Sequence record: MH051917
DNA from: Enterobacteria phage vB_EcoM_IME341
Length of the DNA: 64,000 nucleotides
Reading direction: 5' to 3' (one strand)
Shown here: positions 1 to 64,000 of the stretch, piece after piece
How positions within the stretch are numbered: the stretch's first letter is position 1
Layout of the letters: each line of letters begins with the position of its first letter
Translations under genes and position numbers: made by a program
The notes under the pieces: model-generated
Told to the model about the DNA's origin: nothing
Database searches by the model: none
Seen by the model: only the letters and a program-made list of their open reading frames with translations

Positions 1-202
1 TGCATCAGCTAACACGTATTATGACCCACAGATTTTTCCAAAAGGAAAAGTTCCGATGTCTGTAATGCTTGATGACCTGCTATATTTCTGGTATTATGGC
101 GGAAAAAATCTCTATTATCACAATACCCGTGATGGTTCTGGTACTGACGATTACGAAATCGAAACTCCTAAAGCCGACGATTGTGCAGCATGTAAGCTTT
201 AA
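1..202 (+). CDS. nrdA: Ribonucleotide reductase large subunit NrdA, C-terminal fragment (5' end outside window)
   Basis: Open frame from the window edge translates to ...YYDPQIFPKGKVPMSVMLDDLLYFWYYGGKNLYYHNTRDGSGTDDYEIETPKADDCAACKL*, matching the class Ia NrdA C-terminal tail with its Cys pair; lies directly upstream of nrdB as in T4. Confidence 0.85.
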   Translation, partial: ASANTYYDPQIFPKGKVPMSVMLDDLLYFWYYGGKNLYYHNTRDGSGTDDYEIETPKADDCAACKL

Positions 203-225
203 TAAAATCTGATTATAATTGACTC

Positions 226-1395
226 ATGGATGAGTCACTAACAAATGAGAATAATATGTCTACAGTTTTTAATACCACCCCAGTTGATGTTTTAGTCGAA
301 CCGATGTTCTTTGGTTCAGGATTGGGTATTGCTCGTTATGATATCCAACGTCATAAAGTATTCGAAGAGCTTTGTGAAAAGCAGTTGAGTTTTTTCTGGC
401 GTCCAGAAGAAGTCAACTTGATGATGGATGCTGCTCAATTTAATAAGCTTCCACAGTTCCAACAAAATATTTTTACAAATAACCTGAAGTATCAATCACT
501 TCTGGATAGTATCCAAGGACGTGCTCCTTCTGCTGCACTCCAAGCCTTGATTTCAGACCCTAGCCTTGATACTTGGGTGGCAACATGGACCTTTAGTGAA
601 ACCATTCACTCTCGTTCATATACCCATATCATGCGTAACCTCTATACAGACCCATCTAAGGTATTTGATGAAATTCTGTTAGATGACGCTATCATGAAAC
701 GGGCTGAATCTATTGGTCGTTATTATGATGATGTCATTGAGAAAACTCGCCTTTATCAGAATGCTTTAGAAGAATATCATGAGTTTAGCGAAGGCGTAAA
801 ACAGGCCAAATACGAACTAATGCGTTCTCTTTATCTTTGCCTGCATGTAATCAACGCCCTAGAAGCTATTCGTTTTTATGTATCTTTTGCATGTACCTTT
901 AACTTCCATAAAAACATGGAAATCATGGAAGGTAATGCTAAGATTATGAAGTTCATTGCACGTGATGAACAGCTCCACCTTAAAGGCACCCAGTACATTA
1001 TTCGTCAGCTTCAACTTGGTACTGATGGCGACGAATGGGTTAAAATTGCTCAAGAGTGTGAACAGGAAGCGGTTGATATTTTCATGGAAGTTAACCGTCA
1101 AGAAAAAGAATGGGCCGCCCACCTGTTCAAAGATGGTACTTGCCCTGGATTAAATACTCAGAACATGGGTGCTTTTGTCGATTACCTGACAGTTTCTCGT
1201 ATGAAGCAATGTGGCTTACCGTGTCCTATTACTGATGCTCCTACTCGCCATCCTTATCCTTGGATTCGCGAATACCTGAACTCTGATGCTGTACAGGCTG
1301 CTCCTCAGGAAGTGGAAATCAGTTCTTACCTTGTAGCACAAATTGATAACGATGTTGATGAAAAAGTAATGGCATCGTACAAGAAATATTTTTAA
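226..1395 (+). CDS. nrdB: Ribonucleotide reductase small subunit NrdB, uninterrupted
   Basis: 389-aa ORF highly similar to remembered T4 NrdB (388 aa), including the iron-ligand region; the single continuous frame shows no intron. Confidence 0.95.
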   Translation: MDESLTNENNMSTVFNTTPVDVLVEPMFFGSGLGIARYDIQRHKVFEELCEKQLSFFWRPEEVNLMMDAAQFNKLPQFQQNIFTNNLKYQSLLDSIQGRAPSAALQALISDPSLDTWVATWTFSETIHSRSYTHIMRNLYTDPSKVFDEILLDDAIMKRAESIGRYYDDVIEKTRLYQNALEEYHEFSEGVKQAKYELMRSLYLCLHVINALEAIRFYVSFACTFNFHKNMEIMEGNAKIMKFIARDEQLHLKGTQYIIRQLQLGTDGDEWVKIAQECEQEAVDIFMEVNRQEKEWAAHLFKDGTCPGLNTQNMGAFVDYLTVSRMKQCGLPCPITDAPTRHPYPWIREYLNSDAVQAAPQEVEISSYLVAQIDNDVDEKVMASYKKYF

Positions 1396-1400
1396 GGAAT

Positions 1401-1414
1401 GGGGCTTCGGCCCC
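1401..1414 (+). other. GC hairpin (GGGGC-TTCG-GCCCC) in the nrdB-denA intercistronic space
   Basis: Perfect 5-bp GC stem with UUCG tetraloop 6 nt after the nrdB stop; no T-run, so more likely an RNA processing or stability element than a terminator. Confidence 0.5.
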
Positions 1415-1422
1415 TTATTGCT

Positions 1423-1836
1423 ATGAAAGAAATCGCAGACGAATTTAGCTTTATCAAGTACGTCACCCTAGAACTCCAAGATGACGCCACCATAGCTCCA
1501 CTCACAGTACCAAATAAACAAAATGTCATATATGCTATAGCGGTTGATGATATACTAGTCTACATCGGGAAGACTAAAAATCTTCGTAAGCGCATCAACT
1601 ACTACCGAACCGCTATTAATCGTAAGGACCAAACGTCAGATTCGACTAAGTCCATTCTGATTCATGAAGCATTAATGGCAGGTAAAAAGGTAGAGTTCTA
1701 TGCACGGCAGTGCTTTAATCTGTCGATGACTAACGAACTTGGAACTATGTCAGTTGAGACCATGTCTCTTGAAGAGCCAATGTTCATAAAGAAATTTAAT
1801 CCACCTTGGAATACCCAACATAGGATAAAGCAATGA
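1423..1836 (+). CDS. denA: Endonuclease II (DenA), GIY-YIG family
   Basis: Translation from the second Met (MKEIADEFSFIKY...VIYAIAVDDILVYIGKTKNLRKRINYYRTAINRKD...) carries a GIY-x9-YIG motif and matches remembered T4 EndoII in sequence, size and position between nrdB and rnlA. The track start at 1399 would place the first codons in a GC hairpin. Confidence 0.8.
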   Translation: MKEIADEFSFIKYVTLELQDDATIAPLTVPNKQNVIYAIAVDDILVYIGKTKNLRKRINYYRTAINRKDQTSDSTKSILIHEALMAGKKVEFYARQCFNLSMTNELGTMSVETMSLEEPMFIKKFNPPWNTQHRIKQ

Positions 1837-2981
1837 TTGAATTATATGATAACTTGATGGCCCTGGTTAAAAACTCGACTAAATCTAAGTTCTTCTTTAA
1901 AGACTTTCAGAGTGCGCTAGGAGTCAACTATCGCATCTTTAGTTATAACTATGCATCGTACAGTGATTGGTTGGAAGACGGCGCCCTAGAGTGTCGAGGC
2001 ATTATGTTTGAAATGGACGAGAATGGTCCGGTACGTATTGCTGCTCGTCCTATGCAAAAGTTCTTTAACCTCGACGAAAACCCTATGACTATCGGTCTGG
2101 ACTTGTCGCCAGAAAATATCGACCTCGTAATGGCTAAGGAAGATGGTTCTCTGATTTCTACATTCATGGACCGACAGTATCTTTCTGTTAAATCTAAAGG
2201 CTCTATCCATTCGTCAATGGTGCACGATTCTTTACGTTTCCTTCGTCTCCCTGAGAACGAGGCTTTTGCCGCACGTCTAGAAGAAATCACCAAAGCCGGG
2301 TATACCTGCAACCTTGAATATGTCGCACCTACCAACCGTATCGTGCTGGCTTACCAAGAAACGAACCTCATCCTGTTAAACGTTCGTAATAATGAAACAG
2401 GTGAGTATATTCCATATGCTGAACTGTTTAAGGACGGCGCGCTGCGTAAGCATTTGGTTGAAAGTTATGACCTCACCGAAGGTGATTTCGTAGAAAACAT
2501 CCGTAAACAAGAGGGTATTGAAGGTTTTATCTTTGTACTGAAAGATGGTACGTTCTTTAAACTCAAAACTGCATGGTACAGTGCACTGCATCATACCAAA
2601 GATTCCATTAACAATAACGAACGTTTGTTTGAAGTTGTAGTGGCGGGTGGAACTGATGACCTTCGTGGTCTGTTCAGTACAGATTCGTTTGCTATCGAGA
2701 AAATCGATGCCTTCGAACGTATCCATTTAGATTACTTAGAACAATCATTGGCTTTGTTGGAAGCAGCTTACTCTCAACTCAAGGGCCGCGACCGTAAAGA
2801 CTACGCTGTTACTGGACAGCTAATCCTTAAGGACTTCCCAGGGTTGTTCTCTATTCTTATGCAGGCGTACGTAGGCGGTATTAATTATGATACGGTTGTA
2901 GACCAGATTAACTCTGTGTTCTTGAAAAACCATAAAGCCCAAATCCCTGAAAAATATTTGAAAGAAATTGCGGTAGAGTAG
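1833..2981 (+). CDS. rnlA: RNA ligase 1 (gene 63)
   Basis: 382 aa; strong similarity to T4 Rnl1 (e.g. YRIFSYNYASYSDWLEDGALECRGIMFEMDENGPVRIAARPMQKFFNL, KEDGSL lysine-adenylation motif, FVAPTNRIVLAYQE); ATGA overlap with the denA stop. Confidence 0.95.
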   Translation: MIELYDNLMALVKNSTKSKFFFKDFQSALGVNYRIFSYNYASYSDWLEDGALECRGIMFEMDENGPVRIAARPMQKFFNLDENPMTIGLDLSPENIDLVMAKEDGSLISTFMDRQYLSVKSKGSIHSSMVHDSLRFLRLPENEAFAARLEEITKAGYTCNLEYVAPTNRIVLAYQETNLILLNVRNNETGEYIPYAELFKDGALRKHLVESYDLTEGDFVENIRKQEGIEGFIFVLKDGTFFKLKTAWYSALHHTKDSINNNERLFEVVVAGGTDDLRGLFSTDSFAIEKIDAFERIHLDYLEQSLALLEAAYSQLKGRDRKDYAVTGQLILKDFPGLFSILMQAYVGGINYDTVVDQINSVFLKNHKAQIPEKYLKEIAVE

Positions 2982-3009
2982 TTTACATCTCCTCATGATG
3001 TGTTAGTAT
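2981..3009 (+). promoter_or_regulatory. Early (sigma70-type) promoter upstream of the Alc-sized ORF
   Basis: GTTTAC -35, 17-nt spacer, TAGTAT -10, followed by a CATGAGGAG leader. Confidence 0.5.
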
Positions 3010-3039
3010 AGACTTACCAACTAATGAGGAGAAAACAAA

Positions 3040-3540
3040 ATGAATATGCAAATGATTACTAACGAAATGGTTGTTAAGGCTTTTGGTGACTCTACTGACG
3101 GTATCCAAGTTTTTAAAGGTTCTCGTGCAGTAGGTTACCTGACCGATCTTCGTGTTACTTTAGCTAAAAATGCTAAAAAGAAAATCAAGCAAAAAGAATA
3201 CTCTACCCGTTATGCAGAAGAAAAGCGTGAAGCCATGCCTGAAGCTGTTAACTCTATGGTTGAGTTTCTCCAAAACAACCTTTCCAAGTACGATGCCGAG
3301 GTATTCATTAATATTAGCCAACCTAATGTTAAAATCTCAGGCATCACTTTCTATTTGATTTGTGACCCATTAAGCGACAAGTTTAATCGCCTTGGCATTT
3401 CAAGTCCTTACCATACCGCTGAAGAATTATGTTTTATGTTCGAAACGTACAAAATTCAGTGCGAAAATCCTAAAACGGTTCTTATTAATTCCCTGTCACG
3501 TGATGACATCATCGAGATTATTACCAAATGTCTAAATTAA
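3040..3540 (+). CDS. Hypothetical early protein; candidate Alc homologue by position and size only
   Basis: 166-aa ORF with GAGGAG Shine-Dalgarno immediately after rnlA; T4 has the 167-aa alc gene at this position. I cannot verify sequence similarity from memory. Confidence 0.5.
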   Translation: MNMQMITNEMVVKAFGDSTDGIQVFKGSRAVGYLTDLRVTLAKNAKKKIKQKEYSTRYAEEKREAMPEAVNSMVEFLQNNLSKYDAEVFINISQPNVKISGITFYLICDPLSDKFNRLGISSPYHTAEELCFMFETYKIQCENPKTVLINSLSRDDIIEIITKCLN

Positions 3541-3881
3541 GTATTTACCTTTTAGCTGGAGCCATTGCAGTAGGTGCTTACGGTTTTATTTCGTATCAAT
3601 CAAGTCGTATTGATACCCTTACTGAAGAACTGAAAACTACCCAGCAAACGGCCAAACAGAATGCCGAAGCCGTGGATGACCTACGTGGCCAATACTCGGA
3701 TATTGAATTCCGCACTACTGAAATGAATGCCCGATTGGATAAAATTAAGGTAGAAAATGAAAAGCTCCGTAAAGATTCGAAGAAGGCGCACGTGGTGGCA
3801 AGTAAGCCAGGACTGGTCGAAAAACAAATCAACAAGTCCTTCGATTCCTTTACAGAAGACTTCAGGAGCATTACAGAATGA
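3528..3881 (+). CDS. i-spanin (Rz-like, T4 PseT.3 equivalent)
   Basis: 117 aa; N-terminal transmembrane helix (LSIYLLAGAIAVGAYGFISY) followed by a charged coiled-coil periplasmic domain; immediately precedes a lipoprotein ORF. Confidence 0.75.
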   Translation: MSKLSIYLLAGAIAVGAYGFISYQSSRIDTLTEELKTTQQTAKQNAEAVDDLRGQYSDIEFRTTEMNARLDKIKVENEKLRKDSKKAHVVASKPGLVEKQINKSFDSFTEDFRSITE

Positions 3882-4168
3882 TTAAATTATCTGTAGTAGT
3901 ATTATCTATTGGCATGTTAGTTGGATGTGCCCAGGACATCCCTGTAGTGCCTAAGCAACAACTGCATCCTTCATGGCCACAACCTATTGCCGAACATAAT
4001 GTTAAGTGGCAGGTTAAGGTAATCGACGGTAAGGCCTGGGTTGGAATGCCGTTTGAAGATTCCCAAGAACATCGTATTTGGTTGAATGACGTAAAAAGAT
4101 ATGTACAAGACCAGAAATCTATGTTATGTTATTATCGTTCCGGGTTAAAAGAGGAGAAGTGCAAATGA
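3878..4168 (+). CDS. o-spanin (Rz1-like outer-membrane lipoprotein, T4 PseT.2 equivalent)
   Basis: 96 aa; signal peptide with lipobox (SIGMLVGC|AQ), proline-rich mature region; ATGA overlap with the i-spanin stop. Confidence 0.75.
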   Translation: MIKLSVVVLSIGMLVGCAQDIPVVPKQQLHPSWPQPIAEHNVKWQVKVIDGKAWVGMPFEDSQEHRIWLNDVKRYVQDQKSMLCYYRSGLKEEKCK

Positions 4169-4269
4169 TTGAGTGTAGTCTTGGTTGGGATGCCGTTAGA
4201 TTAGCTATCGCATTCTTTTGCTTCGGGATTGCGTTCAGTATGTGTATTGATGGTCTTTTTGGAAAGTAG
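4165..4269 (+). CDS. Possible 34-aa hydrophobic peptide translationally coupled to the o-spanin
   Basis: ATG overlaps the o-spanin stop (ATGA); MIECSLGWDAVRLAIAFFCFGIAFSMCIDGLFGK has one predicted transmembrane segment. Below the ORF-track size cutoff. Confidence 0.3.
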   Translation: MIECSLGWDAVRLAIAFFCFGIAFSMCIDGLFGK

Positions 4270-4298
4270 TTTACAAACTCTTGGGAGCAGAGTATAAT
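4269..4298 (+). promoter_or_regulatory. Early promoter, canonical T4 type
   Basis: GTTTAC-N17-gTATAAT. Confidence 0.65.
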
Positions 4299-4333
4299 GC
4301 TCCTACGGATTATAAAAAATTGAGGAAATTATT

Positions 4334-4812
4334 ATGACTTTACGTGATAACAGTTTTGTGGCTAAGCCTGAATACATTTCAGGTGTTAAATCTCCTGCAT
4401 TACAAAAGCTCCTTAAGCTAGGGTCCTGTGCAAGTACACCACTTGAAAAGAAGGCAACTTTCGATTTTGCTTGGGCTATGGTAGACGGTATTGATGTAGT
4501 AAGACAGGTAACTTTTTATGCTCCAGGGTCTATTGAGCCTTCGCAGATTATTAATTTGGATGGAAGTAATTATATTACCATCCAACAATGGTATCGTATG
4601 ATGCGCCCGGTTTGGGAATACCCTGAATTCGTTGAAGAATATAATGAAAAAGAACGTATTCGTGAATTGGTGAAAAGTTTTGAATATGCGGCTAAACGCC
4701 ATGGTCAAATGCAATCCGCAGTAACCCTTGGCGATGTTCCTGAAAGTGTTGCTTACGAATCAGGTAAAACCCTTAAAACTTGCCGTGAAGAACTTTATAA
4801 GGAACTTGGCGT

Positions 4813-4816
<4 letters not shown>
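4334..4816 (+). CDS. Hypothetical early protein (pseT.1-region ORF)
   Basis: 160-aa ORF downstream of a canonical early promoter (GTTTAC-N17-TATAAT at about 4269-4298) with an AGGAAA Shine-Dalgarno. Confidence 0.6.
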
Positions 4817-6016
<1,200 letters not shown>

Positions 6017-6017
<1 letters not shown>

Positions 6018-6214
6018 TGAATAATATCGAAAAGATTTTTCGTACAATCGAAGAAATTGAAAAACGTAAATGCTTTTTCTTCGGCGTATGGCCTTTAACT
6101 GATGGACGTATTGGCCTGGATGTTATGGACTATAAAGATGAAGACAAGGTCGATGGTGGTATTTTTAAATCCGCTCCTGAACTCCTTGCCTTCTTGGAAG
6201 AACATTATGTATAA
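6017..6214 (+). CDS. Hypothetical small protein (cd.x-region ORF)
   Basis: ATG overlaps the pseT stop (TAATG); 65 aa from the internal Met of track ORF 5987..6214. Confidence 0.45.
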
Positions 6215-6422
6215 CAAACACCATGAAGTTGAAGAAGAAGCTTATAAAGAGCTTCAGAAACTGGTAGGTCAGAATATGTCTCCTACCCTCATTAACTCAC
6301 TAGCGGCCCTTCGTAATGACCTCAACGAACGTTACAAAGGCGAGTACTATGTTGAGTTTGTTCCTCTGACTGAAGTCGTTGACCGGTTTATTGTTAACGT
6401 GAAGGTCCATACAGTACACTGA
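6207..6422 (+). CDS. Hypothetical small protein
   Basis: Internal ATG of track ORF 6102..6422 positioned at the upstream stop; 71 aa. Confidence 0.45.
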   Translation: MYNKHHEVEEEAYKELQKLVGQNMSPTLINSLAALRNDLNERYKGEYYVEFVPLTEVVDRFIVNVKVHTVH

Positions 6423-6429
6423 GGTAATT

Positions 6430-6708
6430 ATGTTCCCCACTTATTCTCAAATTGTTAAAACCGTTTTTAGTCAGATTGTATCTGATTATCTATACGAAAC
6501 CGTCGACGTGTCGACTGAACTAAAAGTGCACGGACGTTTGTCTGCTATTCTGGAAATCATGTTCCCAGATGCAGTTGATGCAATCACTGTTCAACTCACG
6601 CCTGGTGCAGCATTTGCAATTGTTCCATTTAAAATTGATAACCACATTTTGGCTATTTCATGCAAAATGGACTTCCAGAAACAAACGGTAGTTGTCGAAG
6701 CAATTTAA
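6430..6708 (+). CDS. Hypothetical protein
   Basis: 92-aa ORF, tightly packed, GAGG upstream. Confidence 0.5.
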   Translation: MFPTYSQIVKTVFSQIVSDYLYETVDVSTELKVHGRLSAILEIMFPDAVDAITVQLTPGAAFAIVPFKIDNHILAISCKMDFQKQTVVVEAI

Positions 6709-6710
6709 GT

Positions 6711-6740
6711 GTTTACTTTCACCAAGGACGGTGATATGAT
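6711..6740 (+). promoter_or_regulatory. Early promoter-like element
   Basis: GTTTAC-N17-aTATGAT upstream of ORF 6771. Confidence 0.45.
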
Positions 6741-6770
6741 GACCTTACCGAAACAAATGAGGAAATCGAA

Positions 6771-7325
6771 ATGAGTAAGTTCTTTGAAGAGCGTAAGTTT
6801 TACAAGTTCGTTGGTGAATACACTAAAAACAAATTCACTAATAACGGTGCTTATGGCCTCAATACAGCTTTTGCTAAGTATGTGGGTATGAATCCGTTTG
6901 AAGTTGAAATTGATTACCATAATGGGCGTGAACGTGTAAGCCGAATTCGCGTATATGACGAGATGATGTTTGTCGACCCGAGCAAAATGACAGGTAATCC
7001 TGACGATGCAAATAGTGTTCTTTTTAATTCAGCGGGCTTTTTTAGCCATGAATTCGAATACTTTATCGAAGTGGTAGACCCTAAAGAAGTGCAGTTAGTT
7101 TTCCAGAACCCTGAAATCAAACCTATTAAAACTCCAGCCGATTGGAAAGTGCTTATTGTTAAAAATGGTAAGATTGAAGTTCATTCTCGCCATAACACAA
7201 AGGAACAAGCCGATCGTCAGGCTGAAGAGCTTTTGACCAGTTCGTTCCAACAAGTGTGTTATATTGTTAAAGGCGATGTTACCCAAGCTACCACTACCAA
7301 ACAACTTAAGTTGGAGACAATCTAA
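6771..7325 (+). CDS. Hypothetical protein
   Basis: 184-aa ORF with GAGGAAA Shine-Dalgarno; an early promoter-like GTTTAC-N17-TATGAT lies at about 6711-6740. Confidence 0.6.
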   Translation: MSKFFEERKFYKFVGEYTKNKFTNNGAYGLNTAFAKYVGMNPFEVEIDYHNGRERVSRIRVYDEMMFVDPSKMTGNPDDANSVLFNSAGFFSHEFEYFIEVVDPKEVQLVFQNPEIKPIKTPADWKVLIVKNGKIEVHSRHNTKEQADRQAEELLTSSFQQVCYIVKGDVTQATTTKQLKLETI

Positions 7326-7561
7326 TGCTGAGCGAAAACCCTATTACTGTAGAGCAGTTCCACGTTAAAGTTAAAGAATTTGCTCAGGCCCTGATTAATA
7401 AGGTTTCTGTACGTTTTCCTGATGCAACTCTGCGAGTAATTCAGGAATCACCGCGTGCGGTATTGGTTATCGTTAATCCTAAAGACGGCGACCAGATTAC
7501 CCAATTGAAACTTGGTTCTGATGGTCTGGTCGAAGCACAGCGGGTTTATATTGATGCTTAA
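7325..7561 (+). CDS. Hypothetical protein
   Basis: 78-aa ORF; start overlaps the upstream stop (TAATG). Confidence 0.5.
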   Translation: MLSENPITVEQFHVKVKEFAQALINKVSVRFPDATLRVIQESPRAVLVIVNPKDGDQITQLKLGSDGLVEAQRVYIDA

Positions 7562-7892
7562 TTTAAAACTAGCAGTTAATGCCACCTTACAATCTGACGA
7601 AGACGGAGACCATCGAGGTCTCTCTGAAAAGGCTACTCAGTACATCAAAGACCTTTTTAAACTGAGTGAAGATTTCCAAAGCATCCATACTTCAACATAT
7701 GATGCTGTGCTGGCTACTGTTCTTCCGGTTGAAATTGGTGATCGAATTCCGGCGGCGGTATTTTTCGATAAACAAAAACGCTTCCCAGACGGTTATGGTA
7801 TATTAACCTCACGTGTGAAATCTATCACTAAACTTCGTACCGATTTATATCGTGTCGAAACCAATAATACAGCTTATCTAGTGGTGATGTAA
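7554..7892 (+). CDS. Hypothetical protein
   Basis: Internal ATG of track ORF 7512..7892 overlapping the upstream stop; about 112 aa; ends at the cd start. Confidence 0.45.
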   Translation: MLNLKLAVNATLQSDEDGDHRGLSEKATQYIKDLFKLSEDFQSIHTSTYDAVLATVLPVEIGDRIPAAVFFDKQKRFPDGYGILTSRVKSITKLRTDLYRVETNNTAYLVVM

Positions 7893-8437
7893 TGAAAGCA
7901 AGCACATACCTTCAGATTGCATATCTGATTTCTCAAGAATCAAAATGTTGTTCATGGAAAGTGGGTGCGGTTATCGAAAAGAATGGTCGCATTATCTCTA
8001 CAGGCTATAACGGTTCACCGTCTGGTGGTGTTAACTGTTGTGACCACGCTGTAGAACAGGACTGGACTCGTGTTGTGTATGACCCAGCTCGAATGTCGCA
8101 TAAATCCGTTCTTCTTAAAGAACACCGTATGGCTCACGCTGCATGGTCATCTAAAAATGAAATCCATGCTGAACTGAATGCTATTTTGTTTGCAGCTCGT
8201 ACCGGAAGTTCTATTGATGGCGCTACGATGTACGTGACGTTATCTCCGTGCGCTGATTGTGCTAAGTCTATTGCGCAGTCTGGAATTAAAACATTGGTTT
8301 ATGCTGAGCTCTATGACCGAAATCCTGAAGGTTGGGACGATATCCTCCGTGAATCAGGCATCGAAGTTATCCAGTATAATCGTACAGGGCTCCGTTCTTT
8401 GAACTGGGAATCAATTCAAAACTATTGTGGTGAATAA
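7892..8437 (+). CDS. cd: dCMP deaminase
   Basis: 181 aa, close match to T4 Cd: zinc-binding HAELNAI and SPCADCA motifs; N-terminal MKASTYLQIAYLISQESKCCSWKVGAVIEKNGRIISTGYNG. Confidence 0.95.
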   Translation: MKASTYLQIAYLISQESKCCSWKVGAVIEKNGRIISTGYNGSPSGGVNCCDHAVEQDWTRVVYDPARMSHKSVLLKEHRMAHAAWSSKNEIHAELNAILFAARTGSSIDGATMYVTLSPCADCAKSIAQSGIKTLVYAELYDRNPEGWDDILRESGIEVIQYNRTGLRSLNWESIQNYCGE

Positions 8438-8670
8438 TGAAATTTCGTCTAGTTAAGTTTTCAGGTCTGAACTCAAAAGGTGAAAACCTGGTAGCCTATT
8501 CAGTAGAATACAAAAAGTACTTTTTCTCTCGATGGAAATCGTACTATAAATCCGAGTGGGTTTATGCCAACATGAATTACAAAACAGTACCTATTCTTGA
8601 AAATTGCCATAGTCTATTAAGAGCTCTAAAAGAGCGTAATGCAACCACTATTAAAACTATTCTGGAATAA
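8437..8670 (+). CDS. Hypothetical protein (31.2-position ORF)
   Basis: 77-aa ORF; TAATG overlap with the cd stop. Confidence 0.5.
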   Translation: MKFRLVKFSGLNSKGENLVAYSVEYKKYFFSRWKSYYKSEWVYANMNYKTVPILENCHSLLRALKERNATTIKTILE

Positions 8671-8672
8671 TT

Positions 8673-8972
8673 ATGATTTTAACTGAACAAGAAACAATTC
8701 GTCTCCGTGAAAAAGTCAAGACTATTTTGTCTGTTGGTTTTCACGAAGTCCTGTTTGAAAAAGCCGATGGTAGTGCCCGTCGTATGACTTGCACACGTGA
8801 CTTAGACCTGCTGCCGTATAAAGAAGTCCAGGCCCCTGGGCCAGAAGCCAATAAAGAACCTGTTAATTATATCAGAGTATTTGATACCAAGGCCAATGAT
8901 TGGCGCTCATTCCGTTTCGATAAGCTGATTTCTGTTAACGGCCTTCAGTCCGAAACTCTGCTTGTCCTGTAA
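8673..8972 (+). CDS. Hypothetical protein (31.1-position ORF)
   Basis: 99-aa ORF immediately downstream. Confidence 0.5.
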   Translation: MILTEQETIRLREKVKTILSVGFHEVLFEKADGSARRMTCTRDLDLLPYKEVQAPGPEANKEPVNYIRVFDTKANDWRSFRFDKLISVNGLQSETLLVL

Positions 8973-9030
8973 TATGCTTTAAGAATAGCGTGTTATTATT
9001 AATCTATCAACAAAACAATATGGATTAAAT

Positions 9031-9354
9031 ATGGAACTTCCTATTAAAGCGGTCGGAGAATATGTTATTCTCGTTTCCGAACCAAAACAAGCTGGTGATG
9101 AAGAAACTACTGCATCTGGTATCGTTATTGGTAAACTTCACCAAGGTGAAATCCCTGAACTTTGTGAAATTTATTCTGTAGGACCTGATGTCCCTGAAGG
9201 TTTTTGTGAAGTAGGCGATTTGACTCCACTTCCTGTTGGTAAGATTGCTAACGTGCCTCATCCGTTGGTTGCATTGGGTATTAAGCAGCCTAAAGAAATT
9301 AAACAGAAATTCGTTACCTGCCACTATAAAGCAATTCCTTGCTTGTATAAATAA
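9031..9354 (+). CDS. 31: Gp31 co-chaperonin (GroES-like) for capsid protein folding
   Basis: 107 aa; near-identical to T4 gp31 over [22 protein letters not shown]...PELC...[21 protein letters not shown]...[32 protein letters not shown]. Confidence 0.95.
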
Positions 9355-9492
9355 AATTACGAAGAGGTTGATGTCATACAGAACTTCGGTTGGTGTATGG
9401 GGTTAGCCTCTTCCATACGGCGAGATACAACTCAGCTGGAAATACTGAGACGAACGTGCTCGCCAATCTTTATCTCGAATTGAGAAGCTAAA

Positions 9493-9741
9493 ATGAACAA
9501 ACAACTGAATCACGCTCTTGAACTGCAACGCAACGCTTGGAACAACGGTCACGAAAACTACGGCGCATCTATTGATGTTGAAGCCGAAGCACTGGAAATC
9601 CTGCGTTATTTCAAACATCTGAATCCGGCTCAGGCTGCTTTGGCTGCTGAACTGGAAGCTAAAGATGAACTGAAATTTGCTAAGCCTTTGGCTTCAGCAG
9701 CTCGTAAAGCAGTACGTCATTTTATTATTACCCTGAAGTAA
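9493..9741 (+). CDS. rIII: rIII lysis-inhibition accessory protein
   Basis: 82 aa; matches remembered T4 RIII (MNKQLNHALELQRNAWNNGHENYGASIDVEAEALEILRYFKHLNPAQ...). Confidence 0.85.
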   Translation: MNKQLNHALELQRNAWNNGHENYGASIDVEAEALEILRYFKHLNPAQAALAAELEAKDELKFAKPLASAARKAVRHFIITLK

Positions 9742-10004
9742 AATCGAGGAGCCGTCGAATTGTCTGATTATCGATTTACGAATCGGTATGTTTTAGAAGT
9801 ACCGCCCCGACAATTTTACGGTGTACCTCTTGAATGTATTTTGTACTATCACGCGTCAGAAAAAGGTTATCTGTCTAAGCCGTGGTTGGTATGATGACGA
9901 GGTTTATGGTTATCCTGTCGTTAAATATCCGAAACCTATGTTCCCCTTGAGGGCTTGCGCAGGCAACGCCAATAAGTCCTGCATTCTAATTTAAGAGATT
10001 TAAA

Positions 10005-10166
10005 ATGGCTAAGAAAGAAGTTAAAGTAGTTGACGGTACCTCTAAACGCGCTGGTTACAAGCGTGCGTCCAACAAGCGTATCGATCAGGTAGTTGATAAG
10101 CTTCAAGCTCGTGCTCGTGCGGTATTGCGTGCAGATGCTGCTTGCTTTGGTAAGCCTCAGGCATAA
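10005..10166 (+). CDS. Small basic protein (53 aa), not in the ORF track
   Basis: ATG with AAGAG Shine-Dalgarno; MAKKEVKVVDGTSKRAGYKRASNKRIDQVVDKLQARARAVLRADAACFGKPQA; followed directly by a terminator hairpin. Confidence 0.45.
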   Translation: MAKKEVKVVDGTSKRAGYKRASNKRIDQVVDKLQARARAVLRADAACFGKPQA

Positions 10167-10171
10167 GTTAT

Positions 10172-10199
10172 GGGACTCTTCGGAGTCCCATTTTTGTTT
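10172..10199 (+). terminator. Rho-independent terminator
   Basis: GGGACTC-TTCG-GAGTCCC hairpin followed by ATTTTTGTTT. Confidence 0.75.
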
Positions 10200-10216
10200 C
10201 TAAATCTTTAAAAAAG

Positions 10217-10292
10217 GGTGTACATCTCCGGTAGGCATGATACTATAGACCTGTACCAAATAATACGAAAACAAACTGGAGAATAAAATGAA
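10217..10292 (+). promoter_or_regulatory. Early promoter plus 49-nt leader, copy 1
   Basis: GTGTAC-N17-TACTAT, then a leader identical to the one at 10687-10735. Confidence 0.55.
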
Positions 10293-10656
10293 AATCAATC
10301 TTAACTCATATATCAAATGTAAAGACCACGACGGTTACAAAGCAATCGAAACTAAAGAAATGCAATGGCGCTTGTACAAAGAACAATTTGAATTTGTAGG
10401 TTGCATGACTCCGGAAGGTCCTTCTGATGACTTCTCTTGGAAAATTATGGTAACAAACTTTTTTACCGGTGATACCTACGAACTGAAAACTATCGTAATC
10501 GGTAAGATTCGTTGTAAGACCTATGAAGATGAAGAAACCGGTTATTCTGAAGATGTTACATGGTACCAAAACGGTCGCACCACTGCTGATGATTTGATTG
10601 AAAAAATGAAAGCCAAAGGTGAATTAAATTTAGATAATTGGATTAAAGTTGCATAA
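10288..10656 (+). CDS. Hypothetical protein (30.x-region)
   Basis: 122-aa ORF preceded by a 49-nt promoter/leader that is repeated exactly upstream of the next gene; GGAG Shine-Dalgarno. Confidence 0.6.
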   Translation: MKINLNSYIKCKDHDGYKAIETKEMQWRLYKEQFEFVGCMTPEGPSDDFSWKIMVTNFFTGDTYELKTIVIGKIRCKTYEDEETGYSEDVTWYQNGRTTADDLIEKMKAKGELNLDNWIKVA

Positions 10657-10670
10657 AACAGTTTACTTTG

Positions 10671-10735
10671 GTACAGGTTGTGTTATTATAGACCTGTACC
10701 AAATAATACGAAAACAAACTGGAGAATAAAATGAA
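10671..10735 (+). promoter_or_regulatory. Early promoter plus 49-nt leader, copy 2
   Basis: GTTTAC-N17-TATTAT, then a leader identical to the one at 10244-10292. Confidence 0.6.
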
Positions 10736-11096
10736 CTACAACAACTTCGAACGTAAATATGTTTCTAACGGTATCCCAGGTTCTTCTGAAGTTATTTGCC
10801 TGTGGAAACACAACAACGGCACGGTGTGCGAAATCGAACAGTGCATGACTCCTAACTACGTTTATATGCGCTTTGAAAATGGTATTACGGTTTCAATCAC
10901 AATGGAAGGTTCTACTTTTAAAATCGCTTTAGATGACGATTTCCGTCAACGTGATTTAGGTACCCATCCTTGCTGGAACGGTGTTAATCGTAAGCTTCTG
11001 GTTAAAACCTGGATTCGTCACATCCTGAGCAACCGAGCTAAACCTGAACACCTAGAAGCAATCTTTGATGTAGTTCTGAACGAATTCGATATCTAA
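10731..11096 (+). CDS. Hypothetical protein (30.x-region)
   Basis: 121-aa ORF behind the second copy of the 49-nt leader. Confidence 0.6.
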   Translation: MNYNNFERKYVSNGIPGSSEVICLWKHNNGTVCEIEQCMTPNYVYMRFENGITVSITMEGSTFKIALDDDFRQRDLGTHPCWNGVNRKLLVKTWIRHILSNRAKPEHLEAIFDVVLNEFDI

Positions 11097-11137
11097 TCTT
11101 AAAAATGGAGGCTTCGGCCTCCTTTGAGGAAAATATT

Positions 11138-11425
11138 ATGTTTATGACCACTTATTTTGATACTCGTAAAAATTTCTGTGAAGTTGTTTTCTCTAAAGCA
11201 GGTAAAGATGTTCCTGCCGACAAACAACCTACTCGTGAATCTATTAAGGCTTATGCCGATGTTGTATGCCCGGTAGAATTCCGTACTGTTAATGGTCGTG
11301 ATACCCTAGCAATCACTAAGCTCAACCGTGATATCAATATCGACCCAAGTGTCGCCCGTGAAGTCAATACCTCTGACATCTATGGCGGTAATGTTAAATC
11401 GCACGGCTTTCAGATGAGGTTCTAA
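11138..11425 (+). CDS. Hypothetical protein
   Basis: Start moved to the internal ATG behind GAGGAAA; the track start at 11105 would translate a GGAGGC-TTCG-GCCTCC hairpin. Confidence 0.5.
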   Translation: MFMTTYFDTRKNFCEVVFSKAGKDVPADKQPTRESIKAYADVVCPVEFRTVNGRDTLAITKLNRDINIDPSVAREVNTSDIYGGNVKSHGFQMRF

Positions 11426-11619
11426 TGCAATTATTCTTATCACAAACTGTTCAGCTAAAAGGAGTGGGTATTCCTGGAATGATTTCTAAGGTTTTGCCTG
11501 CTTTTAAATTCGGTGGTATTGTAATTAAAGAAGCCTATATGGTCCTATGGGTCGATGGAACTGAAGACGTTCGCATGGGCGGTGAACTGTCTGTAATCAA
11601 ATGTTTAAAGCGAGGATAA
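11425..11619 (+). CDS. Hypothetical protein
   Basis: 64-aa ORF; TAATG overlap with the upstream gene. Confidence 0.45.
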   Translation: MQLFLSQTVQLKGVGIPGMISKVLPAFKFGGIVIKEAYMVLWVDGTEDVRMGGELSVIKCLKRG

Positions 11620-11620
11620 T

Positions 11621-11836
11621 ATGTTTAAGAAATTGATTCAGAAATTATTAGGTACGGAAATGGTCGAAGTGACTTATCGTGTGACTGATGTTTCTCCTCA
11701 TACGGCAGACCATTTAGAACCTTATATCACGACAATTAAAATGCCGAAATATGACGGTGGGTTATCCATTGAAGACCGTCTGCCGGGTTACGGGCACTGG
11801 GCTGATGTCGAAATTATAAGTGTCAAAGATGTCTGA
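11621..11836 (+). CDS. Hypothetical protein
   Basis: 71-aa ORF with GAGG Shine-Dalgarno. Confidence 0.5.
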   Translation: MFKKLIQKLLGTEMVEVTYRVTDVSPHTADHLEPYITTIKMPKYDGGLSIEDRLPGYGHWADVEIISVKDV

Positions 11837-12287
11837 GTTAGAAATCAGAAGTAATTTCCCGTGGCCATCATGCGCATTAAGTAACTTTGCTAAATGGCCT
11901 TTCGTTATGGATGGTATCCAATTTGGTGGACTCGAAGGATTCCTCCAAGGATGTAAGGTGAAAAATCATGAACAGCAAAAACGTATATTCAGAATGTCAG
12001 GCCTGGACGCACAAAAAGCTGGACGAACTTATGCTAGAGCTCAGGACCGTGGGACGCTGTTCTGGCTTGGAACTCCCATTTCAAGATACTCTACAGCATG
12101 GAAAGAGTTGTACGAAAATGCTTATTTTGAAGCAGCGATCCAAAACCCAGGATTTCGCGATGCGTTACAATCCACAAAAGGTAGGGTTTTAAAGCATTCG
12201 ATGGCAAGCCACCTTACAGAATGTGATACAATACTAACTGAAAAAGAGTTTATCGACATCCTAAACAAATTGAGAGATTTATTATGA
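11829..12287 (+). CDS. NADAR/YbiA-like (DUF1768) domain protein, T4 30.3-like
   Basis: About 152 aa from the first ATG (track start at 11820 is GTG); motif pattern ...SNFPWPSCALSNF..W.F...GIQFGGLEGFLQGCK... resembles NADAR-family proteins. Family call from memory only. Confidence 0.5.
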   Translation: MSELEIRSNFPWPSCALSNFAKWPFVMDGIQFGGLEGFLQGCKVKNHEQQKRIFRMSGLDAQKAGRTYARAQDRGTLFWLGTPISRYSTAWKELYENAYFEAAIQNPGFRDALQSTKGRVLKHSMASHLTECDTILTEKEFIDILNKLRDLL

Positions 12288-12922
12288 AACCAGTTATCTT
12301 AACAGATATCGATGGAGTATGTTTAAGTTGGCAGTCTGGCTTGCCTTATTTCGCACAGAAATATAATTTGCCTTTAGAACATATTTTGAATATGATTCAG
12401 GACGAACGTTTCTTATCTCCTGGTGAGCTGTTTAATTGTGATAATGAATTAGGCGCTCGTTTAATCGAGAAATATAATCAGTCGGATTTTATTCGTTATC
12501 TGTCTCCTTACATGGACGCATTAAAACATATCAACAAGCTCAAAAAAGACTTCGATTTTGTAGCCGTGACTGCGCTAGGCGACTCAATTGATGCACTGCT
12601 GAATAGACAATTCAATTTGAATGCTTTGTTCCCTGGCGCATTCAAGGAGATTCTGATGTGTGGTCATTCAGAATCAAAAGAAGACCTCTTCATAAGAGCT
12701 AAAAATACGTACGGTAAACGTATTAAGTTTTATGTTGATGATTTGGCTCACCACTGTGATGCCGCATCTAATGTTCTCATGGATATCCAAGTTTATTGGT
12801 TAGCTCGTGGTGAACGTGATTTTAAACCTAATTTAGCCGTAAAGGTTAATTCATGGGACGATATCGCAGCAATCGAATCCCTTCGTAATAATGCCGCAGT
12901 TGAATGGATTGCTCGAGGTTAA
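12284..12922 (+). CDS. HAD-superfamily hydrolase-like protein (putative nucleotidase/phosphatase)
   Basis: 212 aa; N-terminal HAD motif I (VILTDIDGV) and C-terminal Asp-rich motif (FYVDDLAHH); ATGA overlap with the upstream gene. Confidence 0.55.
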   Translation: MKPVILTDIDGVCLSWQSGLPYFAQKYNLPLEHILNMIQDERFLSPGELFNCDNELGARLIEKYNQSDFIRYLSPYMDALKHINKLKKDFDFVAVTALGDSIDALLNRQFNLNALFPGAFKEILMCGHSESKEDLFIRAKNTYGKRIKFYVDDLAHHCDAASNVLMDIQVYWLARGERDFKPNLAVKVNSWDDIAAIESLRNNAAVEWIARG

Positions 12923-12923
12923 T

Positions 12924-13202
12924 ATGTTTGTAGTTCATACAATTTCAGACTATGGTCCTACCACTACAATGGATTATGGTCATGTAAACCAGTTTATTCG
13001 TCATGTGAATCATGATTACTCATTTGATGTAAATCCGGCTAAAGACCATCCTGTTTGGCGCGAATGCGTCGAACAGGGATTCATTTATGTCCATTTTATG
13101 TCCAAGTTCAAATCTGATGGGCGAATGAGATTTGTGTTCTCTTATCATAAGCGATTAGACTTGCTTTTGGCTGATGTGGCTTATAATAGAATCCATGACT
13201 AA
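12924..13202 (+). CDS. Hypothetical protein
   Basis: Internal ATG (MFVVHTISDY...) with GAGGT Shine-Dalgarno just after the HAD gene stop; the track ORF 12891..13202 overlaps the upstream gene. Confidence 0.45.
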   Translation: MFVVHTISDYGPTTTMDYGHVNQFIRHVNHDYSFDVNPAKDHPVWRECVEQGFIYVHFMSKFKSDGRMRFVFSYHKRLDLLLADVAYNRIHD

Positions 13203-13212
13203 TGAGGTGATT

Positions 13213-14718
13213 ATGATTTTAGATATCTTAAACGAAATTGCTGCTATTGATTCTACTAAAGCTAAAGAAGCCATTATTGCTCGTGAAAAGGACAATGAGC
13301 TTCTGAAACGTGTTTATCGTATGGCTTATACCCGTCGTTTGAACTATGGTATTAAAAAGTGGCCAGAACCTGGATTTACGTCTCAATCCTTTGGTATGAT
13401 TACTCTTGAAGACCTTCTTGATTTCGCAGAGTTCACATTAGCCACTCGTAAGATTACGGGTAATGCGGCTATTGAAGAACTGGCTCAAATCATTGCTGAT
13501 GCTAAGGCCCCGGATGCCGAGGTATTACGTCGTGTAATGATGCGTGACCTTGAATGCGGTGCATCGATTTCTATTGCTAACAAGGTTTGGAAAGGTTTAA
13601 TCCCTGAACAACCTCAAATGTTAGCTAGTTCTTATGATGAAGATTTGATTAAGAAAAATATTAAATGGCCAGCATTTGCTCAATTAAAAGCTGACGGTGC
13701 TCGTTGTTTTGCCGAAGTTCGTAACGATGGTGTGACATTCCTTACTCGTGGTGGTAATGAATATCAAGGGCTTAATCTTTTGGCTGCTGAATTAATGGCC
13801 ATGACCGAAGAAGCTCGACAACGCCATCCTAATGGTGTTATGATTGACGGCGAATTAGTTTACCACACTCCTAAAGTAGAACCTAAAGCATCTAATGATT
13901 TGTTTAGTATGTTTGATGAGGAACTTCCTGAATTAAGTAAGGCTAAGGAATTCCAAACTGTCGCCGATCGTTCCACGTCAAACGGCTTGGCTAACAAGGC
14001 TCTTCAAGGGACTATTACTCCAGCCGAAGCCGATGGTATGGTATTACAGGCATGGGACTTTGTTCCACTGGATGAAGTTTATTCTGAAGGCAAAATTAAA
14101 GGCCAAAAATACGATGTTCGTTTAGCGGCATTAGTACAAATGGCTGAAGGCTTTACACGTGTCGAGCCTATCGAAACGCAATGGGTTAATAATCTTGAAG
14201 AAGCTAAAGTCGTTTATAAAAAATATGTCGACCAAGGTCTGGAAGGCATTATCCTTAAGAACATGGACTCCTACTGGGAAAACCGCCGTTCTAAGAATCT
14301 TATCAAGTTCAAAGAAGTAATCGATATCGCTTTAGAAGTGGTAGGTTATTATGAACACTCGAAGGACCCTAACAAACTAGGCGGTGTCGAGTTGGTATCA
14401 CGTTGTCGTCGAATTACAAGTGACTGTGGTTCAGGCTTTAAAGATACTACCCATAAGAAAGATAAATCAGGTAAAAAGGTATTGATTCCATTGGAAGACC
14501 GCCCTGATTTAGACCGTGAACTTCTTATGAAGCAAGCTCGTGAAGGTAAGTTGATTGGACGTATTGCTGACTGTGAATGTAATGGTTGGGTTCATTCTAA
14601 AGGACGTACAGATACTGTAGGTATTTTCCTTCCAATCATTAAAGGTTGGCGTTTCGATAAAACAGAAGCTGATACATTTGAAGATGTATTCGGTGATTGG
14701 TCTCAAACTGGACTATAA
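13213..14718 (+). CDS. 30: ATP-dependent DNA ligase (gene 30)
   Basis: Matches T4 DNA ligase from MILDILNEIAAIDSTK...; adenylation motif region AFAQLKADGARCFAEVR; C-terminal ...CECNGW...KTEADTFEDVFGDW. Start placed at the Met behind GAGGTG, not the track's upstream Met. Confidence 0.95.
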   Translation: MILDILNEIAAIDSTKAKEAIIAREKDNELLKRVYRMAYTRRLNYGIKKWPEPGFTSQSFGMITLEDLLDFAEFTLATRKITGNAAIEELAQIIADAKAPDAEVLRRVMMRDLECGASISIANKVWKGLIPEQPQMLASSYDEDLIKKNIKWPAFAQLKADGARCFAEVRNDGVTFLTRGGNEYQGLNLLAAELMAMTEEARQRHPNGVMIDGELVYHTPKVEPKASNDLFSMFDEELPELSKAKEFQTVADRSTSNGLANKALQGTITPAEADGMVLQAWDFVPLDEVYSEGKIKGQKYDVRLAALVQMAEGFTRVEPIETQWVNNLEEAKVVYKKYVDQGLEGIILKNMDSYWENRRSKNLIKFKEVIDIALEVVGYYEHSKDPNKLGGVELVSRCRRITSDCGSGFKDTTHKKDKSGKKVLIPLEDRPDLDRELLMKQAREGKLIGRIADCECNGWVHSKGRTDTVGIFLPIIKGWRFDKTEADTFEDVFGDWSQTGL

Positions 14719-14719
14719 T

Positions 14720-14893
14720 ATGAAAGCTTATTTAGAAACAATTGTAATATCACATACTACGGCTGCCCCAGCCGTTTCTCAAACCATTTTAGAATTCATA
14801 GATGAAGCCGCATATAATAAATTTATTGAGGTCTTTGATGGCTATGAAAAAGGCCCGACATTCGAAGTATACCGTACGTTGCTACCACTTTAA
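14720..14893 (+). CDS. Hypothetical small protein
   Basis: ATG one nt after the ligase stop; 57 aa; followed by a GC hairpin. Confidence 0.4.
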   Translation: MKAYLETIVISHTTAAPAVSQTILEFIDEAAYNKFIEVFDGYEKGPTFEVYRTLLPL

Positions 14894-14910
14894 GGCCTTC
14901 GGGCCTTTTC
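14892..14910 (+). terminator. Hairpin / weak terminator upstream of alt
   Basis: AAGGCC-TTCG-GGCCTT followed by TTCTGG; a CATAAATA late-promoter-like box follows. Confidence 0.45.
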
Positions 14911-14943
14911 TGGCATAAATAAGGTTATTAAAGAGGAATTATT

Positions 14944-17028
14944 ATGACCGAACAATTAAATGAAGTGTTTGAGTCCGAAGGCACACTGCCTACAGTAAAC
15001 TTGAACCCTAAACTTAAAGTACCACAGATTTGGAAGATTGGAGACGTAGAGTCTCAATTAGTGGCGCGTATTGTGTCCTACGCTTCTGAAGGCGATGCCA
15101 TTAAACAAGTTAAATTGGGTGACAAATATGCCCACGTTATCCTTATGAGCCTTTCGGCTAAAGGTTCTCCTGCTGAACTTAAAGGCGGCTTAGGCCCTAC
15201 TCCTATTGATGCCATTAATACCATTTTCGACGTAGTATTCGAACAAGTTAAAAAGCTTCGTATGGATGCCGTGATGTTCCGTTTCCCTACCAAGAAAATG
15301 AAAGGACAAGGCCCTATTGTCCAGAGAATTATCCAACGTTTAGTAACTCAAAAAACCGGCGGGCGTTTCAAAGTAGTTCCAGCTATGTACCAATTTACGG
15401 GCAAGCATACTTATATCTTAGTAGTTCGTAAACAAGCTGATATCGAAGATATCAAAGGTATGCCAGGAATTAATGCCGAATTATATACTAAGGTAGATTC
15501 TGATGTCGGTGAAGTTTATATTTCTAAAAAAGAAGGCGTGCAGGTTACTAAAGAAACTGCTATTGCCGGCAGTATTGCTAAAGTTGAAGAACGTCGCACT
15601 GATAAAATGGTTATAACTAAGACTAAGATTTCTCGTCGTGCCATTGCAGCAAGTCAATCGTTAGAATCTTATCGTAATGAAAGTGAACTGTTTAAGAAAT
15701 ATGAAGCAAATGCTGTAGATTTTAATAAACCGGCGACAGCTCCATTAATCCCTGAGGCCCAGGAAATGGTCACTAATAACAATTCTCCTGCGGCTAAAAA
15801 TAAGGTTGCTAATATAGTAGCTGAAGGTACTGCCGAAGAGTTGCATTATGATTATAAAATGTTTCCTCTTCACGGTATAGGTGAAATCCAAGAGAAAATT
15901 AAAGAGAAAATCCTGTCAGCCATCAAAAACGAACCTTTGACATCTGTTAAAGCTCTAGAAAAATACGCCTCTGTTATTAATACCGTTTTCGAAGAATACA
16001 AAGGCGAATGGTTGGCCCAGCATAACAAAACTCGTAAAGGCCAACCTGACGACCTCTGGAATGAATTGACCGAGTCCAAGTGGAAAGCAGCCAAGACCAA
16101 ATTCATTAAAAAACGCGTATATAGTTTTGCTGGTGTAGGTGGCGGTATTATGGTCGATATTACTATTGCTCGTGAGGGCTCTAAATATACCCCATCACAA
16201 AAGCGCGGCATCAGAGAATATTGCGGTTCAGGATATACAGATATCAATAATCTTCTTTTAGGACGCTATAATCCTCATAACTATGATGTAATGAACGAAA
16301 AATCTATTGAATCTGCAGTTAATAATTTGGATTCTGCTTTTGAAAATGGTGACCGTATACCGGAAGGCATTACAGTTTATCGTGCACAGAGTATGACTGC
16401 TCCTATATACGAAGCACTAGTTAAAAATAAAGTGTTCTATTTTAGAAATTTTGTATCTACTTCTTTAACTCCTATCATTTTTGGACGATTTGGTGTTACA
16501 CACGCCGGTATCGGTCTTTTAGAACCGGAAGTTCGCGATGAATTGACGGTCGATAAAAATGAAGAAGGAATAACTATTAACCCTAATGAAATAAGAGCGT
16601 ATAAAGAAAATCCTGATTACGTTAAAGTTCAAATAGGATGGGCGATTGACGGTGCTCATAAAGTTAATGTGGTATATCCAGGAAGTCTCGGAATAGCAAC
16701 TGAAGCTGAAGTCATTTTACCTCGTGGGTTAATGGTCAAAGTTAATAAAATAACAGATGCTTCTAATAATGACGGAACAACATCTAATAATACAAAACTC
16801 ATCCAAGCCGAAGTTATGACGACAGATGAGCTTCAAGAATCTGTGGTGTATGATGGTGACGTACTAATGGAAACCGGCGAGTTGGTCGTATATCAAGATG
16901 ATTTCGATACTTCCGAAAGCCCTGTATCTTTTGATTCATTTGTTAAATCTACACGGTTTGATGTACTGCCTCTTTTGGCTTCATGCATAGACCTCTATGA
17001 CATCCCAGAAAAATTCATCCAAGGGTAA
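14944..17028 (+). CDS. alt: Alt ADP-ribosyltransferase (head-packaged, modifies host RNA polymerase in T4)
   Basis: 694 aa; strong similarity to T4 Alt across the whole length, including ART-type motifs YRAQSM / FRNFVSTSL / EAEVILPRG and C-terminal ...YDGDVLMETGELV. Confidence 0.9.
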   Translation: MTEQLNEVFESEGTLPTVNLNPKLKVPQIWKIGDVESQLVARIVSYASEGDAIKQVKLGDKYAHVILMSLSAKGSPAELKGGLGPTPIDAINTIFDVVFEQVKKLRMDAVMFRFPTKKMKGQGPIVQRIIQRLVTQKTGGRFKVVPAMYQFTGKHTYILVVRKQADIEDIKGMPGINAELYTKVDSDVGEVYISKKEGVQVTKETAIAGSIAKVEERRTDKMVITKTKISRRAIAASQSLESYRNESELFKKYEANAVDFNKPATAPLIPEAQEMVTNNNSPAAKNKVANIVAEGTAEELHYDYKMFPLHGIGEIQEKIKEKILSAIKNEPLTSVKALEKYASVINTVFEEYKGEWLAQHNKTRKGQPDDLWNELTESKWKAAKTKFIKKRVYSFAGVGGGIMVDITIAREGSKYTPSQKRGIREYCGSGYTDINNLLLGRYNPHNYDVMNEKSIESAVNNLDSAFENGDRIPEGITVYRAQSMTAPIYEALVKNKVFYFRNFVSTSLTPIIFGRFGVTHAGIGLLEPEVRDELTVDKNEEGITINPNEIRAYKENPDYVKVQIGWAIDGAHKVNVVYPGSLGIATEAEVILPRGLMVKVNKITDASNNDGTTSNNTKLIQAEVMTTDELQESVVYDGDVLMETGELVVYQDDFDTSESPVSFDSFVKSTRFDVLPLLASCIDLYDIPEKFIQG

Positions 17029-17031
17029 ATA

Positions 17032-19155
17032 ATGGAAAATTTAAACGAGGTTTTTGATAGTGATTCCGCTAAAAACTATCCAGTAACAAATCTTAAACCG
17101 GGTTCCGGTATCCCACAGATTTTCTCTATCCATGCACCAGGTAATGATAACCTGGTGGCTCGTATGGTATCTTATGCGTCTCAAGGAGACGCTATTAAAA
17201 TGGTTAAGCCAGGCGACAAATACATTCATGTTATTCTAATGAGTTTGTCAAGCAAGGGTGCTCCGGCTGAACTTAAGGGTGGCCTTGGTTCTGACCCACT
17301 TGGTACACTGAATACCATTTTCGATACTGTATACGAACAAGTAAACAAACTTAAAATGGATGCAGTTTTATTCCGTTTCCCTACCAAGAAAATGAAAGGT
17401 AAGGGTCCTACTGTTCAGCGCGTATTGGCACGTTTGGCGATGGCTCGTACCGGTGGTAAGTTTAAAGTTGTTGACAACATGTTCCAATTCAGTGGAAAAC
17501 ATACCTACGTTCTTTTAGTACGTCGTGGTTCTAATATCGAAGATATCAAAGGCATGCCTGAAATTGATGCTGACCTTTATACCAAAGTCGATTCTAAAGT
17601 CGGCGAAGTGTATGTTTCTAAGAAAACCGGCCAGGCCGTAAGTAAGGTCGAAGCCGTAGCGGCATCTATTGCACAGGTTGAAGAGAAACGTACCGATAAG
17701 GCTGTCATTACTCGTACTAAGATTTCACGACGTATGGCCGCAGCCGCGCAGTATTCTACTGCTGAGCCTGAAACTTTGCCCCCTAAAGAATTGCAGGTTT
17801 ATAACGAATTTGAAGCTTCTGTACCGGTTCACACTGCCGAAGGCCCTGAGAACGAAGGTATTGAACAGATTAGTCAGAACTTTAAAAAAGGTGCTATTAC
17901 CAAAATGCGCCAGGCTTCTCAGTTTAAATCTAAGAGCGAGGACCTTGCCAACTTTAGATACACCATTGCTCTCACACATGCTTTAATGACTGATAGTAAA
18001 TTTAAACTAAATTATGCTAATAGAGATAAACAAGGGTTTGAAATTTACTCTAAAAATATGGCATTTTTTAATACAGAAGTCGATAGACTTTTAAGCGGCC
18101 TTTCGCAAATCAATACAACTAATAGTCTGGATATTATTAAGAGAATTGTTAATAACCTGAGTGCCCGTTTTAATGGTTCCCCTTCAGAGAAAGCATCTCG
18201 AATTGCTTTCGCTATGGAAGCCGTTTATAAACTGATTAACGATTCTATTGGTGATGCATATGCTTATTCAGGCGAACTCATTAAACCTAAGGACCTAACC
18301 AAAGACGAAAGCAATGCTATTATTGAATATTGCGCAGCTGAATATGCTCCTATGAACTTATTCCTTTTAGGTAAACCTGAATCCGAAAACAATACAACGG
18401 CTATTAGATTGATTAAGGATTTAGACTCGGCATTTACTAAGGGTATTAAACTTCCTAAGGGTACTATTTTGTATCGTGGTCAGGATTTGCCATACAAAAT
18501 TCTGCGTCATAATATCGATAACAAAACATTTTACTTTAAGAACTTTGTGTCCGCCTCACTAAAGCCTAACATCTTTGGTGAATTCGGTAAAAATTATATG
18601 GCCCTCGACAACCAAGCCGTTTTTGTTGGTGGTGAAGGTTCTTTATCCTCCGCTGATGAGTTGTTTAAATTGGCTAGTGGTAGTTCATCTGATGTGGGTG
18701 AAGTCGATGACGAAGAGGTAGAATGGGAAGAAGACGAGTTTGGTAATCCAATTGCCCCTGAAGGTCCTGCGGATAGAATTGCTGAAATAGGCATGGTTAT
18801 TCGAGGTGCTGAAGCAGTTAAAGTTATCGCTCCTGGTGACCTTACAGAATACGCTGAAGAAGCAGAAATCATCCTTCCGCGAGGATTATTGATGAAGGTT
18901 GATAAAGTAGCGGCTTTTGCTATGAATGATAGGGTATCTCACAAATATCTTATGGAAGCTACTGTGATGTCTCCTTCAGAGCTCAGTGAATCTGTTTACG
19001 ATGGTGACCATCTAATGGAAACCGGTGAAGTTCGTCCGATGGATGGCTTTAAACAGTTCTTGGTTAGTGAATCTGTTTCTGAAAGCAACGAGGCTATGGA
19101 AATCTTAGCAGCATCTTTGGATATCTCTTCTCTACCAAATAAATTCAAAATGTAG
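17032..19155 (+). CDS. Alt-like ADP-ribosyltransferase paralogue
   Basis: 707 aa; N-terminal 230 aa collinear with Alt (MENLNEVFDSD...MSLSSKGAPAELKGGLG...); retains R / S-x-S / E-x-E motifs (YRGQDL, FKNFVSASL, EAEIILPRG); diverged middle region plus an acidic insertion (DVGEVDDEEVEWEEDEF). Confidence 0.85.
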   Translation: MENLNEVFDSDSAKNYPVTNLKPGSGIPQIFSIHAPGNDNLVARMVSYASQGDAIKMVKPGDKYIHVILMSLSSKGAPAELKGGLGSDPLGTLNTIFDTVYEQVNKLKMDAVLFRFPTKKMKGKGPTVQRVLARLAMARTGGKFKVVDNMFQFSGKHTYVLLVRRGSNIEDIKGMPEIDADLYTKVDSKVGEVYVSKKTGQAVSKVEAVAASIAQVEEKRTDKAVITRTKISRRMAAAAQYSTAEPETLPPKELQVYNEFEASVPVHTAEGPENEGIEQISQNFKKGAITKMRQASQFKSKSEDLANFRYTIALTHALMTDSKFKLNYANRDKQGFEIYSKNMAFFNTEVDRLLSGLSQINTTNSLDIIKRIVNNLSARFNGSPSEKASRIAFAMEAVYKLINDSIGDAYAYSGELIKPKDLTKDESNAIIEYCAAEYAPMNLFLLGKPESENNTTAIRLIKDLDSAFTKGIKLPKGTILYRGQDLPYKILRHNIDNKTFYFKNFVSASLKPNIFGEFGKNYMALDNQAVFVGGEGSLSSADELFKLASGSSSDVGEVDDEEVEWEEDEFGNPIAPEGPADRIAEIGMVIRGAEAVKVIAPGDLTEYAEEAEIILPRGLLMKVDKVAAFAMNDRVSHKYLMEATVMSPSELSESVYDGDHLMETGEVRPMDGFKQFLVSESVSESNEAMEILAASLDISSLPNKFKM

Positions 19156-19185
19156 TTTACAACACCACAAGGATGTGGTACTATT
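19155..19185 (+). promoter_or_regulatory. Early promoter-like element
   Basis: GTTTAC-N19-TACTAT followed by a CATGAGGAG leader before ORF 19213. Confidence 0.5.
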
Positions 19186-19212
19186 ACCTTACACAAACAT
19201 GAGGAGAACATT

Positions 19213-19503
19213 ATGAAATCTGCATTCCGTTTTAATGGTCAAGAACTGGTAGTTGAAAACGTTATTCCTGCTTCCGAAGAGTTTGACAGTGCCATTGGTA
19301 ATGAATTGCGTCGAGTTTTCGGTGAAGATAAGCAATTTGATATCCGTCCTGTTGAGAACTTTTCTCAGCCGGAACAAACTGAAAATATCTTTAATGGTGT
19401 AGTGACTGGTCAGCTTGAATCCGAAGCTCCTATTTCAGTTACGGTATTTGTTAAAAAGCAACCATTAACGACGGCGGCAGGTTTCATTTCGTTCCGTAAG
19501 TAA
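19213..19503 (+). CDS. Hypothetical protein (alt-downstream ORF)
   Basis: 96-aa ORF with GAGGAG Shine-Dalgarno behind an early-type promoter; followed by a bidirectional terminator. Confidence 0.55.
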   Translation: MKSAFRFNGQELVVENVIPASEEFDSAIGNELRRVFGEDKQFDIRPVENFSQPEQTENIFNGVVTGQLESEAPISVTVFVKKQPLTTAAGFISFRK

Positions 19504-19512
19504 ACCCCTAAA

Positions 19513-19537
19513 GGAGAGCGTATGCTCTCCTTTTTTG
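19513..19537. terminator. Bidirectional rho-independent terminator between convergent alt-region and gene 54 transcripts
   Basis: GGAGAGC-GTAT-GCTCTCC hairpin followed by TTTTTTG on the plus strand. Confidence 0.75.
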
Positions 19538-20491
19538 TTATAACAACCTCGATATTCCATTATTAATAGTACGCCCACCAAATGTATTAACCAATCCGGT
19601 CAATCCACTAGAAGCTCCTGAAAGTCGGCTTAATTTAGCTACTGAAGAACTCAGTGAATTACTCTCACTTAGGCCCGCCACTCCTTTAAGGACTTTATCT
19701 TCCAGCCATTCATAAGCAGCCTGTTTACCGACTGCACCCGTCTGCACACTTCTATAAGCAAATGTAACATCAAACGAAGCAATTTGGTTATCACCGTCAT
19801 AAGATAATTCGGGCGATGAAACACTCACAGGAACACACCCATTAAGCATTACTACTGTATGAGGTAATCCATTACGAGAATGAAGGTTGACTTGAATATC
19901 AGCTTCAACATCCTCAGGTAATGCTCTTAATTGTGTAATAGGGTCTTGAACACTATTGACCCAATCATTAAAAGCACGGTAGTTAGCAGCTTCAGAATCC
20001 ATACGGAAGCTTAATACCAATGGAGAATATTCTCTTCCGGTAATTTTGATATTAGGCGAGTTGTGGTTCAAATCCATTTCATAGTTCAAAGTATTATCCG
20101 GGATTTTAACGGCATGGACTAAAAGACCTGCCGTAGGATAAGCCATATTGAAAAAATCCATTAGATACGTGCCTACTTCAAACTCTCCTAGTAAGCTCTG
20201 CACAACCCTGGATGACATAGCTCCAATCAGATATTTACTTACGCCTGACTTACGAATGAGCTTCTGAGTGCCCGCTGTCACTAATGTCGTAACACCTTGG
20301 GTCAACTCTCCTTGTGTAATACCAAACAAATCGCTATTCAATGGGATATTGTTAAATAAAGCTCCACCGAACTGGTCGAGGAGCGCTTGGGATTTAGAAG
20401 AAGGAACTGTAGCAAATACTACACTAAACAGATTATTCCTCTGTAGGTCAATATTAATTGCCTGGTTCTGAAATTCTTGTAAAGTATACAT
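19538..20491 (-). CDS. 54: Baseplate tail-tube initiator gp54
   Basis: 317 aa; high similarity to T4 gp54 (MYTLQEFQNQAINIDLQRNN.FS.VFAT...LITAGTQKLIRKSGVSKYLIGAMS). Confidence 0.92.
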   Translation of the reverse strand: MYTLQEFQNQAINIDLQRNNLFSVVFATVPSSKSQALLDQFGGALFNNIPLNSDLFGITQGELTQGVTTLVTAGTQKLIRKSGVSKYLIGAMSSRVVQSLLGEFEVGTYLMDFFNMAYPTAGLLVHAVKIPDNTLNYEMDLNHNSPNIKITGREYSPLVLSFRMDSEAANYRAFNDWVNSVQDPITQLRALPEDVEADIQVNLHSRNGLPHTVVMLNGCVPVSVSSPELSYDGDNQIASFDVTFAYRSVQTGAVGKQAAYEWLEDKVLKGVAGLSESNSLSSSVAKLSRLSGASSGLTGLVNTFGGRTINNGISRLL

Positions 20492-21579
20492 TAGAATCCT
20501 TCCGTATAAAGTGAGCCACGGTTCAGAGTAATGATTTCACGGAAAGTAACTTCTAAACTAAACGTAGATGGTAAGTTAGGAGCAATAGCCAATCCGTTAA
20601 AATGGCCATCCGGAGTTTTATCAAATCGTATACTCTGGATTTGGCATGGACCAAAAATATCTTCACGACCATCATATGAACTGCTATCGCCAAAGTTTCT
20701 GATATACCAAATGGTCGGGTTACTTACCACAATAACATTAGAAAGGAAGCTTGTAATACTTTCCCCTAATAGCTTACCGTCAAACTTGTCAATAGCTTCT
20801 TTTTTAAACGTAGAACGATACCAGGTATCAATCTTCTCTTTTAATTCACCAGCGAAGGCTGAGTTGCCGGTTTCACCATAAGAATAGTAATTAAAGATTT
20901 CGTATATTTTAATAATCTGGATAAGGTCTTGGGCGTTTCGTGGGGTCATTTCCCAAGTAAATACCTTAGTACGGTTATCCGGACCTGCGTACATACTACG
21001 GGCGGTAGTGTATATCTGCTCACCTGAATCGGCCATTACGCCATTAGTCACGGATTCCAACGCACCAAATACAGCAGTACTGGCAACGTTACTTAAAATA
21101 CCCGTAGCAGTACCACCACCTTTAGTAATTAATGATTCACCGACATCATTAAATTTATGGGTGACCGAATCTACGTCAGATTTAGAACGTGGGAGTAAAA
21201 TATTTGCCAAAGCTTGGTTGTCAAATTTAACTCCCTTGGAGTTATTACTAAACAAGTTTTTAACTGCACTGAATCCTCCGGTATTACCGGTAAGTTTACC
21301 AGTAGCCTTTGAAAACTTTTTAGTCATTTGACTTGAACGGTCGTTACGCAAATCAGGTGATACACGAGAGCTAAAATTATATGCCGTAAAAAGTAAGCCA
21401 TTTTTATATAAATCGCTTAACACCATATCTGTAGAGGTGTCATTACCGGAGGCCCTTTCTGCCGGGTATTGGGCCGTTACTGTAGTTTGTATCGGTTTAG
21501 CTTTAGACTGGCCGGCGGAGGTCTTTGAACCTCCTTTAAACAAGGAGGCTACATCAAAGTCAAGTTCTTTTACTTTCAT
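20491..21579 (-). CDS. 48: Baseplate tail-tube cap gp48
   Basis: 362 aa (T4 gp48 364 aa); position between 54 and 29; ATGA overlap with gene 54. Confidence 0.85.
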   Translation of the reverse strand: MKVKELDFDVASLFKGGSKTSAGQSKAKPIQTTVTAQYPAERASGNDTSTDMVLSDLYKNGLLFTAYNFSSRVSPDLRNDRSSQMTKKFSKATGKLTGNTGGFSAVKNLFSNNSKGVKFDNQALANILLPRSKSDVDSVTHKFNDVGESLITKGGGTATGILSNVASTAVFGALESVTNGVMADSGEQIYTTARSMYAGPDNRTKVFTWEMTPRNAQDLIQIIKIYEIFNYYSYGETGNSAFAGELKEKIDTWYRSTFKKEAIDKFDGKLLGESITSFLSNVIVVSNPTIWYIRNFGDSSSYDGREDIFGPCQIQSIRFDKTPDGHFNGLAIAPNLPSTFSLEVTFREIITLNRGSLYTEGF

Positions 21580-21587
21580 TATTAATC

Positions 21588-23324
21588 CTAATTAACTTTA
21601 GTAGCTTGACGCATACCAGGAGCCGGAGTAGAGGACTGTGGAGGTAAATTATAACTGGTCTTACTCGTTTTCTTGATATTCGTTTGCTGATTTATTTGAG
21701 TTGGAGCTTGCTGACTATATTTAGCATTTTCCTTTGCTCTCATTTGTTCGTCAACCTTTTTAACCTGAGTATTTTCAGGGGATTCCGCTACAGAGGCAGG
21801 TTTAGGCTTTTCGGCTTCGTTAAATTTCTCTAAAGATTTATTCATCTTATCAAGTAATTGCTGGATATTAAGGTCCTTCGGTGCTCCACCTTTAGCCATA
21901 ATAGGGTCAGCCAATTGTTTCTCGATATCAGCTTTATATGCTTTAGCATTTTCGATATCTTTAGAATCAGGCTTCATTATATTATCAGCAGTTTGAGTCA
22001 AACGAATAATATCGGCCTGGGCTTTATCACGTTTCTTGAAATACTCCAAACGTTCTTCTTCAGGGAGGTCACGGAAGCTTGTGTCAATTCCACCTGCGCG
22101 TAATTGGTCAGCTTGTTCTTTAGTAAGATTACCGTATTTCTCTGCCTGGTTTATAAGCTCAGGTTTATTCTTATACTTCTTATTCATTTTCTCGGCTGTT
22201 TCTAAAGCCTCAGCAGAACGTCTATCATGGTACTTGGCTACTTTAGTTTGGTCTTCGTCATCTAAAGTGGCTCCAGTATTTTGCTGATATGACATTAAAG
22301 CGGAAGCCTCTACGTTTTCAGCCAACTCACCCATACCAGGTATTTTGCTTAAAATAGCAGAAATCAACTTAGAAATACCGACCATTAAAAGCTGAGCCAT
22401 ATTTTTAGTAAGATTAACCATACCGCGAATAATAGCTTCGGCCAGGCCTAACCAGTTCCCTTCACTAAACATAGCCTCGGCATTCTTGGCCCATGTCATT
22501 AGCCCTTCAAGTAACGGGCCCCACTCTTTAAACTTATCGTTAAATTCTTTCCACCCTGCCTCAAATTGGTCCATGAAATATTGGAAGTAAACACGAATAG
22601 CATCTATACCAAATATTAAAAGAACTAAACCTGCAGCGAGTTTAGCAGCTTCAGCGGCGGCAGTAATGGTATACTTAAAAAGCATACCTGAAATTCTATC
22701 AGCAACGCCTACAGAAGCTTTAAATCCCTTTTCAGTTATTTTAGTAAGGGCTTCAATTTTCTCGGAAAGAGGAGACTTAGCGCCTTCTTTACCTTCATCT
22801 GAATTTTTAGGAGGCTCGGGAACAAATTCAGCGTCAGGTTTATTGTCTTCCGGTGGAAGAATATCTTCAACAACAGCAGGAACTTTAGGAGTTTCGGCCT
22901 TAGGTTCTTCCGGAATAGAGTCTTCAATAACCTTTAATGAGCTCCCTTCAGGTGGAATAGAAATACCAGAAAATTTAGCCTCCAACATATTAGAAAGCTT
23001 ATTAATCTTTTCGTTTAATGCGTCCGAAAGAGCTTTAGATTGTTGGGTTTGTTCTGATATAGCTTCAGCTGTTAATTCTGTTCCAGCGACAACATCTTGG
23101 ACGCTTTTATCTACTCGGTCTACAGAACTAATAATCTGATTAGACTTTGTCTCAACCACTTCAGAGAGCAATTCAGACGCCGCCTGGGAATCGGATAAAA
23201 CATCTGATATATTTCCTAATTCGTCGTTCTGAGTTTGGGCTAGCGCCTCAGCACGACGCTGAGGAGCCATTTCTTCAATCAGTTTATTGCGACGAAAACT
23301 ATTCTGATTAGATTCGTTCTTCAT
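21588..23324 (-). CDS. 29: Tail tape-measure / baseplate hub protein gp29
   Basis: 578 aa; alanine/glutamate-rich extended protein, N-terminus [17 protein letters not shown]... resembles T4 gp29; synteny. Confidence 0.88.
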   Translation of the reverse strand: MKNESNQNSFRRNKLIEEMAPQRRAEALAQTQNDELGNISDVLSDSQAASELLSEVVETKSNQIISSVDRVDKSVQDVVAGTELTAEAISEQTQQSKALSDALNEKINKLSNMLEAKFSGISIPPEGSSLKVIEDSIPEEPKAETPKVPAVVEDILPPEDNKPDAEFVPEPPKNSDEGKEGAKSPLSEKIEALTKITEKGFKASVGVADRISGMLFKYTITAAAEAAKLAAGLVLLIFGIDAIRVYFQYFMDQFEAGWKEFNDKFKEWGPLLEGLMTWAKNAEAMFSEGNWLGLAEAIIRGMVNLTKNMAQLLMVGISKLISAILSKIPGMGELAENVEASALMSYQQNTGATLDDEDQTKVAKYHDRRSAEALETAEKMNKKYKNKPELINQAEKYGNLTKEQADQLRAGGIDTSFRDLPEEERLEYFKKRDKAQADIIRLTQTADNIMKPDSKDIENAKAYKADIEKQLADPIMAKGGAPKDLNIQQLLDKMNKSLEKFNEAEKPKPASVAESPENTQVKKVDEQMRAKENAKYSQQAPTQINQQTNIKKTSKTSYNLPPQSSTPAPGMRQATKVN

Positions 23325-23835
23325 TTAAGATATCCATGATTTTAAGCAATCCTTTGATAGGACCATTAGGACCAGGGATAGCTACAGTAGAAGTTATATC
23401 GTCGGCCCATGTAGCAACAAAGGCAGGCATATCCAGAAAATCTGGTACATCATCACCAAGGTAAAGAGATTGTAATACACTATCAACAGGACCAAATGTT
23501 TGGAATGGTTCGTGTGATTTAAATTTAAACGTTTTACCTTGGAACTGGAATTCAAGTCGCTGGCAGATATAAAGGTCATTTAAGTTATAAGTAAATCCGT
23601 CTTTAGTTACTTTACTTTTTAATCTTCCATTGAATTCTAAAAGGTGGAGAGCGGCAAAATCGGTCTCTGCCGCAGATAAACCTTTATAAATGGAATTCAT
23701 TAATATGTGAAGAGCCTTGTAAGGGTCCTTTTCATCTTTAACCAATTTCTGGTGTTTAAGACCCAATTTAGGAATAGAAATCTCTTTATCACCCAGCGTT
23801 ATTTTCTTGATCGGGAGTATCAGTTTTAAGTTCAT
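23308..23835 (-). CDS. 28: Baseplate hub distal subunit gp28
   Basis: Internal Met ([28 protein letters not shown]...) gives about 175 aa, matching T4 gp28 size and sequence; the 5' end overlaps the gene 27 3' end. Confidence 0.8.
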
Positions 23836-24958
23836 TTTTAACCTTCGGTGGTTCTTCAATCTTAATAGGCTTACCATTAGTAAACATATAAAGGTTTGTA
23901 ATTGATGTATTGTTACTCACTTCGTGAATAACTTCGTCTACATAAAAATCGTATTGGAACTGGTTTTTAGGGTCATAGAAATTAATCTTATCACCTGGGG
24001 TTAATTCAAAGTTCCCATATACTTTGCAATGAGCATAACCATCGTATTGGGCCATAGTAACCAATCTATCAGCTTCTTCAAATCCGTTTCGGTAGGTATA
24101 ATCAGAATATCCACCTGAACGAGAAACTAATATACTGTTTTGCCCATCACCAAAAGTAATTCGTGTGGCGTTTTTATCCAAGAAGGAATGGGCATATACT
24201 GTAGCATTTTCGTACGGCTTTCTGGTATGCTGGTTAGCTTTAGTTAGCCATTCAAAATCAAATGCGATAGGAGTGTCCATATCTTGGACATATTGGCCTA
24301 TTAAACGAGGCTCACCGACCACAAAATTAATTGGCTCTTGATTAACCATAAATTCGTAGTCCATGATAGAAATACCATCTATATCTTCCCAGACAAATAC
24401 AAATTTATCAGATTCAACGGCCATACCTACTTCTCGTACAAATTCCATATAACGGTCCATTGAATCACACCAAGGAACATTAGGAACGTAAACGTTTATT
24501 CCGTTCAACGGAGGTGCAAGAAGTGGACGGTCTTGGTAAATAACACCAATCATTTCTGTTAATGTTTCTTGAACACTAGGGAAGAACATACGTCCGAATT
24601 TAAGATTTTCTAAAAAGTGGATAGGGGCGAGTTGTATTGTTATGATATTGTCGCCCTTCGAATCCACTCCTACGGCAAAGTGTTTACTTCCATAAATTCT
24701 TGATTGGGTACGTTCTGAGTTAGCGTTCTTAACGGAAACTTGGATAATCTGCTCGCCATCCATTTTAGTATGAAGGTTTTTTGCATCATAAAACTGGAGT
24801 AATCCTTCATTACTACCGTAAAGTCCATCCCTCATTGTTAGGGTAGTAAATGTTGCACCTAGTTCAACAAAACGATGCTCTAACCAGGCGTCATAATCTT
24901 CGTAAAGGCGTATACTAATATTAGGAAAGCCTTCACGCTGCATAGTTTTTGAACTCAT
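23789..24958 (-). CDS. 27: Baseplate hub subunit gp27
   Basis: 389 aa; similarity to T4 gp27 (..YDAW...TTLTMRD.LYG.NEG.LQFYD.KN.HTKMDG). Confidence 0.92.
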
Positions 24959-25707
24959 TTCTTAAGGTCCTTTTCAACCAAAGACAAAGCAATACCGCGT
25001 TCGATTGGAATCATCTGCATAATGCTTTCTAATGAATAATTGTTCTTTACCAGTAAATGGTTTATTTGGTAAAATAAAAATATCTCATCCGGATTGACTA
25101 TAAGCTTAAACACCTCTAAAATATCGGTATACGTAATTGTTCTACGATTACAGCACCCATATTTAAGCTCAAAGTGGATAGGGCTGGTTTGTTTGACTAT
25201 ATCCTCTAAAGTGGATAAGTCTATAGCATCTATTACCGCTAATTGGTCTTCTTCAGAAAGGTCAGTCCAATTATATTTCCCGTTTTCATCTTCTACGGTT
25301 TGGAGGGTGTTCAAAATCAATTCAGATTTGTCGAGATATTCTATTTCCGGAAATTTGAATGTTAGTTTCAAGCCGGCCACTTCAATTGTAGGGTTATCCA
25401 ACTTGGTCTGTTTCAAATTAAATAAAACTTGTCTATCTTTTTCGCACTTACTGCAAGTGTATCGGATAGGAATTTTAGTCTTGCCGAGTGATGACGTATA
25501 CAATTCAATAAACATGTATGGACGCCATGACATAGGGTACTCGCCGAAGTATTCTTCCAGTAACTCATCTAAAATTTGTTTTTGCTCTTCAGGCGATTTA
25601 TTATTCATGTCATTTCGAATCAAAATAAAATCACGATAATCAGCTACTGTAAAAGGTTTAAATCGGTGGACTCCATCGGGCATTTCACAACGTACTATAT
25701 TAGCCAT
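24955..25707 (-). CDS. 51: Baseplate hub assembly catalyst gp51
   Basis: 250 aa (T4 249 aa); ATGA overlap with gene 27; TATAAATA late promoter upstream. Confidence 0.85.
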
Positions 25708-25728
25708 AAGGGTATCCTCTTATTGATG

Positions 25729-25740
25729 TATTTATAAATA
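25729..25740. promoter_or_regulatory. Divergent overlapping late promoters for gene 51 (-) and gene 26 (+)
   Basis: TATTTATAAATA contains TATAAATA on both strands, about 20 nt from each start codon. Confidence 0.7.
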
Positions 25741-25758
25741 AGCTTAAAGGAGAAGACA

Positions 25759-26382
25759 ATGAATTATACTTTTGACGTAAAAATTAAAAACAAAACCATA
25801 AAATGCAGAGCATTTACCCTCAGAGAGTATAAGGACTTGCTCCAAGCTAAATTAGAAGGCAGAATAGAGTCCTTTATCAATGAACTCATTTCGAATTGCA
25901 CAGATGCTCGTGATTTAAACAAGCAAGAATCTGAGCTCCTGGTGATAAACCTGTGGGCCCATTCATTAGCTGAAGTGAATATAGAACGTGAGTGGGTTTG
26001 TAGTTGTGGGCGCTCACAGGTTGTCCCTATGACACTAACTCGCGCAACATTAGGTAAAGAGCCTGATGTTATTAAAGACTTTGGCAACTTTAAAATTGTT
26101 TTCAGATACCCTAAACTCTTTGAAGATAAAAATAGGGCTATGATGGTCGCAGGATGTATCGATTATATTTTAACTTCTACAGGCGAAAAGCTTTTTCTTT
26201 CAGATTTAAGCGATGCGGAACTTGATGACCTTTATTCTGTGATAACAGAAAAAGATATAAAAGAAGTTTATGATGCACTAGTTGCCCCTAAGCCTATTTT
26301 GGCCATACCTATTTCTTGTGAATGTGGTGAACATACTGTCCACGTTATTGAGGGACTTAAAGAGTTCTTTAAGGTGATGTAA
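25759..26382 (+). CDS. 26: Baseplate hub subunit gp26
   Basis: 207 aa (T4 208 aa); divergent from gene 51 with a shared palindromic late promoter; synteny. Confidence 0.8.
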   Translation: MNYTFDVKIKNKTIKCRAFTLREYKDLLQAKLEGRIESFINELISNCTDARDLNKQESELLVINLWAHSLAEVNIEREWVCSCGRSQVVPMTLTRATLGKEPDVIKDFGNFKIVFRYPKLFEDKNRAMMVAGCIDYILTSTGEKLFLSDLSDAELDDLYSVITEKDIKEVYDALVAPKPILAIPISCECGEHTVHVIEGLKEFFKVM

Positions 26383-26771
26383 TGAATATCAATAAAATGT
26401 ATTCGGATTTAGACCCTGAAATGAGGACGTCTTGGAATAGAGACGTTGCTAAAGCTATAGGGGCCCGTGCAGTAAAAAATAGCTTGTTAGGCATTATTAC
26501 TACTCGCAAAGGTTCACGCCCTTTTATGCCTGAATTTGGTTGTGACATCAGCAACCAATTGTTTGAGAATATTACTCCATTAATCACAGACACCATTAAG
26601 CGTAATATAGTTTCCGCTGTGCGGAACTTCGAACCCAGAATTTCTGCCCTGGCTGTAGGCGTTACACCTGTGTATGATGACAACTCTATTATAGTGACGG
26701 TCCAGTTTAGTATCGTTGATGACCCGGATACATTAGAGCAAATTAGAATTCAGCTCTCCCAGAGTGGTTAA
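26382..26771 (+). CDS. 25: Baseplate wedge subunit gp25 (gpW/lysozyme-like fold)
   Basis: 129 aa; gp25-family sequence (SLLGIITTRKGSRPFMPEFGCDISNQLFENITPLITDTIKRNIVSAVRNFEPRI). Confidence 0.9.
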   Translation: MNINKMYSDLDPEMRTSWNRDVAKAIGARAVKNSLLGIITTRKGSRPFMPEFGCDISNQLFENITPLITDTIKRNIVSAVRNFEPRISALAVGVTPVYDDNSIIVTVQFSIVDDPDTLEQIRIQLSQSG

Positions 26772-26829
26772 TTGCTGTTCAAATGAATAGTGTATAATGG
26801 TCCTATGGTTATTACACAGGAAACATGCG

Positions 26830-27267
26830 ATGAGTAAAGAGATTGAATATAAATTAGAGTCATTCCAAGATGCTTTGGATGAAGATTTGAAGATTGATGG
26901 GACTCGTTTACAGTATGAAGTACAGAACAACGTTTTGCTGCACAGCAAATGGCTAAGACTGTATACGAATTGTAAGAAAGAAATAATGAGATTAGAAATC
27001 CAGAAAAAGACCTCACTTAAGAAGCGATTAGATTTCTACACGGGACGTGGAGAGCCTGGTGATGAGGTTTGTATGGACCAATATGAGAAGTCTGAATTAA
27101 AGACCGTAATGGCTGCAGATTCTAGTGTAATTAAAATCGATACGTCAATCCAGTATTGGGCTTTATTACAGGACTTCTGTAGTTCGGCTTTAGACGCAGT
27201 CAAAGCCAGAGGTTTCTCATTAAAGAATATGTTGGAGCTCAGGAAATTTGAAGCAGGTGAAAAATAA
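26830..27267 (+). CDS. uvsY: Recombination mediator UvsY
   Basis: From the internal Met behind AGGAAA: MSKEIEYKLESFQDALDEDLKIDGTRLQYEVQNNVLLHSKWL... matches T4 UvsY throughout (...RGFSLKNMLELRKFEAGEK). Confidence 0.93.
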   Translation: MSKEIEYKLESFQDALDEDLKIDGTRLQYEVQNNVLLHSKWLRLYTNCKKEIMRLEIQKKTSLKKRLDFYTGRGEPGDEVCMDQYEKSELKTVMAADSSVIKIDTSIQYWALLQDFCSSALDAVKARGFSLKNMLELRKFEAGEK

Positions 27268-27946
27268 AAAGTACCATATGTGCTACCAAACTTTAGTATA
27301 CTCGCCTAACGGAACTAGGCGATATTTTGGTAAGCATTCTTCTGATAAAATATCTGACAAGTATGTAGGGTCTGGTAATTACATCTATTATGCAAAAAGA
27401 TTAAAATACCGAATTGAAATAGTCGATAGGACTTTTTTCGATACCGAACAACTTGCTTATGAATTCGAAGAGCTTTTGATAGAAGAGGCTTGGGATAAGT
27501 TTGGTAAAGGTATTCGCTGTATGAATATGAAACCTGGTGGTGAAGGAGGTAGTTGTACTACTCGTTCTCCTGAATCTATTGAAAAGAGTGCGTCGAAAAT
27601 ACGAGGTATTCCAAGGTCTGAATCCACCAAACAAGCCATAAGTGCGGGTCATAAAAGAAATCCATATTCTCATACAGAAGAAGCTAAAAAAGCTATGTCA
27701 TTAGCCAAATTAGGTAAGAAACGTACCAAAGAGGCTAATGAGGCCCATATAGGTAAACATTCACAGCCTAAGCTTTCTATGAGAAGTAAATTATGGGAAT
27801 TTGAAAAGGAAATCCGTGAACTTTGGATAAAGGAAGGAATGCCTAAAAGAAGGAAATTTCAACGCATAATAGTTGAGAATGGATTTCCTGATTTAGATGT
27901 AGGTTATATGGTTAAAACATTTGAAAAGAATTTGGCTAATAAATAG
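27248..27946 (+). CDS. Seg-like GIY-YIG homing endonuclease
   Basis: N-terminal GIY-YIG-like core (CYQTLVY...YVGSGNY), followed by repeated NUMOD3-like basic motifs (STKQAISAGHKRNP, EEAKKAMSLAKLGKKRTKEANEAHIGKH); inserted between uvsY and the uvsY.-2-like ORF. The start may be the ATG at about 27278. Confidence 0.75.
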   Translation: MKQVKNKKYHMCYQTLVYSPNGTRRYFGKHSSDKISDKYVGSGNYIYYAKRLKYRIEIVDRTFFDTEQLAYEFEELLIEEAWDKFGKGIRCMNMKPGGEGGSCTTRSPESIEKSASKIRGIPRSESTKQAISAGHKRNPYSHTEEAKKAMSLAKLGKKRTKEANEAHIGKHSQPKLSMRSKLWEFEKEIRELWIKEGMPKRRKFQRIIVENGFPDLDVGYMVKTFEKNLANK

Positions 27947-27974
27947 ATATGTAAGTTAAACTAAGGAGACAATC

Positions 27975-28142
27975 ATGTCAGATAAGATTTGCGTTGTCTG
28001 TAAAACTCCAATCGATGCTGCATTGGTTGTTGAAACAGAAAAAGGTCCGGTTCACCCGGGTCCATGCTATAATTACGTTCAAAGCTTGCCGGTTACGGAA
28101 AACACTGAAGAACAGCTGAACGAAACCCAATTATTAATTTAG
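27975..28142 (+). CDS. Small Cys-rich (Zn-ribbon-like) protein, uvsY.-2-position ORF
   Basis: 55 aa, not in the track; strong Shine-Dalgarno (TAAGGAG-N7-ATG); CxxC...HPGPC; followed by a hairpin plus T-run. Confidence 0.55.
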   Translation: MSDKICVVCKTPIDAALVVETEKGPVHPGPCYNYVQSLPVTENTEEQLNETQLLI

Positions 28143-28182
28143 TCTAGTGTGTATAGCCATTTTATGGTTATTGGCCCTTCCG

Positions 28183-28210
28183 AAAGGTTGGGCCTTTTTT
28201 GTTTAGAAAT
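28183..28210. terminator. Terminator between convergent uvsY.-2-like ORF and uvsW.1
   Basis: GGCCCTTCC-GAAA-GGTTGGGCC hairpin followed by TTTTTTG. Confidence 0.7.
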
Positions 28211-28430
28211 CTTCCTCTTCCTCGTCGTCCATCGACTCCAATTCAGCTCTCTTACCAGCCAATGCATCGCGTACGCTGATATCATCCGAATCACGAAGTT
28301 CGGCTTCCTTACTACGAGTTTTGTAATACTTCTCTAATTCCTCCAGACCTTCCATGGTCTGACACGAACTAATTTTAGACATGAAGCTTTCAATAGATGC
28401 TTCCTGAATAACTTCTTTAAAGGTTTTCAT
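28203..28430 (-). CDS. uvsW.1: UvsW.1 (small acidic partner of the UvsW helicase)
   Basis: 75 aa immediately 3' of uvsW with an acidic C-terminus (ESMDDEEEEDF), as in T4. Confidence 0.8.
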   Translation of the reverse strand: MKTFKEVIQEASIESFMSKISSCQTMEGLEELEKYYKTRSKEAELRDSDDISVRDALAGKRAELESMDDEEEEDF

Positions 28431-29923
28431 AAATCCACCTGTTTCATTACGTAATTAAATTTCTCATCAGCATAACGTTGAATACGTTCTAAAGCGTGTT
28501 TGAGGGCGTAGTTCAAATGAACATATTTCTTTTTAGCCGTAGCTGATTTAGGCTTAACACCCATGTCGTCGATGATATCCCATACTTGTGCTGTTGATTT
28601 AGAAGCATGTTTACGGAGCACACGACCGATTGTCTGGAGTACAATGATTTTGGATTTTACTGGGTGAGCAAATACAACGTGGTGAAGGTTCTTAACGGAA
28701 ATACCAGTAGAGAACACACCATAACTTGCCACAACAATAATACCCTTACCATTTTCCGCCATTACTTTCAGAGCATTACGCGTTTCGGTATTAACTTCAC
28801 CTGATACGTAATAAACTTCTTTATGTTGCTCTTTAACCATTTCAAAAAGAGTTTTACCGTGTTCGATGTTTTTAAACATCAGGAATACGTTCTCTTCTTT
28901 CTTAGCGAGTTTAACAGCTAAATTAGCAACCCATTTATTACGACGAGTAGCCTTAGTAATGACTTTAATTTCTGATTGGTAATCTTTACCTTTCATCTTA
29001 ACAGTGAATTCGTCTGGGTATCGAAGGAAAATACTGTTGATTTTAAGGTCTGTAACCTGTCCTTCTTCCATTAACTGTGAGGTGGATACCGGCTTAAACA
29101 CATCACCAAACAAACCCATATATTGCATTAAATTAGCTTTACCATCTTTTAAAGAACCAGACAAACCAAATTTAAACATACAGTTGGTTAGGCCTTCGAT
29201 GATAGTAGAAATTGATTTACCTGTAGCCAAATGGCATTCATCGTTCATAAACATACCAAACTGAGCAAACCATTCTTTAGGTTGCTTGATAGCTGTTTGG
29301 TAAGTTGAAACATAAATCATTGCATCCGAATCACGGGCAGTACCTGAACGAATTCCAAGCATTGCGGCTTTAGGGAACAACCGATAATCGATGAAGTCAT
29401 TAATCATCTGGTCAACGAGTGCAGTAGTAGGAACTAAGATAAGAATTTTACCTTCATAGTTCTCAACGTAATATCGACTCAGGAGCGCCTGGATTAATGA
29501 TTTACCTGCGGATGTAGGTAAATTCAGAATTGCGCGACGTTTTGTCAGACCGTTGTATACGGCTTCATTCTGATACCAATGGGGCTCAATCTTGGTAGAC
29601 CCTGAATAAATTTCTTGAGAAGCCACCCATGAATCAAAATCTTCACGTGAAATATCTTCCTGTTCAAGAATACGTGGGTCAATCCACAGAGAGTATTCAA
29701 ATTGTTCAGCGAATTTTTTAATCTGCGGAACCAATCCATAAGGAAGTTTACGGTTATAATCCAGAAGACGAATACGACCATCCCATTGCCCATAACGAAA
29801 TTTAGGGTTGAATTTATATCCATCAGCTTCAAAGCTAAAATAGTCTCTGAGTTCGTAGAATGTGGATTCATCACACTCAATACGAACATGACTAAAATTA
29901 TCGAAATGTACTTGAATTTGCAT
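28427..29923 (-). CDS. uvsW: UvsW SF2 DNA helicase
   Basis: 498 aa; near-collinear with T4 UvsW (HFDNFSHVRIECDESTFYELRDYFSFEADGYKFNPKFRYGQWDGRIRLLDYNR; Walker A PTSAGKS; DECH box). Confidence 0.95.
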   Translation of the reverse strand: MQIQVHFDNFSHVRIECDESTFYELRDYFSFEADGYKFNPKFRYGQWDGRIRLLDYNRKLPYGLVPQIKKFAEQFEYSLWIDPRILEQEDISREDFDSWVASQEIYSGSTKIEPHWYQNEAVYNGLTKRRAILNLPTSAGKSLIQALLSRYYVENYEGKILILVPTTALVDQMINDFIDYRLFPKAAMLGIRSGTARDSDAMIYVSTYQTAIKQPKEWFAQFGMFMNDECHLATGKSISTIIEGLTNCMFKFGLSGSLKDGKANLMQYMGLFGDVFKPVSTSQLMEEGQVTDLKINSIFLRYPDEFTVKMKGKDYQSEIKVITKATRRNKWVANLAVKLAKKEENVFLMFKNIEHGKTLFEMVKEQHKEVYYVSGEVNTETRNALKVMAENGKGIIVVASYGVFSTGISVKNLHHVVFAHPVKSKIIVLQTIGRVLRKHASKSTAQVWDIIDDMGVKPKSATAKKKYVHLNYALKHALERIQRYADEKFNYVMKQVDL

Positions 29924-29937
29924 AAGTAATTCTCAGT

Positions 29938-29959
29938 TATAAATATAGTTATATTTATA
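29938..29959. promoter_or_regulatory. Divergent late promoters: TATAAATA (+) for inh/hoc and TATTTATA (= TATAAATA on the minus strand) for uvsW
   Basis: TATAAATA at 29938-29945 on the plus strand; TATTTATA at 29952-29959. Confidence 0.65.
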
Positions 29960-29973
29960 CACTAGAAAAGAGA

Positions 29974-30651
29974 ATGATTATGGACCACCAATATATTGAA
30001 GAGCTTCGTGCACTCGAAGATAAAAAAGAAGCTAAAGCTAAGTTAATCGAATACGGCGAACAGTTCGGTTTAAAACTTAAGAAAACCCGTTCGTTTGATA
30101 ATTTGATTATCGATATCACTGAAGGTCTTAAAGCCCTGGCCGACGAACCACTTCCAGAAACCGAAGGTTTGTCCATTTCTGATTTGATTGATGCTGCTGA
30201 CGAACTTACAGGTTCTAATGAATTTATTGATGGAGCCGAACCTGCTAAAGAAGAAGCAACCCTGTTGTTCGATGCCCCTGAGGCTGTAGTTGAAGTCGTT
30301 GAGGTAGTCGAACTTCCTAAGGTAGAGGTTATTGAAGAGGATGTTCCGTTTGACGAAGAGAAATTCAAAGAGGCTGTAGACAAGGTTGTTGAATTGGAAA
30401 AACCTGTATTCTCTTTACCTGAAAACTTCAGCCCTAATCTTTTGCTTATTGGTAAAAACCCTGGTTACTGTACTGTTCCTTGGTGGATTTATCAATGGAT
30501 TTCTGAGACTCCGGATTGGAAAGAACGTCCGACTGCTTTCCAACATCCTACTGCACACCAAACACTATTCAGCTTGATTTATTACATCAATCGTAATGGG
30601 TCTGTTCTAATACGAGAAACTCGTAACTCATCTTTTGTCACTTTAAAATAA
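29974..30651 (+). CDS. inh: Inh, inhibitor of the prohead protease
   Basis: 225 aa; position upstream of hoc; N-terminus MDHQYIEELRALEDKKEAKAKLIEYGEQFG consistent with T4 Inh. Confidence 0.7.
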   Translation: MIMDHQYIEELRALEDKKEAKAKLIEYGEQFGLKLKKTRSFDNLIIDITEGLKALADEPLPETEGLSISDLIDAADELTGSNEFIDGAEPAKEEATLLFDAPEAVVEVVEVVELPKVEVIEEDVPFDEEKFKEAVDKVVELEKPVFSLPENFSPNLLLIGKNPGYCTVPWWIYQWISETPDWKERPTAFQHPTAHQTLFSLIYYINRNGSVLIRETRNSSFVTLK

Positions 30652-30660
30652 GGGTTTATT

Positions 30661-32079
30661 ATGGCTTATACCGTAGCTATTGCTCCTTTGGCGGCTACGG
30701 CCGTTATTGGAGCAACAACCAATTTCACTGCAACCGGCTCTGGCGCTGCAGCTGAAGGTGTTGAATCATTTGTATGGACTGTTGATGGCGTTCCACAATC
30801 TTCTGTGACTGCAGCAATGGCTTATGTCGCTGTTGGTCCGGCAGGCAGTAAGACTATTAAAGTTGTTGCAACCACCACTCCGGCAGACGGTGAACCGGAA
30901 ACTGCTGAGGCTGAGACAACTTTAACTGTCCAGAATAAACCAATGCCTGCTATTACATTGACTTTGGACCCTACTTCGGTTTCTAAAGAAGTTGGCCAAT
31001 CTCAAGTTGTTACTGCTAACGTGACGGGCGCGCCTGCCGGTGCAACAATTGCTTATGTTTGGAAACGTAACACTAGTGTAATCTCTGGACAAACTGGTAA
31101 AACTATTACCGTAACCGAAGCGGCAGCAGCAAATTACACTTTAAACTGTGAAGTCACCGTTACTGCACCTGATTATACTTCAGCTACCGCTACTAAAGGT
31201 GCTGCGGTAACTTTTGTTAAGAAAACTATATCAGGTGTTTCTGTTACTTTAACGCCCGCCTCAATTAGTACAGAGAAAGACTCACCTGCACAGTTTAAAG
31301 CGGATGTAGTCGGCGCCCCTTCCGGTGTAAATGCAACTTATTCTTGGAAGAAAAACGGTTCTATTATTCCAGGCGAAAGCAGTAATATTCTTGCTGTTGA
31401 TACGTCTACAATAGGTTCTTACTCTATTGAAGTTTCGGTAGTCCTAACAGGTACGGATTATAATGATTTAACTGTTACCAAAACAGGAAGTGTAACAATT
31501 ACTAAAAAGACTATGGCGGGTGTTTCCGTTAATTTAACGCCTGCTTCTATTACTGTCTCTGAAGGAACCCCAGCTTCTTTTAAAGCCACAGTAGCCGGTG
31601 CGCCTAGTGGTGCTACTTTTGCCTATTCTTGGAAGAAAGACGGTTCACCTGTTGTGGGTACTACAGATACATTAGTAATTGACACAAGCGCCGAAGGTTC
31701 ACAGGTTATTGAAGTTTCTGCTGTTGTTTCGGCGACCGATTATAATCCAGTGACAGTCAAAAAAACAGGTAATGTAACAATTACGGCTAAAGTAGCTCCT
31801 GAACCAGAGGGCGAACTACCTTACGTTCATCCGCTACCAGTTCGTAATTCAGCTTATATTTGGTGTGGTTGGTGGGTTATGGATGAAATCCAGAAAATGA
31901 CTCTTGAAGGCAAAGACTGGAAAACTGACGAACCTGATAGTGAATATTATCTCCATCGTTATACCCTTCAAAAAATGGTAGCCGATTATCCTGAGGTTGA
32001 TTTACAGGAATCTCGTAATGGTAGAATTATTCACAGAACCGCTTTGGATGCTGGAATTATTTACGATTACGTTTATTAA
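30661..32079 (+). CDS. hoc: Hoc, outer capsid decoration protein with tandem Ig-like domains
   Basis: 472 aa; T4 Hoc-like N-terminus and highly similar C-terminal capsid-binding region (AKVAPEPEGELPYVHPLP.R.SAYIWCGWWVMDEIQKMT.EGKDWKTD); about four Ig-like repeats versus three remembered for T4 (376 aa). Confidence 0.92.
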   Translation: MAYTVAIAPLAATAVIGATTNFTATGSGAAAEGVESFVWTVDGVPQSSVTAAMAYVAVGPAGSKTIKVVATTTPADGEPETAEAETTLTVQNKPMPAITLTLDPTSVSKEVGQSQVVTANVTGAPAGATIAYVWKRNTSVISGQTGKTITVTEAAAANYTLNCEVTVTAPDYTSATATKGAAVTFVKKTISGVSVTLTPASISTEKDSPAQFKADVVGAPSGVNATYSWKKNGSIIPGESSNILAVDTSTIGSYSIEVSVVLTGTDYNDLTVTKTGSVTITKKTMAGVSVNLTPASITVSEGTPASFKATVAGAPSGATFAYSWKKDGSPVVGTTDTLVIDTSAEGSQVIEVSAVVSATDYNPVTVKKTGNVTITAKVAPEPEGELPYVHPLPVRNSAYIWCGWWVMDEIQKMTLEGKDWKTDEPDSEYYLHRYTLQKMVADYPEVDLQESRNGRIIHRTALDAGIIYDYVY

Positions 32080-32083
32080 TAAA

Positions 32084-32108
32084 GGGCCTTGCGGCCCTTA
32101 TTTAGTTT
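32084..32108 (+). terminator. Rho-independent terminator after hoc
   Basis: GGGCC-TTGC-GGCCC hairpin followed by TTATTTAGTTT; the same hairpin sequence recurs at 58281. Confidence 0.7.
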
Positions 32109-32161
32109 ATGATATTTTAGGAGATTAAGTTATTGACGAATAATTTTTAATAGGTGAATAT

Positions 32162-32341
32162 ATGAAATTTAACAAATATATATGGGTGTTGATTTTCTTT
32201 ATAGTGCTATTTTTGTTTTCGTTAATTTCATTAACTAGTGTGATGTTTGCTTCTATATTGGCTCTTTTCACCTGCATTAGTTCCTTTTTTGGGATAATAG
32301 CTACTATAGATAAAATTTTACGTACCAAAAAGGGCCCTTAG
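32162..32341 (+). CDS. Small membrane protein (59 aa, two predicted transmembrane segments), not in the ORF track
   Basis: AGGTGA Shine-Dalgarno before ATG; MKFNKYIWVLIFFIVLFLFSLISLTSVMFASILALFTCISSFFGIIATIDKILRTKKGP; flanked by GC hairpins on both sides. Confidence 0.45.
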   Translation: MKFNKYIWVLIFFIVLFLFSLISLTSVMFASILALFTCISSFFGIIATIDKILRTKKGP

Positions 32342-32346
32342 GCCCT
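32332..32346. other. GC hairpin after the small membrane-peptide ORF
   Basis: GGGCCC-TTA-GGCCC with an A-run on the 5' side; its orientation suggests termination of antisense transcription or a stability element. Confidence 0.4.
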
Positions 32347-32441
32347 TCCCTAAAAGCTTGCTTTATAATTCACGCCCATAACTTTGAGAAGAACCCAGCA
32401 TAGTGAGCCTAAGGTGCTACTTGTCCTACCATGAATCTCCT

Positions 32442-32472
32442 GTTTACAAGTTAAAATTCTCATGTTACTATT
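32442..32472 (+). promoter_or_regulatory. Early promoter-like element
   Basis: GTTTAC-N19-TACTAT upstream of ORF 32500. Confidence 0.5.
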
Positions 32473-32499
32473 GAATAGTCAAATCACAAGAGAATTGTT

Positions 32500-32712
32500 A
32501 TGGATAAGATTAAAGTACATTTTTTACATGAATCAGGTATGAATTTTATTGATATTGCTAAAAAGATTGGCGGAACTGCCAGAGATATGGCTAAAGCTTG
32601 GGCCGAAGTTGAGAATGCTAAGGCCAAGTTTAAAGCAAGAGAGAAAGTCGTATATCGTAAAAGATTAAACAACAAAAAGGTCAGCGCAAAGCGCGTTTTT
32701 GGTCCAAAGTAA
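32500..32712 (+). CDS. Small basic protein with a possible helix-turn-helix
   Basis: 70 aa; early-type promoter upstream (GTTTAC at about 32442); the segment GMNFIDIAKKIGGTARDMAKAW has an HTH-like pattern; lysine/arginine-rich C-terminus. Confidence 0.5.
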   Translation: MDKIKVHFLHESGMNFIDIAKKIGGTARDMAKAWAEVENAKAKFKAREKVVYRKRLNNKKVSAKRVFGPK

Positions 32713-32826
32713 TATGCTTTAAATTTAGGTGTGTTATAATGGGTCTAGGTCCTTCCGTTAAACCATTTGGCTTGGTGACAGAAGAATACTAGCTCTTCTA
32801 TTTAATTATATTTATTATGGTGATTT

Positions 32827-33195
32827 ATGCCGCTTCTTAAAAAGAGAAATGGTGCCACCCGTCAGGTCTTCCTGACGAAACGATACGCCATCAAAATACC
32901 CAGTTTCTATAGTTGGAAATTGTTTTTAACTGGATTATGTTGTAATATAACAGAACATGAGTTTACATCTTTGAATGACTCGTATTTGTGCCCTGTTATA
33001 TGGAAATCTTGGTTAGGACTCGTTATAGTTATGCCAAGAGCTAAAGAAGTTACTAATATCGGGTTGTGGAAAACAGAAATACACCATGCTAGGCACCACA
33101 CTCTGGTAGAAAGCCTGTATATGTCTGATTGCAAGCCTTCAAATTATGGTTACCTTAAAGGTAAATTGGTTAAAATTGATTATGGAAGCAAATAA
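32827..33195 (+). CDS. Hypothetical protein with protein-kinase-like motifs (truncated kinase-like fold)
   Basis: 122 aa; YAIK (beta-3 lysine-like), DCKPSN (catalytic-loop-like D-x-K-P-x-N) and KIDYG (DFG-like) in kinase order; stop abuts the rnlB start. Confidence 0.5.
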
Positions 33196-33196
33196 T

Positions 33197-34204
33197 ATGT
33201 TCAAGAAATATAGCAGTCTCGAAAACCATTACAACAGTAAGTTTATCGAAAAACTCCGTACTAATGGTTTGACTGGTGGTGAATGGGTAGCACGTGAGAA
33301 GATTCATGGGACCAACTTTAGTTTAATCATAGAACGTGACGCAGTCACATGCGCCAAGCGCACTGGCCCTATCCTCCCTGCTGAAGATTTCTATGGCTAT
33401 GAAATTGTACTCAAGAACTATGCTGATTCTATTAAATCTGTTCAACATCTAATTGAATCGATTAATTACCAGTCGTACCAGATTTATGGTGAATTCGCTG
33501 GGCCAGGTATCCAGAAGAATGTGGACTACGGTGATAAAGACTTTTATGTGTTCGATATCCGAGTTACTAAGGAAGATGGTTCAGAATCTGTTCTAACCGA
33601 TACATTGATGGAAGCCTTCTGTATTATCCATAAGTTTAAGGTAGCTCCATGTCTGGCTACAGGTAGCTTTGAAGACCTTATTAAATTACCTAATGACTTT
33701 GATTCAGTTATTCCTGATTATAATTTTGCGGTGGATAACGCTGGCCTAACTATTGCAAACTCGACAGACTTTATTCCTAAGGTAGAAGGTAAAGTATTCA
33801 CGGCTGAAGGCTTTGTACTTAAACCTGATATTCCTACCTGGCTTCCAAACGGAAATCGTGTAGCGATTAAATGTAAGAACTCTAAATTCAGCGAGAAGAA
33901 AAAGTCTGATAAGCCTATTAAGGCTGCGGTAGTTTTATCCCAAGATGATATGGATTTGCTGTGGCAATTCACTGATTATGTGACAGTTAACCGTATCAAT
34001 AACGTTATTAGTAAGATTGGCGAAGTATCACCTAAAGATTTTGGAAAGGTAATGGGCTTGACGGTCCAAGATATCCTTGAAGAAGCTGCCCGTGAAGAAT
34101 TGGAATTAACTGACGCTGAAAATCCTGTTGAAGTTAAAAAGCAGCTCATTGAGTGCGTAAAAGAAACATTAAGACATGTTTGGATTGAACTAGTATCCAA
34201 ATAA
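33197..34204 (+). CDS. rnlB: RNA ligase 2 (RnlB)
   Basis: From the internal Met [20 protein letters not shown]...: near-identical to T4 Rnl2 ([15 protein letters not shown] lysine-adenylation motif, [23 protein letters not shown]). Confidence 0.95.
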
Positions 34205-34212
34205 ATGATAAA

Positions 34213-34235
34213 GGGACCGTAAGGTCCCTTTTTTT
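34213..34235. terminator. Bidirectional terminator between convergent rnlB and the gene 24 paralogue
   Basis: GGGACC-GTAA-GGTCCC hairpin flanked by an A-run and TTTTTTT. Confidence 0.8.
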
Positions 34236-35517
34236 AGTTTTTATCCAATGGAGGAAGTTTAACACCAAGATAAGAACTCAATTGACTTTGATTAGCCATT
34301 TTGTCCATATCCGCACCGTCAATAATACGAGCTTCTTTGTCGTCTTTAGCGACGGTATAAGGATTCGCAGTCAATGCATACCGAGCCAATAAAGATATGG
34401 TAGGTTGCAATGAATCTGGGTCTACAATAACCTTGAATTCACCTACTGAAGTATCACCTTCATCATCAACTTCTTCGAGCCCTTCCGTATAAGGCGCATA
34501 ATACAAAGATGCGACCGTCTGCCCTTCACCCATCTGAGCATTTACACCGACAATAACATAATCACACGGACTATTCATATCAGCATAAAGTGGTAGACCG
34601 TTCTTTAATATGCCATAAGCTAATTCGTCTTGGTCTTCTTTTTTCTCAACCCAACCGGATGCAGCTAAAATAGCGGCGCAACGAGAAGAAGCTACTGCAT
34701 AAGTACCTGCAAACGAAGTCTGGCGTTGAACAGCAGAATTCATTTCACACATATAGTAATACAAGGTACGCGCTCGGTCTTGGGCGTTATCATATTGTGG
34801 GTCTGTTAAGTTCAAGACGCCTTTCTCGGAAACTCCTTGGACTTTAAAACGAGAACTTACCGTAATTAAGGACTGTAATACGTCTTTATTAATTTCTTCG
34901 GCCATTTGAATAGCCAAAATATTGTCTATAAAGTCTGGTGCATTAAACCCGTTGGATTCTAAATCCTGGGCCAGTTCTACAGTCAAAGAAGTTTTAAGTT
35001 TACGCGATTTAACTTCAGTCTGCCACTTATCAATACGGAATCCTGCTTCAGCAATCTCAGGATGGCCTTTTTCAAATTTATTGGTAAAGGCTGCATCAGA
35101 CATCATACGAATATGGCCTGCTGCAATAGCTTCTGAAATAACTTCACCCAAATCGGTTTCAGTTGTTCCTGCAAACGGAGAAGCTTCTAATACCTTGAAA
35201 ACCACACTTTCGAATTGGAACATATCACCAACAGCATATGCTTCGTCTTTATCGGTGAATTCAGGAATGTTTTTACGTTCGAACATACCAATTTCGCCTG
35301 CAAAAGTGGCTCCGCCGAGATAAGTCATTTTATCGTCTGGGTTTAAAACACGGACACCATATAATGCTGCAACAGGTTGAGTAGTTTTTTGTTCAGCAAC
35401 AAGGGCTTTAAAAATTCTTTTATTAGTTGCCTGGGTATATGAAAGAAGATTAGGACGGGCGACCTGGTTGGCCGCCGTCAAAGTTGATTCTTGTATTAAT
35501 GCATTAATCTTTTTCAT
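34234..35517 (-). CDS. Capsid vertex protein paralogue (gp24-like, second copy)
   Basis: 427 aa; roughly 50% identical by eye to the adjacent gp24 (e.g. ...RPNL...AT.K.I....AEQ.T.QP.AALYGV..L.PD...); starts one codon after the gp24 stop (TAAATG). Confidence 0.85.
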   Translation of the reverse strand: MKKINALIQESTLTAANQVARPNLLSYTQATNKRIFKALVAEQKTTQPVAALYGVRVLNPDDKMTYLGGATFAGEIGMFERKNIPEFTDKDEAYAVGDMFQFESVVFKVLEASPFAGTTETDLGEVISEAIAAGHIRMMSDAAFTNKFEKGHPEIAEAGFRIDKWQTEVKSRKLKTSLTVELAQDLESNGFNAPDFIDNILAIQMAEEINKDVLQSLITVSSRFKVQGVSEKGVLNLTDPQYDNAQDRARTLYYYMCEMNSAVQRQTSFAGTYAVASSRCAAILAASGWVEKKEDQDELAYGILKNGLPLYADMNSPCDYVIVGVNAQMGEGQTVASLYYAPYTEGLEEVDDEGDTSVGEFKVIVDPDSLQPTISLLARYALTANPYTVAKDDKEARIIDGADMDKMANQSQLSSYLGVKLPPLDKN

Positions 35518-36798
35518 TTATGCCTCGTAAATAATTGGAGGAAGTTTAACACCAAGCAGATAAGACATATTACTCTGCCCTGCCATTAAATCCATATTAG
35601 TTGCGTCTATAACACGAGCTTCTTTATCATCTTTAGCAACGGTATACGGGTTTGCTGAAAGTGCATAACGAACCATCAGAGAAATAGCCGGTTGCAAACT
35701 ATCAGGGTCTACAATAACTTTATAGGCACCAACATGTTCTTGGTCGTCTAAATCCAGACCTTCGGTATACGGAGCATAGAAAATAGAACCAACTACTTCA
35801 TTACCGCCGTAATCTTCTTTAACGCCTACGATAACATAATCTAAAGGACTATTAACATCACAGAATACAGGCAATCCATTAATCAAATAACCGTAAGCAG
35901 TTTCTGGGAGCCAAGCTTCATCTTCTGGTTTATGTTTCAACCAACCTGAACCTGCAAGCATTGCGGCTACACGACTAGATGCGACAACAAACGTACCTGA
36001 ATAAGAAGTGGTTTTCTGAATTTCAGAATTCATCTCACAAACCATTTCATATAATTTACGTGCACTTTCTGGAGCGGAATTATAGGACAAATCAATAATA
36101 CCGTTATCAGATACACCAGTTACTTTGTAACGTTTAGATACGGTAATCAAGGATTGTAATACGTCTTTATTGATTTCATCAGCCATTACAGTGGCTAAAA
36201 GGTCTTCTAAGAACGCAGGGGCGTCGAAGCCATTAGATTCCATGTCTTGGGCTAGTTCTACAGTCAAAGCGGTTTTAAGCTTACGGGACTTAACAGGGGC
36301 GTTCCATTTATTAACCTGGAATACTGCATTGCTAATTTCAACATCACCTGCTTCGAATTTTTCTGTGTGGGCCGCATCAGGAACAAGACGACAAGTTAAT
36401 GACACCAAACCTTCTTGAAGGGCATCAGCCAATTCTGTAGCGCTAGTGGATGCGAGTGGGCTTGCTTGAAGAGCCTTATAAACCACATTCTGATACTTGA
36501 AATATTCACCCTCGGCAATCGCCTGGGCCTTATCTGTGAGTTCCGGGATAGTTTCACGGTCTTTAGAACCAACTTCACCGCCATAAACGGCACCAGTTTG
36601 GAAGCTGAATTCATTATCAGGGGTAAGATATTTGACACCATACAATGCAGCAATAGGCTGGCTAGTACGTTGTTCAGCAATAATATCACGGTAAATCAAT
36701 TTGGTTGTAGCACGGGTCAAAGCAACAAGATTAGGGCGACCCAATGAGTTGCTAGAAGTAGTTGTTGACTCGCGCAGTAATTCGTTAATCTTTGCCAT
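35518..36798 (-). CDS. 24: Capsid vertex protein gp24
   Basis: 426 aa; near-identical to T4 gp24 (MAKINELLRESTTT.SNS.GRPNLVALTRATTKLIY.DI.A.QRT.QP...); late promoter TATAAATA about 29 nt upstream. Confidence 0.95.
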   Translation of the reverse strand: MAKINELLRESTTTSSNSLGRPNLVALTRATTKLIYRDIIAEQRTSQPIAALYGVKYLTPDNEFSFQTGAVYGGEVGSKDRETIPELTDKAQAIAEGEYFKYQNVVYKALQASPLASTSATELADALQEGLVSLTCRLVPDAAHTEKFEAGDVEISNAVFQVNKWNAPVKSRKLKTALTVELAQDMESNGFDAPAFLEDLLATVMADEINKDVLQSLITVSKRYKVTGVSDNGIIDLSYNSAPESARKLYEMVCEMNSEIQKTTSYSGTFVVASSRVAAMLAGSGWLKHKPEDEAWLPETAYGYLINGLPVFCDVNSPLDYVIVGVKEDYGGNEVVGSIFYAPYTEGLDLDDQEHVGAYKVIVDPDSLQPAISLMVRYALSANPYTVAKDDKEARVIDATNMDLMAGQSNMSYLLGVKLPPIIYEA

Positions 36799-36826
36799 TG
36801 CGCTTTCCTTATTGAGGGTATATGTT

Positions 36827-36834
36827 TATTTATA
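36827..36834 (-). promoter_or_regulatory. Late promoter for gene 24
   Basis: TATAAATA on the minus strand, about 29 nt upstream of the gp24 ATG. Confidence 0.65.
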
Positions 36835-36840
36835 AAAGTT

Positions 36841-36870
36841 GTTTACAGCAAGGTTATCACATGTTACTAT
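36841..36870 (+). promoter_or_regulatory. Early promoter-like element for ORF 36900 and the Seg-like gene
   Basis: GTTTAC-N18-TACTAT followed by a CATGAGGAG leader. Confidence 0.5.
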
Positions 36871-36899
36871 AGACCTATCAAAACATGAGGAGATTAAAA

Positions 36900-37166
36900 A
36901 TGAACAAGTTAAACTTTATTCGTACTACTCTTTCCGCTCTTGATAAAGACATCAAAGCCCTGGTAGAAAAATATGGTTCCAATCCTAACGGTAATGCAGT
37001 GAATGCACTAGTTAAGAAATACGAAGCCATGGCTTATGCTACCGACTTCTGGTGGAACGGTGAATACTCTACCCATACCAAAGACAAATCTGGTAACTGG
37101 CTGAAAATCCAAGAAAATCGTATTGACTTCCGTGATATCATCAACCGTCGTGTCAAAGCAGCGTAA
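36900..37166 (+). CDS. Hypothetical protein
   Basis: Start at the ATG behind GAGGAG (track ORF begins at 36885); 88 aa; early-type promoter at about 36841-36870. Confidence 0.5.
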   Translation: MNKLNFIRTTLSALDKDIKALVEKYGSNPNGNAVNALVKKYEAMAYATDFWWNGEYSTHTKDKSGNWLKIQENRIDFRDIINRRVKAA

Positions 37167-37169
37167 AAT

Positions 37170-37841
37170 ATGAATTATTTAATTTACAAAATAACCAATC
37201 TCATTAATAACAAGATTTATGTTGGAGCCCATGCCACTACAGATGTTAATGATTCTTATATGGGCTCCGGGGTTAACATAGTAAAATCCATAAAGAAATA
37301 CGGCTTAGAGAATTTTAAAAAGGAAATCCTTTTCAATTTCGAAACATCTGAAGAGATGTATGCTAAGGAAGCCGAACTAGTTGACGAGGCTTTTGTTATG
37401 AGAACAGATACTTATAATGCAGCTTTAGGTGGTAAGGGTAATCCTGTTATAGTAGCTTTACAGGAACCTGGGTATCGTGAGATGTTATCCGAAAAGACCA
37501 AGGCAGGTATGACCAAGGAAGTAAGGGCCAAAATGTCTAAATCGAAAACAGGTTCTAAAGAATCCAAAGAGCACCGAGAAAACAAATCTATAGCTAATAA
37601 AAAGTTTTATGAGAATAGGGATTCTCATCTTAAAGGTAGGAAACTATCGGAAGAACATAAAGCCAAAATTAGAGAGAACTCTAATAAAGGTAAGAAATTT
37701 GTATTTGTTGATATAATGATTAAAGGATATAGATTTGACAGATACGAAACCGCCGCCGAATTTTTTAATGTTACCGGAGCTACCATTCGTAATTGGATTA
37801 AAGAAACAAGGCCTCAATTTGACGATTGCTATAAGTTATAG
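37170..37841 (+). CDS. Seg-like GIY-YIG homing endonuclease (segD position between genes 24 and 23)
   Basis: 223 aa; canonical GIY-YIG N-terminus (YLIYKITNLINNKIYVGAH...YMGSG), NUMOD3-like repeats (SEKTKAGMTKEVRAKMSKSKTGSKESKEH), C-terminal HTH-like end (FFNVTGATIRNWIKE). Confidence 0.85.
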   Translation: MNYLIYKITNLINNKIYVGAHATTDVNDSYMGSGVNIVKSIKKYGLENFKKEILFNFETSEEMYAKEAELVDEAFVMRTDTYNAALGGKGNPVIVALQEPGYREMLSEKTKAGMTKEVRAKMSKSKTGSKESKEHRENKSIANKKFYENRDSHLKGRKLSEEHKAKIRENSNKGKKFVFVDIMIKGYRFDRYETAAEFFNVTGATIRNWIKETRPQFDDCYKL

Positions 37842-37851
37842 AAACAAGAAT

Positions 37852-37869
37852 GGGAGACCGAAGTCTCCC
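37852..37869. other. GC hairpin between the Seg-like gene and the gene 23 3' end
   Basis: GGGAGAC-CGAA-GTCTCCC; weak T-run. Confidence 0.5.
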
Positions 37870-37899
37870 AAATAATTTAAGAATTAATAACTTATGTTA

Positions 37900-39459
37900 T
37901 CAAATTCCCTTAACGTAAACGCGACGGAAGTAACCATTCAGACCGAGGCTGTTAACGATGTCAGGCATACCATTCTGAATACGTTTGGTAGGCGCCTGAG
38001 CAGCTGGGTCAGCGAACGGGTTAATACCGATACCGTAACGAGTTTTGAAGCCCATTACCGGTTGGAAGTTCTTCGGATCGGAACCACGCAGCGGAGTCAG
38101 TGCAACGTACGGAGCATAGTAGATACCTGCGTCCATTTCGTTAGAACCTTTATAACCGATGGTGAAGTAATCGGAACGAGCATACTGGTCGATGTAAACA
38201 CGATATTTACCACCAAGAACACCGGCAAATACTGCTTTGGTTGTGTCAACGTTGAAACCCTGACCCAAACCTTGAGCTGCATAACTTACAGAAGTATCAA
38301 CTGCAGCCAGTACGTTAACTACGTTACGGGAAGCGATGATGAAGTTACCAGCACCACGACCGGTCTGACGAGCGATTTCGGCTGCTTCTTTATCAATCTG
38401 GAACAGAAGGGCTTTAAAGCTCTCACCGGCCCAACGAGCACCACGGATATCAATCGGGTCCTGGAAGTCAAACACACCAGCTTTAGCGCCAACGGTGTTG
38501 GTCATACCAGATTTACCAACCTGTGCAGAGTAGTTAATCCAATCGATAACTTCACGGTTGATTTCGAGCATAATTTCGGTAGCAAGGATACCGGACAGTT
38601 CAGCATCTGCATCCATACCGTGTACTGCACGAAGGTCCTGTGCCAGTTCGATAGAGTAGCTTGCTTTCAGCTGACGGGATTTAGCTTCGATAACTTGTTT
38701 GTCGATGCGGAAGCCCATTTCGTTCCACGGGTTATCGGTAGAACCGTTGAAACCTTCCTGAAGTTCAGCGATAGAAGTAGCCATACCTTCAGCGATTTCA
38801 GCCAGTTGACCAGCTTCAACCAGAGCGGTAACAGCAGCATCCAGTTTAGCGGCATCAGTAGCGCCTGCATCAACGGTCACAGCTTCAACAGCCTGGAAGT
38901 GTGCAGCACCGGTAGCTTCGAAGAAGTGAGAATAAATTTTACCAACTTCCAGAACTTTGCTTGCAGCCAGTGCTTCGAAAGTTTCAGCAGCACCCTGACC
39001 AGAGAACATAGCGTTCGGAGCATACATCGGATGGAAAGCTTCTTTAGCGCCTGCAGCGATAGGGTCTTTACCGTATACTGCACGCAGTGCAAATACCTGA
39101 CCAGTAGGGTTATTCAGAGGCTGAACACCACAAATATCAAAAGCAATCAGATGAGGAATAGCACGACGAACCATACCCATTACTGCCGGCCCAATCTGAG
39201 TTACAGCACCAGAGGTCTGGCCAGCTGCGATATTGGTAGCATCATAACCGTGGTCACCACCGATTTCAGCTTCAGTCAGGAAAGAACCAAATGCTTCGGA
39301 GATTTTTTCGTCACGATATTCTGGAGCAGTCAGGATGTCTTGTTCCTGGTTTTCGAAAATTTTAGCGATGATAGCTTGTTTAGAAGCACCAACGATTTCA
39401 GGAAGAGCTTCGTTTTCCAGCAGAGCGGACCATTTTTGAACTAATGCATTCTTTTTCAT
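37900..39459 (-). CDS. 23: Major capsid protein gp23
   Basis: 519 aa; near-identical to T4 gp23 over most of its length (QAIIAKIFENQE...GSFLTEAEIGGDHGY.ATNIAAGQTSGAVTQIGPAVMGMVRRAIP.LIAFDICGVQP...). Confidence 0.98.
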   Translation of the reverse strand: MKKNALVQKWSALLENEALPEIVGASKQAIIAKIFENQEQDILTAPEYRDEKISEAFGSFLTEAEIGGDHGYDATNIAAGQTSGAVTQIGPAVMGMVRRAIPHLIAFDICGVQPLNNPTGQVFALRAVYGKDPIAAGAKEAFHPMYAPNAMFSGQGAAETFEALAASKVLEVGKIYSHFFEATGAAHFQAVEAVTVDAGATDAAKLDAAVTALVEAGQLAEIAEGMATSIAELQEGFNGSTDNPWNEMGFRIDKQVIEAKSRQLKASYSIELAQDLRAVHGMDADAELSGILATEIMLEINREVIDWINYSAQVGKSGMTNTVGAKAGVFDFQDPIDIRGARWAGESFKALLFQIDKEAAEIARQTGRGAGNFIIASRNVVNVLAAVDTSVSYAAQGLGQGFNVDTTKAVFAGVLGGKYRVYIDQYARSDYFTIGYKGSNEMDAGIYYAPYVALTPLRGSDPKNFQPVMGFKTRYGIGINPFADPAAQAPTKRIQNGMPDIVNSLGLNGYFRRVYVKGI

Positions 39460-39480
39460 GTGTTGTATAACCTTATTAAA

Positions 39481-40296
39481 TTAAGAAATTCGTGATGCTG
39501 CGATTGCAGACAGGTCCGCGAAGGACAGGGTAGGCTTAGCGCCTTTTTCTTCAACTGCTTCCGAAATGTAATTCAGTGCTGCAGCATCGTCTTCAGTTTT
39601 ATTTATAGCGGCTTCGGTGATTGGTTTTTCAACGTCAGACTGACCTTTAACCATTTCAACGATAGCGCTAATTTTTTTACCAAATGCATCGGAATAATCC
39701 ATGCCTTCTACCAGAGAACTAACTTTTTCTTTCTGAGATTCGGTCAGGTCTTTGGTTGCTTCCGTAACAGCAACTTCACGCTGTACGTAATTGATATAAG
39801 AATCACGCTTACCAACTTCTTCGAACAGGCGAGCGGTTTCGGCTTTCTGTTCAGCCAATTCTTCTTCCATTTCAGCAACAACATCTACTGCTTCTTCTGG
39901 AACAACCACATTGTGTTCAACAAACAGTTCTTTCATACCCATCAACATGGATTCGAACAGTTCGGCTTTAATACCTTTATCAACAGCCAGCTGGTTTTCA
40001 GCCATCCATTCTTTAGCAACGTGGTCAAGGAAACGACCGGCAGCTTCTTGGATTTTCTTATCGGCTTTTTCTTCAGCTTCTTCTTTATTTTTCTCAACTT
40101 CTTCTTCCGCTTTTTCAGCGATTTTAGCGATGTGAGATTCAGCCAGTTTCACGGCGTGTTGCTTGACGGTAGCTTCGAATACAGTGCCGAAAGTTTCTTT
40201 TGCTTCCGGAGAAATATTAACTGATTCGAAAATACTATCAAGAGCAACGGAAGCATCAATATTCTGTGCTTCGGCAATCAGTTGTTCTTTAAGCAT
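39481..40296 (-). CDS. 22: Prohead core scaffold protein gp22
   Basis: 271 aa, acidic and alpha-helical; position between 23 and 21; size as T4 gp22. Confidence 0.85.
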   Translation of the reverse strand: MLKEQLIAEAQNIDASVALDSIFESVNISPEAKETFGTVFEATVKQHAVKLAESHIAKIAEKAEEEVEKNKEEAEEKADKKIQEAAGRFLDHVAKEWMAENQLAVDKGIKAELFESMLMGMKELFVEHNVVVPEEAVDVVAEMEEELAEQKAETARLFEEVGKRDSYINYVQREVAVTEATKDLTESQKEKVSSLVEGMDYSDAFGKKISAIVEMVKGQSDVEKPITEAAINKTEDDAAALNYISEAVEEKGAKPTLSFADLSAIAASRIS

Positions 40297-40323
40297 TTTG
40301 TAGTCCTGTTGTTTAGATAATAA

Positions 40324-40331
40324 TATTTATA
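40324..40331 (-). promoter_or_regulatory. Late promoter for gene 22
   Basis: TATAAATA on the minus strand between gene 21 and gene 22. Confidence 0.55.
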
Positions 40332-40962
40332 ACGCTTTTTTCATGGCCTCTGCGAGAGCCATAAAGGCGTCATCGGCACTGGTATCGGTTTCTACCGTTT
40401 GTGATTCTGTAATTTGCTTTGGAGTTACATAAGCATCAGGAGCAGATGGTCCCCATACTGCATCAACACCGACGGTTAATTTATAACCTTCGTTTACACG
40501 CTTATATCCTTTGTTGGTTTCGGTTAAAGAACCAAGACCACGAGAACTAACACCAGGAACCCAACCTGCTCGAATATTTGCAGCTAGTTTATCACCTGGA
40601 CCATGGTCACCTTCGATGATACGTGCACGTCCATAAACGTCATTACCTTTCCACCACATATCTTCTATAATAATAGCGGCTTGCATAGGGTCGACGTTAG
40701 CACGAGGCGGATGATTTAATTCTCCTAAAGCTTGTTTAGTAGCAACTTGTTCTGCCATATAATCGGCAACGGCTTTTTCCAAAATAGGTTTTGGGTAAAG
40801 ACGTTTATTACGGTTAACTACTTCGGCTTGCATGAAAATGCCTTCTATATAAAGGCCTGGGGCAAGTCCAGAATCTTTCCCATCATGAGATTCCAACATA
40901 GGAACCCCATCGATAATTTCACCTGGTTGTCCCCAATGTTCGATGAGCAATTCAGGTTTCAT
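40327..40962 (-). CDS. 21: Prohead protease gp21
   Basis: 211 aa (T4 212 aa); synteny. Confidence 0.85.
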   Translation of the reverse strand: MKPELLIEHWGQPGEIIDGVPMLESHDGKDSGLAPGLYIEGIFMQAEVVNRNKRLYPKPILEKAVADYMAEQVATKQALGELNHPPRANVDPMQAAIIIEDMWWKGNDVYGRARIIEGDHGPGDKLAANIRAGWVPGVSSRGLGSLTETNKGYKRVNEGYKLTVGVDAVWGPSAPDAYVTPKQITESQTVETDTSADDAFMALAEAMKKAL

Positions 40963-41390
40963 TAGTTAAGTCCAAAGGCTTTACGTTTAGAACGAGCTTT
41001 TTTACGCTTACGTTCAGCACGTACTTGAGTAGACGGATTAGCACGTTTGGTTTTAGATGCTTTGCGAGCAATCTGACGGCGTTTTGCTTTAGATAACCCA
41101 GTCGTTTGATAAGCATTGCGTTGACGGGTTTTAATATCTTTAGTACGAGTAAGCTCACCTTTAGAGGAGACATGCTTAACGATAAATTCGTTAAGAGCCA
41201 TATTTTCATTCAAAGAAGCAATGGCAATAGCTGTATCGATATCACCATCAGCAATCATGTTCTCTACAAGATTATTTATATCGCTTTTCTCGAGTGCTTC
41301 AGAAAGAATAGCAAAACGTCCCTGTGCTTCTAGAATTTTGGCCTCTACGCTTTCAAGAGTTAATTCGTAATCATCAGGGATAAGGAACAT
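40962..41390 (-). CDS. 68: Prohead core protein gp68
   Basis: 142 aa (T4 141 aa); basic C-terminus; ATGA overlap with gene 21. Confidence 0.75.
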
Positions 41391-41659
41391 TATTCATCGT
41401 CCTCGTCGTCATCGCCATCATCACCTTCATCCGCGTCGTCAGATTCTTTTTTGTCTTTCTTATCTGCTTTATCGGATTTTTTGTCATCTTCGTCTTCGTC
41501 ATCTTCGTCAGCTTCTTCGCCTTCAATCATAACGGAGCGAGCAATTTCTGCTTTACGGGCTTCAATCAAAGCGGCTACTCGAGATTCGATAAGCGGGGCT
41601 GCTGCTTTACGAACTGCTACGAGGTCGTTTGATTTAATAGCTTCGATTAAATCTTCCAT
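41390..41659 (-). CDS. 67: Prohead core protein gp67
   Basis: 89 aa with a strongly acidic C-terminal tail; position between 20 and 68. Confidence 0.75.
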
Positions 41660-43233
41660 TAGAAATCCTCTTCTTCTTCATCTGGGTTTTGGAAACGAGC
41701 CTCTTTAGACTCTTCTTCAATTTGCTTAGCTTCTTGATTAATTTCTTCGTCAGTCATCTGAAGGAAATCTTTCATAGCCGTTTGATGTGAAATGTACTTA
41801 CCAATAAATGGTTCAGCCATCGTTAGCATATTGATTCTGCGTTCCATGATTTCCGCATCTTTCATTTCACTGAAATAGCTATCACGATTGAACGTAACTT
41901 TAATATTATTTATTTCTCTTTCCCACTCATCTTCTGTAATAATCTTTTTAAGAATGAGGTTTGTTTTTAATGGGTCTAAGAAAATTTCTTCAAATTTATT
42001 TTGGAGCTGGCGAATCCATTTAGCAAATTTCAACTCGTCACGAGTTATAGCTGTACCGGCATCAAACATAACACCTGAATTAGATTCACTAGGGATACGT
42101 GATTCTGGAATACGCAGTGCACGGTAAAGTGCTGTGCGGAAATAAAGAACGTCATCCATATCACTCATACCAGTAGCACCTGGCATTGTATCAACTTCTG
42201 TAACCGCTTTACCGTCACGACGTTGCAACCAATAGTCTTCAGTCATGGACATATTGTGTTGTTGGTTTTTAATTTTACCTGTCGAAGCATCATACACTAC
42301 ACGGTTTTTCATCGTGTTCATGATATGTTGCATTTGTGCTGCAGCCTTACGTGAAGGCATATTACCTGTATCGATATAAAATACACGACGGTCAGGAGCA
42401 CGGGTAATACGGTAGATGACCATTGCGTCTTCCATCAATTTAAGCTGGTTTGCAGGCTTAATAGCACGTTGCAAATAGCCAATGATGTTTTTACCACAAC
42501 AATCTAATAATCCTGAATGGGCATAAACCACAGCAGCACGAGGAATTTTAACTTTAGTCCCGGCTGAATAAATGCGTCCATCTGCGCAATAGCTTTCATG
42601 ACCTGTATCATAAACGAAAAACTCACGGTATCCGTCTACAATTTTAACACCATCTTCCATACGTGTAACGATTTCACGAATATATTGGACTTGGCGCGGG
42701 TCTAAGCGACGAAGCTCTTGTACGCCATCTTTCATTTTTTTAGGGTTTATAATTTTATGAAAGAAAATTCTTGAGTCTACATACCAGCGTTGGAAATGGT
42801 CAGTGCCTTTACGTTGGAAATTTAAAAGGTTTAAAACTTCACTGAATTCGGCCAAGATTTTATCTTTAATTGCTTGACTAAATTCTGTCCCGTCTAAATT
42901 CAATGCAACTACTTCTTTATCATCCTCATAGACAATAGCGTCAGACACAATTTCCTGTACGGCGTTGTCGACTTCATAGTTGTTCATTAAATTACGGTAG
43001 GTATCAATAAGTTCCCTGGTATTTTTAACTTCAGGCTCATTACTACCAAACATCTGTTGCATAAGAGCATTATAAGGAATATTTTGCTCTTGTGTCTCAA
43101 TTTCGCGAGCGCCATCATCAAGCTTAGGTGCGGTGACAGACTCTAAATTGTTATTAATTTGTTGTTTATATTCTTTTTCGTCTTCATTAGCCCATGGCTT
43201 AAGAAAACTTAATATTGTATTAAAGTTTGCCAT
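41659..43233 (-). CDS. 20: Portal vertex protein gp20
   Basis: 524 aa (T4 524 aa); synteny between 19 and 67. Confidence 0.9.
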
Positions 43234-43281
43234 TAGAGTCTCCGATGAATGGGATAAGGAGCCGAAGCTCCTTGATAATTC

Positions 43282-43289
43282 TATTTATA
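43282..43289 (-). promoter_or_regulatory. Late promoter for gene 20
   Basis: TATAAATA on the minus strand, about 49 nt upstream of the gp20 start. Confidence 0.5.
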
Positions 43290-43290
43290 C

Positions 43291-43782
43291 TCATTCCCAC
43301 CAATCGATAGCGAACGTACTTTCAAACGTTTCAACTTCGTTGTTCGAATCCCAATCCATCTGGACTTCACCAACGTTAGTAGGCCATAAGCCGTAAATTG
43401 TAACTTCTTTGGTCACAGTCTTGCCGTCACGATGGAACTGGCGAACTACTGCTTGTTTCTTATATTCTGCAGGTGCTGCACCCGTAATTTCATTGGTCAT
43501 ACCATGACAGAGATTCTGCCAATCAACAATTGCTTGACGAGTGTCATGTGCATCATCGTTATAAATGGTAATAGTCCAATCATCAAACGTACGGTCACCA
43601 GCTACGTTAATTTTACGGTTCATGTAGCCAACCGGTACTTTTTCTACAATGCCTGCCGGCATAGGTGCCGCTTTACATTTAAAGCTAAAGTTTTTACCAA
43701 GAAATGGAATTTCCACTTCGAAAAGGTTAGGGCGTGCAAAGTCACCTGACTCAAACGCACGAGTGATATCTGTCAACTCCAT
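43291..43782 (-). CDS. 19: Tail tube protein gp19
   Basis: From the internal Met (MELTDITRAFESGDFARPNLFEVEIPFLG...), 163 aa like T4 gp19; AAGAGG Shine-Dalgarno; the track start at 43812 adds 10 unsupported codons. Confidence 0.92.
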   Translation of the reverse strand: MELTDITRAFESGDFARPNLFEVEIPFLGKNFSFKCKAAPMPAGIVEKVPVGYMNRKINVAGDRTFDDWTITIYNDDAHDTRQAIVDWQNLCHGMTNEITGAAPAEYKKQAVVRQFHRDGKTVTKEVTIYGLWPTNVGEVQMDWDSNNEVETFESTFAIDWWE

Positions 43783-43834
43783 GGGATGCCTCTTAAGTCG
43801 GTTCCTGGACACACCAGGAACGTTCTGATTAATT

Positions 43835-43842
43835 TATTTATA
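43835..43842 (-). promoter_or_regulatory. Late promoter for gene 19
   Basis: TATAAATA on the minus strand in the 18-19 intergenic region; a GTTCCTGG...CCAGGAAC hairpin lies in the leader. Confidence 0.55.
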
Positions 43843-43967
43843 ACAGTTGATAAATCATATTCTGAGAGAATAATCAATCCCAGGCGCAATTCTACGTGAT
43901 GTACGCTGTAACCAAACTCATGGTATAATGGTTTTAGGTTCTTTATATTACAACCTGGGATAATAGA

Positions 43968-45950
43968 TTATACTAACGGTCCAATCAATTCATCAAAATC
44001 AGCACCAGTGCTCGTTGCAACGAAGTTCAACGTGATGTAGTTAATAGAACGAGAAGGTTTAACGTAGATATTAGCAATAAACTCATTACGGTCGATAACC
44101 GCAGGGGTGTTCACTGTAGTATCACAAACCACACGTCCTTCATAAATCCCACCAAGTGCCTTAATACCATCTAAGTACTGAGAAACTTCCATACGGAAGC
44201 TTGAACGAGTGAAGTTGTCGTTCAATTCAAACAGTTTATATTTAGAGGCATCGCCGATATTTTTCTTAAGCATGTTGAACAGACGGCGAACGTTAATGTG
44301 GTCCATCGGAGATGGAACTTTAGTTGCAGTCTTATCACCAAACAATACGAAGCCATCACCGCCGGCAAAACCGACAACTGGGTTAATAGCTTCTTGGTAC
44401 ATGCGGTCACGTTGTGCTTGACGTGGTTCAATTGCCAATTTCAGAACGTTAAGAATCTGACCACGGTTATAACCAGCTGGAGACATCCAAGGCTGAGAAA
44501 CATCATCTGTACGCGCACACAAACCGGCCATATCGGCGGCCAGAGGCACCCAACGGTTTACGTCATTATATTTGTCATACTGATATTTATAGTTACCGTC
44601 AATAGCAGCATAAGTGGTGCTAATGTTCATATTGTTGCTTTCAAACAATCCTGAACCAGTACGCCAGTCGATAAGGTTATCTACTGCACGAGTCAGTGGA
44701 ACGTTAACCAAAAGACCTTTAGGAGGAGAAATAAATGCTAAGCAATCCTGACGTTCATCAGCAATACTAACAACGTGTTTCTGGACGGTAGAAGCAACTT
44801 CATCACCTTCACCAGCAACAGCACCAGCAATCAAAAGGTTAATATGGAGGGCTTCACGATCGGCAAACAAATCCCAACCCTGCATCAAATCGCCTGCGGT
44901 AACTTTATCGTTGGCAGAAACACCACCCATCAAATTAATGATACCACTGAAGCCTTTTGGCCAGTTCAGAGAAGTTGCATAGATGTAATTGGAAGTACCT
45001 TTAGCGAAATAGTCATCAAGATAAATGTTATTACCGTAAACGTCTTTTTCGCCTTCTTTGGTAGAAAGTACGACAGATTCTACGATAGCGCCATCACGAC
45101 GAACAATAATAGCGTATTGGTCTTCTGTTTGAGGACCGTAATTAAATACCGCCTTGGCAATAGAAGCACGAGAACCACCGCCTGGATAAATATCCAGCAT
45201 TTTAGTAGAACCGGCATCATAAGCTGCTTTAGAAACAATTTCTACTTCTAAGGTAGAACCAATTTCGCCTGGATAAAGAGCAACTACGCCTGGCATAGCA
45301 AATTTCTTAAGAGACGCTTGGAATTCAAGAGAAGTAATAGCTTCTTCACTATTCTCGGCTTCGGTCAAAAGAATACCGGAATCGGTAACAATTTTGCCTA
45401 CGGTAATAGTACCAGAAACACCAGAAGAAGCGGAAGTAACTTCAGCCGTCCAAGCCGGACCCAGGGTAGGATACTGGTTTAAAGAACGTGCATAAGTAAT
45501 AATTTTTGCCGATGGGATAAACACAGAAAGAATTTTACCGTCTGTATCTACAGAAGTAACACGGCCTTCAGATTCGATTACAGTTTGGTTATATTTAATA
45601 TTGATTTTATCGCCTACTGCATAGTTAGAACCGGCCGTAGTAATAGTGGTTTCGATATTACCGGCAATAGGAGATGCGTTTTTAGCAAACTCACGACTAA
45701 CAACACGAACTGTACGAAGGTCGTTACCATACTGGAGGAAGTTCATACCAGACATAAAATAATCTGCTACTTCGTTATTAGGACCTCCAAACAAATCCAC
45801 CAGTTCAACTTCGTTAGTAATTTGAGTTACCTGGAAAGCAGGGCCCCACTGGAATTTACCAACCAGCGCTGCACGACCCGTTGCGTTACGAACGACAGTA
45901 CTCTGTACGGACGTTTCTTTGAGCTCAATGCCCGGTGATAATAAAGCCAT
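43968..45950 (-). CDS. 18: Tail sheath protein gp18
   Basis: 660 aa (T4 659 aa); MALLSPGIELKETSVQ... ; synteny; late promoter upstream. Confidence 0.93.
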   Translation of the reverse strand: MALLSPGIELKETSVQSTVVRNATGRAALVGKFQWGPAFQVTQITNEVELVDLFGGPNNEVADYFMSGMNFLQYGNDLRTVRVVSREFAKNASPIAGNIETTITTAGSNYAVGDKINIKYNQTVIESEGRVTSVDTDGKILSVFIPSAKIITYARSLNQYPTLGPAWTAEVTSASSGVSGTITVGKIVTDSGILLTEAENSEEAITSLEFQASLKKFAMPGVVALYPGEIGSTLEVEIVSKAAYDAGSTKMLDIYPGGGSRASIAKAVFNYGPQTEDQYAIIVRRDGAIVESVVLSTKEGEKDVYGNNIYLDDYFAKGTSNYIYATSLNWPKGFSGIINLMGGVSANDKVTAGDLMQGWDLFADREALHINLLIAGAVAGEGDEVASTVQKHVVSIADERQDCLAFISPPKGLLVNVPLTRAVDNLIDWRTGSGLFESNNMNISTTYAAIDGNYKYQYDKYNDVNRWVPLAADMAGLCARTDDVSQPWMSPAGYNRGQILNVLKLAIEPRQAQRDRMYQEAINPVVGFAGGDGFVLFGDKTATKVPSPMDHINVRRLFNMLKKNIGDASKYKLFELNDNFTRSSFRMEVSQYLDGIKALGGIYEGRVVCDTTVNTPAVIDRNEFIANIYVKPSRSINYITLNFVATSTGADFDELIGPLV

Positions 45951-45981
45951 TTTGAATCCTCTTGGTTATGCTTTATTGTTA

Positions 45982-48289
<2,308 letters not shown>

Positions 48290-48293
<4 letters not shown>

Positions 48294-49156
48294 GGGTTTC
48301 TCCTTGGTGCTGGAGGCGCTGGCTCGACAGGCACTGGAATATCTTGTGAATATGTTTGAACGGAACTTCCATCCCATTCTGTTTGTTCTACACCTCTCGG
48401 AACCACTTCGCTATCAACCGATTCGAAATTACCTTCAGGAGCGAGTTCCTTTGAGTTAGCAAAGAAATCAAGATAAATGGTTTTAATTTCGCCTTCCATT
48501 TCTTTCACAGGAGGATATAACCACCCATTAACCTCAAACATCATAGACCATTCTAAACGACGACGTGAAGCGGTATCACCTTCAAGTTGTTCATCCATAG
48601 CAATAGACTGGAACACAATACGAATATCACGGTCAAATTTAATCTCGTTTGTATAGAGTTCAGTGATTGTTGTATTAAAGTGAGGTTGGAAATAAGGCAT
48701 AATCTGTTCCACAATTTGGAACATATCATCTTGGGTTCTAGTGTAAATACCCAGTTCGAAAATCATTTTAACCGGAGTAGGAGAATATTGGCTAACTCGT
48801 TTTCTTGGGTCACCATTCTCAAATTGAATTTGTGTTCTGTTCTGAAGAGCTGTTTTGTATTGTGAGTTATAAAGCATATCAACCATTTGAAGGTTCATAC
48901 GTGGGAGAACTGTTTCCACTTTAGCTTTTTGTTCAGCTCGTTCTTTAGGAGACATATTAGGGTTTGGAATATTTTGAACAGCAGTCCATTTACCCAAATT
49001 TGCCATAAATCTTTCTTTAGAAGCATACGTAATAGGAACCTTAATAAATTTAAGCCCTGTATCTTCTCTTTGACGTGCTACTTGAACATGGGAAAATAAA
49101 TCACCCATCAAAACAATATAGCGACGTAGCGAACTATTATACCAATGTCCAAACAT
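48290..49156 (-). CDS. 15: Tail sheath stabiliser / tail completion protein gp15
   Basis: From the internal Met [25 protein letters not shown]..., similar to T4 gp15 (MFGYFYNSSFRRYATLMGDLFSNIQ...); GGAGG Shine-Dalgarno. Confidence 0.9.
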
Positions 49157-49194
49157 CAAACCTCCTAAATGGCGCACCATGCGCCATGTATTAT

Positions 49195-49968
49195 TTAATC
49201 ATCTAAAAAAGCATCATCAAATGCTGTAGGAGGAGCATCCTCTCCTCGGCCATTAATTACAACATAAGGATGTACGAATTCTGCAGCTTCGGCATTAATC
49301 TCATTGACCTCTTCGTATTGAATGTCGGAGATATCAGCCAACCCGTCGATATTCTTAACAGGCATTAAATCAAGCTCACTGAATTCGGGAATATTAATAC
49401 CTTCATTTCTCTGTAATTCAGGACGAAGTTCTTCACCGTTGTAAATGAACTTGGTAGCAGTGATTCGACGCTGGACGTTAGCACCCACTTGATAGAATGG
49501 GTCATAAGGTTGAACCCAGTTAATTTCGAATAGGCTGTTGTCCATTGGGAAATAAATCAAGTCGCCTGAAACAGGTTCAGTGCCATTGCATTGATGTTTA
49601 AAAAGGTTAGGGTTAATTGTGATTGTTACCTCATCATTAACCATCATACCGAACTTACTGAAATAAGTATTGTCACCGGAATAACCTTCAAAGGAATCCA
49701 AATATCCTGCAAACTTCCAGGCTTTAGTAAATTTGTTCTGAAGGTCTTCGCCAAATAGCTGGTCAGGTTTAACGTATTCACGTGGTATATAATAAAGCTC
49801 AATACCACGCATTTGAATAGACTCAGCAACTAAAGCATCAGCCAATGTTTGGGTATTCTCATGCTTATAAAAGTTGACGAAAGGGTTCATTATTTCAGTT
49901 TCGTTCGTGTTAGCATAGCCAGTATTATCTTCTAGCTTAGCGAATAAACTCGAATCGAAAGTAGCCAT
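49195..49968 (-). CDS. 14: Neck protein gp14
   Basis: 257 aa (T4 256 aa); synteny. Confidence 0.85.
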
Positions 49969-49970
49969 AA

Positions 49971-50903
49971 TTATCCAATTAAAATAGGTGTTGGTGGGTC
50001 GAGTAAATCTAATTCTTCACGAAGACGTTCTTTTTCTAAACGAGCCTCTTCAATCAATCGAATACCGTCTACGGTGGTTCCGCCTGCAAGTTGCATGCCT
50101 TGGTGTTTGGCCAAAATATTACCATTGACTTCTTTAACCAGTGCCGTAGCATAATCTTTAACCCAACGGTTATTATATGCACCATCTTGAAGACCAAGGT
50201 CCTCACCTACACGCATACCAGAAATACGACGTGACGGGTTATCCCAAACAGCACCCGGGCTCCATGCATCTTCACCACAAGCTGAAGCATAACCATATCC
50301 TACAGTATTTCCTACCATAGAATCCACTCCATTAAAAGAGCGAGTATAAACTTCAATTACAATAAAATCGCCTTTAACAAAGTTACCCATTACCTTCAAC
50401 TGTTCAGTGGCATCGTTATACCAATAATCAGGTAGTGGAACCAAAAGGTCCTGCATCATAGAACGATATTGCATTAATTGTGTAAAATAACCAAGGTCAG
50501 CACCAAAGGCATTAGGTCCGAAGCTATTACATGAAGACCCTAACCCACCATTAATTCCGGCTAGGCCTAATACAAAATCAGTAAACCACGGATAAGTTGC
50601 TTGCCCGTCCATAGATGTTAAAGAACCCACGTTGGTTCTCAAAATTTGTGTTACTGCAAATATATTACGTCCTTTAAGGTCAAACACTCCATTACGGAAT
50701 TTTTCTTCATCATCATGACCGATATAAAAAGCCTGATAACCTTTGTTATACCCATTATAATGATACTCGCCGTAGAGCTCTAGGGCGCGCTGGATGCAAT
50801 CGTATACTTGGTCTGTAGTTACTTCAATATTTGTAATCGGCGCACCCAGGCGGCGCAGAATAGCGTCCTTGAGTTGCTTAGGGTTAAATGATTCACTTGC
50901 CAT
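49971..50903 (-). CDS. 13: Neck protein gp13
   Basis: 310 aa (T4 309 aa); synteny; late promoter and terminator hairpin upstream. Confidence 0.85.
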
Positions 50904-50924
50904 ATTTTATTCCTCTAATAACCG

Positions 50925-50932
50925 TATTTATA
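50925..50932 (-). promoter_or_regulatory. Late promoter for gene 13
   Basis: TATAAATA on the minus strand, about 22 nt upstream of the gp13 ATG, just downstream of the wac terminator. Confidence 0.6.
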
Positions 50933-50933
50933 G

Positions 50934-50960
50934 CAAAAAAAGGGCCGAAGCCCTTTTATT
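50934..50960. terminator. Bidirectional terminator after wac
   Basis: AAAAAAA-GGGCCGAAGCCC-TTTTATT. Confidence 0.75.
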
Positions 50961-53358
50961 ATGGTGCTGAGTTTAAAGTCACAAAATCTGACAATAGAAC
51001 CCATGCATTATCAACCAGAACATACGGAAGTCCATCAGCTGCAGGAGCAACAGGAGGGCGTTTAGCCAACTCAGTTTCTAGTGCAGTGATTTTACCTTCA
51101 GCCGCAGTTAAACGGGTTCCTAAATCAGCAACTTTATCAGATTCAACTTTAACCGCCGCTAAACCTGTTTCAAGAGTACCAACTTTACCTTCTACCGTAC
51201 CTAAACGGGTATTGATTCCTGCAACTTTATCGGATTCAACTTTAACTGCTGCCAACCCGGTTTCAAGAGTACTAACTTCACCTTCAACAACGCCTAAACG
51301 GGTATTGATTCCAGCCACTTTACCAGATTCAACTTCAACAACACCTAAACGGGTATCGATCCCTGCAACTTTATCGGATTCAACTTTAACATCGTCCAAA
51401 CCGGTTTCTAAGGTGGTAATTTTACCTTCAGCTGTACCTAAACGGGTATTAATTCCTGCAACTTTATCAGATTCAACTTTAACAGCAGCTAAACCTGTTT
51501 CTAAGGTGACAATTTTACCTTCAGCAGTAGTGACTCTGGTGGTTAAAGGAGCTATTTTAGCGGTGTCCAATTTAATATCGGTAATTTCACCTTCATTAGC
51601 AGCTACTCGTCCGGTTAAAGTAACGATATCGCCTTTGTTCTTAGTTATATCAGCTTTAATAGGAGTTAATTGTGATTCTATAGAACTCACATCTAAGGCC
51701 AAAGCAGTAACATCAGAATCAGTGGTATCGGTTTTAGATTCAAGTGCCGTTATTTTTCCGTTAACGGTAACATCACTTTCTTCTAAAGCTGTGATACGAC
51801 TATCTTGCTCGGTGTCTTTAGATTTTAACAAAACGATATCGGCTTTAATTTCTCCTACTGAAGTGTTTAAAGCTCCGGTACGTGTATCAAGAGAAGAAAT
51901 TGAAGTGTCATTGGAATCGACTCTTGCCGTTAAAGCTGATACTTTACCGTCTGTAACCAATAAAGAAGCTTTGACTGCATCAATTTCTGCGGTGCCGTCA
52001 AGGATTTCCTCCCATGCAGCATCTTTACGTCCGTACAATTTACCGTCAGCAGGAGCTTCACCCAATTTAGTAGGCATTTGGGCTTCAAGGCCTTTAACAG
52101 AGTTTATTAACCCTCGTTCTTCTACAGTACTACCGTTAGGGTTGGTTCCTTCAATCTGGTTGGTAATTTTAAGAATAGAACCCTTAATACCGGTTTGGTT
52201 ATTACCAATCTCTGCCTGCAGGTCCTGAATAGTAGAGGCTGAAGTATTACCTTGAGTTGTAAGGTCATTCAAACGTTTATTAATTGTTCCTGCAGCCGGA
52301 CTTACATCGGCACCAATTTTACGGTCAATATCAGAAACCTGGAAACGAAGCCCTTCAGACGAACTATCACCAACTATATTTTTTAGCTCATTAACATCAG
52401 TACGTAAGCCACCTAATCTACCGTTAATAGAAGTAGGGGTATCCGCAGTACCGATAGTGGTCTCTACCGCAGTAACTCTAGGAACCAAACCATTATTAAC
52501 TGTGTTTTCCAAAGTGGAAGTTTTAGTTTCTAGTGTGGTTACTCTTGTATCAATAGAGCCTTTATCAAAACCTATACTGGTCTTGATGGAATCTATTGAT
52601 TCATTAAAGCTTTCAGCAGCAGTTTCAAGAGCAGAAATCCTGGTATACGCTGGTTGTTTACCTACGGTATCAATATGAGGACCTAGTTCTTCGCGAATTT
52701 CGTTAAGCTTAAGACCAAGTTGCCCTACATCAGAATCTTCGTAATTCTTTTCAAGGGTATCTATACGTTGTGAATGGTCGACAATAGCACTGGTATTATC
52801 CATAATGCGACGTTTCATGCCGGTGGCTTCAGAAGTTTCACCTGGAGGAAGCGGCTGGCTGTTTATGTCCTGGTTTGCATAGTGGCCAATTTCAGATTTG
52901 AGAAGATTTATATTTTCTCTGACGGTGAGATATGGGCCATCTAAAGACGGGTCATAATAACCTACATCTTCTTCTAAAAAATTAAAATTAACGGTTAAGT
53001 CACCTAATTCTTGTTTAGTTTCGGAAGCCTTTTCATCCACAGCCAGTATATCGACACGGTTCTTTTCAATTTGCTGAATAACCGCCGTATCAGTAGAAAT
53101 ATCTAGGGCTTCATTAATCAAATTAACGTTATCCACAAGCTCGTTAATTTTGTCTTTAGAAGCTATACTGTTTTCTTCTAATCTAACTACGTTGGTTTGT
53201 ACTCCTAAAGCAGGGGCGTTCAAATTACCGTCGTGACCGTATTTAGTCGTGGCTCCTTCAATACATTCTCCATTGCGTATCCAACGGATACGCTCTTGGG
53301 ATGCATCAGGTACACCATCGACAAACGGAAGTTCTTTAATACTCAGTTTGTCAATCAT
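50959..53358 (-). CDS. wac: Fibritin (whisker / neck fibre, Wac), extended form
   Basis: From the internal Met MIDKLSIKELPFVDGVPDASQERIRWIRNGECIEGATTKYG... (T4 Wac: MTDIVLNDLPFVDGPPAEGQSRISWIKNGEEILGADTQYG); about 799 aa versus 487 in T4; heptad coiled-coil segments; C-terminal foldon-like ...DGLPYVLVDNAWVLLSDFV. Confidence 0.9.
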   Translation of the reverse strand: MIDKLSIKELPFVDGVPDASQERIRWIRNGECIEGATTKYGHDGNLNAPALGVQTNVVRLEENSIASKDKINELVDNVNLINEALDISTDTAVIQQIEKNRVDILAVDEKASETKQELGDLTVNFNFLEEDVGYYDPSLDGPYLTVRENINLLKSEIGHYANQDINSQPLPPGETSEATGMKRRIMDNTSAIVDHSQRIDTLEKNYEDSDVGQLGLKLNEIREELGPHIDTVGKQPAYTRISALETAAESFNESIDSIKTSIGFDKGSIDTRVTTLETKTSTLENTVNNGLVPRVTAVETTIGTADTPTSINGRLGGLRTDVNELKNIVGDSSSEGLRFQVSDIDRKIGADVSPAAGTINKRLNDLTTQGNTSASTIQDLQAEIGNNQTGIKGSILKITNQIEGTNPNGSTVEERGLINSVKGLEAQMPTKLGEAPADGKLYGRKDAAWEEILDGTAEIDAVKASLLVTDGKVSALTARVDSNDTSISSLDTRTGALNTSVGEIKADIVLLKSKDTEQDSRITALEESDVTVNGKITALESKTDTTDSDVTALALDVSSIESQLTPIKADITKNKGDIVTLTGRVAANEGEITDIKLDTAKIAPLTTRVTTAEGKIVTLETGLAAVKVESDKVAGINTRLGTAEGKITTLETGLDDVKVESDKVAGIDTRLGVVEVESGKVAGINTRLGVVEGEVSTLETGLAAVKVESDKVAGINTRLGTVEGKVGTLETGLAAVKVESDKVADLGTRLTAAEGKITALETELAKRPPVAPAADGLPYVLVDNAWVLLSDFVTLNSAP
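51057..51560. repeat. Tandem in-frame DNA repeats (about 75-150 bp units) inside the wac 3' region
   Basis: Repeated units such as ...CAACTTTATC(A/G)GATTCAACTTTAAC...CCTAAACGGGTATTGATTCC... visible on the plus strand; encode repeated (K)VESDKVAGINTRLG..EGK..TLETGLAAV peptide units. Confidence 0.85.
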
Positions 53359-53368
53359 TTTTATTTCC

Positions 53369-54901
53369 TTAAGCAACTTTAATAATGAATAGGATGGACA
53401 TAGTCCAAGGACGGTTTTCGTTACCAATTAACCCTTCACTGTTTAGGGTAGTTCTTGAATCTCGTGAACCTGAACCATCAATTTCGTATCCTTCGTTTGT
53501 AAAGTAAGAACGGTTATCCCAGTCCAGTCCTTTACGAGTACCGGCAAAGTTAGAACGAACGGTATTACCAAATGCACCCGCATTGTCGTGTTCACCAAAG
53601 CCGCCAGCGTGTTTATGGAAACGAAGTTGCTGGGCTTGTACAGTACCATGGCCATATGAACCACAGCCTACGCCTAATCTTGGTTTACCTTTGGCATCAT
53701 TACCTTTGGCATCTCTAATTCTAACGTTGGCATCCCATTCTCTTAATCCGCCGTCATTAGTCTGGTTTGCTCCACGCGGATATAATCCTCGGAAGTCGGG
53801 ACGAGCACCAGTTGAACCCCATTTACTACCAACTACATTTCGGAATCCTTGTTCACCAGAGTTACCACCATCACAAACAGCCCAACCTGCAGGGATATTA
53901 TTAATCTGGCCTCCCCACATAACAATAGTACCGATAGGGACAGAATCTTTTAATTGGTCGATAGTAACAACATCACGCCCATTGCGACGCAAATTACCAT
54001 TAACGTTTAAAGTACCGTTAATGGTGCCGCCTGTGGTAGAAATAACGTTAGCATTATATGCCAATGCCGTATTCCCATCACCGGAACCAACCGTAGTCGA
54101 TAATTTAACAACACCCAACCTTCCAGTAGTACCAGTACGAGAAAGAAGAGTTGAAGGAGATAAAGCTATATTAGAATCGCTCCCAGCCGAAGCTTCTTGT
54201 GGAGTAGCCAATCTAATAATACCTGCTCGCCCTTGGGTAGAAGTTAAAGATTTTAACCCGGAAGGAGAAATTGCCACACCATTGGTCAATGTACCATTTG
54301 CCACTTCGGCATTTGTTGCGATTCTAACAATACCTTCAACAGTTTGGGTAGCGCTGGCATAAGTCGGTAATGCGGATGTAGCGGCACCAATTGCCTGGGC
54401 GGTTTTCAGAGGTGTCATTGCCGTCGTATCATCTGTACCTGCTAGAGCAGCCGGCAGGGTTGAAATCTTGAGTACGCCTGTAGTGTTCTCTGTGGCTAAA
54501 CGATTGGTGAATGTATAATCTATAGTAGCTTTCAAAGACGATGCTACGATTGCAGCCTGGGTTTCTGTTCCAGCAATGGCTTCATCATTAGTGGCATAAC
54601 GGGTGATGCCTACATAAGTTTCTGTTGCTTGAGTAGGAATATCTAAACGACCTTTTAAAGTGGCCGGAGTTACCGCAGAGAAAGTATCAGTACCATCAAT
54701 AACTTCTTGTTGGGTCGCTAATCTAATAATACCCTGTTCTGTTTCAGAAGCCGAAGGTATATTACCTGTAACACCTATAGCGGAAATAGACGCCAATGCG
54801 TCCTGGACATTAGTAATAGAGGGGTCAAAATTCGACCCGGTAGGGTCGAATGTTTTAAATTCTGATTTATCACTTATGTGTTTTAGTGTATTTGTAGACA
54901 T
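53369..54901 (-). CDS. 12: Short tail fibre protein gp12
   Basis: 510 aa (T4 527 aa); repetitive Ser/Thr/Gly-rich fibre protein; position between wac and 11. Confidence 0.85.
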   Translation of the reverse strand: MSTNTLKHISDKSEFKTFDPTGSNFDPSITNVQDALASISAIGVTGNIPSASETEQGIIRLATQQEVIDGTDTFSAVTPATLKGRLDIPTQATETYVGITRYATNDEAIAGTETQAAIVASSLKATIDYTFTNRLATENTTGVLKISTLPAALAGTDDTTAMTPLKTAQAIGAATSALPTYASATQTVEGIVRIATNAEVANGTLTNGVAISPSGLKSLTSTQGRAGIIRLATPQEASAGSDSNIALSPSTLLSRTGTTGRLGVVKLSTTVGSGDGNTALAYNANVISTTGGTINGTLNVNGNLRRNGRDVVTIDQLKDSVPIGTIVMWGGQINNIPAGWAVCDGGNSGEQGFRNVVGSKWGSTGARPDFRGLYPRGANQTNDGGLREWDANVRIRDAKGNDAKGKPRLGVGCGSYGHGTVQAQQLRFHKHAGGFGEHDNAGAFGNTVRSNFAGTRKGLDWDNRSYFTNEGYEIDGSGSRDSRTTLNSEGLIGNENRPWTMSILFIIKVA

Positions 54902-55566
54902 TAACTTACTCGCTTATAGTGATATAAGGTTGTTGTTCCATTTACGGTTCCACCTGTCATAGATTCTGTAGTAGAACCCAAATATTCCCAGTATCCATAA
55001 CCTGCACGAGGCTCTTGAACTATAGTCTGAGAAATGGTGCATCCTGCTTGTTTAAATGGCTCAAAAATATGGTTTTGGTAGTCGTTATATTTAATGTTTA
55101 AAGTAGATTGGTCTAGAGGGTCAATAGACGTTTCTGCCAAAATATAACTATCGGCAATAGCGCTTATAAAAGCATCGTTAACTTTAGAAGCAACCAGGAC
55201 CGAAGAATCACCTACAATAACTTCAACAGGCAAACCGAATACCTTAATAATAACCGTATCGCCTAATTCACCACCAGAAGAAATGGAGCCAGAGAAAGTT
55301 AATTTATCCGATTGTTGAATAAAACCAGGCGCTCTGTTTTCAGTAGTAGTTACAACTGCATTAACAGGAAGTTCTGCACGGAAAGCAATATCATCAATAG
55401 CACTTTGGACCGTAGGATAATAAACGCCTTTTTGAGTTTGGTTTGCTGATGGACCACCAATAGGACGTTGACCTGCCACTGCGGCAGGTTGATTAGTTGT
55501 AAAAGAAAATTCTAAAAAGTCAGCAAGGCGGGATTTTAACCCGCTTTTCATTTCTGTTAAAGTCAT
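54901..55566 (-). CDS. 11: Baseplate wedge protein gp11 (short-tail-fibre attachment)
   Basis: 221 aa (T4 219 aa); synteny; ATGA overlap. Confidence 0.85.
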   Translation of the reverse strand: MTLTEMKSGLKSRLADFLEFSFTTNQPAAVAGQRPIGGPSANQTQKGVYYPTVQSAIDDIAFRAELPVNAVVTTTENRAPGFIQQSDKLTFSGSISSGGELGDTVIIKVFGLPVEVIVGDSSVLVASKVNDAFISAIADSYILAETSIDPLDQSTLNIKYNDYQNHIFEPFKQAGCTISQTIVQEPRAGYGYWEYLGSTTESMTGGTVNGTTTLYHYKRVS

Positions 55567-57377
55567 TACGCAATCCTCACCCAGCGATAAACGGTTGTAT
55601 ATGGAGGCAAAGTATCAATAGGAATAGGCGTTGTAGATTGCTGCTTGTTTATCGTAGCTTTATCTTCACGATATTTTGTATAAGCAGGGCCTTGGGCATC
55701 CGGGTCTACCAAACATCCACCGATAACAATAGGACCGTTATCATCAGCAACTAATACCTTGTCATCTGTATTAAGTTCAGGAACGTTTTCATATTTAATG
55801 GAAATATTATGAGAACCACCTGTTCCACCGGCAGTAGATTTAGGAATACCTGAAGAATCTAAATCATTATTGTTTGCATTGAACAATGAATCAGCGTCCG
55901 GAGACCAACCTACAAGGAAACTATCAGACAGACGTTTCCAACTACCCATACCCATATAAGTTGCAGGGTTATTAGGGTTCACGGTGTTCTCATAAATCGT
56001 TCCGATAGGGTGGAACAAATCAAACATCACTGCGGCCGTATTAATAGAAACTTCAGATTCTGCTACAGGTTCAAAGTTAGGAGAAAACGGATTATCCACA
56101 TCAGTAATACGAACCTGGCCAGTCAAAGATACCGAAGGACCTTGAGAAATATAGATATCGTTTGTTGTATCTAAAATCTCGTCAATAGTCATAGTGGTAC
56201 CGATATCGTTATTATACCAAATCACAGTAAGGATATCGCCATGTTCCAGTTTACGTCCAAATTCAAATGACTCGATTTTGTCATCATCTGCTATATTCAA
56301 AATATAATCAGATTTGGATTGGGTCCATACACCACCCGAATCTGCACAAAGGCCTGCATCATCCGTATCAACACCTTCACAATAGAAAGCAGGGAATCCG
56401 GCAGTACCAGCTTGATGCAATAAAGTACTGTTAAGCATCACCTGGCAAGCATTAGGGTTAATAGGGCTTGTAGGAGAAACGTTTAATTCTGCCGATGTAA
56501 TAGTCTGTACGGTAGAAAGGTCTAATACTACTTTAGAACCATTAACTGTGGTTTCATGGGTCAGGGTTTTATCTAAAATGGTAATATCACGACGGTTATA
56601 AGAACTACGCCATTGGGCCAATCCATCGTTATACGATTTAATAATTACCGTATCGCCAGCTTCACAAGGATATTTCAAACGGATATCTTTACCGTTCAAT
56701 TCAACCAATTCGCCTGGGTTTGCACCTGGGCTACCAAACTCAGAAGTAGCTTCATCAAATATATCGTCTACACCATAAAACAAGGTGTTACCACGTTGGA
56801 TAACGCTAAGACTTGAAATATTATAGGTTAGACCTGGGAAAATATCCAAGAAATCAGTTTGGCCTTCAGTGGCAATAAACTGTTTAGTTGCTACAGTAGC
56901 GAGGTCGTTATTTGGGATACGGTTAACTTGTTTGTTCTCAACATATTCCCAACGTCCTGGAGCACAGTAAACAAGTTCAAGGTCAGCAAAGTTACGTGCT
57001 ATTTCAACCTGTACAGCAGAACCTTTAATTGTATCACCTGGAGCAGGTATAATCGTTACAGGGTTAGCTTGCCAAGAAGAATAAACGTCGCGTAAACGAA
57101 TTACAAAGTTATATTCTGATGGGGTGCCTTTAGGAAGTTGAACGTTAATCCTTCCACCTTGGGTATTCAATGTGTAGCTATGACCCATAACGGCATTAAG
57201 TAAAGGACCGTCTGCAGTAGAATATTGTTTCCAGGCACCAGCAGCGTGTGGATTATCTCCATCACCTAATTGATAATATAACTCATTAAAGTTATTATTG
57301 ATTTTTAGACCGCCTGCGCGCAGGTAATCTCCGGAGCCATCGTCAACGGCCTGGCCGATTTTTAATTCTTGTTTCAT
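55566..57377 (-). CDS. 10: Baseplate wedge protein gp10
   Basis: 603 aa (T4 602 aa); synteny. Confidence 0.88.
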   Translation of the reverse strand: MKQELKIGQAVDDGSGDYLRAGGLKINNNFNELYYQLGDGDNPHAAGAWKQYSTADGPLLNAVMGHSYTLNTQGGRINVQLPKGTPSEYNFVIRLRDVYSSWQANPVTIIPAPGDTIKGSAVQVEIARNFADLELVYCAPGRWEYVENKQVNRIPNNDLATVATKQFIATEGQTDFLDIFPGLTYNISSLSVIQRGNTLFYGVDDIFDEATSEFGSPGANPGELVELNGKDIRLKYPCEAGDTVIIKSYNDGLAQWRSSYNRRDITILDKTLTHETTVNGSKVVLDLSTVQTITSAELNVSPTSPINPNACQVMLNSTLLHQAGTAGFPAFYCEGVDTDDAGLCADSGGVWTQSKSDYILNIADDDKIESFEFGRKLEHGDILTVIWYNNDIGTTMTIDEILDTTNDIYISQGPSVSLTGQVRITDVDNPFSPNFEPVAESEVSINTAAVMFDLFHPIGTIYENTVNPNNPATYMGMGSWKRLSDSFLVGWSPDADSLFNANNNDLDSSGIPKSTAGGTGGSHNISIKYENVPELNTDDKVLVADDNGPIVIGGCLVDPDAQGPAYTKYREDKATINKQQSTTPIPIDTLPPYTTVYRWVRIA

Positions 57378-58237
57378 TATACTGGGACTCCAATAGTTTG
57401 GGTATCTACGACTTTAATTGCCAATCTCATAGGGATTTCAGATGATGCCGTAGCCACTATATAGTTAGTTGCATCAAATTTAAAATCGAGTTTGTAAATT
57501 TCGTCTTCATCAGTGGCCTGACCACGACGGATAACAGCGTATTCCGTAGAATATATTTTTTTAGCTTGGTTATCCATAAACAAAAGATATTCAGAAGCTT
57601 TATAAATGGTTTCATTGGCATTTACTGCCGTAACTAAAAGCTTAACCAAAGAATATTGGCCTGAAAAAACCACTGGGATATCTCTAGGTACGTTAGAAAT
57701 ATTATATGTTCTATTTAATGGTACTCGCTTATCACCAAACATACTCTCAATAGAATAATCCCATACAGCTATACCGTTTATATCACTTACACACCACAAC
57801 AGAACTCGAGTATAAGGAGTTACTATTCTTAGGGTTGATGTAGGGTGATTTAAAAATGAATCCAATATACGGATTTCAAGATAGTTAGTAGCTGAAATGC
57901 TTCCGTTAGAGTTAATTATTTCAATACCTTCACCCACAGCTCCTTTTACAGTTGTCAAAACTATAGAACCTGTAGAGGCATCAATATCAACCAAAGAGCC
58001 AAGGTCAACAGAACCTGCTTGGTCGGTATCGCCAAATTTTTGATAGTATCCAGTGGCATGTAATTTCTGACCGGTAGTTTCGCCTGTAAGGGCTGCTTTA
58101 CGTTGGTCACCAAAAGTATTGTAGATGTTATTTAAGTCGGTGTTCAGTTTAACACCACCGTCATATAAGATGTCGCCGGTGCTAGCATTACCAATTTCAC
58201 CAACGTCAATTAGTAATTTACCAGTTTGCTTAATCAT
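57377..58237 (-). CDS. 9: Baseplate wedge protein gp9 (long-tail-fibre socket)
   Basis: 286 aa; similarity to T4 gp9 (..LIDTGEIGNASTGDILFDGG.K.N.D.N.IYN.FGDQRK; C-terminal ...KVIATQKIGV). Confidence 0.92.
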   Translation of the reverse strand: MIKQTGKLLIDVGEIGNASTGDILYDGGVKLNTDLNNIYNTFGDQRKAALTGETTGQKLHATGYYQKFGDTDQAGSVDLGSLVDIDASTGSIVLTTVKGAVGEGIEIINSNGSISATNYLEIRILDSFLNHPTSTLRIVTPYTRVLLWCVSDINGIAVWDYSIESMFGDKRVPLNRTYNISNVPRDIPVVFSGQYSLVKLLVTAVNANETIYKASEYLLFMDNQAKKIYSTEYAVIRRGQATDEDEIYKLDFKFDATNYIVATASSEIPMRLAIKVVDTQTIGVPV

Positions 58238-58263
58238 AGGTATGCCTCATTATTGATATAATG

Positions 58264-58271
58264 TATTTATA
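58264..58271 (-). promoter_or_regulatory. Late promoter for gene 9
   Basis: TATAAATA on the minus strand, about 27 nt upstream of the gp9 ATG. Confidence 0.6.
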
Positions 58272-58280
58272 CCCCCGAAA

Positions 58281-58300
58281 GGGCCTTGCGGCCCTTTTTA
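58281..58300. other. GC hairpin between gene 8 and gene 9
   Basis: GGGCC-TTGC-GGCCC (identical to the hoc terminator stem) with a T-run on the plus-strand side. Confidence 0.55.
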
Positions 58301-59305
58301 GAATTCGAAGACAATGTTAATTTCTTCGGTCTGGTCCATGGAACGAATAACCGGAGGTCGGTTTTCCATATAAATCATTTCACCGGAGTGGCGGGAGAGG
58401 TCTATAACATCATAGTACTCTTTTTCGGCTTTAATGATCGGATCGGATGGGTGGGCTTTAGCTTCCAAAGGGTTGGAAATTATTGAAAGTTGTCTAAACC
58501 CTTTGTTACCAGGCAGACTAAATTCAGGGAAGTAAACTGAATCTAAGAATGCTTTAAAACGAATAGTATTGGCTTTAATACGATAAATTAAACCATAATC
58601 GTCTTGTTGCCAAGTAAGGTTATTCTCGTATCCCCAACGTTCAGGGTCTTCAGCAATTTCTTCTGGCCATGGTACTACAATATATTCGTTGGTGCAACGG
58701 TTGATACTTACATCAGGTGGAATCTCATAAAGGTATTCCCAAAGATATCCATCACCAGTATCAACCATACCTTCTGTATCGCCTTGTCCTGCCGGGGCTT
58801 TAACTGAAGGAACGTTAGCAGTCCATTTACCACCAAGTTTAATACACTCGGTTTTGTTATCAAGAGATAAAATGGAACATGCTCCGGATTCCGGTACGTC
58901 TACACAACGATAAACCATCCAACCTGCACCTACATCAGTACGGTTTTGTGGTTGGCTATTCGCCACTACAATTTCACCGATTTGGAAAGTGAAAGGGTTA
59001 GGATAAGAGGTATCGCCCCAGTCTTTGCGAGGAACAACACAATCTAGCATACTCTTATAAACCTTAACACAACCCATCATGTTTGTCCAGACGTCTTCTA
59101 CGCCCTCAGAATCATCTACAGGATAAGGTGGAGCAAAGCCTGGGTCGTTTTCGTTAGGAGCCCATGGTTGGGCTCTTCCGAAAGATACATACATCGTGTT
59201 CTGGTCTTCGCCGTCACCGATTGTTCTGTAAAAGTTGTACATTTTTTCCGTTCTAAATTTAGAAGTAACAATAGAACGGTATATTACTGTTGAATTAATC
59301 ATCAA
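58298..59305 (-). CDS. 8: Baseplate wedge protein gp8
   Basis: 335 aa (T4 334 aa); synteny. Confidence 0.88.
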   Translation of the reverse strand: MMINSTVIYRSIVTSKFRTEKMYNFYRTIGDGEDQNTMYVSFGRAQPWAPNENDPGFAPPYPVDDSEGVEDVWTNMMGCVKVYKSMLDCVVPRKDWGDTSYPNPFTFQIGEIVVANSQPQNRTDVGAGWMVYRCVDVPESGACSILSLDNKTECIKLGGKWTANVPSVKAPAGQGDTEGMVDTGDGYLWEYLYEIPPDVSINRCTNEYIVVPWPEEIAEDPERWGYENNLTWQQDDYGLIYRIKANTIRFKAFLDSVYFPEFSLPGNKGFRQLSIISNPLEAKAHPSDPIIKAEKEYYDVIDLSRHSGEMIYMENRPPVIRSMDQTEEINIVFEF

Positions 59306-62300
59306 TTTTTACCTGAGTTGGGTCTTGCGGGTCTCTAGGGTTTCCTATATCAGCTTTAAGTCTGTCATCAACTAAAGCACGCCATTTTGAAAATGTTACT
59401 GCACTTTGGTCAAATAAAGGACTATGCTTTTTAATACGTTCATGAGGTAATTGACCTTGGAATACAGAGAAATCATTTTCTGCATCATAGTCATCAGGAA
59501 TAGGGAACGGTTCGCCTGCTTTAGGTCCAACGTTATAAACCGGAAGTCCTGTTCTAGGGTCTCTTTCTATATTACCATCAAATCCGATTACAGCAACTCT
59601 ATCGTACCACTCGGATGGAAGTCCTGAGTCCCACTTATAGTTCTTAAGTATATTAATAATGGTTTCCGTGTGCTTTAATGTCAATCCGACGTTAACAAAC
59701 ATAGAAAGCAACGTAATCCCTATAAAGCCAAATCCTACAGGGTGGACAAATCTCAACACGTCATTACGATATCGAGAAGTAGGGAGGTTGGATTTAATAG
59801 TCATAACATAATAAGAACGGTTACGGTTAATATAATCGATATTGTTACTTAACAATTCTTTACCGCGTACACCCTGCACTATCATACCTTTAAATGAGGT
59901 GCGTTCAGATTTAATCTCTTGTCCGACTATAAAACGGCCTAAAAGATTGTGGATGGTTAAACGCCATTGCAATTTACCATCTTTGTAATTTCGTTCTATA
60001 TAAGTAACATTACTTCTTCCTGTAGGGGTATAAATCGTTTGGCCTACGATATCTTCACTGATATTGTCGGATTCTACAATGATATCATATTCAATCGAGT
60101 TCTTGGACTCGATGTCAATTTCAACATCTTCGTTATAAAGCAATTTAAACAGGAATTTATATGAAGCTTCGGTACCTTTTGTAGACCAGAAATCCGATTG
60201 TCTTGCTTGGAAGAAACGAACTACTTCGTCGCGTTTTTCTTTAGACAAATAGATATTGCGTTTATAGATTTCAGACCATAAGTATTCCCATGCATCTTCT
60301 TCTCTAGGATATTGGTTACGAATAAGATTTAATAGATTATTATAATGGGTGCCGGAGCCATCACTAATAAACTGAAGATAGTATTCGCAGAATTTTTCAA
60401 AGTTAGAATCTTGAAGCAAATAACTATCAGGAACCATTTTAACCAATAAAGGACGCAAATCTGGGTCTTGTTCGCCGGTTTCTTCTTTAGGCGTCCATGG
60501 AATTTCATGCTCTTGGTTTTGAAGCTCAGCCGTAAACATTATTTCTTTAGGCTTCCAAATTATTCTAACTTCATCTCGAACTCGGTAGTCGAACTCGAAA
60601 TATCCAACCAATTCACCCGATGATTTGTGAATCATTATACCTGAAGAATATTTTTTAAATCCATTGAATTCAATGTTCGGGCATGTTACGGTACAAAAGC
60701 CTTTATCCCAAATTTCGCGAATAATACGTTCAGGAGAAGAACCACTGTTTAAATCAATAATTTTCTGGTATAAGGCATCATTATAAACAACCATTGCATG
60801 ATTACTTGTGGTAATCCAAGAACGGGTCCCGTCGCGTCTAGACCAACTAAAGAATGGTTCAGCATAATAAGCCATTCGACCAGGTTTGAATTCTTTAAAA
60901 TCTGACTTACTGTTAGCTCTAAAGCTCATCATCAGATAATGTTTATCATGAATCCACTGTTCGTCCTTAACATATTTTACCGCTGAGGCCACAATAGGGG
61001 TTTCTAAAGGTAATTCGTTATCAACTTCTATTTCGTATTTGAAGTTACTGGAGCTAAAGAATATTTCTTCGCCATCAGTAGACATGCTAGTATAACCGTG
61101 CTCAATACGACGTCTCTCTTCTTCAGTATTACCAAATACTCGGGTCCACGTATCGGTTTCGACATCCAGCCAATAAACACCTTTAGATTCAGAATCAACC
61201 ACGTTTTCTTCTTTAGTAGGGTCCATTCTTTCTTCTTTAACTTCACCCGTAATTAAGGCAAAGGTATTTCCTTGGATTGAATCTAACTTATAACAAACTG
61301 CTTTAGGGTTACCGGTTATAGTCGAATATCCGCTTTCAAATATTTTTTCACCATAAGTAGGAGAACCCGGGTCGGTATCAATAGGGGCATCAGTAGTTTT
61401 TGCTTTATAAACTCGGTCACGGGCCGCAACGTAAATAAAATCGTCCGAAGCACACATAGCTTCTGTGATAGTAGAAATAGCTAATGGTAAACGGGCATAA
61501 GAACCGAAAATTTCGATTTCGAAGTCCAGGTCGATATCACTACCAATTTTGGCAAATGTCACGTCTTGTGAGCTAAAACGTACATCATCAGCAGACCAAC
61601 GAATATCACTCGATTTACGTCCGTAAAATATACGGTCATAACCTAGAACATAAGTTGTTGTGTCTGTTTGATAATGAGCCGTACGTGAAACCGGATTACC
61701 TACCCTATCATTAAACAAACGGATATAATGCCAGTTCTGGGCCTTATCATTAGATACCTTAGCGGTGTTTTGGAATCTTTCTAAAAGGTAAAGTACACCA
61801 CCAAGCTCCATTAAAATAGAACGATTAGGGTCTTTACAAACGGCTTGGATACTTCCTTGAATCTCATGGAAGCGGTCAGCCTTTAATACGTAATTAGAAA
61901 TTGAAGAAAGGTGTGAATATGCCGGAGTCCAAGTAAAATCTTCGGTCATCATAGAGGCCATAATGGCGTCACTATTAAAATCTACGTAACTCTGGTTATT
62001 TTTAGTAAATTTTTCTTCAATGAATTTATTAGATAAAGTGAATTCGCGCATATGCTCGAAGGTATATGCGTTAGTAGAAAATGTCTCGAATTCTTCTGTA
62101 TAAACCCAGTCGGATTGTTCAAATCCTTGAGCCGCTACAGCGACACGCATTTTATAAAACGAATCAGGAGAAATAAATCTTTCTTCGAACCAGTTATTGT
62201 TCGGGGTGTAACCTAAATTTCTCCAAAATAACTTATCATCGGGTATAGATTCACCCGCATCCTTGGTTTGGGCCAGTTCTACGAAATAATAGAAATTGGC

Positions 62301-62387
62301 GCCTACGTCATCCCAAAGAATACTTACATGGTTAGCCGAGAGTTTATCAATTCTCAAACTAGTAACGGAAGGCGCTTGCACAGACAT
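59295..62387 (-). CDS. 7: Baseplate wedge protein gp7
   Basis: 1030 aa (T4 1032 aa); synteny; 11-nt overlap with gene 8. Confidence 0.9.
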   Translation of the reverse strand: MSVQAPSVTSLRIDKLSANHVSILWDDVGANFYYFVELAQTKDAGESIPDDKLFWRNLGYTPNNNWFEERFISPDSFYKMRVAVAAQGFEQSDWVYTEEFETFSTNAYTFEHMREFTLSNKFIEEKFTKNNQSYVDFNSDAIMASMMTEDFTWTPAYSHLSSISNYVLKADRFHEIQGSIQAVCKDPNRSILMELGGVLYLLERFQNTAKVSNDKAQNWHYIRLFNDRVGNPVSRTAHYQTDTTTYVLGYDRIFYGRKSSDIRWSADDVRFSSQDVTFAKIGSDIDLDFEIEIFGSYARLPLAISTITEAMCASDDFIYVAARDRVYKAKTTDAPIDTDPGSPTYGEKIFESGYSTITGNPKAVCYKLDSIQGNTFALITGEVKEERMDPTKEENVVDSESKGVYWLDVETDTWTRVFGNTEEERRRIEHGYTSMSTDGEEIFFSSSNFKYEIEVDNELPLETPIVASAVKYVKDEQWIHDKHYLMMSFRANSKSDFKEFKPGRMAYYAEPFFSWSRRDGTRSWITTSNHAMVVYNDALYQKIIDLNSGSSPERIIREIWDKGFCTVTCPNIEFNGFKKYSSGIMIHKSSGELVGYFEFDYRVRDEVRIIWKPKEIMFTAELQNQEHEIPWTPKEETGEQDPDLRPLLVKMVPDSYLLQDSNFEKFCEYYLQFISDGSGTHYNNLLNLIRNQYPREEDAWEYLWSEIYKRNIYLSKEKRDEVVRFFQARQSDFWSTKGTEASYKFLFKLLYNEDVEIDIESKNSIEYDIIVESDNISEDIVGQTIYTPTGRSNVTYIERNYKDGKLQWRLTIHNLLGRFIVGQEIKSERTSFKGMIVQGVRGKELLSNNIDYINRNRSYYVMTIKSNLPTSRYRNDVLRFVHPVGFGFIGITLLSMFVNVGLTLKHTETIINILKNYKWDSGLPSEWYDRVAVIGFDGNIERDPRTGLPVYNVGPKAGEPFPIPDDYDAENDFSVFQGQLPHERIKKHSPLFDQSAVTFSKWRALVDDRLKADIGNPRDPQDPTQVKIDD

Positions 62388-62415
62388 TAAATCTCCTCAA
62401 AGCCTCCTAAGAGGC

Positions 62416-64000
62416 TTATATTGTAATAGGTTCTAATTCAATGGTCGTGTATTGAGGGCGGAGGTCATCTTCAAATACGATTAACGAACCGTCTTTTGTA
62501 AAGATGTTGTCTTGGTCAGGCCCCGCATAAAGTTCTATAGATTGAACTTCAAAACGATCGGACGTTAAACCGATAGCCGCAATGTCCCAGAAAATGAAAT
62601 CTGAATAATAATCAATTTCACCTATAACGTAATAAACGGATTGGTCTGCAGGAGCAGGCATTTTATCAAAGTCGTTTCCTGTATATGGTTTAATATATTG
62701 GTTTTCAATTACATCTCCTGGACGGAAAGGCCCAATAACAATTTTACCATCACCACGTTCGTCTTTATCTGTAGCGGCAATTCTGACATTATATGCCGGA
62801 TTGTCTTCAGAAACGGTAGTAGGGACAAACTCAAATTCACTAGAAACCACAGAACGGTTAGTGTATTGATTATAGTATTTAATACCTGATTCAGGGGTTT
62901 TGAAAAAGTTCAATACCTCACGAACCATTGTTATGGTAGCAGAGGAGCCTAAAATACTATGGTCTGCATTATCAATATAAGTCAGCATTTTTGACTTAGC
63001 GAATCCATGGTTAAAAATTTCTACTTCGTTAATATAATAACGGTCTATCTGAGAAAGAATTTGAGCCGATAACCACTGTTCAGATTCCTGTAATTTATTC
63101 AAGGCATACGAAACCTTAATTTTATGCTTTAAGAACAAATAATCGGGAGAAATAACAGAAGCGGTAATAGGGGCCAAGTTAAATTCTTTTAGGTAGTCTT
63201 GGATATCTTCACGCTGGACTGCGGTCAAATATAGCCCTGATTTAGGTTTAATGGTGACAAAAGCATAACCTGGCTTATTTGGGTCTGTAAAGGTTTGTAC
63301 TGCTTGTACAATAGAACCAAAACGTTCGGACACGAATGTATCGTAGTCGGTTCCTGTTACAGCACGCATCTGGGCTTCGCGCTTAACTACAGCCAATTCA
63401 CGAATACGTTCAATATCTTCAGGGTCACCACCGCCATCGGCACCTACATAATCAGGGTCGTCGTTATAGTTTTCAGTAATTTTTTCTACAGTAATATAAG
63501 CCAAGGAGTCAGCATAACTGAAGTCAACCGCACCGTTTGCAACTTCACCGTCTGTACGAAGGTATTCTATAACAATGGTAGAATCTTTAACAGGTTTTAG
63601 ACCACCAATATAATTAGCTTCTAATACTCCACCTGCAACAGATTTCTCGGCTTCACCCTCACCAAAGAAGAATTCAGTATTACCATCTACGGTTTCGCGC
63701 ATATAGTAAATGGTAGAGGTGCTACCAGCATGAACCATCGATTTATTGGTCCAGTTAATCCATTCTGCGCCATCAACATAAAGTTTAACTTCTTGTCTAT
63801 CGATATCCGGGTCGCGAATAAGAATAGGAGTTTTAGGGTCGTATTTAAGTTCGGTACGAATAATACGTCCTTGAGCCAGAGAAACAATAGGCCAATATTG
63901 GTTATTAACATCACGCACGGCAATAACGTTATCTGTTGTCACAAAAGAATATGGATCGGCGGATGTATCACGGGCATACGCTAAGAATTTAGTACCTCTT
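62416..64000 (-). CDS. 6: Baseplate wedge protein gp6, C-terminal part (5' end beyond window)
   Basis: Open frame runs to the window edge; at least 508 aa are visible where T4 gp6 is 660 aa; position upstream of gene 7. Confidence 0.85.
   Translation of the reverse strand, partial: RGTKFLAYARDTSADPYSFVTTDNVIAVRDVNNQYWPIVSLAQGRIIRTELKYDPKTPILIRDPDIDRQEVKLYVDGAEWINWTNKSMVHAGSTSTIYYMRETVDGNTEFFFGEGEAEKSVAGGVLEANYIGGLKPVKDSTIVIEYLRTDGEVANGAVDFSYADSLAYITVEKITENYNDDPDYVGADGGGDPEDIERIRELAVVKREAQMRAVTGTDYDTFVSERFGSIVQAVQTFTDPNKPGYAFVTIKPKSGLYLTAVQREDIQDYLKEFNLAPITASVISPDYLFLKHKIKVSYALNKLQESEQWLSAQILSQIDRYYINEVEIFNHGFAKSKMLTYIDNADHSILGSSATITMVREVLNFFKTPESGIKYYNQYTNRSVVSSEFEFVPTTVSEDNPAYNVRIAATDKDERGDGKIVIGPFRPGDVIENQYIKPYTGNDFDKMPAPADQSVYYVIGEIDYYSDFIFWDIAAIGLTSDRFEVQSIELYAGPDQDNIFTKDGSLIVFEDDLRPQYTTIELEPITI

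Follow-up and report, generated by a model that had tools for sequence, protein, structure and literature searches.

The alt locus of Enterobacteria phage vB_EcoM_IME341 (record MH051917) contains two adjacent genes, altA and altB, and it is considered likely that both are functional and encode arginine-specific mono-ADP-ribosyltransferases that are packaged in the virion, injected and directed at partly different targets. The analysis covered a window of 64,000 nucleotides, the whole stretch of DNA under study. The pair itself is correct, ordinary and already known, and it is not a discovery since GenBank already has alta and altb annotated in phages IME08 and JS10; tandem Alt genes are common among T4 relatives. 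The sole insight added to the known annotation is the mosaicism of the locus.

Organisation of the locus and its expression signals

The source phage belongs to the genus Dhakavirus, with 97.6% DNA identity to phage IME08 across the window, and its alt locus is that of a T-even phage of the JS98/IME08 type. The first slot is occupied by altA (14944-17028, + strand), an ORF of 694 aa with an ATG start and 99.3% identity to IME08 alta, and the second by altB (17032-19155, + strand), of 707 aa, also with an ATG start and 99.6% identical to IME08 altb. The gap between them is 3 nt and the junction reads TAA-ATA-ATG, so that the first-pass annotation was right in placing a 707-aa ORF three nucleotides 3' of a 694-aa alt gene. 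Read from the sequence, the tandem arrangement is confirmed, evidence of this kind not being possible by chance; all that the annotation stated about the sequence holds, and its reading of the pair as probably active, injected enzymes is supported. A small conserved ORF of 71 aa (14678-14893, + strand; PHROG 1976, E = 2e-25) that separates the DNA ligase gene from altA is annotated as alt.1 in IME08 and has the position of T4 alt.1. The + strand block ends with a 96-aa homologue of alt.-3 (19213-19503; 57% identity to T4 Alt.-3; PHROG 1739), and a hairpin resembling an intrinsic terminator, with a stem of 10 bp and a run of T's after it, marks the end of the alt block (19510-19533, + strand). 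This hairpin lies between alt.-3 and gene 54, which converge.

Upstream of altA a GC hairpin, AAGGCC-TTCG-GGCCTT followed by T's (14892-14909, + strand), probably terminates the upstream transcript; T4 alt is preceded by a near-identical hairpin in the equivalent position. A box resembling a late promoter, CATAAATA (14914-14921, + strand), follows 22 nt before the ATG of altA and matches the T4 late-promoter box TATAAATA at seven of eight positions; the corresponding site in T4, behind the same hairpin, carries TATAAATA without a mismatch, whereas no exact copy was found near altA or altB. The variant box may nevertheless serve as the late promoter of altA, for which the sequence also gives a ribosome-binding site, AAAGAGGAA (14930-14938, + strand). 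A Shine-Dalgarno-like AAGGG (17021-17025, + strand) falls within the last codons of altA, 6 nt before the altB ATG, which suggests co-transcription and translational coupling. The two genes would then probably be read from one late mRNA initiated at the box after the hairpin, and translation of altB would be coupled to that of altA through the 3-nt gap and the Shine-Dalgarno sequence in the altA 3' end. Phage AnYang has the very same sequence at both of its junctions, and the layout is shared by T4 and RB27.

Catalytic residues and predicted head processing

The two proteins are paralogues (BLASTP E = 3e-143, 39% overall identity). Both match Pfam PF03496 (altA, E = 7e-36; altB, E = 9e-18) and both match PHROG 802, "Alt-like RNA polymerase ADP-ribosyltransferase", over the full length (E = 1e-261 for altA and 4e-251 for altB). 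The label "canonical alt" that had been given to altA fits only loosely: identity to T4 Alt is no higher than 47%, and the catalytic cassette belongs to the RB27 and not the T4 type; altB is 32% identical to T4 Alt. The R / S-x-S / E-x-E motifs reported for altB are all present and align with their altA counterparts, and alignment with T4 Alt, ModA and ModB left the R, S and ExE columns invariant. These columns are conserved in 119-126 of 126 homologues. In altA the residues are Arg480 (16381-16383), S505-T-S507 (16456-16464) and E587-A-E589 (16702-16710), and in altB, all likewise on the + strand, they are Arg482 in YRGQDL (18475-18477; Arg in 125/126 homologues), S507-A-S509 in FKNFVSASL (18550-18558; S507 in 126/126) and E610-A-E612 in EAEIILPRG (18859-18867; both Glu in 126/126), the T4 Alt equivalents being R478, S503-T-S505 and E574-M-E576. 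An E165 mutant of ModA and a Glu mutant of T4 Alt are catalytically dead (PMC11404850), E165 being the second Glu of ExE.

The catalytic domain of altB (aa 426-645; 18307-18966, + strand) corresponds to PF03496. Its predicted fold is that of ADP-ribosyltransferases (ARTs) of the C3/Vis/VIP2 type, Foldseek matching the model (AF2; pLDDT 76, pTM 0.71 for altB) to Vis, C3, Certhrax, VIP2 and iota toxin with E = 6e-7 to 6e-4. It has to be asked whether altB might be an inactive pseudo-enzyme, a head-core protein or decoy in which the Alt scaffold alone has been retained. The middle residue of S-T-S, Thr in most of the family, is Ala in altB, the Pfam hit to its ART region is split and less strong than for altA, and a 24-residue acidic disordered loop lies within the catalytic domain. 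However, R482, S507, S509, E610 and E612 are conserved together with the NAD-helix residues Y433, Y438 and N442, S-A-S is likewise found in ModA of T4, which is active (S96-A-S98), and the ART domain has the lowest dN/dS of any region (0.015), all of which makes loss of activity highly improbable. Both altA and altB are full-length Alt-family proteins with intact catalytic residues, and both look functional. A departure from protein arginine as substrate, for instance the attachment of NAD-capped RNA to proteins or the modification of nucleic acid, is scarcely to be expected: ModB, in the same R-S-E clade, does perform RNAylation (bioRxiv 10.1101/2021.06.04.446905) and the effector cassette of altB is highly diverged, but altB bears the ExE signature that usually marks arginine-specific ARTs, its nearest relatives are of the Alt and not the Mod type (15-18% identity to ModA/ModB) and the altB data give no specific pointer to RNA or DNA.

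T4 Alt is an NAD+--arginine ADP-ribosyltransferase that is packaged in the head and injected. It is cut by the head protease gp21 at ITE-6 and LTE-619 to give a product of 68.2 kDa (PMC5694885), and the calculated mass of residues 7-619 is the same. The gp21 motifs are conserved as LNE-7 and LQE-632 in altA and as LNE-6 and LSE-653 in altB, in alignment with those of T4, and the cleavage-site Glu is found in 126/126 family members at the N-terminus and 125/126 at the C-terminus. The predicted propeptides (all + strand) are MTEQLNE (14944-14964) and a C-terminal 62 aa (16840-17025) for altA, and MENLNE (17032-17049) and a C-terminal 54 aa (18991-19152) for altB, in which residues 653-685 have low pLDDT. 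Precursors of ~77-78 kDa would be taken up into the prohead core in the manner of T4 Alt, and gp21 would there strip 6-7 N-terminal and 54-62 C-terminal residues at the L-x-E sites, leaving a basic altA* of ~69.5 kDa and an acidic altB* of ~71.2 kDa.

It is conceivable, if very unlikely, that altB is made but not packaged and acts late in the producing cell like a large ModA or ModB. Mature altB is acidic (calculated pI 6.15) where T4 Alt and altA are basic (altA, 8.78), but altB has kept the conserved N-terminal domain, the C-terminal propeptide and the two gp21 motifs, for which a protein that stays out of the head would have no evident use, and the putative shared transcript with altA and the late-gene context also argue for packaging. 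In T4-like Klebsiella phages, mass spectrometry of virions showed an Alt-family ART to be abundant (PMC13119998). The altA and altB proteins are probably packed into the head and injected to ADP-ribosylate host proteins; the mature enzymes would be ejected with the DNA and would modify arginines of host proteins in an NAD+-dependent manner, as their homology suggests.

Diverged domains and probable differences in target

Identity between the two proteins differs greatly by region. The N-terminal region that had been described as common to both is 66-67% identical over residues 1-235, and the centre of altB, said to be diverged, is only about 9-12% identical to altA over residues 250-425 and effectively unalignable; the ART domain is 37-40% and the tail 41-43% identical. 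In altB the conserved N-terminal alpha/beta domain (aa 7-235; 17050-17736, + strand) has the lowest entropy of the protein and a pLDDT of 87.7, and its role is presumed to be in head incorporation; structure searches gave no confident fold match and the local Pfam library no match for it. The middle domain (aa 250-425; 17779-18306, + strand) is all-helical in the model and hypervariable across the family (entropy 2.0-2.7), and is a candidate target-recognition module; a search of 1.84 billion representative proteins gave no genuine homologue. The acidic insertion previously noted in altB is real: DVGEVDDEEVEWEEDEFGNPIAPE (aa 554-577; 18691-18762, + strand) lies between the S-x-S and ExE strands, is predicted to be disordered (pLDDT below 50, several other ART loops also being of low confidence) and corresponds to a gap in 72% of the 126 members of the family. 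It is confined to Dhakavirus altB, being missing from the 72%-identical P0002 and, as read off the region-wise alignment, from the second RB27 Alt.

The unrelated helical middle domains, the different pre-ExE loops and the acidic disordered loop of altB alone suggest that the host targets of altA and altB are most likely different in part, and the difference in mature pI makes this the more plausible. The alternative is that altB is redundant with altA: it would modify the same main proteins, namely RNA polymerase alpha and the rest of the known Alt substrates, and be retained to raise the dose or to insure against host variants, with the divergence reflecting surface drift. The shared domain architecture, catalytic residues and predicted processing would accord with this, and T4 gets by on a single Alt, its second copy having decayed, which suggests that a second copy is dispensable. 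Yet the middle domain, so different between the copies, is kept within type across genera (between altB and the second RB27 Alt, identity is 45% in the middle domain and 58% in the ART domain), purifying selection on each type is strong, and distinct types persist together in many genomes, with three in some. Redundancy is thus unlikely, and specialisation fits the persistence of types and the pattern of selection better.

Mosaicism and known relatives

Overall dN/dS is 0.07 for altB and 0.08 for altA, and altB is under strong purifying selection. The alt locus is a mosaic in which the N-terminal ~235 aa track the phage lineage and the middle and catalytic domains behave as exchangeable cassettes. 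Within altA the catalytic core (16174-16923, + strand) has 88-92% nucleotide identity to RB27 against a background of 55-66%, the proteins being 95% identical in the ART domain and 45% in the N domains, and this segment looks to have been recently exchanged with a Tequatrovirus. The locus probably evolves through tandem duplication and exchange of cassettes, processes that would be favoured by the conservation of the N-terminal domain, by the C-terminal tail and by gene junctions of identical sequence.

A query with the N-terminal domain found 1,744 places in 1,200 phage records. In the Dhakaviruses IME08, JS10 and JS98 altA and altB are the same genes with only strain-level substitutions (JS10 altB is 96% identical), in the same order, with the same 3-nt spacing and the same flanking genes (30, alt.1, alt.-3, 54). 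A literature search, to which the JS98 genome paper was external, found no functional work on the annotated Dhakavirus alta/altb and no altB activity assay, virion proteomics or target identification for any phage. The Dhakaviruses AnYang, MX01, WG01 and QL01 have three-gene arrays with identical junction sequences, the first and last genes of which are altA and altB (ART 96-100% identical); the middle gene, which the source phage lacks, combines an altB-type N domain (91%) with a third effector type (ART 34-42% to the others). RB27, a Tequatrovirus, has two Alt genes, the second of which, annotated alt.-2, lies in the second slot 3 nt after alt and is of the altB effector type (tail 63% identical) with a Tequatrovirus-type N domain (44% to that of altB).

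T4 Alt resembles altA and altB in its full-length collinearity, catalytic motifs, both gp21 motifs, genomic position and hairpin-plus-late-promoter layout, but altB differs from it in an unrelated middle domain (14%), the acidic insertion, S-A-S and the acidic mature pI. T4 retains one intact copy only, alt.-1/alt.-2 being the decayed start of a second, truncated and split, which aligns with residues 1 to ~125 of an Alt protein. ModA and ModB share the R-S-ExE core, but are of ~200 aa, lack the N-terminal and middle domains and the propeptides, and are expressed early and not packaged. The PF03496 members C3-like exoenzymes, Vis and Certhrax, and VIP2, iota Ia and CDTa, which are A components of binary toxins, share the ART fold and the R / S-T-S / (Q/E)xE layout (target-normalised TM 0.54-0.67 for single-domain ARTs and about 0.3 for longer two-domain toxins in Foldseek) at 12-19% sequence identity; these toxins are secreted by bacteria, act on eukaryotic targets and are without the phage N-terminal and middle domains or prohead-protease processing.

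The alt gene pair and its genomic context

Two adjacent alt-family open reading frames had been described in the first-pass annotation, and both were recovered in the ORF list on the plus strand, altA at 14944-17028 (694 aa) and altB at 17032-19155 (707 aa), joined as TAA-ATA-ATG with the 3-nt spacing originally noted. The observation of a tandem Alt-family gene pair is thus confirmed. The products are paralogues (39% identity overall, E = 3e-143 by BLASTP), each of which matches PHROG 802, 'Alt-like RNA polymerase ADP-ribosyltransferase', from end to end (altA residues 1-693, E = 1e-261; altB residues 1-707, E = 4e-251), as well as PF03496, the ADP-ribosyltransferase (ART) exoenzyme family (E = 7e-36 and 9e-18, respectively), and database homologues of the window Alt proteins carry PF03496 and PF26846. 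The BLASTP alignment with T4 Alt spans the whole length of both proteins, and the full-length collinearity by which the T4 Alt family is recognised, including the N-terminal domain of about 235 aa and the C-terminal tail, is found in each as judged by alignment. That altB might be a pseudogene or a chance ORF is ruled out by a dN/dS of 0.07 against the orthologue in phage AnYang and by the full-length family matches; the corresponding values are 0.015 for the altB ART domain and 0.08 for altA.

Two other classes of phage protein were considered and rejected. ModA and ModB are small, single-domain early proteins of about 200 aa without a packaging domain or propeptides, whereas altA and altB, at 694 and 707 aa, have N-terminal and middle domains and share 15-18% identity with ModA/ModB over the ART core. 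The MuF-fused or polyvalent class of head-packaged effectors (Iyer et al. 2017, PMC5512222) was set aside because no MuF or other known packaging domain was found; a Pfam search of altA and altB returned no domain other than PF03496. A tRNA scan found no tRNA genes in the window.

The pair is already known: it is annotated in genomes nearly identical to this one, and tandem alt genes are a widespread phenomenon that even the T4 record notes. The 6.5 kb around the locus has 97.6% DNA identity to Escherichia phage IME08 and 91-95% to other members of Dhakavirus, including JS10, AnYang, MX01, QL01 and dhaeg. The IME08 record names the genes 'alta' and 'altb', both as Alt RNA polymerase ADP-ribosylase, with protein identities of 99.3% for altA and 99.6% for altB, and JS10 uses the same names, so that the pair was already catalogued. 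In IME08 the genes are flanked by gene 30 (DNA ligase) and alt.1 on one side and by alt.-3 and gene 54 on the other, and the synteny of the window locus across this interval is that of the Alt-family position in T4.

Several other features of the window were recorded. A 96-aa ORF at 19213-19503 (+) is a homologue of T4 alt.-3 (57% identical, PHROG 1739) and ends in FISFRK, as the T4 protein does; mutants of T4 Alt.-3 with a C-terminal extension escape the CmdTAC defence system (PMC11618068). A second tandem duplication is formed by genes for gp24-like head-vertex proteins at 34234-35517 and 35518-36798 (-), whose products (427 and 426 aa) are 56% identical and both belong to PHROG 138, and it adjoins the major capsid gene, the gene 23 homologue at 37900-39459 (-). 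Antisense to nearly the whole of the latter runs an uninterrupted ORF of 516 aa at 37894-39444 (+), unusually long for a genome of about 39% GC; it has no PHROG match and is probably a by-product of the codon composition of the capsid gene.

Catalytic residues and predicted fold

Enzymes of the Alt family ADP-ribosylate host proteins, classically at Arg265 of the RNA polymerase alpha subunit. The R / S-x-S / E-x-E motifs claimed for altB are present and correctly placed, at R482, S507-A-S509 and E610-A-E612, and correspond to R480, S505-T-S507 and E587-A-E589 in altA, R478, S503-T-S505 and E574-M-E576 in T4 Alt, and R72, S96-A-S98 and E163-Q-E165 in T4 ModA. When the two proteins were aligned with T4 Alt, ModA and ModB, the check proposed for this claim, the columns of the arginine, the first serine and both glutamates were invariant across all five. 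Across a family alignment of 126 sequences R482 is conserved in 125, S509 in 119 and S507, E610 and E612 in all, and altB retains all of the NAD-binding helix residues Y433, Y438, N442, L445 and G447, which are invariant or nearly so in the family.

The altB structure, modelled with AlphaFold2 from a 78-sequence alignment (mean pLDDT 76.4, pTM 0.71), is laid out as an alpha/beta N-terminal domain, an all-helical region (about 205-420) and an ART domain (424-645). A Foldseek search of the PDB bore out the proposed catalytic domain, the model matching the known ARTs Vis, Certhrax, C3 exoenzymes, Plx2A, VIP2, iota Ia and CDTa (E = 6e-7 to 6e-4). A search by sequence found no PDB entry for any Alt protein, just weak matches to CDTa, iota toxin and C3. 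Both proteins can be assigned an ART domain of the R-S-E (C3/VIP2-like) clade, altA by its PF03496 match and altB also by its predicted fold.

The sole deviation of altB, an alanine in place of the middle threonine of S-T-S, is what could be held to favour its being a pseudo-enzyme, that is, an ART fold without activity. This is the less likely explanation: T4 ModA, an active enzyme, has S-A-S as altB does, and both glutamates on which activity might depend are in place. Replacement of the second glutamate of the ExE in ModA (E165A) abolishes activity, as does a glutamate mutation of T4 Alt published as 'E577A' (PMC11404850). In the RefSeq sequence of T4 (L003) residue 577 is valine and the ExE is E574-M-E576, so the published number misses a glutamate, and it is presumed to be off by one residue. 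Conservation, selection and the predicted fold support the view that both copies are likely to be functional enzymes. It is also less likely that altB modifies a non-protein substrate. A literature search on altB function found nothing relevant.

Expression signals and probable packaging and processing

Upstream of altA a GC hairpin (14892-14909, +) is followed on its 3' side by a late-promoter-like box, CATAAATA (14914-14921, +), a 7/8 match to the consensus TATAAATA, and then by a strong ribosome-binding site. At the syntenic position in T4 the same hairpin is followed by the consensus late promoter TATAAATA, where the window has CATAAATA; the hairpin itself is kept almost base for base between the two. 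No exact TATAAATA occurs near altA or altB, no separate promoter-like element was found for altB, and sigma-70-like matches at the locus are not commoner than in shuffled sequence. An AAGGG element (+) lies 6 nt upstream of the altB ATG, inside the last altA codons, which together with the lack of a promoter-like element for altB fits co-transcription and translational coupling of the two genes. The pair may well be a late-expressed bicistronic unit.

The T4 prohead core contains about 40 copies of Alt (PMC9958956, PMC9026906), and mass spectrometry has placed the cuts made in the protein by the head protease gp21 at ITE-6 and LTE-619, the latter taking off 63 C-terminal residues to leave a protein of 68.2 kDa (PMC5694885), the same value as the mass computed here for residues 7-619 (predicted pI 8.4). 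Motifs aligning with both T4 sites occur in each window protein, where cleavage is predicted at LNE-7 and LQE-632 in altA (mature 69.5 kDa, pI 8.8) and at LNE-6 and LSE-653 in altB (mature 71.2 kDa, pI 6.15). The scissile glutamate is kept in all 126 family members at the N-terminal site and in 125 of the 126 at the C-terminal site. In T4-like Klebsiella phages, virion mass spectrometry ranked an Alt-family ART with the most abundant of the non-structural proteins (PMC13119998). By analogy with these systems, packaging and processing of both altA and altB may be inferred, and the case for them is stronger than the first-pass annotation could know. A non-packaged altB is the less likely alternative, altB having both gp21 motifs and the N-terminal Alt domain. 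A literature search for virion proteomics of JS98-type phages found nothing relevant. The products of altA and altB are probably head-packaged, gp21-processed, injected arginine ADP-ribosyltransferases.

Effector modules and the alt locus of T4-like phages

Conservation across the Alt family is strongly modular. In altB numbering, altA and altB are 66-67% identical over residues 1-235, in keeping with the N-terminal region said to be common to both, and 9-12% identical over 250-425, the central region in which divergence had been claimed, with 37-40% in the ART domain (426-645) and 41-43% in the tail (646-707). Mean entropy per 25-residue block of the 126-sequence alignment is 0.6-1.2 in the conserved region 1-235, 2.0-2.7 in the hypervariable region 250-425 and an intermediate 1.1-1.8 in the ART core, rising to 2.4 in a variable loop (aa 526-550). 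Among 1.84 billion representative proteins the altB middle domain had six phmmer matches, all rejected as artefacts, being long repetitive proteins that match a motif of about 20 residues many times; the domain thus appears to be effectively an orphan. The acidic insertion also stands: DVGEVDDEEVEWEEDEFGNPIAPE (aa 554-577) is inserted between the strands that bear S-x-S and ExE, is disordered by prediction, and is gapped in 72% of the 126 family members. It was seen just in Dhakavirus altB, being shorter in the homologue P0004 and absent from P0002, which is 72% identical to altB, and it appears to be missing also from the second Alt copy of Tequatrovirus RB27.

The main rival explanation is that altA and altB are functionally redundant, a reading that fits their common domain architecture and catalytic residues. 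The middle and ART regions, however, are of different types, so that the two effector cassettes would probably have partly different host targets. As far as sequence analysis can go, it supports the first-pass interpretation of two active injected enzymes with possibly different targets.

Region-wise identities reveal that the modules have different histories, and of the by-products of the analysis this mosaic of cassettes is the most interesting. The N domains cluster by phage lineage (altA-altB 67%, the two RB27 copies 68%, across genera 42-45%), and in this domain the first RB27 copy shares 99% identity with T4 Alt. In the middle and ART regions it is the effector type that sets the grouping. 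Over the ART domain altA has 95% identity to the first RB27 copy and just 63% to T4 Alt; altB is 45% (middle) and 58% (ART) identical to the second RB27 copy; and between types A and B the identity over these regions is about 10% and 40%. Along the locus the window and RB27 share 55-66% DNA identity, except at 16174-16923, the altA catalytic core, where it reaches 88-92%; this sharp patch points to an ART cassette having recently been exchanged between genera. N domains at least 80% identical to that of altB are joined to five different ART types; in phage Bp7 one of 93% identity carries a T4-Alt-type cassette (62% identity to T4 Alt in the middle region, 78% in the ART domain). The gene junctions (...AAATTCATCCAAGGGTAAATAATGGAAAATTTAAACGA...) are identical within Dhakavirus, including all those of AnYang, and the T4 and RB27 junctions are identical to each other. 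Together with the conserved N domain and tail, the junctions offer stretches of homology at which unequal crossing-over and cassette replacement could take place.

A tentative and on balance doubtful reading joins these observations: the T-even alt locus would be an array of hot-swappable, head-injected effector cassettes, in which interchangeable 'middle domain + ART' units sit between an N-terminal packaging module particular to each lineage and a C-terminal propeptide, recombine between genera and duplicate in tandem to fill one to three slots, altB being a distinct specificity class. On the cassette-array reading the orphan helical domain, the differing pre-ExE loop and the acidic disordered loop would direct altB to non-classical host proteins, possibly defence or stress-response proteins. 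A weaker addition is that the conserved N-terminal domain might have a degenerate fold of the GNAT kind and its own function.

Alt is the textbook case of an enzyme injected by a phage together with its DNA. Many relatives of T4, therapeutic candidates of the JS98/IME08 group among them, encode two or three diverged Alt enzymes. Should every copy act on host targets of its own, the proteins that enter the cell in the first seconds of infection would form a richer and more variable set than T4 suggests, and the Alt repertoire could then affect host range or the ability to withstand bacterial defences. The gene pair has been on record for more than 15 years, and its value lies in being a ready experimental system rather than a discovery; a demonstration by experiment that altB has targets of its own would raise that value.

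A tblastn search with the altB N-terminal domain found 1,744 places in 1,200 phage records, and in an evenly spaced sample of 60 records 27 had two or three such places. Three alt genes in a row occur in the Dhakaviruses AnYang (1476-7736 of sequence L002), MX01, WG01 and QL01; in the extra middle gene of the AnYang type an N domain resembling that of altB (91% identical) is fused to an effector of a third, distinct type, with an ART domain 34-42% identical to the others. What is known of Alt comes nearly all from T4, which happens to have lost the second copy. Its RefSeq record remarks that alt.-1 and alt.-2 'together reflect an old duplication of the first part of gene alt', and in agreement with this they align with the first 125 or so residues of an Alt protein. 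In Tequatrovirus RB27, as in the window, the second gene is full length, alt (697 aa) being followed after 3 nt by an Alt protein of 685 aa that is labelled alt.-2.

Follow-up and report, generated by a model that had tools for sequence, protein, structure and literature searches.

Two divergent gene pairs in a Dhakavirus genome

The window, by which we mean the whole stretch of DNA analysed here, comprises 64,000 nt of Enterobacteria phage vB_EcoM_IME341 (record MH051917). The region under study is 93–98% identical to the DNA of annotated Dhakavirus phages (IME08 97.6%, IME281 95.7%, JS10 93%), in which the genes concerned are annotated as 51, 26, uvsW and inh, and PHROG and Pfam scans agree with these assignments (baseplate hub, helicase, inhibitor of prohead protease). 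Judged by these matches, the window belongs to a T4-like Dhakavirus and not to T4 itself, whose gp26 shares only about 50% identity with the one encoded here. A first-pass annotation, made from the letters alone, had named the divergent genes at the first locus 51 (minus strand) and 26 (plus strand), and both the names and the layout agree with the DNA identity and the family matches. The features of this locus are the following:

25729..25740, both strands: 12-nt perfect palindrome TATTTATAAATA, two late-promoter boxes that have their first four bases (TATA) in common
25733..25740, plus strand: late-promoter box TATAAATA (−13 to −6, geometry from Nolan et al. 2006) of gene 26, then gene 25; palindrome positions 9–12 are unique to this box
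25729..25736, minus strand: late-promoter box TATAAATA (−13 to −6) of gene 51, then the hub genes 27-28-29; palindrome positions 1–4 are unique to this box
25746, plus strand: A, predicted by box geometry as +1 of gene 26 transcription; 13-nt leader
25723, minus strand: A, predicted by box geometry as +1 of gene 51 transcription; 16-nt leader
25747..25752, plus strand: Shine-Dalgarno sequence AAGGAG of gene 26; GGAG is kept on the gene 26 side in related phages
25715..25719, minus strand: Shine-Dalgarno sequence GAGGA of gene 51; CTCC is kept on the gene 51 side in related phages
24955..25707, minus strand: gene 51, baseplate hub assembly protein, 250 aa (ORF, DNA identity, PHROG/Pfam); paralog of gp26
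25759..26382, plus strand: gene 26, baseplate hub protein or chaperone, 207 aa (ORF, DNA identity, PHROG/Pfam); paralog of gp51

The palindrome lies exactly where it had been reported, with the box on both strands and a 4-bp overlap of the two boxes at 25733–25736. The distance from box to start codon, given earlier as about 20 nt, measures 21 nt for gene 51 (ATG at 25707, minus strand) and 18 nt for gene 26 (ATG at 25759, plus strand). The predicted starts of the two transcripts are 23 bp apart, and the 51-nt spacer is fully used, consisting of the 16-nt leader, 5 nt, the 12-mer, another 5 nt and the 13-nt leader.

A similar arrangement had been noted between uvsW and inh, and here too sequence and gene identities agree with the positions given. 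Its features are:

29938..29945, plus strand: late-promoter box TATAAATA of inh/hoc
29952..29959, minus strand: late-promoter box TATAAATA of uvsW, which reads TATTTATA on the plus strand
29946..29951: 6-nt spacer, its first base the predicted uvsW +1 (29946, minus strand) and its last base the predicted inh +1 (29951, plus strand)
28427..29923, minus strand: uvsW, helicase, 498 aa
29974..30651, plus strand: inh, inhibitor of the prohead protease gp21, 225 aa

The site thus reads TATAAATA-N6-TATTTATA at 29938–29959, inside a spacer of 50 nt, and each box is 28 nt from its start codon (inh 29974; uvsW 29923). The boxes are crossed, the plus-strand box standing to the left of the minus-strand box, so that each is located within the first nucleotides of the opposite predicted transcript and the two predicted starts, both A on their own strand, are just 5 nt apart. 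Both predicted leaders begin with AUAUUUAUA. The pair had been described as non-overlapping, which is true of the boxes themselves and not of the promoter complexes: with this geometry, open complexes at uvsW/inh would overlap even more than those at the 51/26 palindrome.

The start of inh deserves a separate remark. Two ATG codons are available in the same frame, at 29974 and 29980 (within 29974–29982) and 6 nt from each other, and comparison with T4 Inh (MIDKDY...) makes the first the likely start; the second is an alternative start, and a purine-rich GAGA stands nearer to the optimal distance from it.

The boxes match T4-type late promoters

The T4 late promoter is an 8-bp element, TATAAATA, at −13 to −6, and has no −35 element (Nolan et al. 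2006 and a review); A at −13 is a common variant, found in 9 of 50 listed T4 late promoters according to the review, which also cautions that not all of the 50 have been shown to be active in vivo. Promoters of this type further have an AT-rich stretch from box to start, initiate about 6 nt past the box, and depend for transcription on gp55, gp33, the gp45 clamp and replication. In the window, consensus boxes stand 18–28 nt upstream of genes 51, 26, uvsW and inh and face them, the T4 orthologues of these genes are expressed late according to reviews, all four promoters have A as their predicted +1, and neither a sigma-70-like promoter nor a terminator-like site was found in the 51/26 or the uvsW/inh spacer. 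The exact consensus on both strands at both sites upholds the earlier identification of these boxes as T4 late promoters, as do the previous annotation of the 51/26 pair in T4 and its prediction in RB69 described below. The genes 55, 33 and 45 do not lie in the window; according to the review, gp55 is encoded by every T4-related genome. We conclude that both sites are very probably pairs of opposite-facing, gp55-dependent T4-type late promoters that serve divergent late operons, with the start positions of all four promoters being predictions from box geometry.

The distribution of the box in the window was compared with chance expectation. There are 16 exact boxes against 7.35 expected, and nine of these lie mostly within the non-coding DNA, which makes up 4.9% of the window and for which 0.8 would be expected from spacer composition (binomial P = 1.5e-8). 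Two further boxes span the 3′ end of the gene that lies upstream of them. All of these 11 non-coding or gene-edge boxes face a start codon 18–52 nt downstream, and their predicted +1 is A in 10 cases. A first-order Markov model predicts 0.03 occurrences of the exact 12-mer per window; this exact-match expectation was used instead of a search allowing one mismatch, which was uninformative (0.91 expected).

The remaining five exact boxes lie inside coding regions, at 9346–9353 on the plus strand and at 39600–39607, 41273–41280, 44584–44591 and 46482–46489 on the minus strand. The four on the minus strand point the same way as the late structural genes around them. T4 is known to have internal late promoters; these boxes may also be noise, as about six are expected by chance in coding DNA.

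Previous descriptions in T4 and related phages

The T4 GenBank record M77695 (Gruidl et al. 1991, Virology 184:359) contains a TATA_box for protein 51 at 768–774 and one for protein 26 at 772–779, which are the overlapping halves of the 51/26 palindrome. T4 and the window share the identical 12-mer TATTTATAAATA, the flanking genes and their orientation, with a spacer of 50 versus 51 nt; they differ in genus, in box-to-start distances (by 3–4 nt) and in two extra variant boxes that are annotated downstream for gene 26 in T4 and are absent from the window. On the T4 genome (NC_000866), the predicted starts correspond to about 116467(+) for gene 51, 116444(−) for gene 26, 112029(−) for inh and 112034(+) for segE/uvsW. 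For RB69, Nolan et al. 2006 (Additional file 5) predicted Pl:118620(+) and Pl:118672(−) computationally, and we located both on the 26/51 spacer of RB69, where the 12-mer is present in exact form. The overlapping 51/26 late promoters are therefore already known, having been annotated in T4 decades ago and predicted in RB69. Overlapping promoters reportedly direct the divergent transcription of the T4 base plate gene cluster, as Scarlato and colleagues are said to have described in 1989.

The same design occurs at another gene pair in Aeromonas phage Aeh1. The computational predictions Pl:122785 and Pl:122835, one in each direction (Nolan et al. 2006), fall on a 14-nt palindrome, TATTTAGCTAAATA, between the divergent late genes 4 and 48 (segment 137–188). 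This palindrome differs from the one in the window in its consensus, CTAAATA, and in the gene pair, and the comparison suggests that the palindromic design recurs with a different consensus and different genes.

For the second site, reviews list a T4 late promoter upstream of inh, a segE promoter in the upstream non-coding region and expression of UvsW from a late promoter. An RNA-seq study on DksA contains nothing on these genes. The T4 inh/segE-uvsW region resembles the window in having [T/A]ATAAATA-N6-TATTTATA upstream of inh. It differs in that the inh-facing box of T4 is the variant AATAAATA and segE stands between the promoter and uvsW, whereas the window has a consensus box and no segE.

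Conservation of the 51/26 palindrome

The divergent 51/26 layout is kept in T4 and in representatives of all eleven further genera that were compared. Outside Dhakavirus, the exact 12-mer was found in 10 of the 12 genera examined. It is present in Tequatro-, Gapriver-, Winkler-, Gelderland-, Jiaoda-, Mosig-, Muldoon-, Hadassah- (Acinetobacter host) and Bragavirus (Proteus host), and also in RB69; within Dhakavirus, it is also carried by IME08. Viral contigs were scanned as well. A single-protein scan gave only five near-identical loci and was replaced by one using a gp26 alignment, which gave 33 loci, 30 of them with the exact 12-mer. The 12-mer persists while gp26 identity drops to 31–36%.

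We also compared 18 diverged contexts, which differ pairwise at ≥8 of 60 flank positions and have a mean flank identity of 36%. Information content is 2.0 bits at all 12 positions and 0.16–0.18 bits at the adjoining bases; as these contexts were picked for having the 12-mer, the informative parts are the sharp boundary and, from the wider samples, the 30 of 33 loci and the genus counts. Conservation ends exactly at the edges of the 12-mer, and upstream of either box nothing else is conserved in the 18 contexts besides the opposite box and its ribosome binding site. In these genomes, few conserved non-coding blocks are as sharply delimited as the 12-mer. Positions 1–4, which belong to the gene 51 box only, and positions 9–12, which belong to the gene 26 box only, are invariant across the 18 contexts, which shows that purifying selection acts on both boxes, not just one, and hence on both directions at this site; this is evidence of selection and distinct from direct proof of use. 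Independently of the boxes, A stands at the predicted +1 in 15 of the 18 contexts on the gene 26 side and in 17 on the gene 51 side.

Departures from the palindrome were seen in two lineages. In Krischvirus (ECD7 and three contigs), a 1-nt insertion changes the palindrome to TATTTATAAAATA; the gene 51 box is kept, and for gene 26 there is at best ACTAAATA further along in a longer spacer of 70 nt (ECD7 segment 631–700). Aeromonas phage 44RR has a 10-nt palindrome, TATTTAAATA, in which only the TAAATA cores are kept, with T at −12 in both directions (segment 637–682); the model of Nolan et al. 2006 called no late promoter there. Exact overlap of the boxes is therefore strongly preferred and not obligatory.

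Conservation and remodelling of the uvsW/inh site

The arrangement [T/A]ATAAATA-N6-TATTTATA is kept in seven genera, represented by the window, T4, VR7, APCEc01, CBH8, CGG4-1 and a Jiaodavirus. Throughout these, the sixth base of N6, the predicted inh +1, is A, and the first base, at which uvsW transcription is predicted to start on the opposite strand, is either T or C. Krischvirus has both boxes separated by an 11-nt spacer, and 44RR retains the uvsW-facing box only, corresponding to the prediction Pl:113212(+) of Nolan et al. 2006. The conservation shows that both boxes of the uvsW/inh site are under purifying selection as well.

In Acinetobacter phage AbTZA1, the uvsW/inh spacer (segment 3816–3899) has the boxes in reverse order and back to back, TATTTATA-N6-TATAAATA. 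The layout of this site, crossed in the enterobacterial phages, has thus been remodelled at least once, whereas that of the 51/26 palindrome has not been.

A homing endonuclease gene is located directly downstream of the uvsW-facing late promoter, before uvsW, in T4 (segE; inh-segE-uvsW segment 4008–4678) and in the Gelderlandvirus Salmonella phage CGG4-1 (segment 3883–4571). The window and most other genera are without an endonuclease insert at uvsW/inh. It seems that insertions have landed at the bidirectional promoter more than once, which provides the endonuclease with a late promoter.

Alternative explanations for the symmetry

It is conceivable that in each pair just one box works, the other being a by-product of the self-complementarity of the motif and its gene being transcribed by read-through or from another promoter. 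The motif TATAAATA starts with the palindromic TATA, so that half of a reverse box is already given; Krischvirus keeps the gene 51-facing box only and 44RR the uvsW-facing box only; and in vivo verification is incomplete for the listed T4 late promoters, as the review states. A by-product would not explain the invariance of the positions specific to each box in the 18 contexts next to neighbours at 0.16–0.18 bits, nor the predicted +1 kept as A on both sides. Read-through into 51 or 26 is impossible because the genes diverge from their spacer, the spacer is devoid of a sigma-70-like promoter that could take over, and the T4 depositors annotated both boxes. We therefore regard a single working box per pair as very improbable. 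Another possibility is that the palindrome is kept mainly as the site of a dimeric DNA-binding protein that regulates both genes, with the boxes secondary, and we rate this too as highly improbable. Perfect dyad symmetry is typical of dimer operators, and T4 DsbA, whose gene is widely conserved beside gene 33, is reported to bind AT-rich sites that overlap two late promoters. Yet the conserved block is exactly the union of two 8-mers and extends no further, and the boxes at uvsW/inh vary in spacing and order (N6, N11, swapped), which fits promoters and not a fixed operator. Moreover, the published affinity of DsbA is micromolar, its gene is non-essential and no effect was found in vitro, and the equivalent palindrome of Aeh1 is made from the consensus of that phage, CTAAATA.

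The symmetry might also act at the level of DNA or RNA structure, as a cruciform, hairpin or terminator, or be a chance match in spacers with an AT content of 64%. At the site between uvsW and inh, a weak hairpin in the DNA is indeed possible (−4.1 to −5.9 kcal/mol, z about −3), but this hairpin consists of the two inverted boxes, of which each predicted transcript holds one arm only; the 12-mer itself is without a predicted fold (0 kcal/mol), and both spacers are free of terminator-like sites. Compensatory changes preserving the pairing without the TATAAATA sequence were not seen in related phages. A chance match is at odds with the 0.03 occurrences expected per window combined with conservation across genera, and the probability that either structure or chance accounts for the symmetry appears negligible.

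A model for opposite-facing late promoters that share one site

The reading as pairs of late promoters has consequences for polymerase occupancy. In T4, gp55 reads the box via the melted non-template strand, with the bases at −12, −9 and −8 flipped, gp33 contacts upstream DNA, and gp45 encircles the DNA at the upstream end of the complex, adding 13 bp to the upstream footprint. At each of the four promoters, gp55 on the host RNA polymerase would accordingly read the box, and gp33 would tether the complex to the gp45 sliding clamp upstream. A complex covering roughly −50 to +20 would hide the opposite promoter, allowing one polymerase per site at a time; at 51/26, the two bubbles are predicted to open from neighbouring base pairs (25734 rightwards, 25735 leftwards). 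Depending on its orientation, a clamp could activate one of the two directions only. The palindrome would be maintained because any change inside it destroys at least one promoter.

The first-pass annotation had proposed mutually exclusive or competing occupancy at overlapping divergent late promoters. As the predicted starts are 23 bp (51/26) or 5 bp (uvsW/inh) apart and one complex would cover the other promoter, occupancy should be mutually exclusive, which is a sound physical inference from the footprint and structural data for T4 and from bidirectional promoters in E. coli. The latter, described for sigma-70 (Warman, Grainger and colleagues; NAR 2026, PMC12825309), resemble the pairs studied here in having an overlapping, pseudo-symmetric −10-type element and divergent starts; 23 bp is among their common start separations, and one polymerase binding event excludes the other (PMC12825309). 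They differ from the phage promoters, which depend on gp55, lack a −35 element and use an 8-mer element, arranged here as a perfect palindrome. A DNA-tracking sliding clamp whose orientation imposes polarity is a further peculiarity of T4-type late promoters and has no counterpart at sigma-70 promoters. In E. coli, steric exclusion at bidirectional promoters alters output only at high promoter activity or occupancy (PMC12825309), and competition with a regulatory consequence is plausible for strongly activated late promoters.

A more far-reaching idea is that the 51/26 palindrome works as an orientation-sensing toggle, the ratio of gene 51-operon to gene 26-operon transcripts reporting which strand supplies the gp45 clamps (leading or lagging, or fork direction). 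It would build on the property of gp45 clamps to activate only promoters whose non-transcribed strand bore the loading nick or primer end. We consider such a toggle improbable. If true, the stoichiometry of the hub-assembly proteins would be coupled to replication geometry, and selection for strict either/or firing, not mutational entrapment, would have frozen the 4-bp overlap in at least ten genera.

Genes 51 and 26 are head-to-head paralogs

Both gp51 and gp26 match phrog_150 and Pfam PF12322 over almost their full length. Their sequences align collinearly (E = 3e-5 in the window phage, E = 2e-6 in T4), and profiles built from 11 and 12 genera, respectively, match in hhalign over 190 columns, beginning at residue 7 in each protein, with 99.6% probability (E = 2e-23); gp51 is longer by about 47 C-terminal residues. 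On the strength of the common families and the profile match, genes 51 and 26 are a head-to-head paralog pair with the dyad of the palindrome as its axis, and the palindrome may date from the duplication that gave rise to them. The paralogy is implicit in curated databases through the common Pfam family. A literature search for a link between gp51/gp26 paralogy or duplication and the palindrome returned unrelated phages only, which is weak evidence of novelty.

Concerted evolution by gene conversion between the two arms of the spacer was considered and rejected: mirror similarity within and between lineages is nearly the same (11.1 vs 11.6 matches, permutation P = 0.88). Since the arms are no more mirror-similar within lineages than between them, the present symmetry outside the 12-mer probably stems from a leader grammar common to both genes (A start, A-rich run, GGAG, ATG) and not from ongoing gene conversion. 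As a separate observation, the 45-nt 51/26 spacer of Proteus phage PM2 (segment 653–697) is a nearly perfect palindrome with the arms AGTGTCTCC...GGAGACACT, in which 16 of 24 positions are mirrored; PM2 is the sole lineage of 16 with symmetry that extended.

Start codon annotation in related records

In the IME08 record, the annotated starts of genes 51 and 26 overlap by 22 nt (2738–2759) and the start of inh is 6 nt from uvsW (6923–6929), so that the annotated starts absorb the promoter regions into coding sequence. In the CBH8 record, the uvsW start is 281 nt from inh (4500–4782) and the conserved boxes stand about 250 nt upstream of that start. The start codons in these two records are probably mis-set, and the promoter boxes could correct them.

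Conclusion

The work presented here is mainly a confirmation, in that reading the sequence alone recovered a classic regulatory element. With it, the known range of this element grows beyond T4 to include Dhakavirus and about ten other genera, at gp26 identities as low as about 31–36%. The 12-mer is a reliable landmark for annotating where genes 51 and 26 really start; in some records, their start codons are probably mis-set. As a symmetric core promoter that is combined with a polar, clamp-dependent activator, the 51/26 palindrome would offer a compact natural template for direction choice at bidirectional promoters.

Follow-up and report, generated by a model that had tools for sequence, protein, structure and literature searches.

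The 472-aa open reading frame that we examined lies in a 64,000-nucleotide stretch of Enterobacteria phage vB_EcoM_IME341 (record MH051917; the whole stretch is hereafter the window), and it is very probably the functional hoc of a T4-like coliphage of the Dhakavirus type, encoding a monomeric fibre with four Ig-like domains that belongs to an established, JS10-type allele class and reached this genome by recombination. A first reading of the sequence had proposed that Hoc is 472 aa long here against 376 aa in T4, and that the additional length corresponds to roughly one more Ig-like repeat of about 95 aa. The T4 length is right and the 96-aa difference is real, because the T4 GT7 record (CDS of 1131 nt) and PMC10385173 both give 376 aa; the gap amounts to one domain, and the two peptide stretches that had been quoted as examples of the repeat occupy aa 191-233 and 286-328 of the translation.

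The hoc gene and its surroundings

The open reading frame matches the PHROG 1149 profile ('Hoc-like head decoration') with an E value of 9e-130 and the T4 Hoc chains in the PDB (5vf3, 8t1x and 8t9r) with an E value of 3e-123, and the Pfam models I-set, Ig_3 and Ig_2 score above their curated cut-offs, with aa 290-352 the best stretch for I-set and Ig_3. No evidence contradicts the identity of the gene, and judged from its sequence the frame is an intact hoc. Its product has the features of the Hoc family, namely a C-terminal capsid-binding domain, a tandem string of Ig-like domains, a late head-gene position and an acidic pI, computed as 4.82 against 4.74 for T4 Hoc; a pI of about 4-5 is typical of Hocs (PMC10385173).

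A domain HMM built from the Ig domains of the window and T4 Hocs divides the protein into four back-to-back Ig-like domains, D1 to D4 (aa 1-93, 94-188, 189-283 and 284 to about 377), each 93-95 aa long, and the same HMM finds three domains in T4 Hoc, two in JS98 Hoc and five in some metagenomic relatives. The Ig string has one conserved tryptophan per 95 residues, at positions 39, 134, 229 and 324. In an AF2 model made from a shallow alignment of 22 sequences the string is predicted to form four beta-sandwiches (pLDDT about 81-97, mostly above 90), and with this model Foldseek matched four-Ig strings (Sidekick, Dscam) as well as the N-terminal part of RB49 Hoc (PDB 3shs, E value 6e-11), which is likewise a linear Ig-like string, but with 16% sequence identity and three domains in the crystal. 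The C-terminal domain was modelled with low confidence (pLDDT 33-65), and because this part of the model is poor we take its fold from the 84% identity to T4 Hoc. That identity bears out the conservation of the capsid-binding C-terminus claimed in the original prediction, as does the tryptophan cluster of T4 Hoc (Trp306/309/310/325), which is kept as Trp401/404/405/420. Pfam and NCBIfam have no family that represents either the capsid-binding domain of Hoc or Inh, the product of the gene immediately upstream.

The gene order in this region (Table 1) is uvsW on the minus strand, inh, hoc, a 24.3-like gene and rnlB, with 9 nt between the end of inh at 30651 and the start of hoc at 30661, and inh-hoc-24.3/rnlB is also the order in IME08, JS98, VR20 and Tequatrovirus JK23. 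By analogy with T4, the late promoter motif TATAAATA ahead of inh probably gives rise to a late inh-hoc transcript. The terminator-like site that follows hoc comes from a consensus scan in which the number of such sites in the region was no greater than in shuffles. The window comes from a Dhakavirus-type T4-like coliphage with a backbone closest to that of IME08; over 24 kb of backbone (20000-44000) it is 98.2% identical to IME08 and 94.9% identical to JS98.

Table 1. Features in and around hoc, in window positions
Feature	Position	Strand	Basis and remarks
T4-type late promoter motif TATAAATA (putative)	29938..29945	+	exact consensus match, 29 nt upstream of the inh start codon
inh	29974..30651	+	inhibitor of prohead protease gp21; PHROG 1051, E 2.8e-91; 100% identical to a 223-aa cluster named Inh
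hoc CDS	30661..32079	+	ATG start, 472 aa plus stop; PHROG 1149 and PDB T4 Hoc matches
Ig-like D1 (aa 1-93)	30661..30939	+	ortholog of T4 Hoc domain 1, 55% identity; AF2 beta-sandwich, pLDDT 81-92
Ig-like D2 (aa 94-188)	30940..31224	+	'B' type, common to Dhakavirus, Gaprivervirus and Klebsiella phages; 27% to T4 domain 2; AF2 pLDDT 92-96
Ig-like D3 (aa 189-283)	31225..31509	+	discrete subtype, 58% to D4; absent from T4, IME08, VR20 and JS98; AF2 pLDDT 92-97
Ig-like D4 (aa 284-378)	31510..31794	+	ortholog of T4 Hoc domain 3, 60% identity
Capsid-binding C-terminal domain (aa 379-472, about 94 aa)	31795..32076	+	84% identical to T4 Hoc 283-376; PHROG 21694, E 1e-39
Terminator-like site	32082..32099	+	GC-rich hairpin and T-rich tail, 3 nt past the hoc stop codon; consensus scan

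The additional domain and its age

Comparison with T4 Hoc domain by domain gives 55% identity between D1 and T4 domain 1, each being the best match of the other, 60% between D4 and T4 domain 3 and 51% between D3 and T4 domain 3; D3 and D4 are 58% identical to one another. A neighbour-joining tree was made from 47 domains of about 95 aa, taken from 13 Hocs; it is midpoint-rooted and without support values, and in it all D1 domains group together and D3 forms its own clade. Because of these identities and this tree, we identify D3 as the domain that is absent from T4 Hoc. A different impression arises when T4 and many Tequatrovirus records are judged by their best single tblastn alignment, which spans only residues 97/98-470 of the query, as if T4 Hoc corresponded roughly to residues 98-470 and the additional domain were the N-terminal D1. 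Such a placement is very improbable, since D1 and T4 domain 1 are best matches in both directions, T4 domain 1 is unlike D2 (21% identity) and the D1 domains form a single cluster in the tree; the alignment of 98-470 is an artefact of one ungapped-order HSP forced through paralogous repeats. The domain identities and the domain tree thus refute an N-terminal addition. With D3 as the additional domain, the order may be written A-B-C3-C4-X, in which A corresponds to T4 domain 1, B is a clade-specific middle domain, C3 and C4 are old paralogues of one another, both of the T4 domain-3 type, and X is the capsid-binding domain. The protein is therefore like T4 Hoc in gene position, in the types of its first and last Ig domains, in its C-terminal domain and in its acidic pI, and unlike it in that T4 Hoc has three Ig domains, lacks an equivalent of D3 and carries a middle domain of another type.

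The original prediction also held that adjacent repeats are clearly similar, and D3 and D4 are indeed identical at 55/95 residues (58%; BLASTP E value 6e-34). Their adjacency and likeness, together with direct DNA repeats spaced 282-285 nt, would suit a domain 4 that was copied in tandem not long ago and in this phage alone, or a repeat that was expanded in error during assembly, but either origin is extremely improbable. The DNA of D3 and D4 is only 62.8% identical, and 45.7% identical at third codon positions; Tandem Repeats Finder reports no array in hoc because the domain repeats are too diverged in DNA, which counts against a recent duplication. D3 orthologues with 91-96% identity are found in 14 independent phage records (dhabil, dhaeg, MN01, CUA3, TH44, Ec2-ASingh, ABTNLsp5, Esco_phi_B-01, and two each for CLB_P2, vB_EcoM_005 and JS10), followed by a clean drop to 65% or less in all other records, and D3 stands apart as a clade in the domain tree. 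A recent duplication or assembly artefact is refuted by these orthologues and by the low DNA identity. D3 thus marks an allele class, and its paralogy with D4 and with T4 domain 3 is old.

Allele class, domain number and recombination among relatives

The Hocs of JS10 (ACL78404.1, 469 aa), dhabil and dhaeg (470 aa), MN01 (QIN95397.1, 472 aa), ABTNLsp5 and TH44 share the order A-B-C3-C4-X with the window protein, at 92-96% identity in D3 and 82-92% overall. In alignment the protein is collinear with those of MN01, TH44, dhaeg, JS10 and ABTNLsp5, and CLB_P2 Hoc is of the same layout. JS10 and dhaeg Hocs are unlike it in carrying another D1 allele, with about 50% identity to D1 of the window, and within the JS10-type class the window Hoc is distinguished by an MN01/TH44-like D1 joined to a dhaeg-like stretch that extends from D2 to the C-terminus. 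The same mosaic is visible in the DNA. Sliding identity to IME08 is 95-100% up to about 30300, within inh, then drops, and recovers from about 32400. Between these points, 30500-30900 is 96-99% identical to MN01, with D1 at 96-97.5% nucleotide identity to MN01 and TH44, and over 31000-32300 successive 100-nt segments match dhaeg at 84-99% (at least 94% in 11/13 of them). By domain, nucleotide identity to dhaeg is 96.5% for D3, 92.3% for D4 and 98.6% for the C-terminal domain, and the 268 nt 3' of hoc are dhaeg-like at 92.6%. No record matches the whole Hoc, the best being MN01 with 92.4% aa identity, and the best protein cluster reaches 89%. The four-Ig allele was very probably acquired by recombination, with about 30300 to about 32400 replaced relative to IME08 by a segment that is MN01/TH44-like on its 5' side and dhaeg-like on its 3' side. 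A second, convergent Hoc-like gene of JS10, dhaeg, ABTNLsp5 and IME08 is absent from the window. On these comparisons, two traits set the window apart: its IME08-like backbone carries a new mosaic allele formed by recombination, and this second Hoc-like gene is lacking.

Close relatives also carry shorter Hocs, whose common domains are 81-97% identical to those of the window. When nine Hocs from Dhakavirus and Gaprivervirus are aligned as proteins, the length differences are clean whole-domain in-frame gaps, VR20 and IME08 (377 aa) being without exactly D3 and JS98 (282 aa) without D2 and D3. The gap edges fall in the linker and first strand, ...(V/I)(K/N)KT(M/I)xGVSV(T/N)LTP, and the DNA of the D2/D3 and D3/D4 junctions is identical at 47/66 nt, the matches being unbroken over 9 nt at most. 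Unequal recombination between domain junctions is a plausible route to these gaps.

The direction of change is a separate matter, and it leaves the identity of the gene unaffected. It is quite possible, if somewhat short of probable, that A-B-C3-C4 is the ancestral state of hoc in Dhakavirus and Gaprivervirus, and that the 377-aa and 282-aa forms are in-frame deletion derivatives produced when adjacent domains recombined at their similar linker and first-strand sequences. This reading is favoured by gaps of exactly one or two domains at KKTM-GVSV(T/N)LTP junctions, by the similarity of the two junctions and the place of D3 in a repeat family, and by the D3 clade, which branches off before D4 separates from the C domains of Klebsiella phages, so that the origin of D3 would predate the divergence of these genera. 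However, the junction homology is modest, with its longest exact match of 9 nt, and the tree that supports the deep branching has the short domains, midpoint rooting and lack of support values described above. The D3 type is moreover present in only 14 records, whereas megablast matches of any kind to the window hoc occur in 128, and gain of a cassette by recombination is therefore equally possible. A wider proposal would make hoc of Dhakavirus and Gaprivervirus a hotspot of in-frame change in domain copy number and of allele swapping, with D3 a travelling cassette of distinct glycan or surface specificity and the window a fresh three-parent recombinant that has lost its second Hoc-like gene. 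Phages with 95-98% identical flanks do carry two, three or four Ig domains, but we consider the proposal as a whole unlikely. If it were true, its novelty would lie in showing that cassettes are exchanged repeatedly at the linker and that this affects function, as variation in domain number is already published.

That published variation is broad. Among 650 Hoc homologues the count of Ig domains is lowest in Enterobacter phage PG7, with one, and highest in Serratia phage Muldoon (1174 aa), with ten, and some phages have two Hoc genes (Fokine et al. 2023, PMC10385173). The two-Ig Hoc of phage PNJ-9 binds MUC2 (Fu et al. 2024), and the 468-aa Hoc of Klebsiella phage PMBT63 has an additional Ig domain relative to T4, the phage being retained on mucin-coated plates (Ewertz et al. 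2026, PMC13435897). Literature searches on hoc of JS10/JS98, on Hoc in Dhakavirus and on Inh with Hoc and the prohead protease returned nothing relevant.

It was here that the original prediction fell short, in its implication that a four-Ig Hoc is unusual. In a sample of 60 evenly spaced records of the 1377 phage records with a tblastn match to Hoc, 14 have a four-Ig Hoc, seen as a single full-length alignment of 1371-1416 nt; 12 of these are T4-group Escherichia/Shigella phages, and the examples include Tequatrovirus JK23, BF15, Sf23, KRT47, PinkRuby and DalCa. The same layout as in the window is found in JS10, dhabil, dhaeg and MN01, among others, and a Hoc with four Ig domains has been published for PMBT63, so that the four-repeat form is largely the common state that the prediction had itself named as refuting it. 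Among the best-scoring 120 clusters at 90% identity, a ranking that favours long proteins, 88 are of 467-472 aa, 29 of 374-378 aa and 4 of 563-565 aa. In an exhaustive search of representative proteins, 133 have the Hoc capsid-binding domain; in 124 representatives (50% identity) it is C-terminal, behind N-terminal arms of about 0 to 15 domain units, most often two units (43), with three units in 19 and four units in 8. This search and the 60-record sample replaced a C-terminal domain search of a word-indexed protein database, which gave only 13 fragments and was unfit for a length census. The 575 records with a query coverage of 80% or more were likewise rejected as a count of four-Ig Hocs, because three-Ig proteins reach 100% coverage through joined paralogous pieces.

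Four Ig domains have been reached in different ways. The PMBT63 Hoc-like protein (P0047) is like that of the window in having four Ig domains and a capsid-binding domain, with 75% identity over 99% of the query, but in its Klebsiella group, as measured on KP185 (P0027, 468 aa), the third and fourth domains are both D4-type (70-76% identical to D4 and 59-62% to D3), which points to an independent duplication. Dozens of the 90%-identity clusters are 468-aa Klebsiella-phage Hocs of this kind, with a duplicated D4-type domain. JK23-type Hoc of Tequatrovirus also has 472 aa and four Ig domains, but arrives at equal length by another route, with a duplicated T4-type domain 2 (80% and 89% identical to T4 domain 2) in the order A-B'-B'-C-X. 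In protein P0033 the B domain is duplicated, and the 563-565-aa forms have B and D4-type duplications together. From these domain comparisons, four-Ig Hocs are common and arose several times, each time by duplicating different domains. The four-Ig Hoc is an already known, published and ordinary state of a highly modular protein.

The capsid-binding domain, Inh and the reach of the fibre

We note that the C-terminal 60 or so residues of Inh (aa 160-221) resemble the capsid-binding domain of Hoc, with WWIYQWI..PDWK and IRETRNS in Inh at the places of WWVMDEI..KDWK and VQESRNG in Hoc. The PHROG 1149 profile matches Inh with an E value of 7e-4, and an HMM from 130 diverse Hoc C-terminal domains scores 23-25 bits on five Inh proteins (single-sequence E values of about 1e-9 to 3e-9). 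In hhalign the Inh family alignment matches the 130-domain Hoc profile with 95.4% probability (E value 1.7e-8), and an HMM of the Inh C-terminus reciprocally matches Hoc-like representatives, including multi-domain proteins of 851 and 944 aa. A strict HMM from 35 close Hocs gives 8.7 bits on Inh (p about 1e-4), against a maximum of 6.0 bits in 2000 shuffles, and hhalign of this strict profile against Inh was not significant (2.6% probability). Pairwise BLASTP between Inh and Hoc is weak (E value 0.04), and an AF2 model of Inh, made from a shallow alignment of 27 close sequences, has pLDDT 32-48 across the C-terminal part and is too poor for a test of fold. It is probable from the profile comparisons that the C-terminus of Inh is remotely homologous to the capsid-binding domain of Hoc.

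The Hoc of T4-like phages is characterised as a protein dispensable for growth, a single copy of which sits in the middle of every gp23* hexamer of the mature capsid. By analogy with T4, the window Hoc would likewise dock as a monomer at hexamer centres through its conserved C-terminal alpha/beta domain, and its four Ig-like beta-sandwich domains would project outward in line, where T4 has three. The four-domain fibre of T4 Hoc is about 180 Å long, and if T4 is a guide one extra Ig domain would make the fibre roughly 45 Å longer. In the Hocs of T4, PNJ-6, PNJ-9 and PMBT63 the Ig domains have been reported to adhere to glycans, mucin or the bacterial surface, and work on T4 suggests that those of the window Hoc may likewise adhere weakly to such surfaces or to the glycans of mucin.

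Taken alone, this hoc is of little significance, and the practical value of the analysis is in annotation, as a JS10-type four-Ig allele in an IME08-like backbone with no second Hoc gene. The length of Hoc sets the reach of the adhesive fibres of the capsid and the Ig modules that are displayed, and as such bears on how therapeutic coliphages adhere to mucus and on display systems that use Hoc. The series of Hocs with two, three and four Ig domains on near-identical backbones may offer a natural set in which to study the effects of domain number.

Recombinant origin of the hoc region

The interval from ~30300 to ~32400 is a recombinant patch in a backbone that is otherwise IME08-like. Identity between the window and IME08 falls inside inh from 100% to 45-88% and recovers 5' of the 24.3-like gene. 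Within the patch, the 5' part resembles MN01/TH44 and the 3' part dhaeg. In the nearest relatives (see table), a convergently transcribed second Hoc-like gene of ~288 aa lies directly 3' of hoc, its product sharing 28% identity over 218 aa with the window Hoc. This gene is present in IME08, dhaeg, JS10 and ABTNLsp5, but the window lacks it, and a tblastn search of the whole window found no second Hoc-like copy. The window retains here (32080-32470) only a 268-nt dhaeg-like spacer (92.6%), after which IME08-like sequence resumes near 32430. The spacer contains a candidate 67-aa ORF flanked by two GC-rich hairpins (32082-32099 and 32334-32357), and the equivalent spacer is annotated 'hypothetical protein' in dhabil and CLB_P2. 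MN01 and TH44, the phages whose Hoc is closest overall to that of the window, carry 3' of hoc a very large ORF, annotated as hypothetical, which is absent from the window.

Features in and around the hoc region of the window and at relatives' loci (L numbers; own coordinates)
Feature	Sequence	Coordinates	Strand	Detail
inh (inhibitor of prohead protease gp21)	window	29974-30651
Hoc-C-like stretch of Inh	window	30451-30636		Inh aa 160-221
Candidate ORF in hoc-downstream spacer	window	32125-32328	-	67 aa
ORF between 24.3-like gene and rnlB	window	32827-33195	+	122 aa; PHROG 4301 (no assigned function), E 3.6e-39
Second Hoc-like gene	IME08 (L001)	11827-12693
Second Hoc-like gene	dhaeg (L006)	3404-4270
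Second Hoc-like gene	JS10 (L007)	3161-4021
Second Hoc-like gene	ABTNLsp5 (L009)	3455-4318
Large ORF 3' of hoc	MN01 (L002)	3952-6416	same as hoc	944 aa
Large ORF 3' of hoc	TH44 (L010)	from 2416	same as hoc	at least 637 aa

The ORF preceding rnlB

Because identity to IME08 collapses to 42-54% at the 122-aa ORF, sequence here seems to have been inserted or replaced by comparison with that phage. The ORF overlaps the upstream extension of the rnlB ORF as listed (33146-34204), and the real rnlB start probably lies further downstream than the listed one.

A probable Hoc-like domain in Inh, and the Hoc-like protein of a Klebsiella phage

We note that the last ~60 residues of Inh look remotely homologous to the capsid-binding domain (Hoc-C) of Hoc, the product of the adjoining gene. 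Inh was matched by the PHROG 1149 (Hoc-like head decoration) profile at E 7e-4, scored 23-25 bits against an HMM from 130 Hoc-C sequences, and aligned to Hoc-C in hhalign with 95.4% probability (E 1.7e-8); reciprocally, the Inh C-terminus matched long Hoc-like proteins. With a narrow Hoc profile Inh scored only 8.7 bits, with an hhalign probability of 2.6%; pairwise BLASTP of Inh against Hoc gave E 0.04, and the AF2 model of Inh was of poor quality. A connection between Inh and Hoc was looked for in the papers searched and not found.

The Hoc-like protein of Klebsiella phage PMBT63 has been described as having its capsid-binding domain at the N-terminus, with four Ig domains after it (PMC13435897). 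In contrast to this description, sequence matching places the capsid-binding domain of this protein at the C-terminus (residues 378-467 of 468), as in T4 Hoc.

Follow-up and report, generated by a model that had tools for sequence, protein, structure and literature searches.

Small two-helix membrane proteins of phages include the class II holins and pinholins (such as S68 of phage 21) and T4 Imm, and T4-type phages already have the holin T together with RI and RIII. The closest described systems in genome layout are the promoter-early stem-loop (PeSL) cassettes of T4-type phages (Arbiol et al. 2010, PMC2839356; Comeau et al. 2014, PMC4122927). A PeSL cassette consists of an ORFan between two similar stem-loop terminators, with a strong sigma-70-like early promoter directly after each; further criteria are a single stem-loop in close relatives and mini-circles formed by recombination between the flanking repeats.

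We analyzed a 64,000-nucleotide stretch of Enterobacteria phage vB_EcoM_IME341 (MH051917), referred to here as the window, which derives from a Dhakavirus (a JS98/JS10-like T4-type phage). An initial annotation had read positions 32084–32826, between hoc and rnlB, as an island bracketed by hairpins that pairs a small membrane peptide with a basic helix-turn-helix (HTH)-like protein. All of the elements it listed lie where it placed them, and the same range also holds a short gene remnant (Table 1). Our analysis indicates that the hoc-rnlB region is routine accessory-gene variation and that the 59-aa ORF (ORF59) is, on balance, a genuine, lineage-restricted orphan gene for an inner-membrane peptide, present as a ribosome-binding site (RBS) plus ORF after hoc, with the hairpins as terminators and the downstream gene 24.3 independent of it.

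Table 1. Features of the hoc-rnlB region, with window coordinates
Feature	Coordinates	Strand	Basis
hoc (head outer capsid protein, 472 aa)	30661–32079	+	ORF list
Hairpin 1, hoc intrinsic terminator, AAGGGCC-TTGC-GGCCCTT then ATTTAGTTTA	32082–32099	+	Terminator scan; fold −12.7 kcal/mol
Antisense 67-aa ORF, apparent shadow frame of ORF59	32125–32328	−	TTG start; ORF list
Shine-Dalgarno sequence of ORF59, AGGTGA	32152–32157	+	4 nt before ATG, from sequence
ORF59, 59-aa predicted two-helix inner-membrane peptide	32162–32341	+	ATG start; ORF list and hydropathy
Hairpin 2, AAGGGCC-CTTA-GGCCCTT	32330–32347		Terminator scan; fold −11.9 kcal/mol
Remnant (86 nt), 5′ part of reversed 501-aa gene	32348–32433	−	blastn and alignment
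Early-type promoter of gp24.3, GTTTACA, 17-nt spacer, TG-n-TACTAT	32442–32471	+	Promoter scan
gp24.3 homolog (DUF2774), 70 aa	32500–32712	+	Pfam and PHROG profiles
ORF122, 122-aa mini protein-kinase-like gene, outside the range first annotated	32827–33195	+	phrog_4301

The hoc gene is syntenic with the annotated hoc of CLB_P2, dhabil, JS10, IME08, and JS98. A perfect match to the late-promoter motif (TATAAATA) occurs at 29938, upstream of inh-hoc, and this late gene is the constant upstream neighbor of ORF59. Like a PeSL cassette, ORF59 is an ORFan in a hyperplastic region between two near-identical G/C stem-loop terminators; in IME08, a relative, one stem-loop separates hoc from hoc2 where the CLB_P2 group has the stem-loop–ORF59–stem-loop unit, and rearrangement breakpoints fall at a stem-loop and at an early promoter. 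JS10 has only a 44-nt gap at this position, and in JS98 the hoc stem-loop and the gp24.3 early promoter about 25 nt after it form a textbook PeSL. Unlike in a PeSL cassette, the stem-loop preceding ORF59 has no convincing early promoter behind it, which makes the unit a degraded or half PeSL at best. The gp24.3 promoter lies 95 nt beyond hairpin 2, and in one homologous contig ORF59 has no stem-loop in front of it. The unit was seen at one locus only and thus gives no sign of mobility.

The two hairpins resemble intrinsic terminators of T4-type late genes, with 7-bp G/C-rich stems, 4-nt loops, and adjacent T-runs. They share GGGCC-N4-GGCCC, which extends to AAAGGGCC-N4-GGCCCTT at 32081–32099 and 32329–32347, and are 84% identical overall (15 of 15 stem bases). 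The motif GGGCCNNNNGGCCC occurs three times in the window, where chance would give 0.38, and a stem-loop identical to hairpin 1 is reused at 58281–58294. Hairpin 1 is followed by a T-rich tail, and its position in JS98 and IME08 is that of the single hoc terminator. Hairpin 2 departs from typical late-gene terminators in encoding the last residues and stop of ORF59 (the TAG lies in the loop, and the stem-loop overlaps the last four codons) and in having lost its plus-strand T-run through deletion; its U-tract in the window is on the minus strand only (…GGGCCCTTTTTGG), making it a good terminator there alone. In the CLB_P2 group it is a bidirectional terminator between ORF59 and a reversed hoc2 gene. 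Both hairpins are ordinary intrinsic terminators that belong to neighboring genes rather than to an element; on the minus strand, hairpin 2 terminates the reversed hoc2 cassette, which is deleted in this phage. The two GC hairpins first described are real, but they do not mark the boundaries of an island, and the homologous contig lacks the first of them.

A very hydrophobic 59-aa ORF with two predicted helices had been proposed at this position, and hydropathy and insertion free energy are compatible with it. The peptide has a GRAVY of 1.38 and an unbroken hydrophobic stretch from residue 6 to residue 49. On the Hessa scale, the summed insertion free energy is −4.6 kcal/mol for the 19-residue segment 7–25 and a marginal −1.0 kcal/mol or so for the 19-residue segment 28–46; both remain negative in all three variants. 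The termini are basic (MKFNK at the N-terminus, DKILRTKKGP at the C-terminus), and the positive-inside rule predicts an N-in/C-in topology, in which a tight turn would connect the two transmembrane helices and both basic termini would face the cytoplasm. The absence of a lipobox and the length of the hydrophobic region led us to drop the idea of a lipoprotein or a cleaved signal peptide.

Homologs of ORF59 were found only in dhaeg, dhabil, CLB_P2 (two records), and Ec2-ASingh, that is, in five of about 72 Dhakavirus-type records, and in one Logan contig from the SRA (SRR5831616_3345, here L008). The phage copies are 86%–88% identical to ORF59 of the window in amino acid sequence; the L008 copy has 57 aa and 75% identity. 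None has a frameshift, and the ORF is intact and free of indels in all five other sequences (171–177 nt, four distinct sequences), while the leader has a 3-nt indel. The Shine-Dalgarno sequence is AGGTGG in the CLB_P2 group and AGGTGA in L008. Nucleotide homology to L008 (87%) is limited to 32145–32331, that is, to the Shine-Dalgarno sequence and ORF59: upstream lies a different hoc allele, with a C-terminal domain only 42% identical, and the downstream terminator also differs. In L008 the stop codon of the hoc-like gene lies within the Shine-Dalgarno sequence, and ORF59 begins 3 nt past it in an operon-like arrangement. Its position directly after a very different hoc, with hairpin 1 missing, indicates that the conserved unit is the RBS plus the ORF.

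It is possible, though doubtful, that nothing here is translated, the DNA between the hairpins being non-coding or a decaying relic flanked by convergent terminators, with the two long ORFs as by-products of T-rich sequence. Selection on ORF59 is consistent with this reading: omega is 0.63 against CLB_P2 (3 synonymous and 7 non-synonymous substitutions) and 0.45 against L008 (8 and 15; P = 0.086), so that on 10–23 substitutions it is not significantly below 1 (P about 0.09 or higher), and the neighboring genes have values of 0.02–0.25. The narrow distribution points the same way, as do the transcription signals. Neither a late promoter (TATAAATA) nor a good sigma-70 promoter was found for ORF59; a scan of 32100–32161 gave no site with at least 9 of 12 matches, and from the only candidate (TTGACG, 17-nt spacer, GAATAT; 8 of 12) the start would fall inside the ORF. 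In the window and in the CLB_P2 group, ORF59 sits between terminators facing both directions, a transcriptionally quiet place.

Database searches likewise gave no support to ORF59 as a member of a known family. A word-indexed search of 5.8 billion proteins returned no candidate, and when 1.84 billion representatives were scanned in full with HMMER, the single match was a junk tandem-repeat translation and no relative. Nothing was found in IMG/VR (peptide pattern and two exact DNA words), in JGI metagenomes (peptide pattern and DNA word), or in E. coli genomes and plasmids. Matches in Pfam, PHROGs, and PADLOC were at noise level, none in Pfam or PHROGs falling below an E-value of 0.07, and 19 further Logan/ENA loci around gp24.3 variants (L009–L027) held no extra copies. 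In the collections, neither a deposited annotation nor an automatic gene call includes ORF59. Our search of the literature on CLB_P2 and Dhakavirus found no expression data, and Rfam gave no RNA family at an E-value of 1 or less for 31900–33300.

Against a non-coding stretch stands, however, the length of ORF59, which is improbable for its composition: an ATG ORF of at least 59 codons arose in 0.4% of 5,000 dinucleotide shuffles of 32100–32347. A canonical, properly spaced Shine-Dalgarno sequence precedes it, the L008 homology block coincides with this sequence and the ORF between two different flanks, and the indel-free alignment contrasts with that of the leader. Amino acid replacements are mainly from one hydrophobic residue to another and so keep the hydrophobicity, and synonymous changes are more numerous in the ORF59 frame than in any other. 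Within ORF59, 53% of second codon positions are T, another gene-like signal. The synonymous-codon score (0.036) is reached by only 2.6% of off-frame chunks, and ORF122, an accepted accessory gene, scores similarly. On the whole, ORF59 probably is a genuine orphan gene for an inner-membrane peptide, under weak constraint.

The opposite strand carries a 67-aa ORF that has been annotated once (UNI73280.1 of CLB_P2, by RASTtk). That this is the real gene and ORF59 its shadow is highly improbable. All four sequence variants keep its frame open, and synonymous-codon scoring gives it a value similar to that of ORF59 and does not separate the two. The openness would, though, follow automatically from the composition of ORF59, since a stop there needs a plus-strand codon starting with TA or CA, of which there appears to be one per ORF59 variant; the converse would fail, as the 67-aa ORF appears to have five such codons. 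It has no Shine-Dalgarno sequence, and its TTG start abuts hairpin 2; its sole internal ATG is missing in L008, where the frame would extend antisense into the hoc-like gene. The product is not membrane-like but low in complexity and rich in N, I, and K; wobble positions are common to the two frames, and in five of six comparisons its omega equals or exceeds that of the ORF59 frame. The initial annotation had called this ORF spurious and the plus-strand ORF the better candidate, and we concur; by its sequence features, the 67-aa ORF is a shadow frame and not a gene.

The 70-aa protein downstream had been described as basic, with an HTH-like segment and an early-type promoter before its gene; the basic character and the promoter were confirmed, and an HTH is predicted. 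The protein has a pI of 10.4 and 19 K+R residues; the promoter block (TTTACA at 32443–32448, TG-n-TACTAT at 32463–32471) is invariant across six Dhakavirus loci. The protein matches PF11242 with 102 bits (cut-off 29.2; E = 2e-29) over 61 of 63 profile positions and phrog_1566 at 1e-32, and is a plain member of the T4 gp24.3/DUF2774 family, with no material difference. The ORF occupies the same position, between hoc and rnlB, as gene 24.3 in RB14, RB51, and RB69-type phages, and gp24.3 was found in 1,082 phage records. Homology to T4 24.2/24.3, raised earlier as a possible objection for both ORFs, holds for the 70-aa ORF (as gp24.3) only. A three-helix fold is predicted, in which the HTH is superposable on known domains; the predicted structure is a sigma-region-4/LuxR-like helix-turn-helix followed by a long basic helix. 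A PDB sequence search gave no match, and a literature search for DUF2774 found no paper. Conserved T4 gene 24.3 thus probably encodes a sigma-4/LuxR-like HTH protein, a lead for a gene present in more than 1,000 phage genomes.

The two ORFs were initially taken together as one accessory module, a membrane effector with a DNA-binding regulator acting in exclusion, lysis timing, or toxicity. They are adjacent in the window and in L008, the 70-aa protein does have a predicted HTH fold, and in a distant relative (L027) a 63-aa two-helix ORF overlaps the start of a gp24.3-like gene. That ORF is not homologous to ORF59, however, and the module is very unlikely: gp24.3 occurs in 1,082 records against five for ORF59, a terminator and then the conserved early promoter give the two genes separate transcription signals, and the two are kept apart by 2.4 kb of genes in the opposite orientation in dhaeg, dhabil, CLB_P2, and Ec2-ASingh. 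ORF59 tracks hoc, not gp24.3; the latter is a separate early gene that is widely conserved, has a promoter of its own, and is not functionally tied to ORF59.

The adjacency of the two genes in this phage is due to a deletion. Homology with the CLB_P2 group stops exactly after hairpin 2, and window positions 32323–32418 are 82%–83% identical (blastn, E = 3e-20) to positions 6445–6541 of L001, L002, L006, and L007, which lie within a reversed 501-aa gene; the matched part of the remnant is 32348–32418. From these alignments, hoc2 and the 501-aa gene appear to have been deleted together. Remodeling of the region is visible in swapped hoc alleles, in a reversed hoc2/collagen-like cassette that has been gained and lost, and in the scar of a deletion.

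In the scenario we favor, ORF59 travels as a minimal module of RBS and ORF immediately downstream of hoc, and its product would appear late in infection, translated from the late inh-hoc transcript. Late expression would be direct in L008, which has no terminator between the two genes, and would depend in this phage on read-through of hairpin 1, the moderately strong terminator that ends hoc. Hairpin 2 was probably once shared with the converging, reversed hoc2 and 501-aa cassette, later deleted by recombination at or next to that hairpin, with the remnant as its scar. Stem-loops and early promoter would thereby act as joints for reshuffling the hyperplastic hoc-rnlB region, as in PeSL cassettes.

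ORF59 would resemble class II holins, pinholins, and T4 Imm in its small size, its predicted pair of hydrophobic helices, of which the second is marginal, its predicted N-in/C-in topology, and its basic C-terminal tail. It has no sequence or profile similarity to them (Pfam, PHROG, PADLOC). Unlike class II holins and pinholins, it does not lie beside an endolysin or any lysis gene, its neighbors being hoc, gp24.3, and rnlB, and it has no dual-start motif. Imm has an early promoter, whereas none was found upstream of ORF59, which follows the late gene hoc; the profile searches showed no similarity to T4 Imm/Sp-type exclusion proteins. A holin-like or type I toxin-antitoxin-like killing peptide, controlled by an antisense RNA ending at the flanking terminators, would fit a small, very hydrophobic product with a basic C-terminus and hairpins that can both terminate on the minus strand. 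Such a system is nonetheless most improbable: no promoter is predicted inside the unit on either strand, nor on the minus strand in 32100–32350, there is no Rfam match, ORF59 matches no family in Pfam, PHROG, or PADLOC, lysis genes do not adjoin it, and L008 lacks the left hairpin. Known type I toxins, moreover, have one helix, not two. Our best guess for ORF59, on the basis of presumed late co-expression and a holin-like shape, is a dispensable, weakly constrained late membrane modulator of lysis timing or late exclusion.

It is unlikely, if conceivable, that ORF59 is the founder of an unannotated family of late, hoc-coupled membrane peptides with two helices and a genuine function (such as adjusting lysis timing or lysis inhibition, or preventing late superinfection), or that it is a young de novo gene in the hoc 3′ region; either would offer a tractable case of T4-type phages gaining and losing tiny membrane effectors at terminator joints. 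Under the orphan-gene reading that we prefer, the case is ordinary and its consequences modest, and current understanding is not overturned. One unannotated small membrane-peptide gene is added to Dhakavirus genomes, which public records miss or, in CLB_P2, annotate on the wrong strand, and the hoc-rnlB hyperplastic region provides a clean worked example of remodeling at terminator stem-loops and an early promoter.

The kinase-like neighbor ORF122 is more unusual than ORF59. Among Dhakaviruses, only JS10 and NC-G share it with this phage (tblastn). A link of ORF122 or ORF59 to the same-position genes of L027 was considered and dropped, as these are not homologous, and a PDB sequence search with ORF122 gave no match. 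Its AF2 model has a pLDDT of 87 and matches kinase domains in Foldseek with a probability of 1.00, and residues K23, E43, D101, N106, and D118 are invariant.

Sequence comparison places the region in a Dhakavirus (a T4-type coliphage resembling JS98 and JS10), where it spans inh, hoc, 24.3, rnlB, and gene 24; gene names were taken from annotated relatives, and JS10, IME08, JS98, NC-G, and about 40 other Dhakaviruses match the DNA around the locus at 87-94%. No record in the phage collection spans even 80% of 32000-33250, so this exact gene arrangement is absent from the collection. The 70-aa protein has 100% identity with one from phage vB_EcoM_IME341, which may be the source phage or closely related to it. 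Upstream of inh-hoc, a perfect match to the late-promoter motif (TATAAATA) is found at 29938. The hydrophobic 59-aa ORF (ORF59), two hairpins, early-type promoter, and 70-aa basic ORF of the initial annotation are all present as described.

Features of the hoc-rnlB interval and counterparts in relatives (L numbers denote fetched relative loci)
Feature	Coordinates	Strand	Details
hoc	30661-32079	+	
Hairpin 1	32082-32099		fold -12.7 kcal/mol
ORF67	32125-32328	-	antisense ORF, 67 aa
ORF59	32162-32341	+	ATG start; AGGTGA at 32152-32157
Hairpin 2	32330-32347		fold -11.9 kcal/mol
Scar of reversed 501-aa gene	32348-32433		counterpart region L001/L002/L006/L007:5150-6655
Early promoter of gp24.3	32442-32471	+	GTTTACA, 17 nt spacer, TG-n-TACTAT
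gp24.3	32500-32712	+	70 aa
ORF122	32827-33195	+	between gp24.3 and rnlB; phrog_4301
Annotated shadow ORF UNI73280.1	OL770107.1 148173-148376 (L001:4049-4252)	-	CLB_P2 record

Of 50,697 phage records searched with DNA queries and tblastn, only dhaeg, dhabil, CLB_P2 (two records), and Ec2-ASingh (the CLB_P2 group) contained ORF59, with 91-93% nucleotide and 86-88% amino acid identity. All share the order hoc(+), hairpin 1, ORF59(+), hairpin 2, reversed hoc2, reversed 501-aa gene, early promoter, gp24.3, which places ORF59 and gp24.3 2.4 kb apart with oppositely oriented genes in between. Dhakavirus-type gp24.3 (at least 80% identity) occurs in about 72 records, just five of which contain ORF59. 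Given this separation and co-occurrence, the two do not form the module that had been proposed; gp24.3 as a whole is found in 1082 phage records by tblastn (Tequatrovirus, Dhakavirus, Mosigvirus, and T4-likes of Klebsiella, Yersinia, and Serratia), against five for ORF59.

The 70-aa protein is a common early gene product, unrelated to ORF59. It matches Pfam DUF2774 (2e-29, 102 bits; cut-off 29.2) and phrog_1566 (1e-32), and its homologs, where named, are annotated gp24.3; the suggested comparison with T4 24.2/24.3 thus holds for this protein and fails for ORF59, which is an orphan. A literature search found no paper on DUF2774. Constraint on gp24.3 is clear (ω = 0.12 versus CLB_P2), and its early promoter is an invariant block across six Dhakavirus loci. 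The AlphaFold2 model (pLDDT 84) has helices at residues 3-11, 16-23, and 27-67, and the top Foldseek hits are all helix-turn-helix (HTH) domains, but with E-values that are not significant; together these support the description "basic, HTH-like" as a prediction. In a distant T4-like metagenome contig, a 63-aa two-helix membrane ORF (L027:2088-2279) overlaps the start of a gp24.3-like gene by 8 nt; it has no homology to ORF59 and is a single instance of genuine coupling between a membrane peptide and gp24.3.

ORF59 is probably an orphan, weakly constrained gene for a predicted small membrane peptide, linked to hoc. Its GRAVY is 1.38, residues 6-49 are hydrophobic without a break, and two segments have negative insertion energy (residues 7-25, about -4.6 kcal/mol; 28-46, about -1.0; Hessa scale), in agreement with the two transmembrane helices first predicted; the basic termini (MKFNK and DKILRTKKGP) predict an N-in/C-in topology by the positive-inside rule. 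ORF59 has an ATG start and a Shine-Dalgarno sequence (AGGTGA), T occupies 53% of second codon positions, and dinucleotide shuffles of 32100-32347 yield an ATG ORF of at least 59 codons in 0.4% of cases. There are no indels in any copy, versus a 3-nt indel in the leader; synonymous changes are commoner in this frame than in every other, replacements are mostly hydrophobic-for-hydrophobic, and both insertion-competent segments are retained in all variants. The synonymous-codon score (0.036) is near that of the accessory gene ORF122 and is reached by just 2.6% of off-frame chunks. Neutrality cannot be rejected from ω, which is 0.63 versus CLB_P2 (3 synonymous, 7 non-synonymous) and 0.45 versus the more distant L008 copy (8 synonymous, 15 non-synonymous; P = 0.086); constraint equal to that on inh or rnlB (ω 0.02-0.10) is unlikely. 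ORF59 sits behind the hoc terminator in the window, and a search for a promoter of its own found none. No gene caller predicted it in any record checked. The coding evidence is moderate, and we lean toward regarding ORF59 as a real gene.

The L008 copy (Logan contig SRR5831616_3345) was found by fetching contigs encoding gp24.3 variants. Its ORF59 homolog (57 aa, 75% amino acid identity; 87% nucleotide identity across window 32145-32331) starts 3 nt past the end of an Ig-rich Hoc-like gene (944 aa), whose stop codon falls within the AGGTGA ribosome site. The capsid-binding C-terminal domain of this protein is 42% identical to that of the window Hoc (74 aa). Hairpin 1 is missing; downstream of ORF59 come a terminator of different sequence (GAGGGC-TTCG-GCCCTC), the conserved early promoter, and gp24.3. 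What is conserved is therefore a block of ribosome-binding site and ORF59, behind two very different hoc alleles; its retention is the strongest argument for gene status and for co-expression with the late gene hoc. The Hoc-like protein (L008:2918-5752), with several Ig-like repeats and a Hoc-type C-terminal domain, is about twice the length of the window Hoc (472 aa; JS98 Hoc, about 280 aa), and another gene of 545 aa lies between it and inh.

The overlapping minus-strand ORF67 is best read as a shadow ORF. The two frames have wobble positions in common; a stop in the ORF67 frame needs a plus-strand codon that begins TA or CA (Tyr, His, or Gln), of which ORF59 has exactly one per variant, so that the ORF67 frame would be open automatically. 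The converse fails, as ORF67, judged from the sequences, has five of these codons. ORF67 had already been suspected of being spurious, and its features bear this out: it has no Shine-Dalgarno sequence, its TTG start abuts hairpin 2, its internal ATG is lost in L008 (where it would run antisense across part of the hoc-like gene), and its product is not membrane-like. CLB_P2 is the sole record annotating ORF67 (RASTtk; hypothetical protein), dhabil has a 37-aa ORF annotated across hairpin 1, and ORF59 is annotated in no record; the CLB_P2 and dhabil annotations are probably errors.

The hairpins are ordinary terminators of neighboring genes and recombination joints, and do not bracket a mini-island as first described. 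The window contains three copies of the motif GGGCCNNNNGGCCC, versus 0.38 expected; the third (58281-58294), an exact hairpin-1 stem-loop (GGGCCTTGCGGCCC), is flanked by minus-strand ORFs of 286 and 335 aa and has a T-run past the stem on the plus strand (…GGCCCTTTTTAG). A terminator at this unrelated place indicates that the phage uses this stem-loop as a generic terminator. Hairpin 1 terminates hoc; at its position, one stem-loop is present in JS98 and IME08. Its loop is TTGC in the window, the reverse complement of GCAA in the CLB_P2 group, as if the palindromic stem had allowed the loop to flip. Hairpin 2 in the CLB_P2 group has T-runs on both sides, serving as terminator for ORF59 in one direction and for reversed hoc2 in the other; in the window the minus-strand T-run alone is left, and homology to the group stops exactly past the hairpin. 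The spacer, first taken as unique to the window, is not: 32323-32418 matches the CLB_P2 group within the 5′ portion of its reversed 501-aa gene (82-83% identity, E 3e-20), in a stretch that opens with a hairpin-2-like sequence (TACCTAAATGGGCCAACGCGCCTTCCCTA). This match and the end of homology at hairpin 2 indicate that the phage derived from a CLB_P2-like arrangement by deletion: hoc2 was lost along with most of the 501-aa gene, one joint lying at hairpin 2, and a further small deletion took place ahead of the promoter. The "mini-island" is the leftover. Among relatives the hoc-gp24.3 gap is a very plastic spot, with very different reversed cargo of surface-protein-like genes: hoc2 alone (IME08), or hoc2 with a tail-fiber-like or collagen-repeat gene (JS10, L015-L021, L026); it is empty in JS98, L009-L013, and L025.

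The architecture is closest to the promoter-early stem-loop (PeSL) cassettes of T4-type phages, in which ORFans occupy hyperplastic regions between stem-loop-plus-early-promoter units, recombination between units adds, removes, or exchanges genes, and relatives bear a single PeSL where others hold a cassette (PMC2839356; PMC4122927). Flanking stem-loops, indel polymorphism, and breakpoints at stem-loop and promoter are shared. However, ORF59 has no functional-looking early promoter, no stem-loop precedes its L008 copy, and the element has been seen at a single locus, so it is not classed as a PeSL cassette; the locus is reshuffled in the manner these studies describe. Class II holins and T4 Imm resemble ORF59 in shape only; there is no sequence or profile similarity to either, and ORF59 has neither lysis-gene neighbors nor an early promoter.

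Outside the hoc-gp24.3 interval, ORF122 is the most unusual thing nearby. It has no Pfam match and is a minimal protein-kinase-like protein. K23, E43, D101, N106, and D118 are invariant in nine homologs, corresponding to the β3 Lys (AIK), αC Glu, catalytic D..N (SDCKPSN), and a DFG-like DYG. The AlphaFold2 model has a pLDDT of 87, and kinase domains make up all of its top 50 Foldseek hits (TTK/MPS1; best E 2e-4, probability 1.00). The chain ends 3 residues past the DYG, too early to accommodate the activation loop and the C-lobe helices that follow it in a full kinase domain. Among Dhakaviruses it is common to JS10 and NC-G only; homologs with 30-50% identity occur in jumbo phages (121Q/PBECO4 group, Erwinia, Aeromonas, Ralstonia). 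Just past the gp24.3 stop and upstream of ORF122, a plus-strand MotA box TGCTTTA (32715-32721), a 13-nt spacer, and an extended -10 TGTTATAAT (32732-32740), read by eye, form a candidate middle-mode promoter; another TGCTTTA lies at 32359-32365, within the gene remnant.
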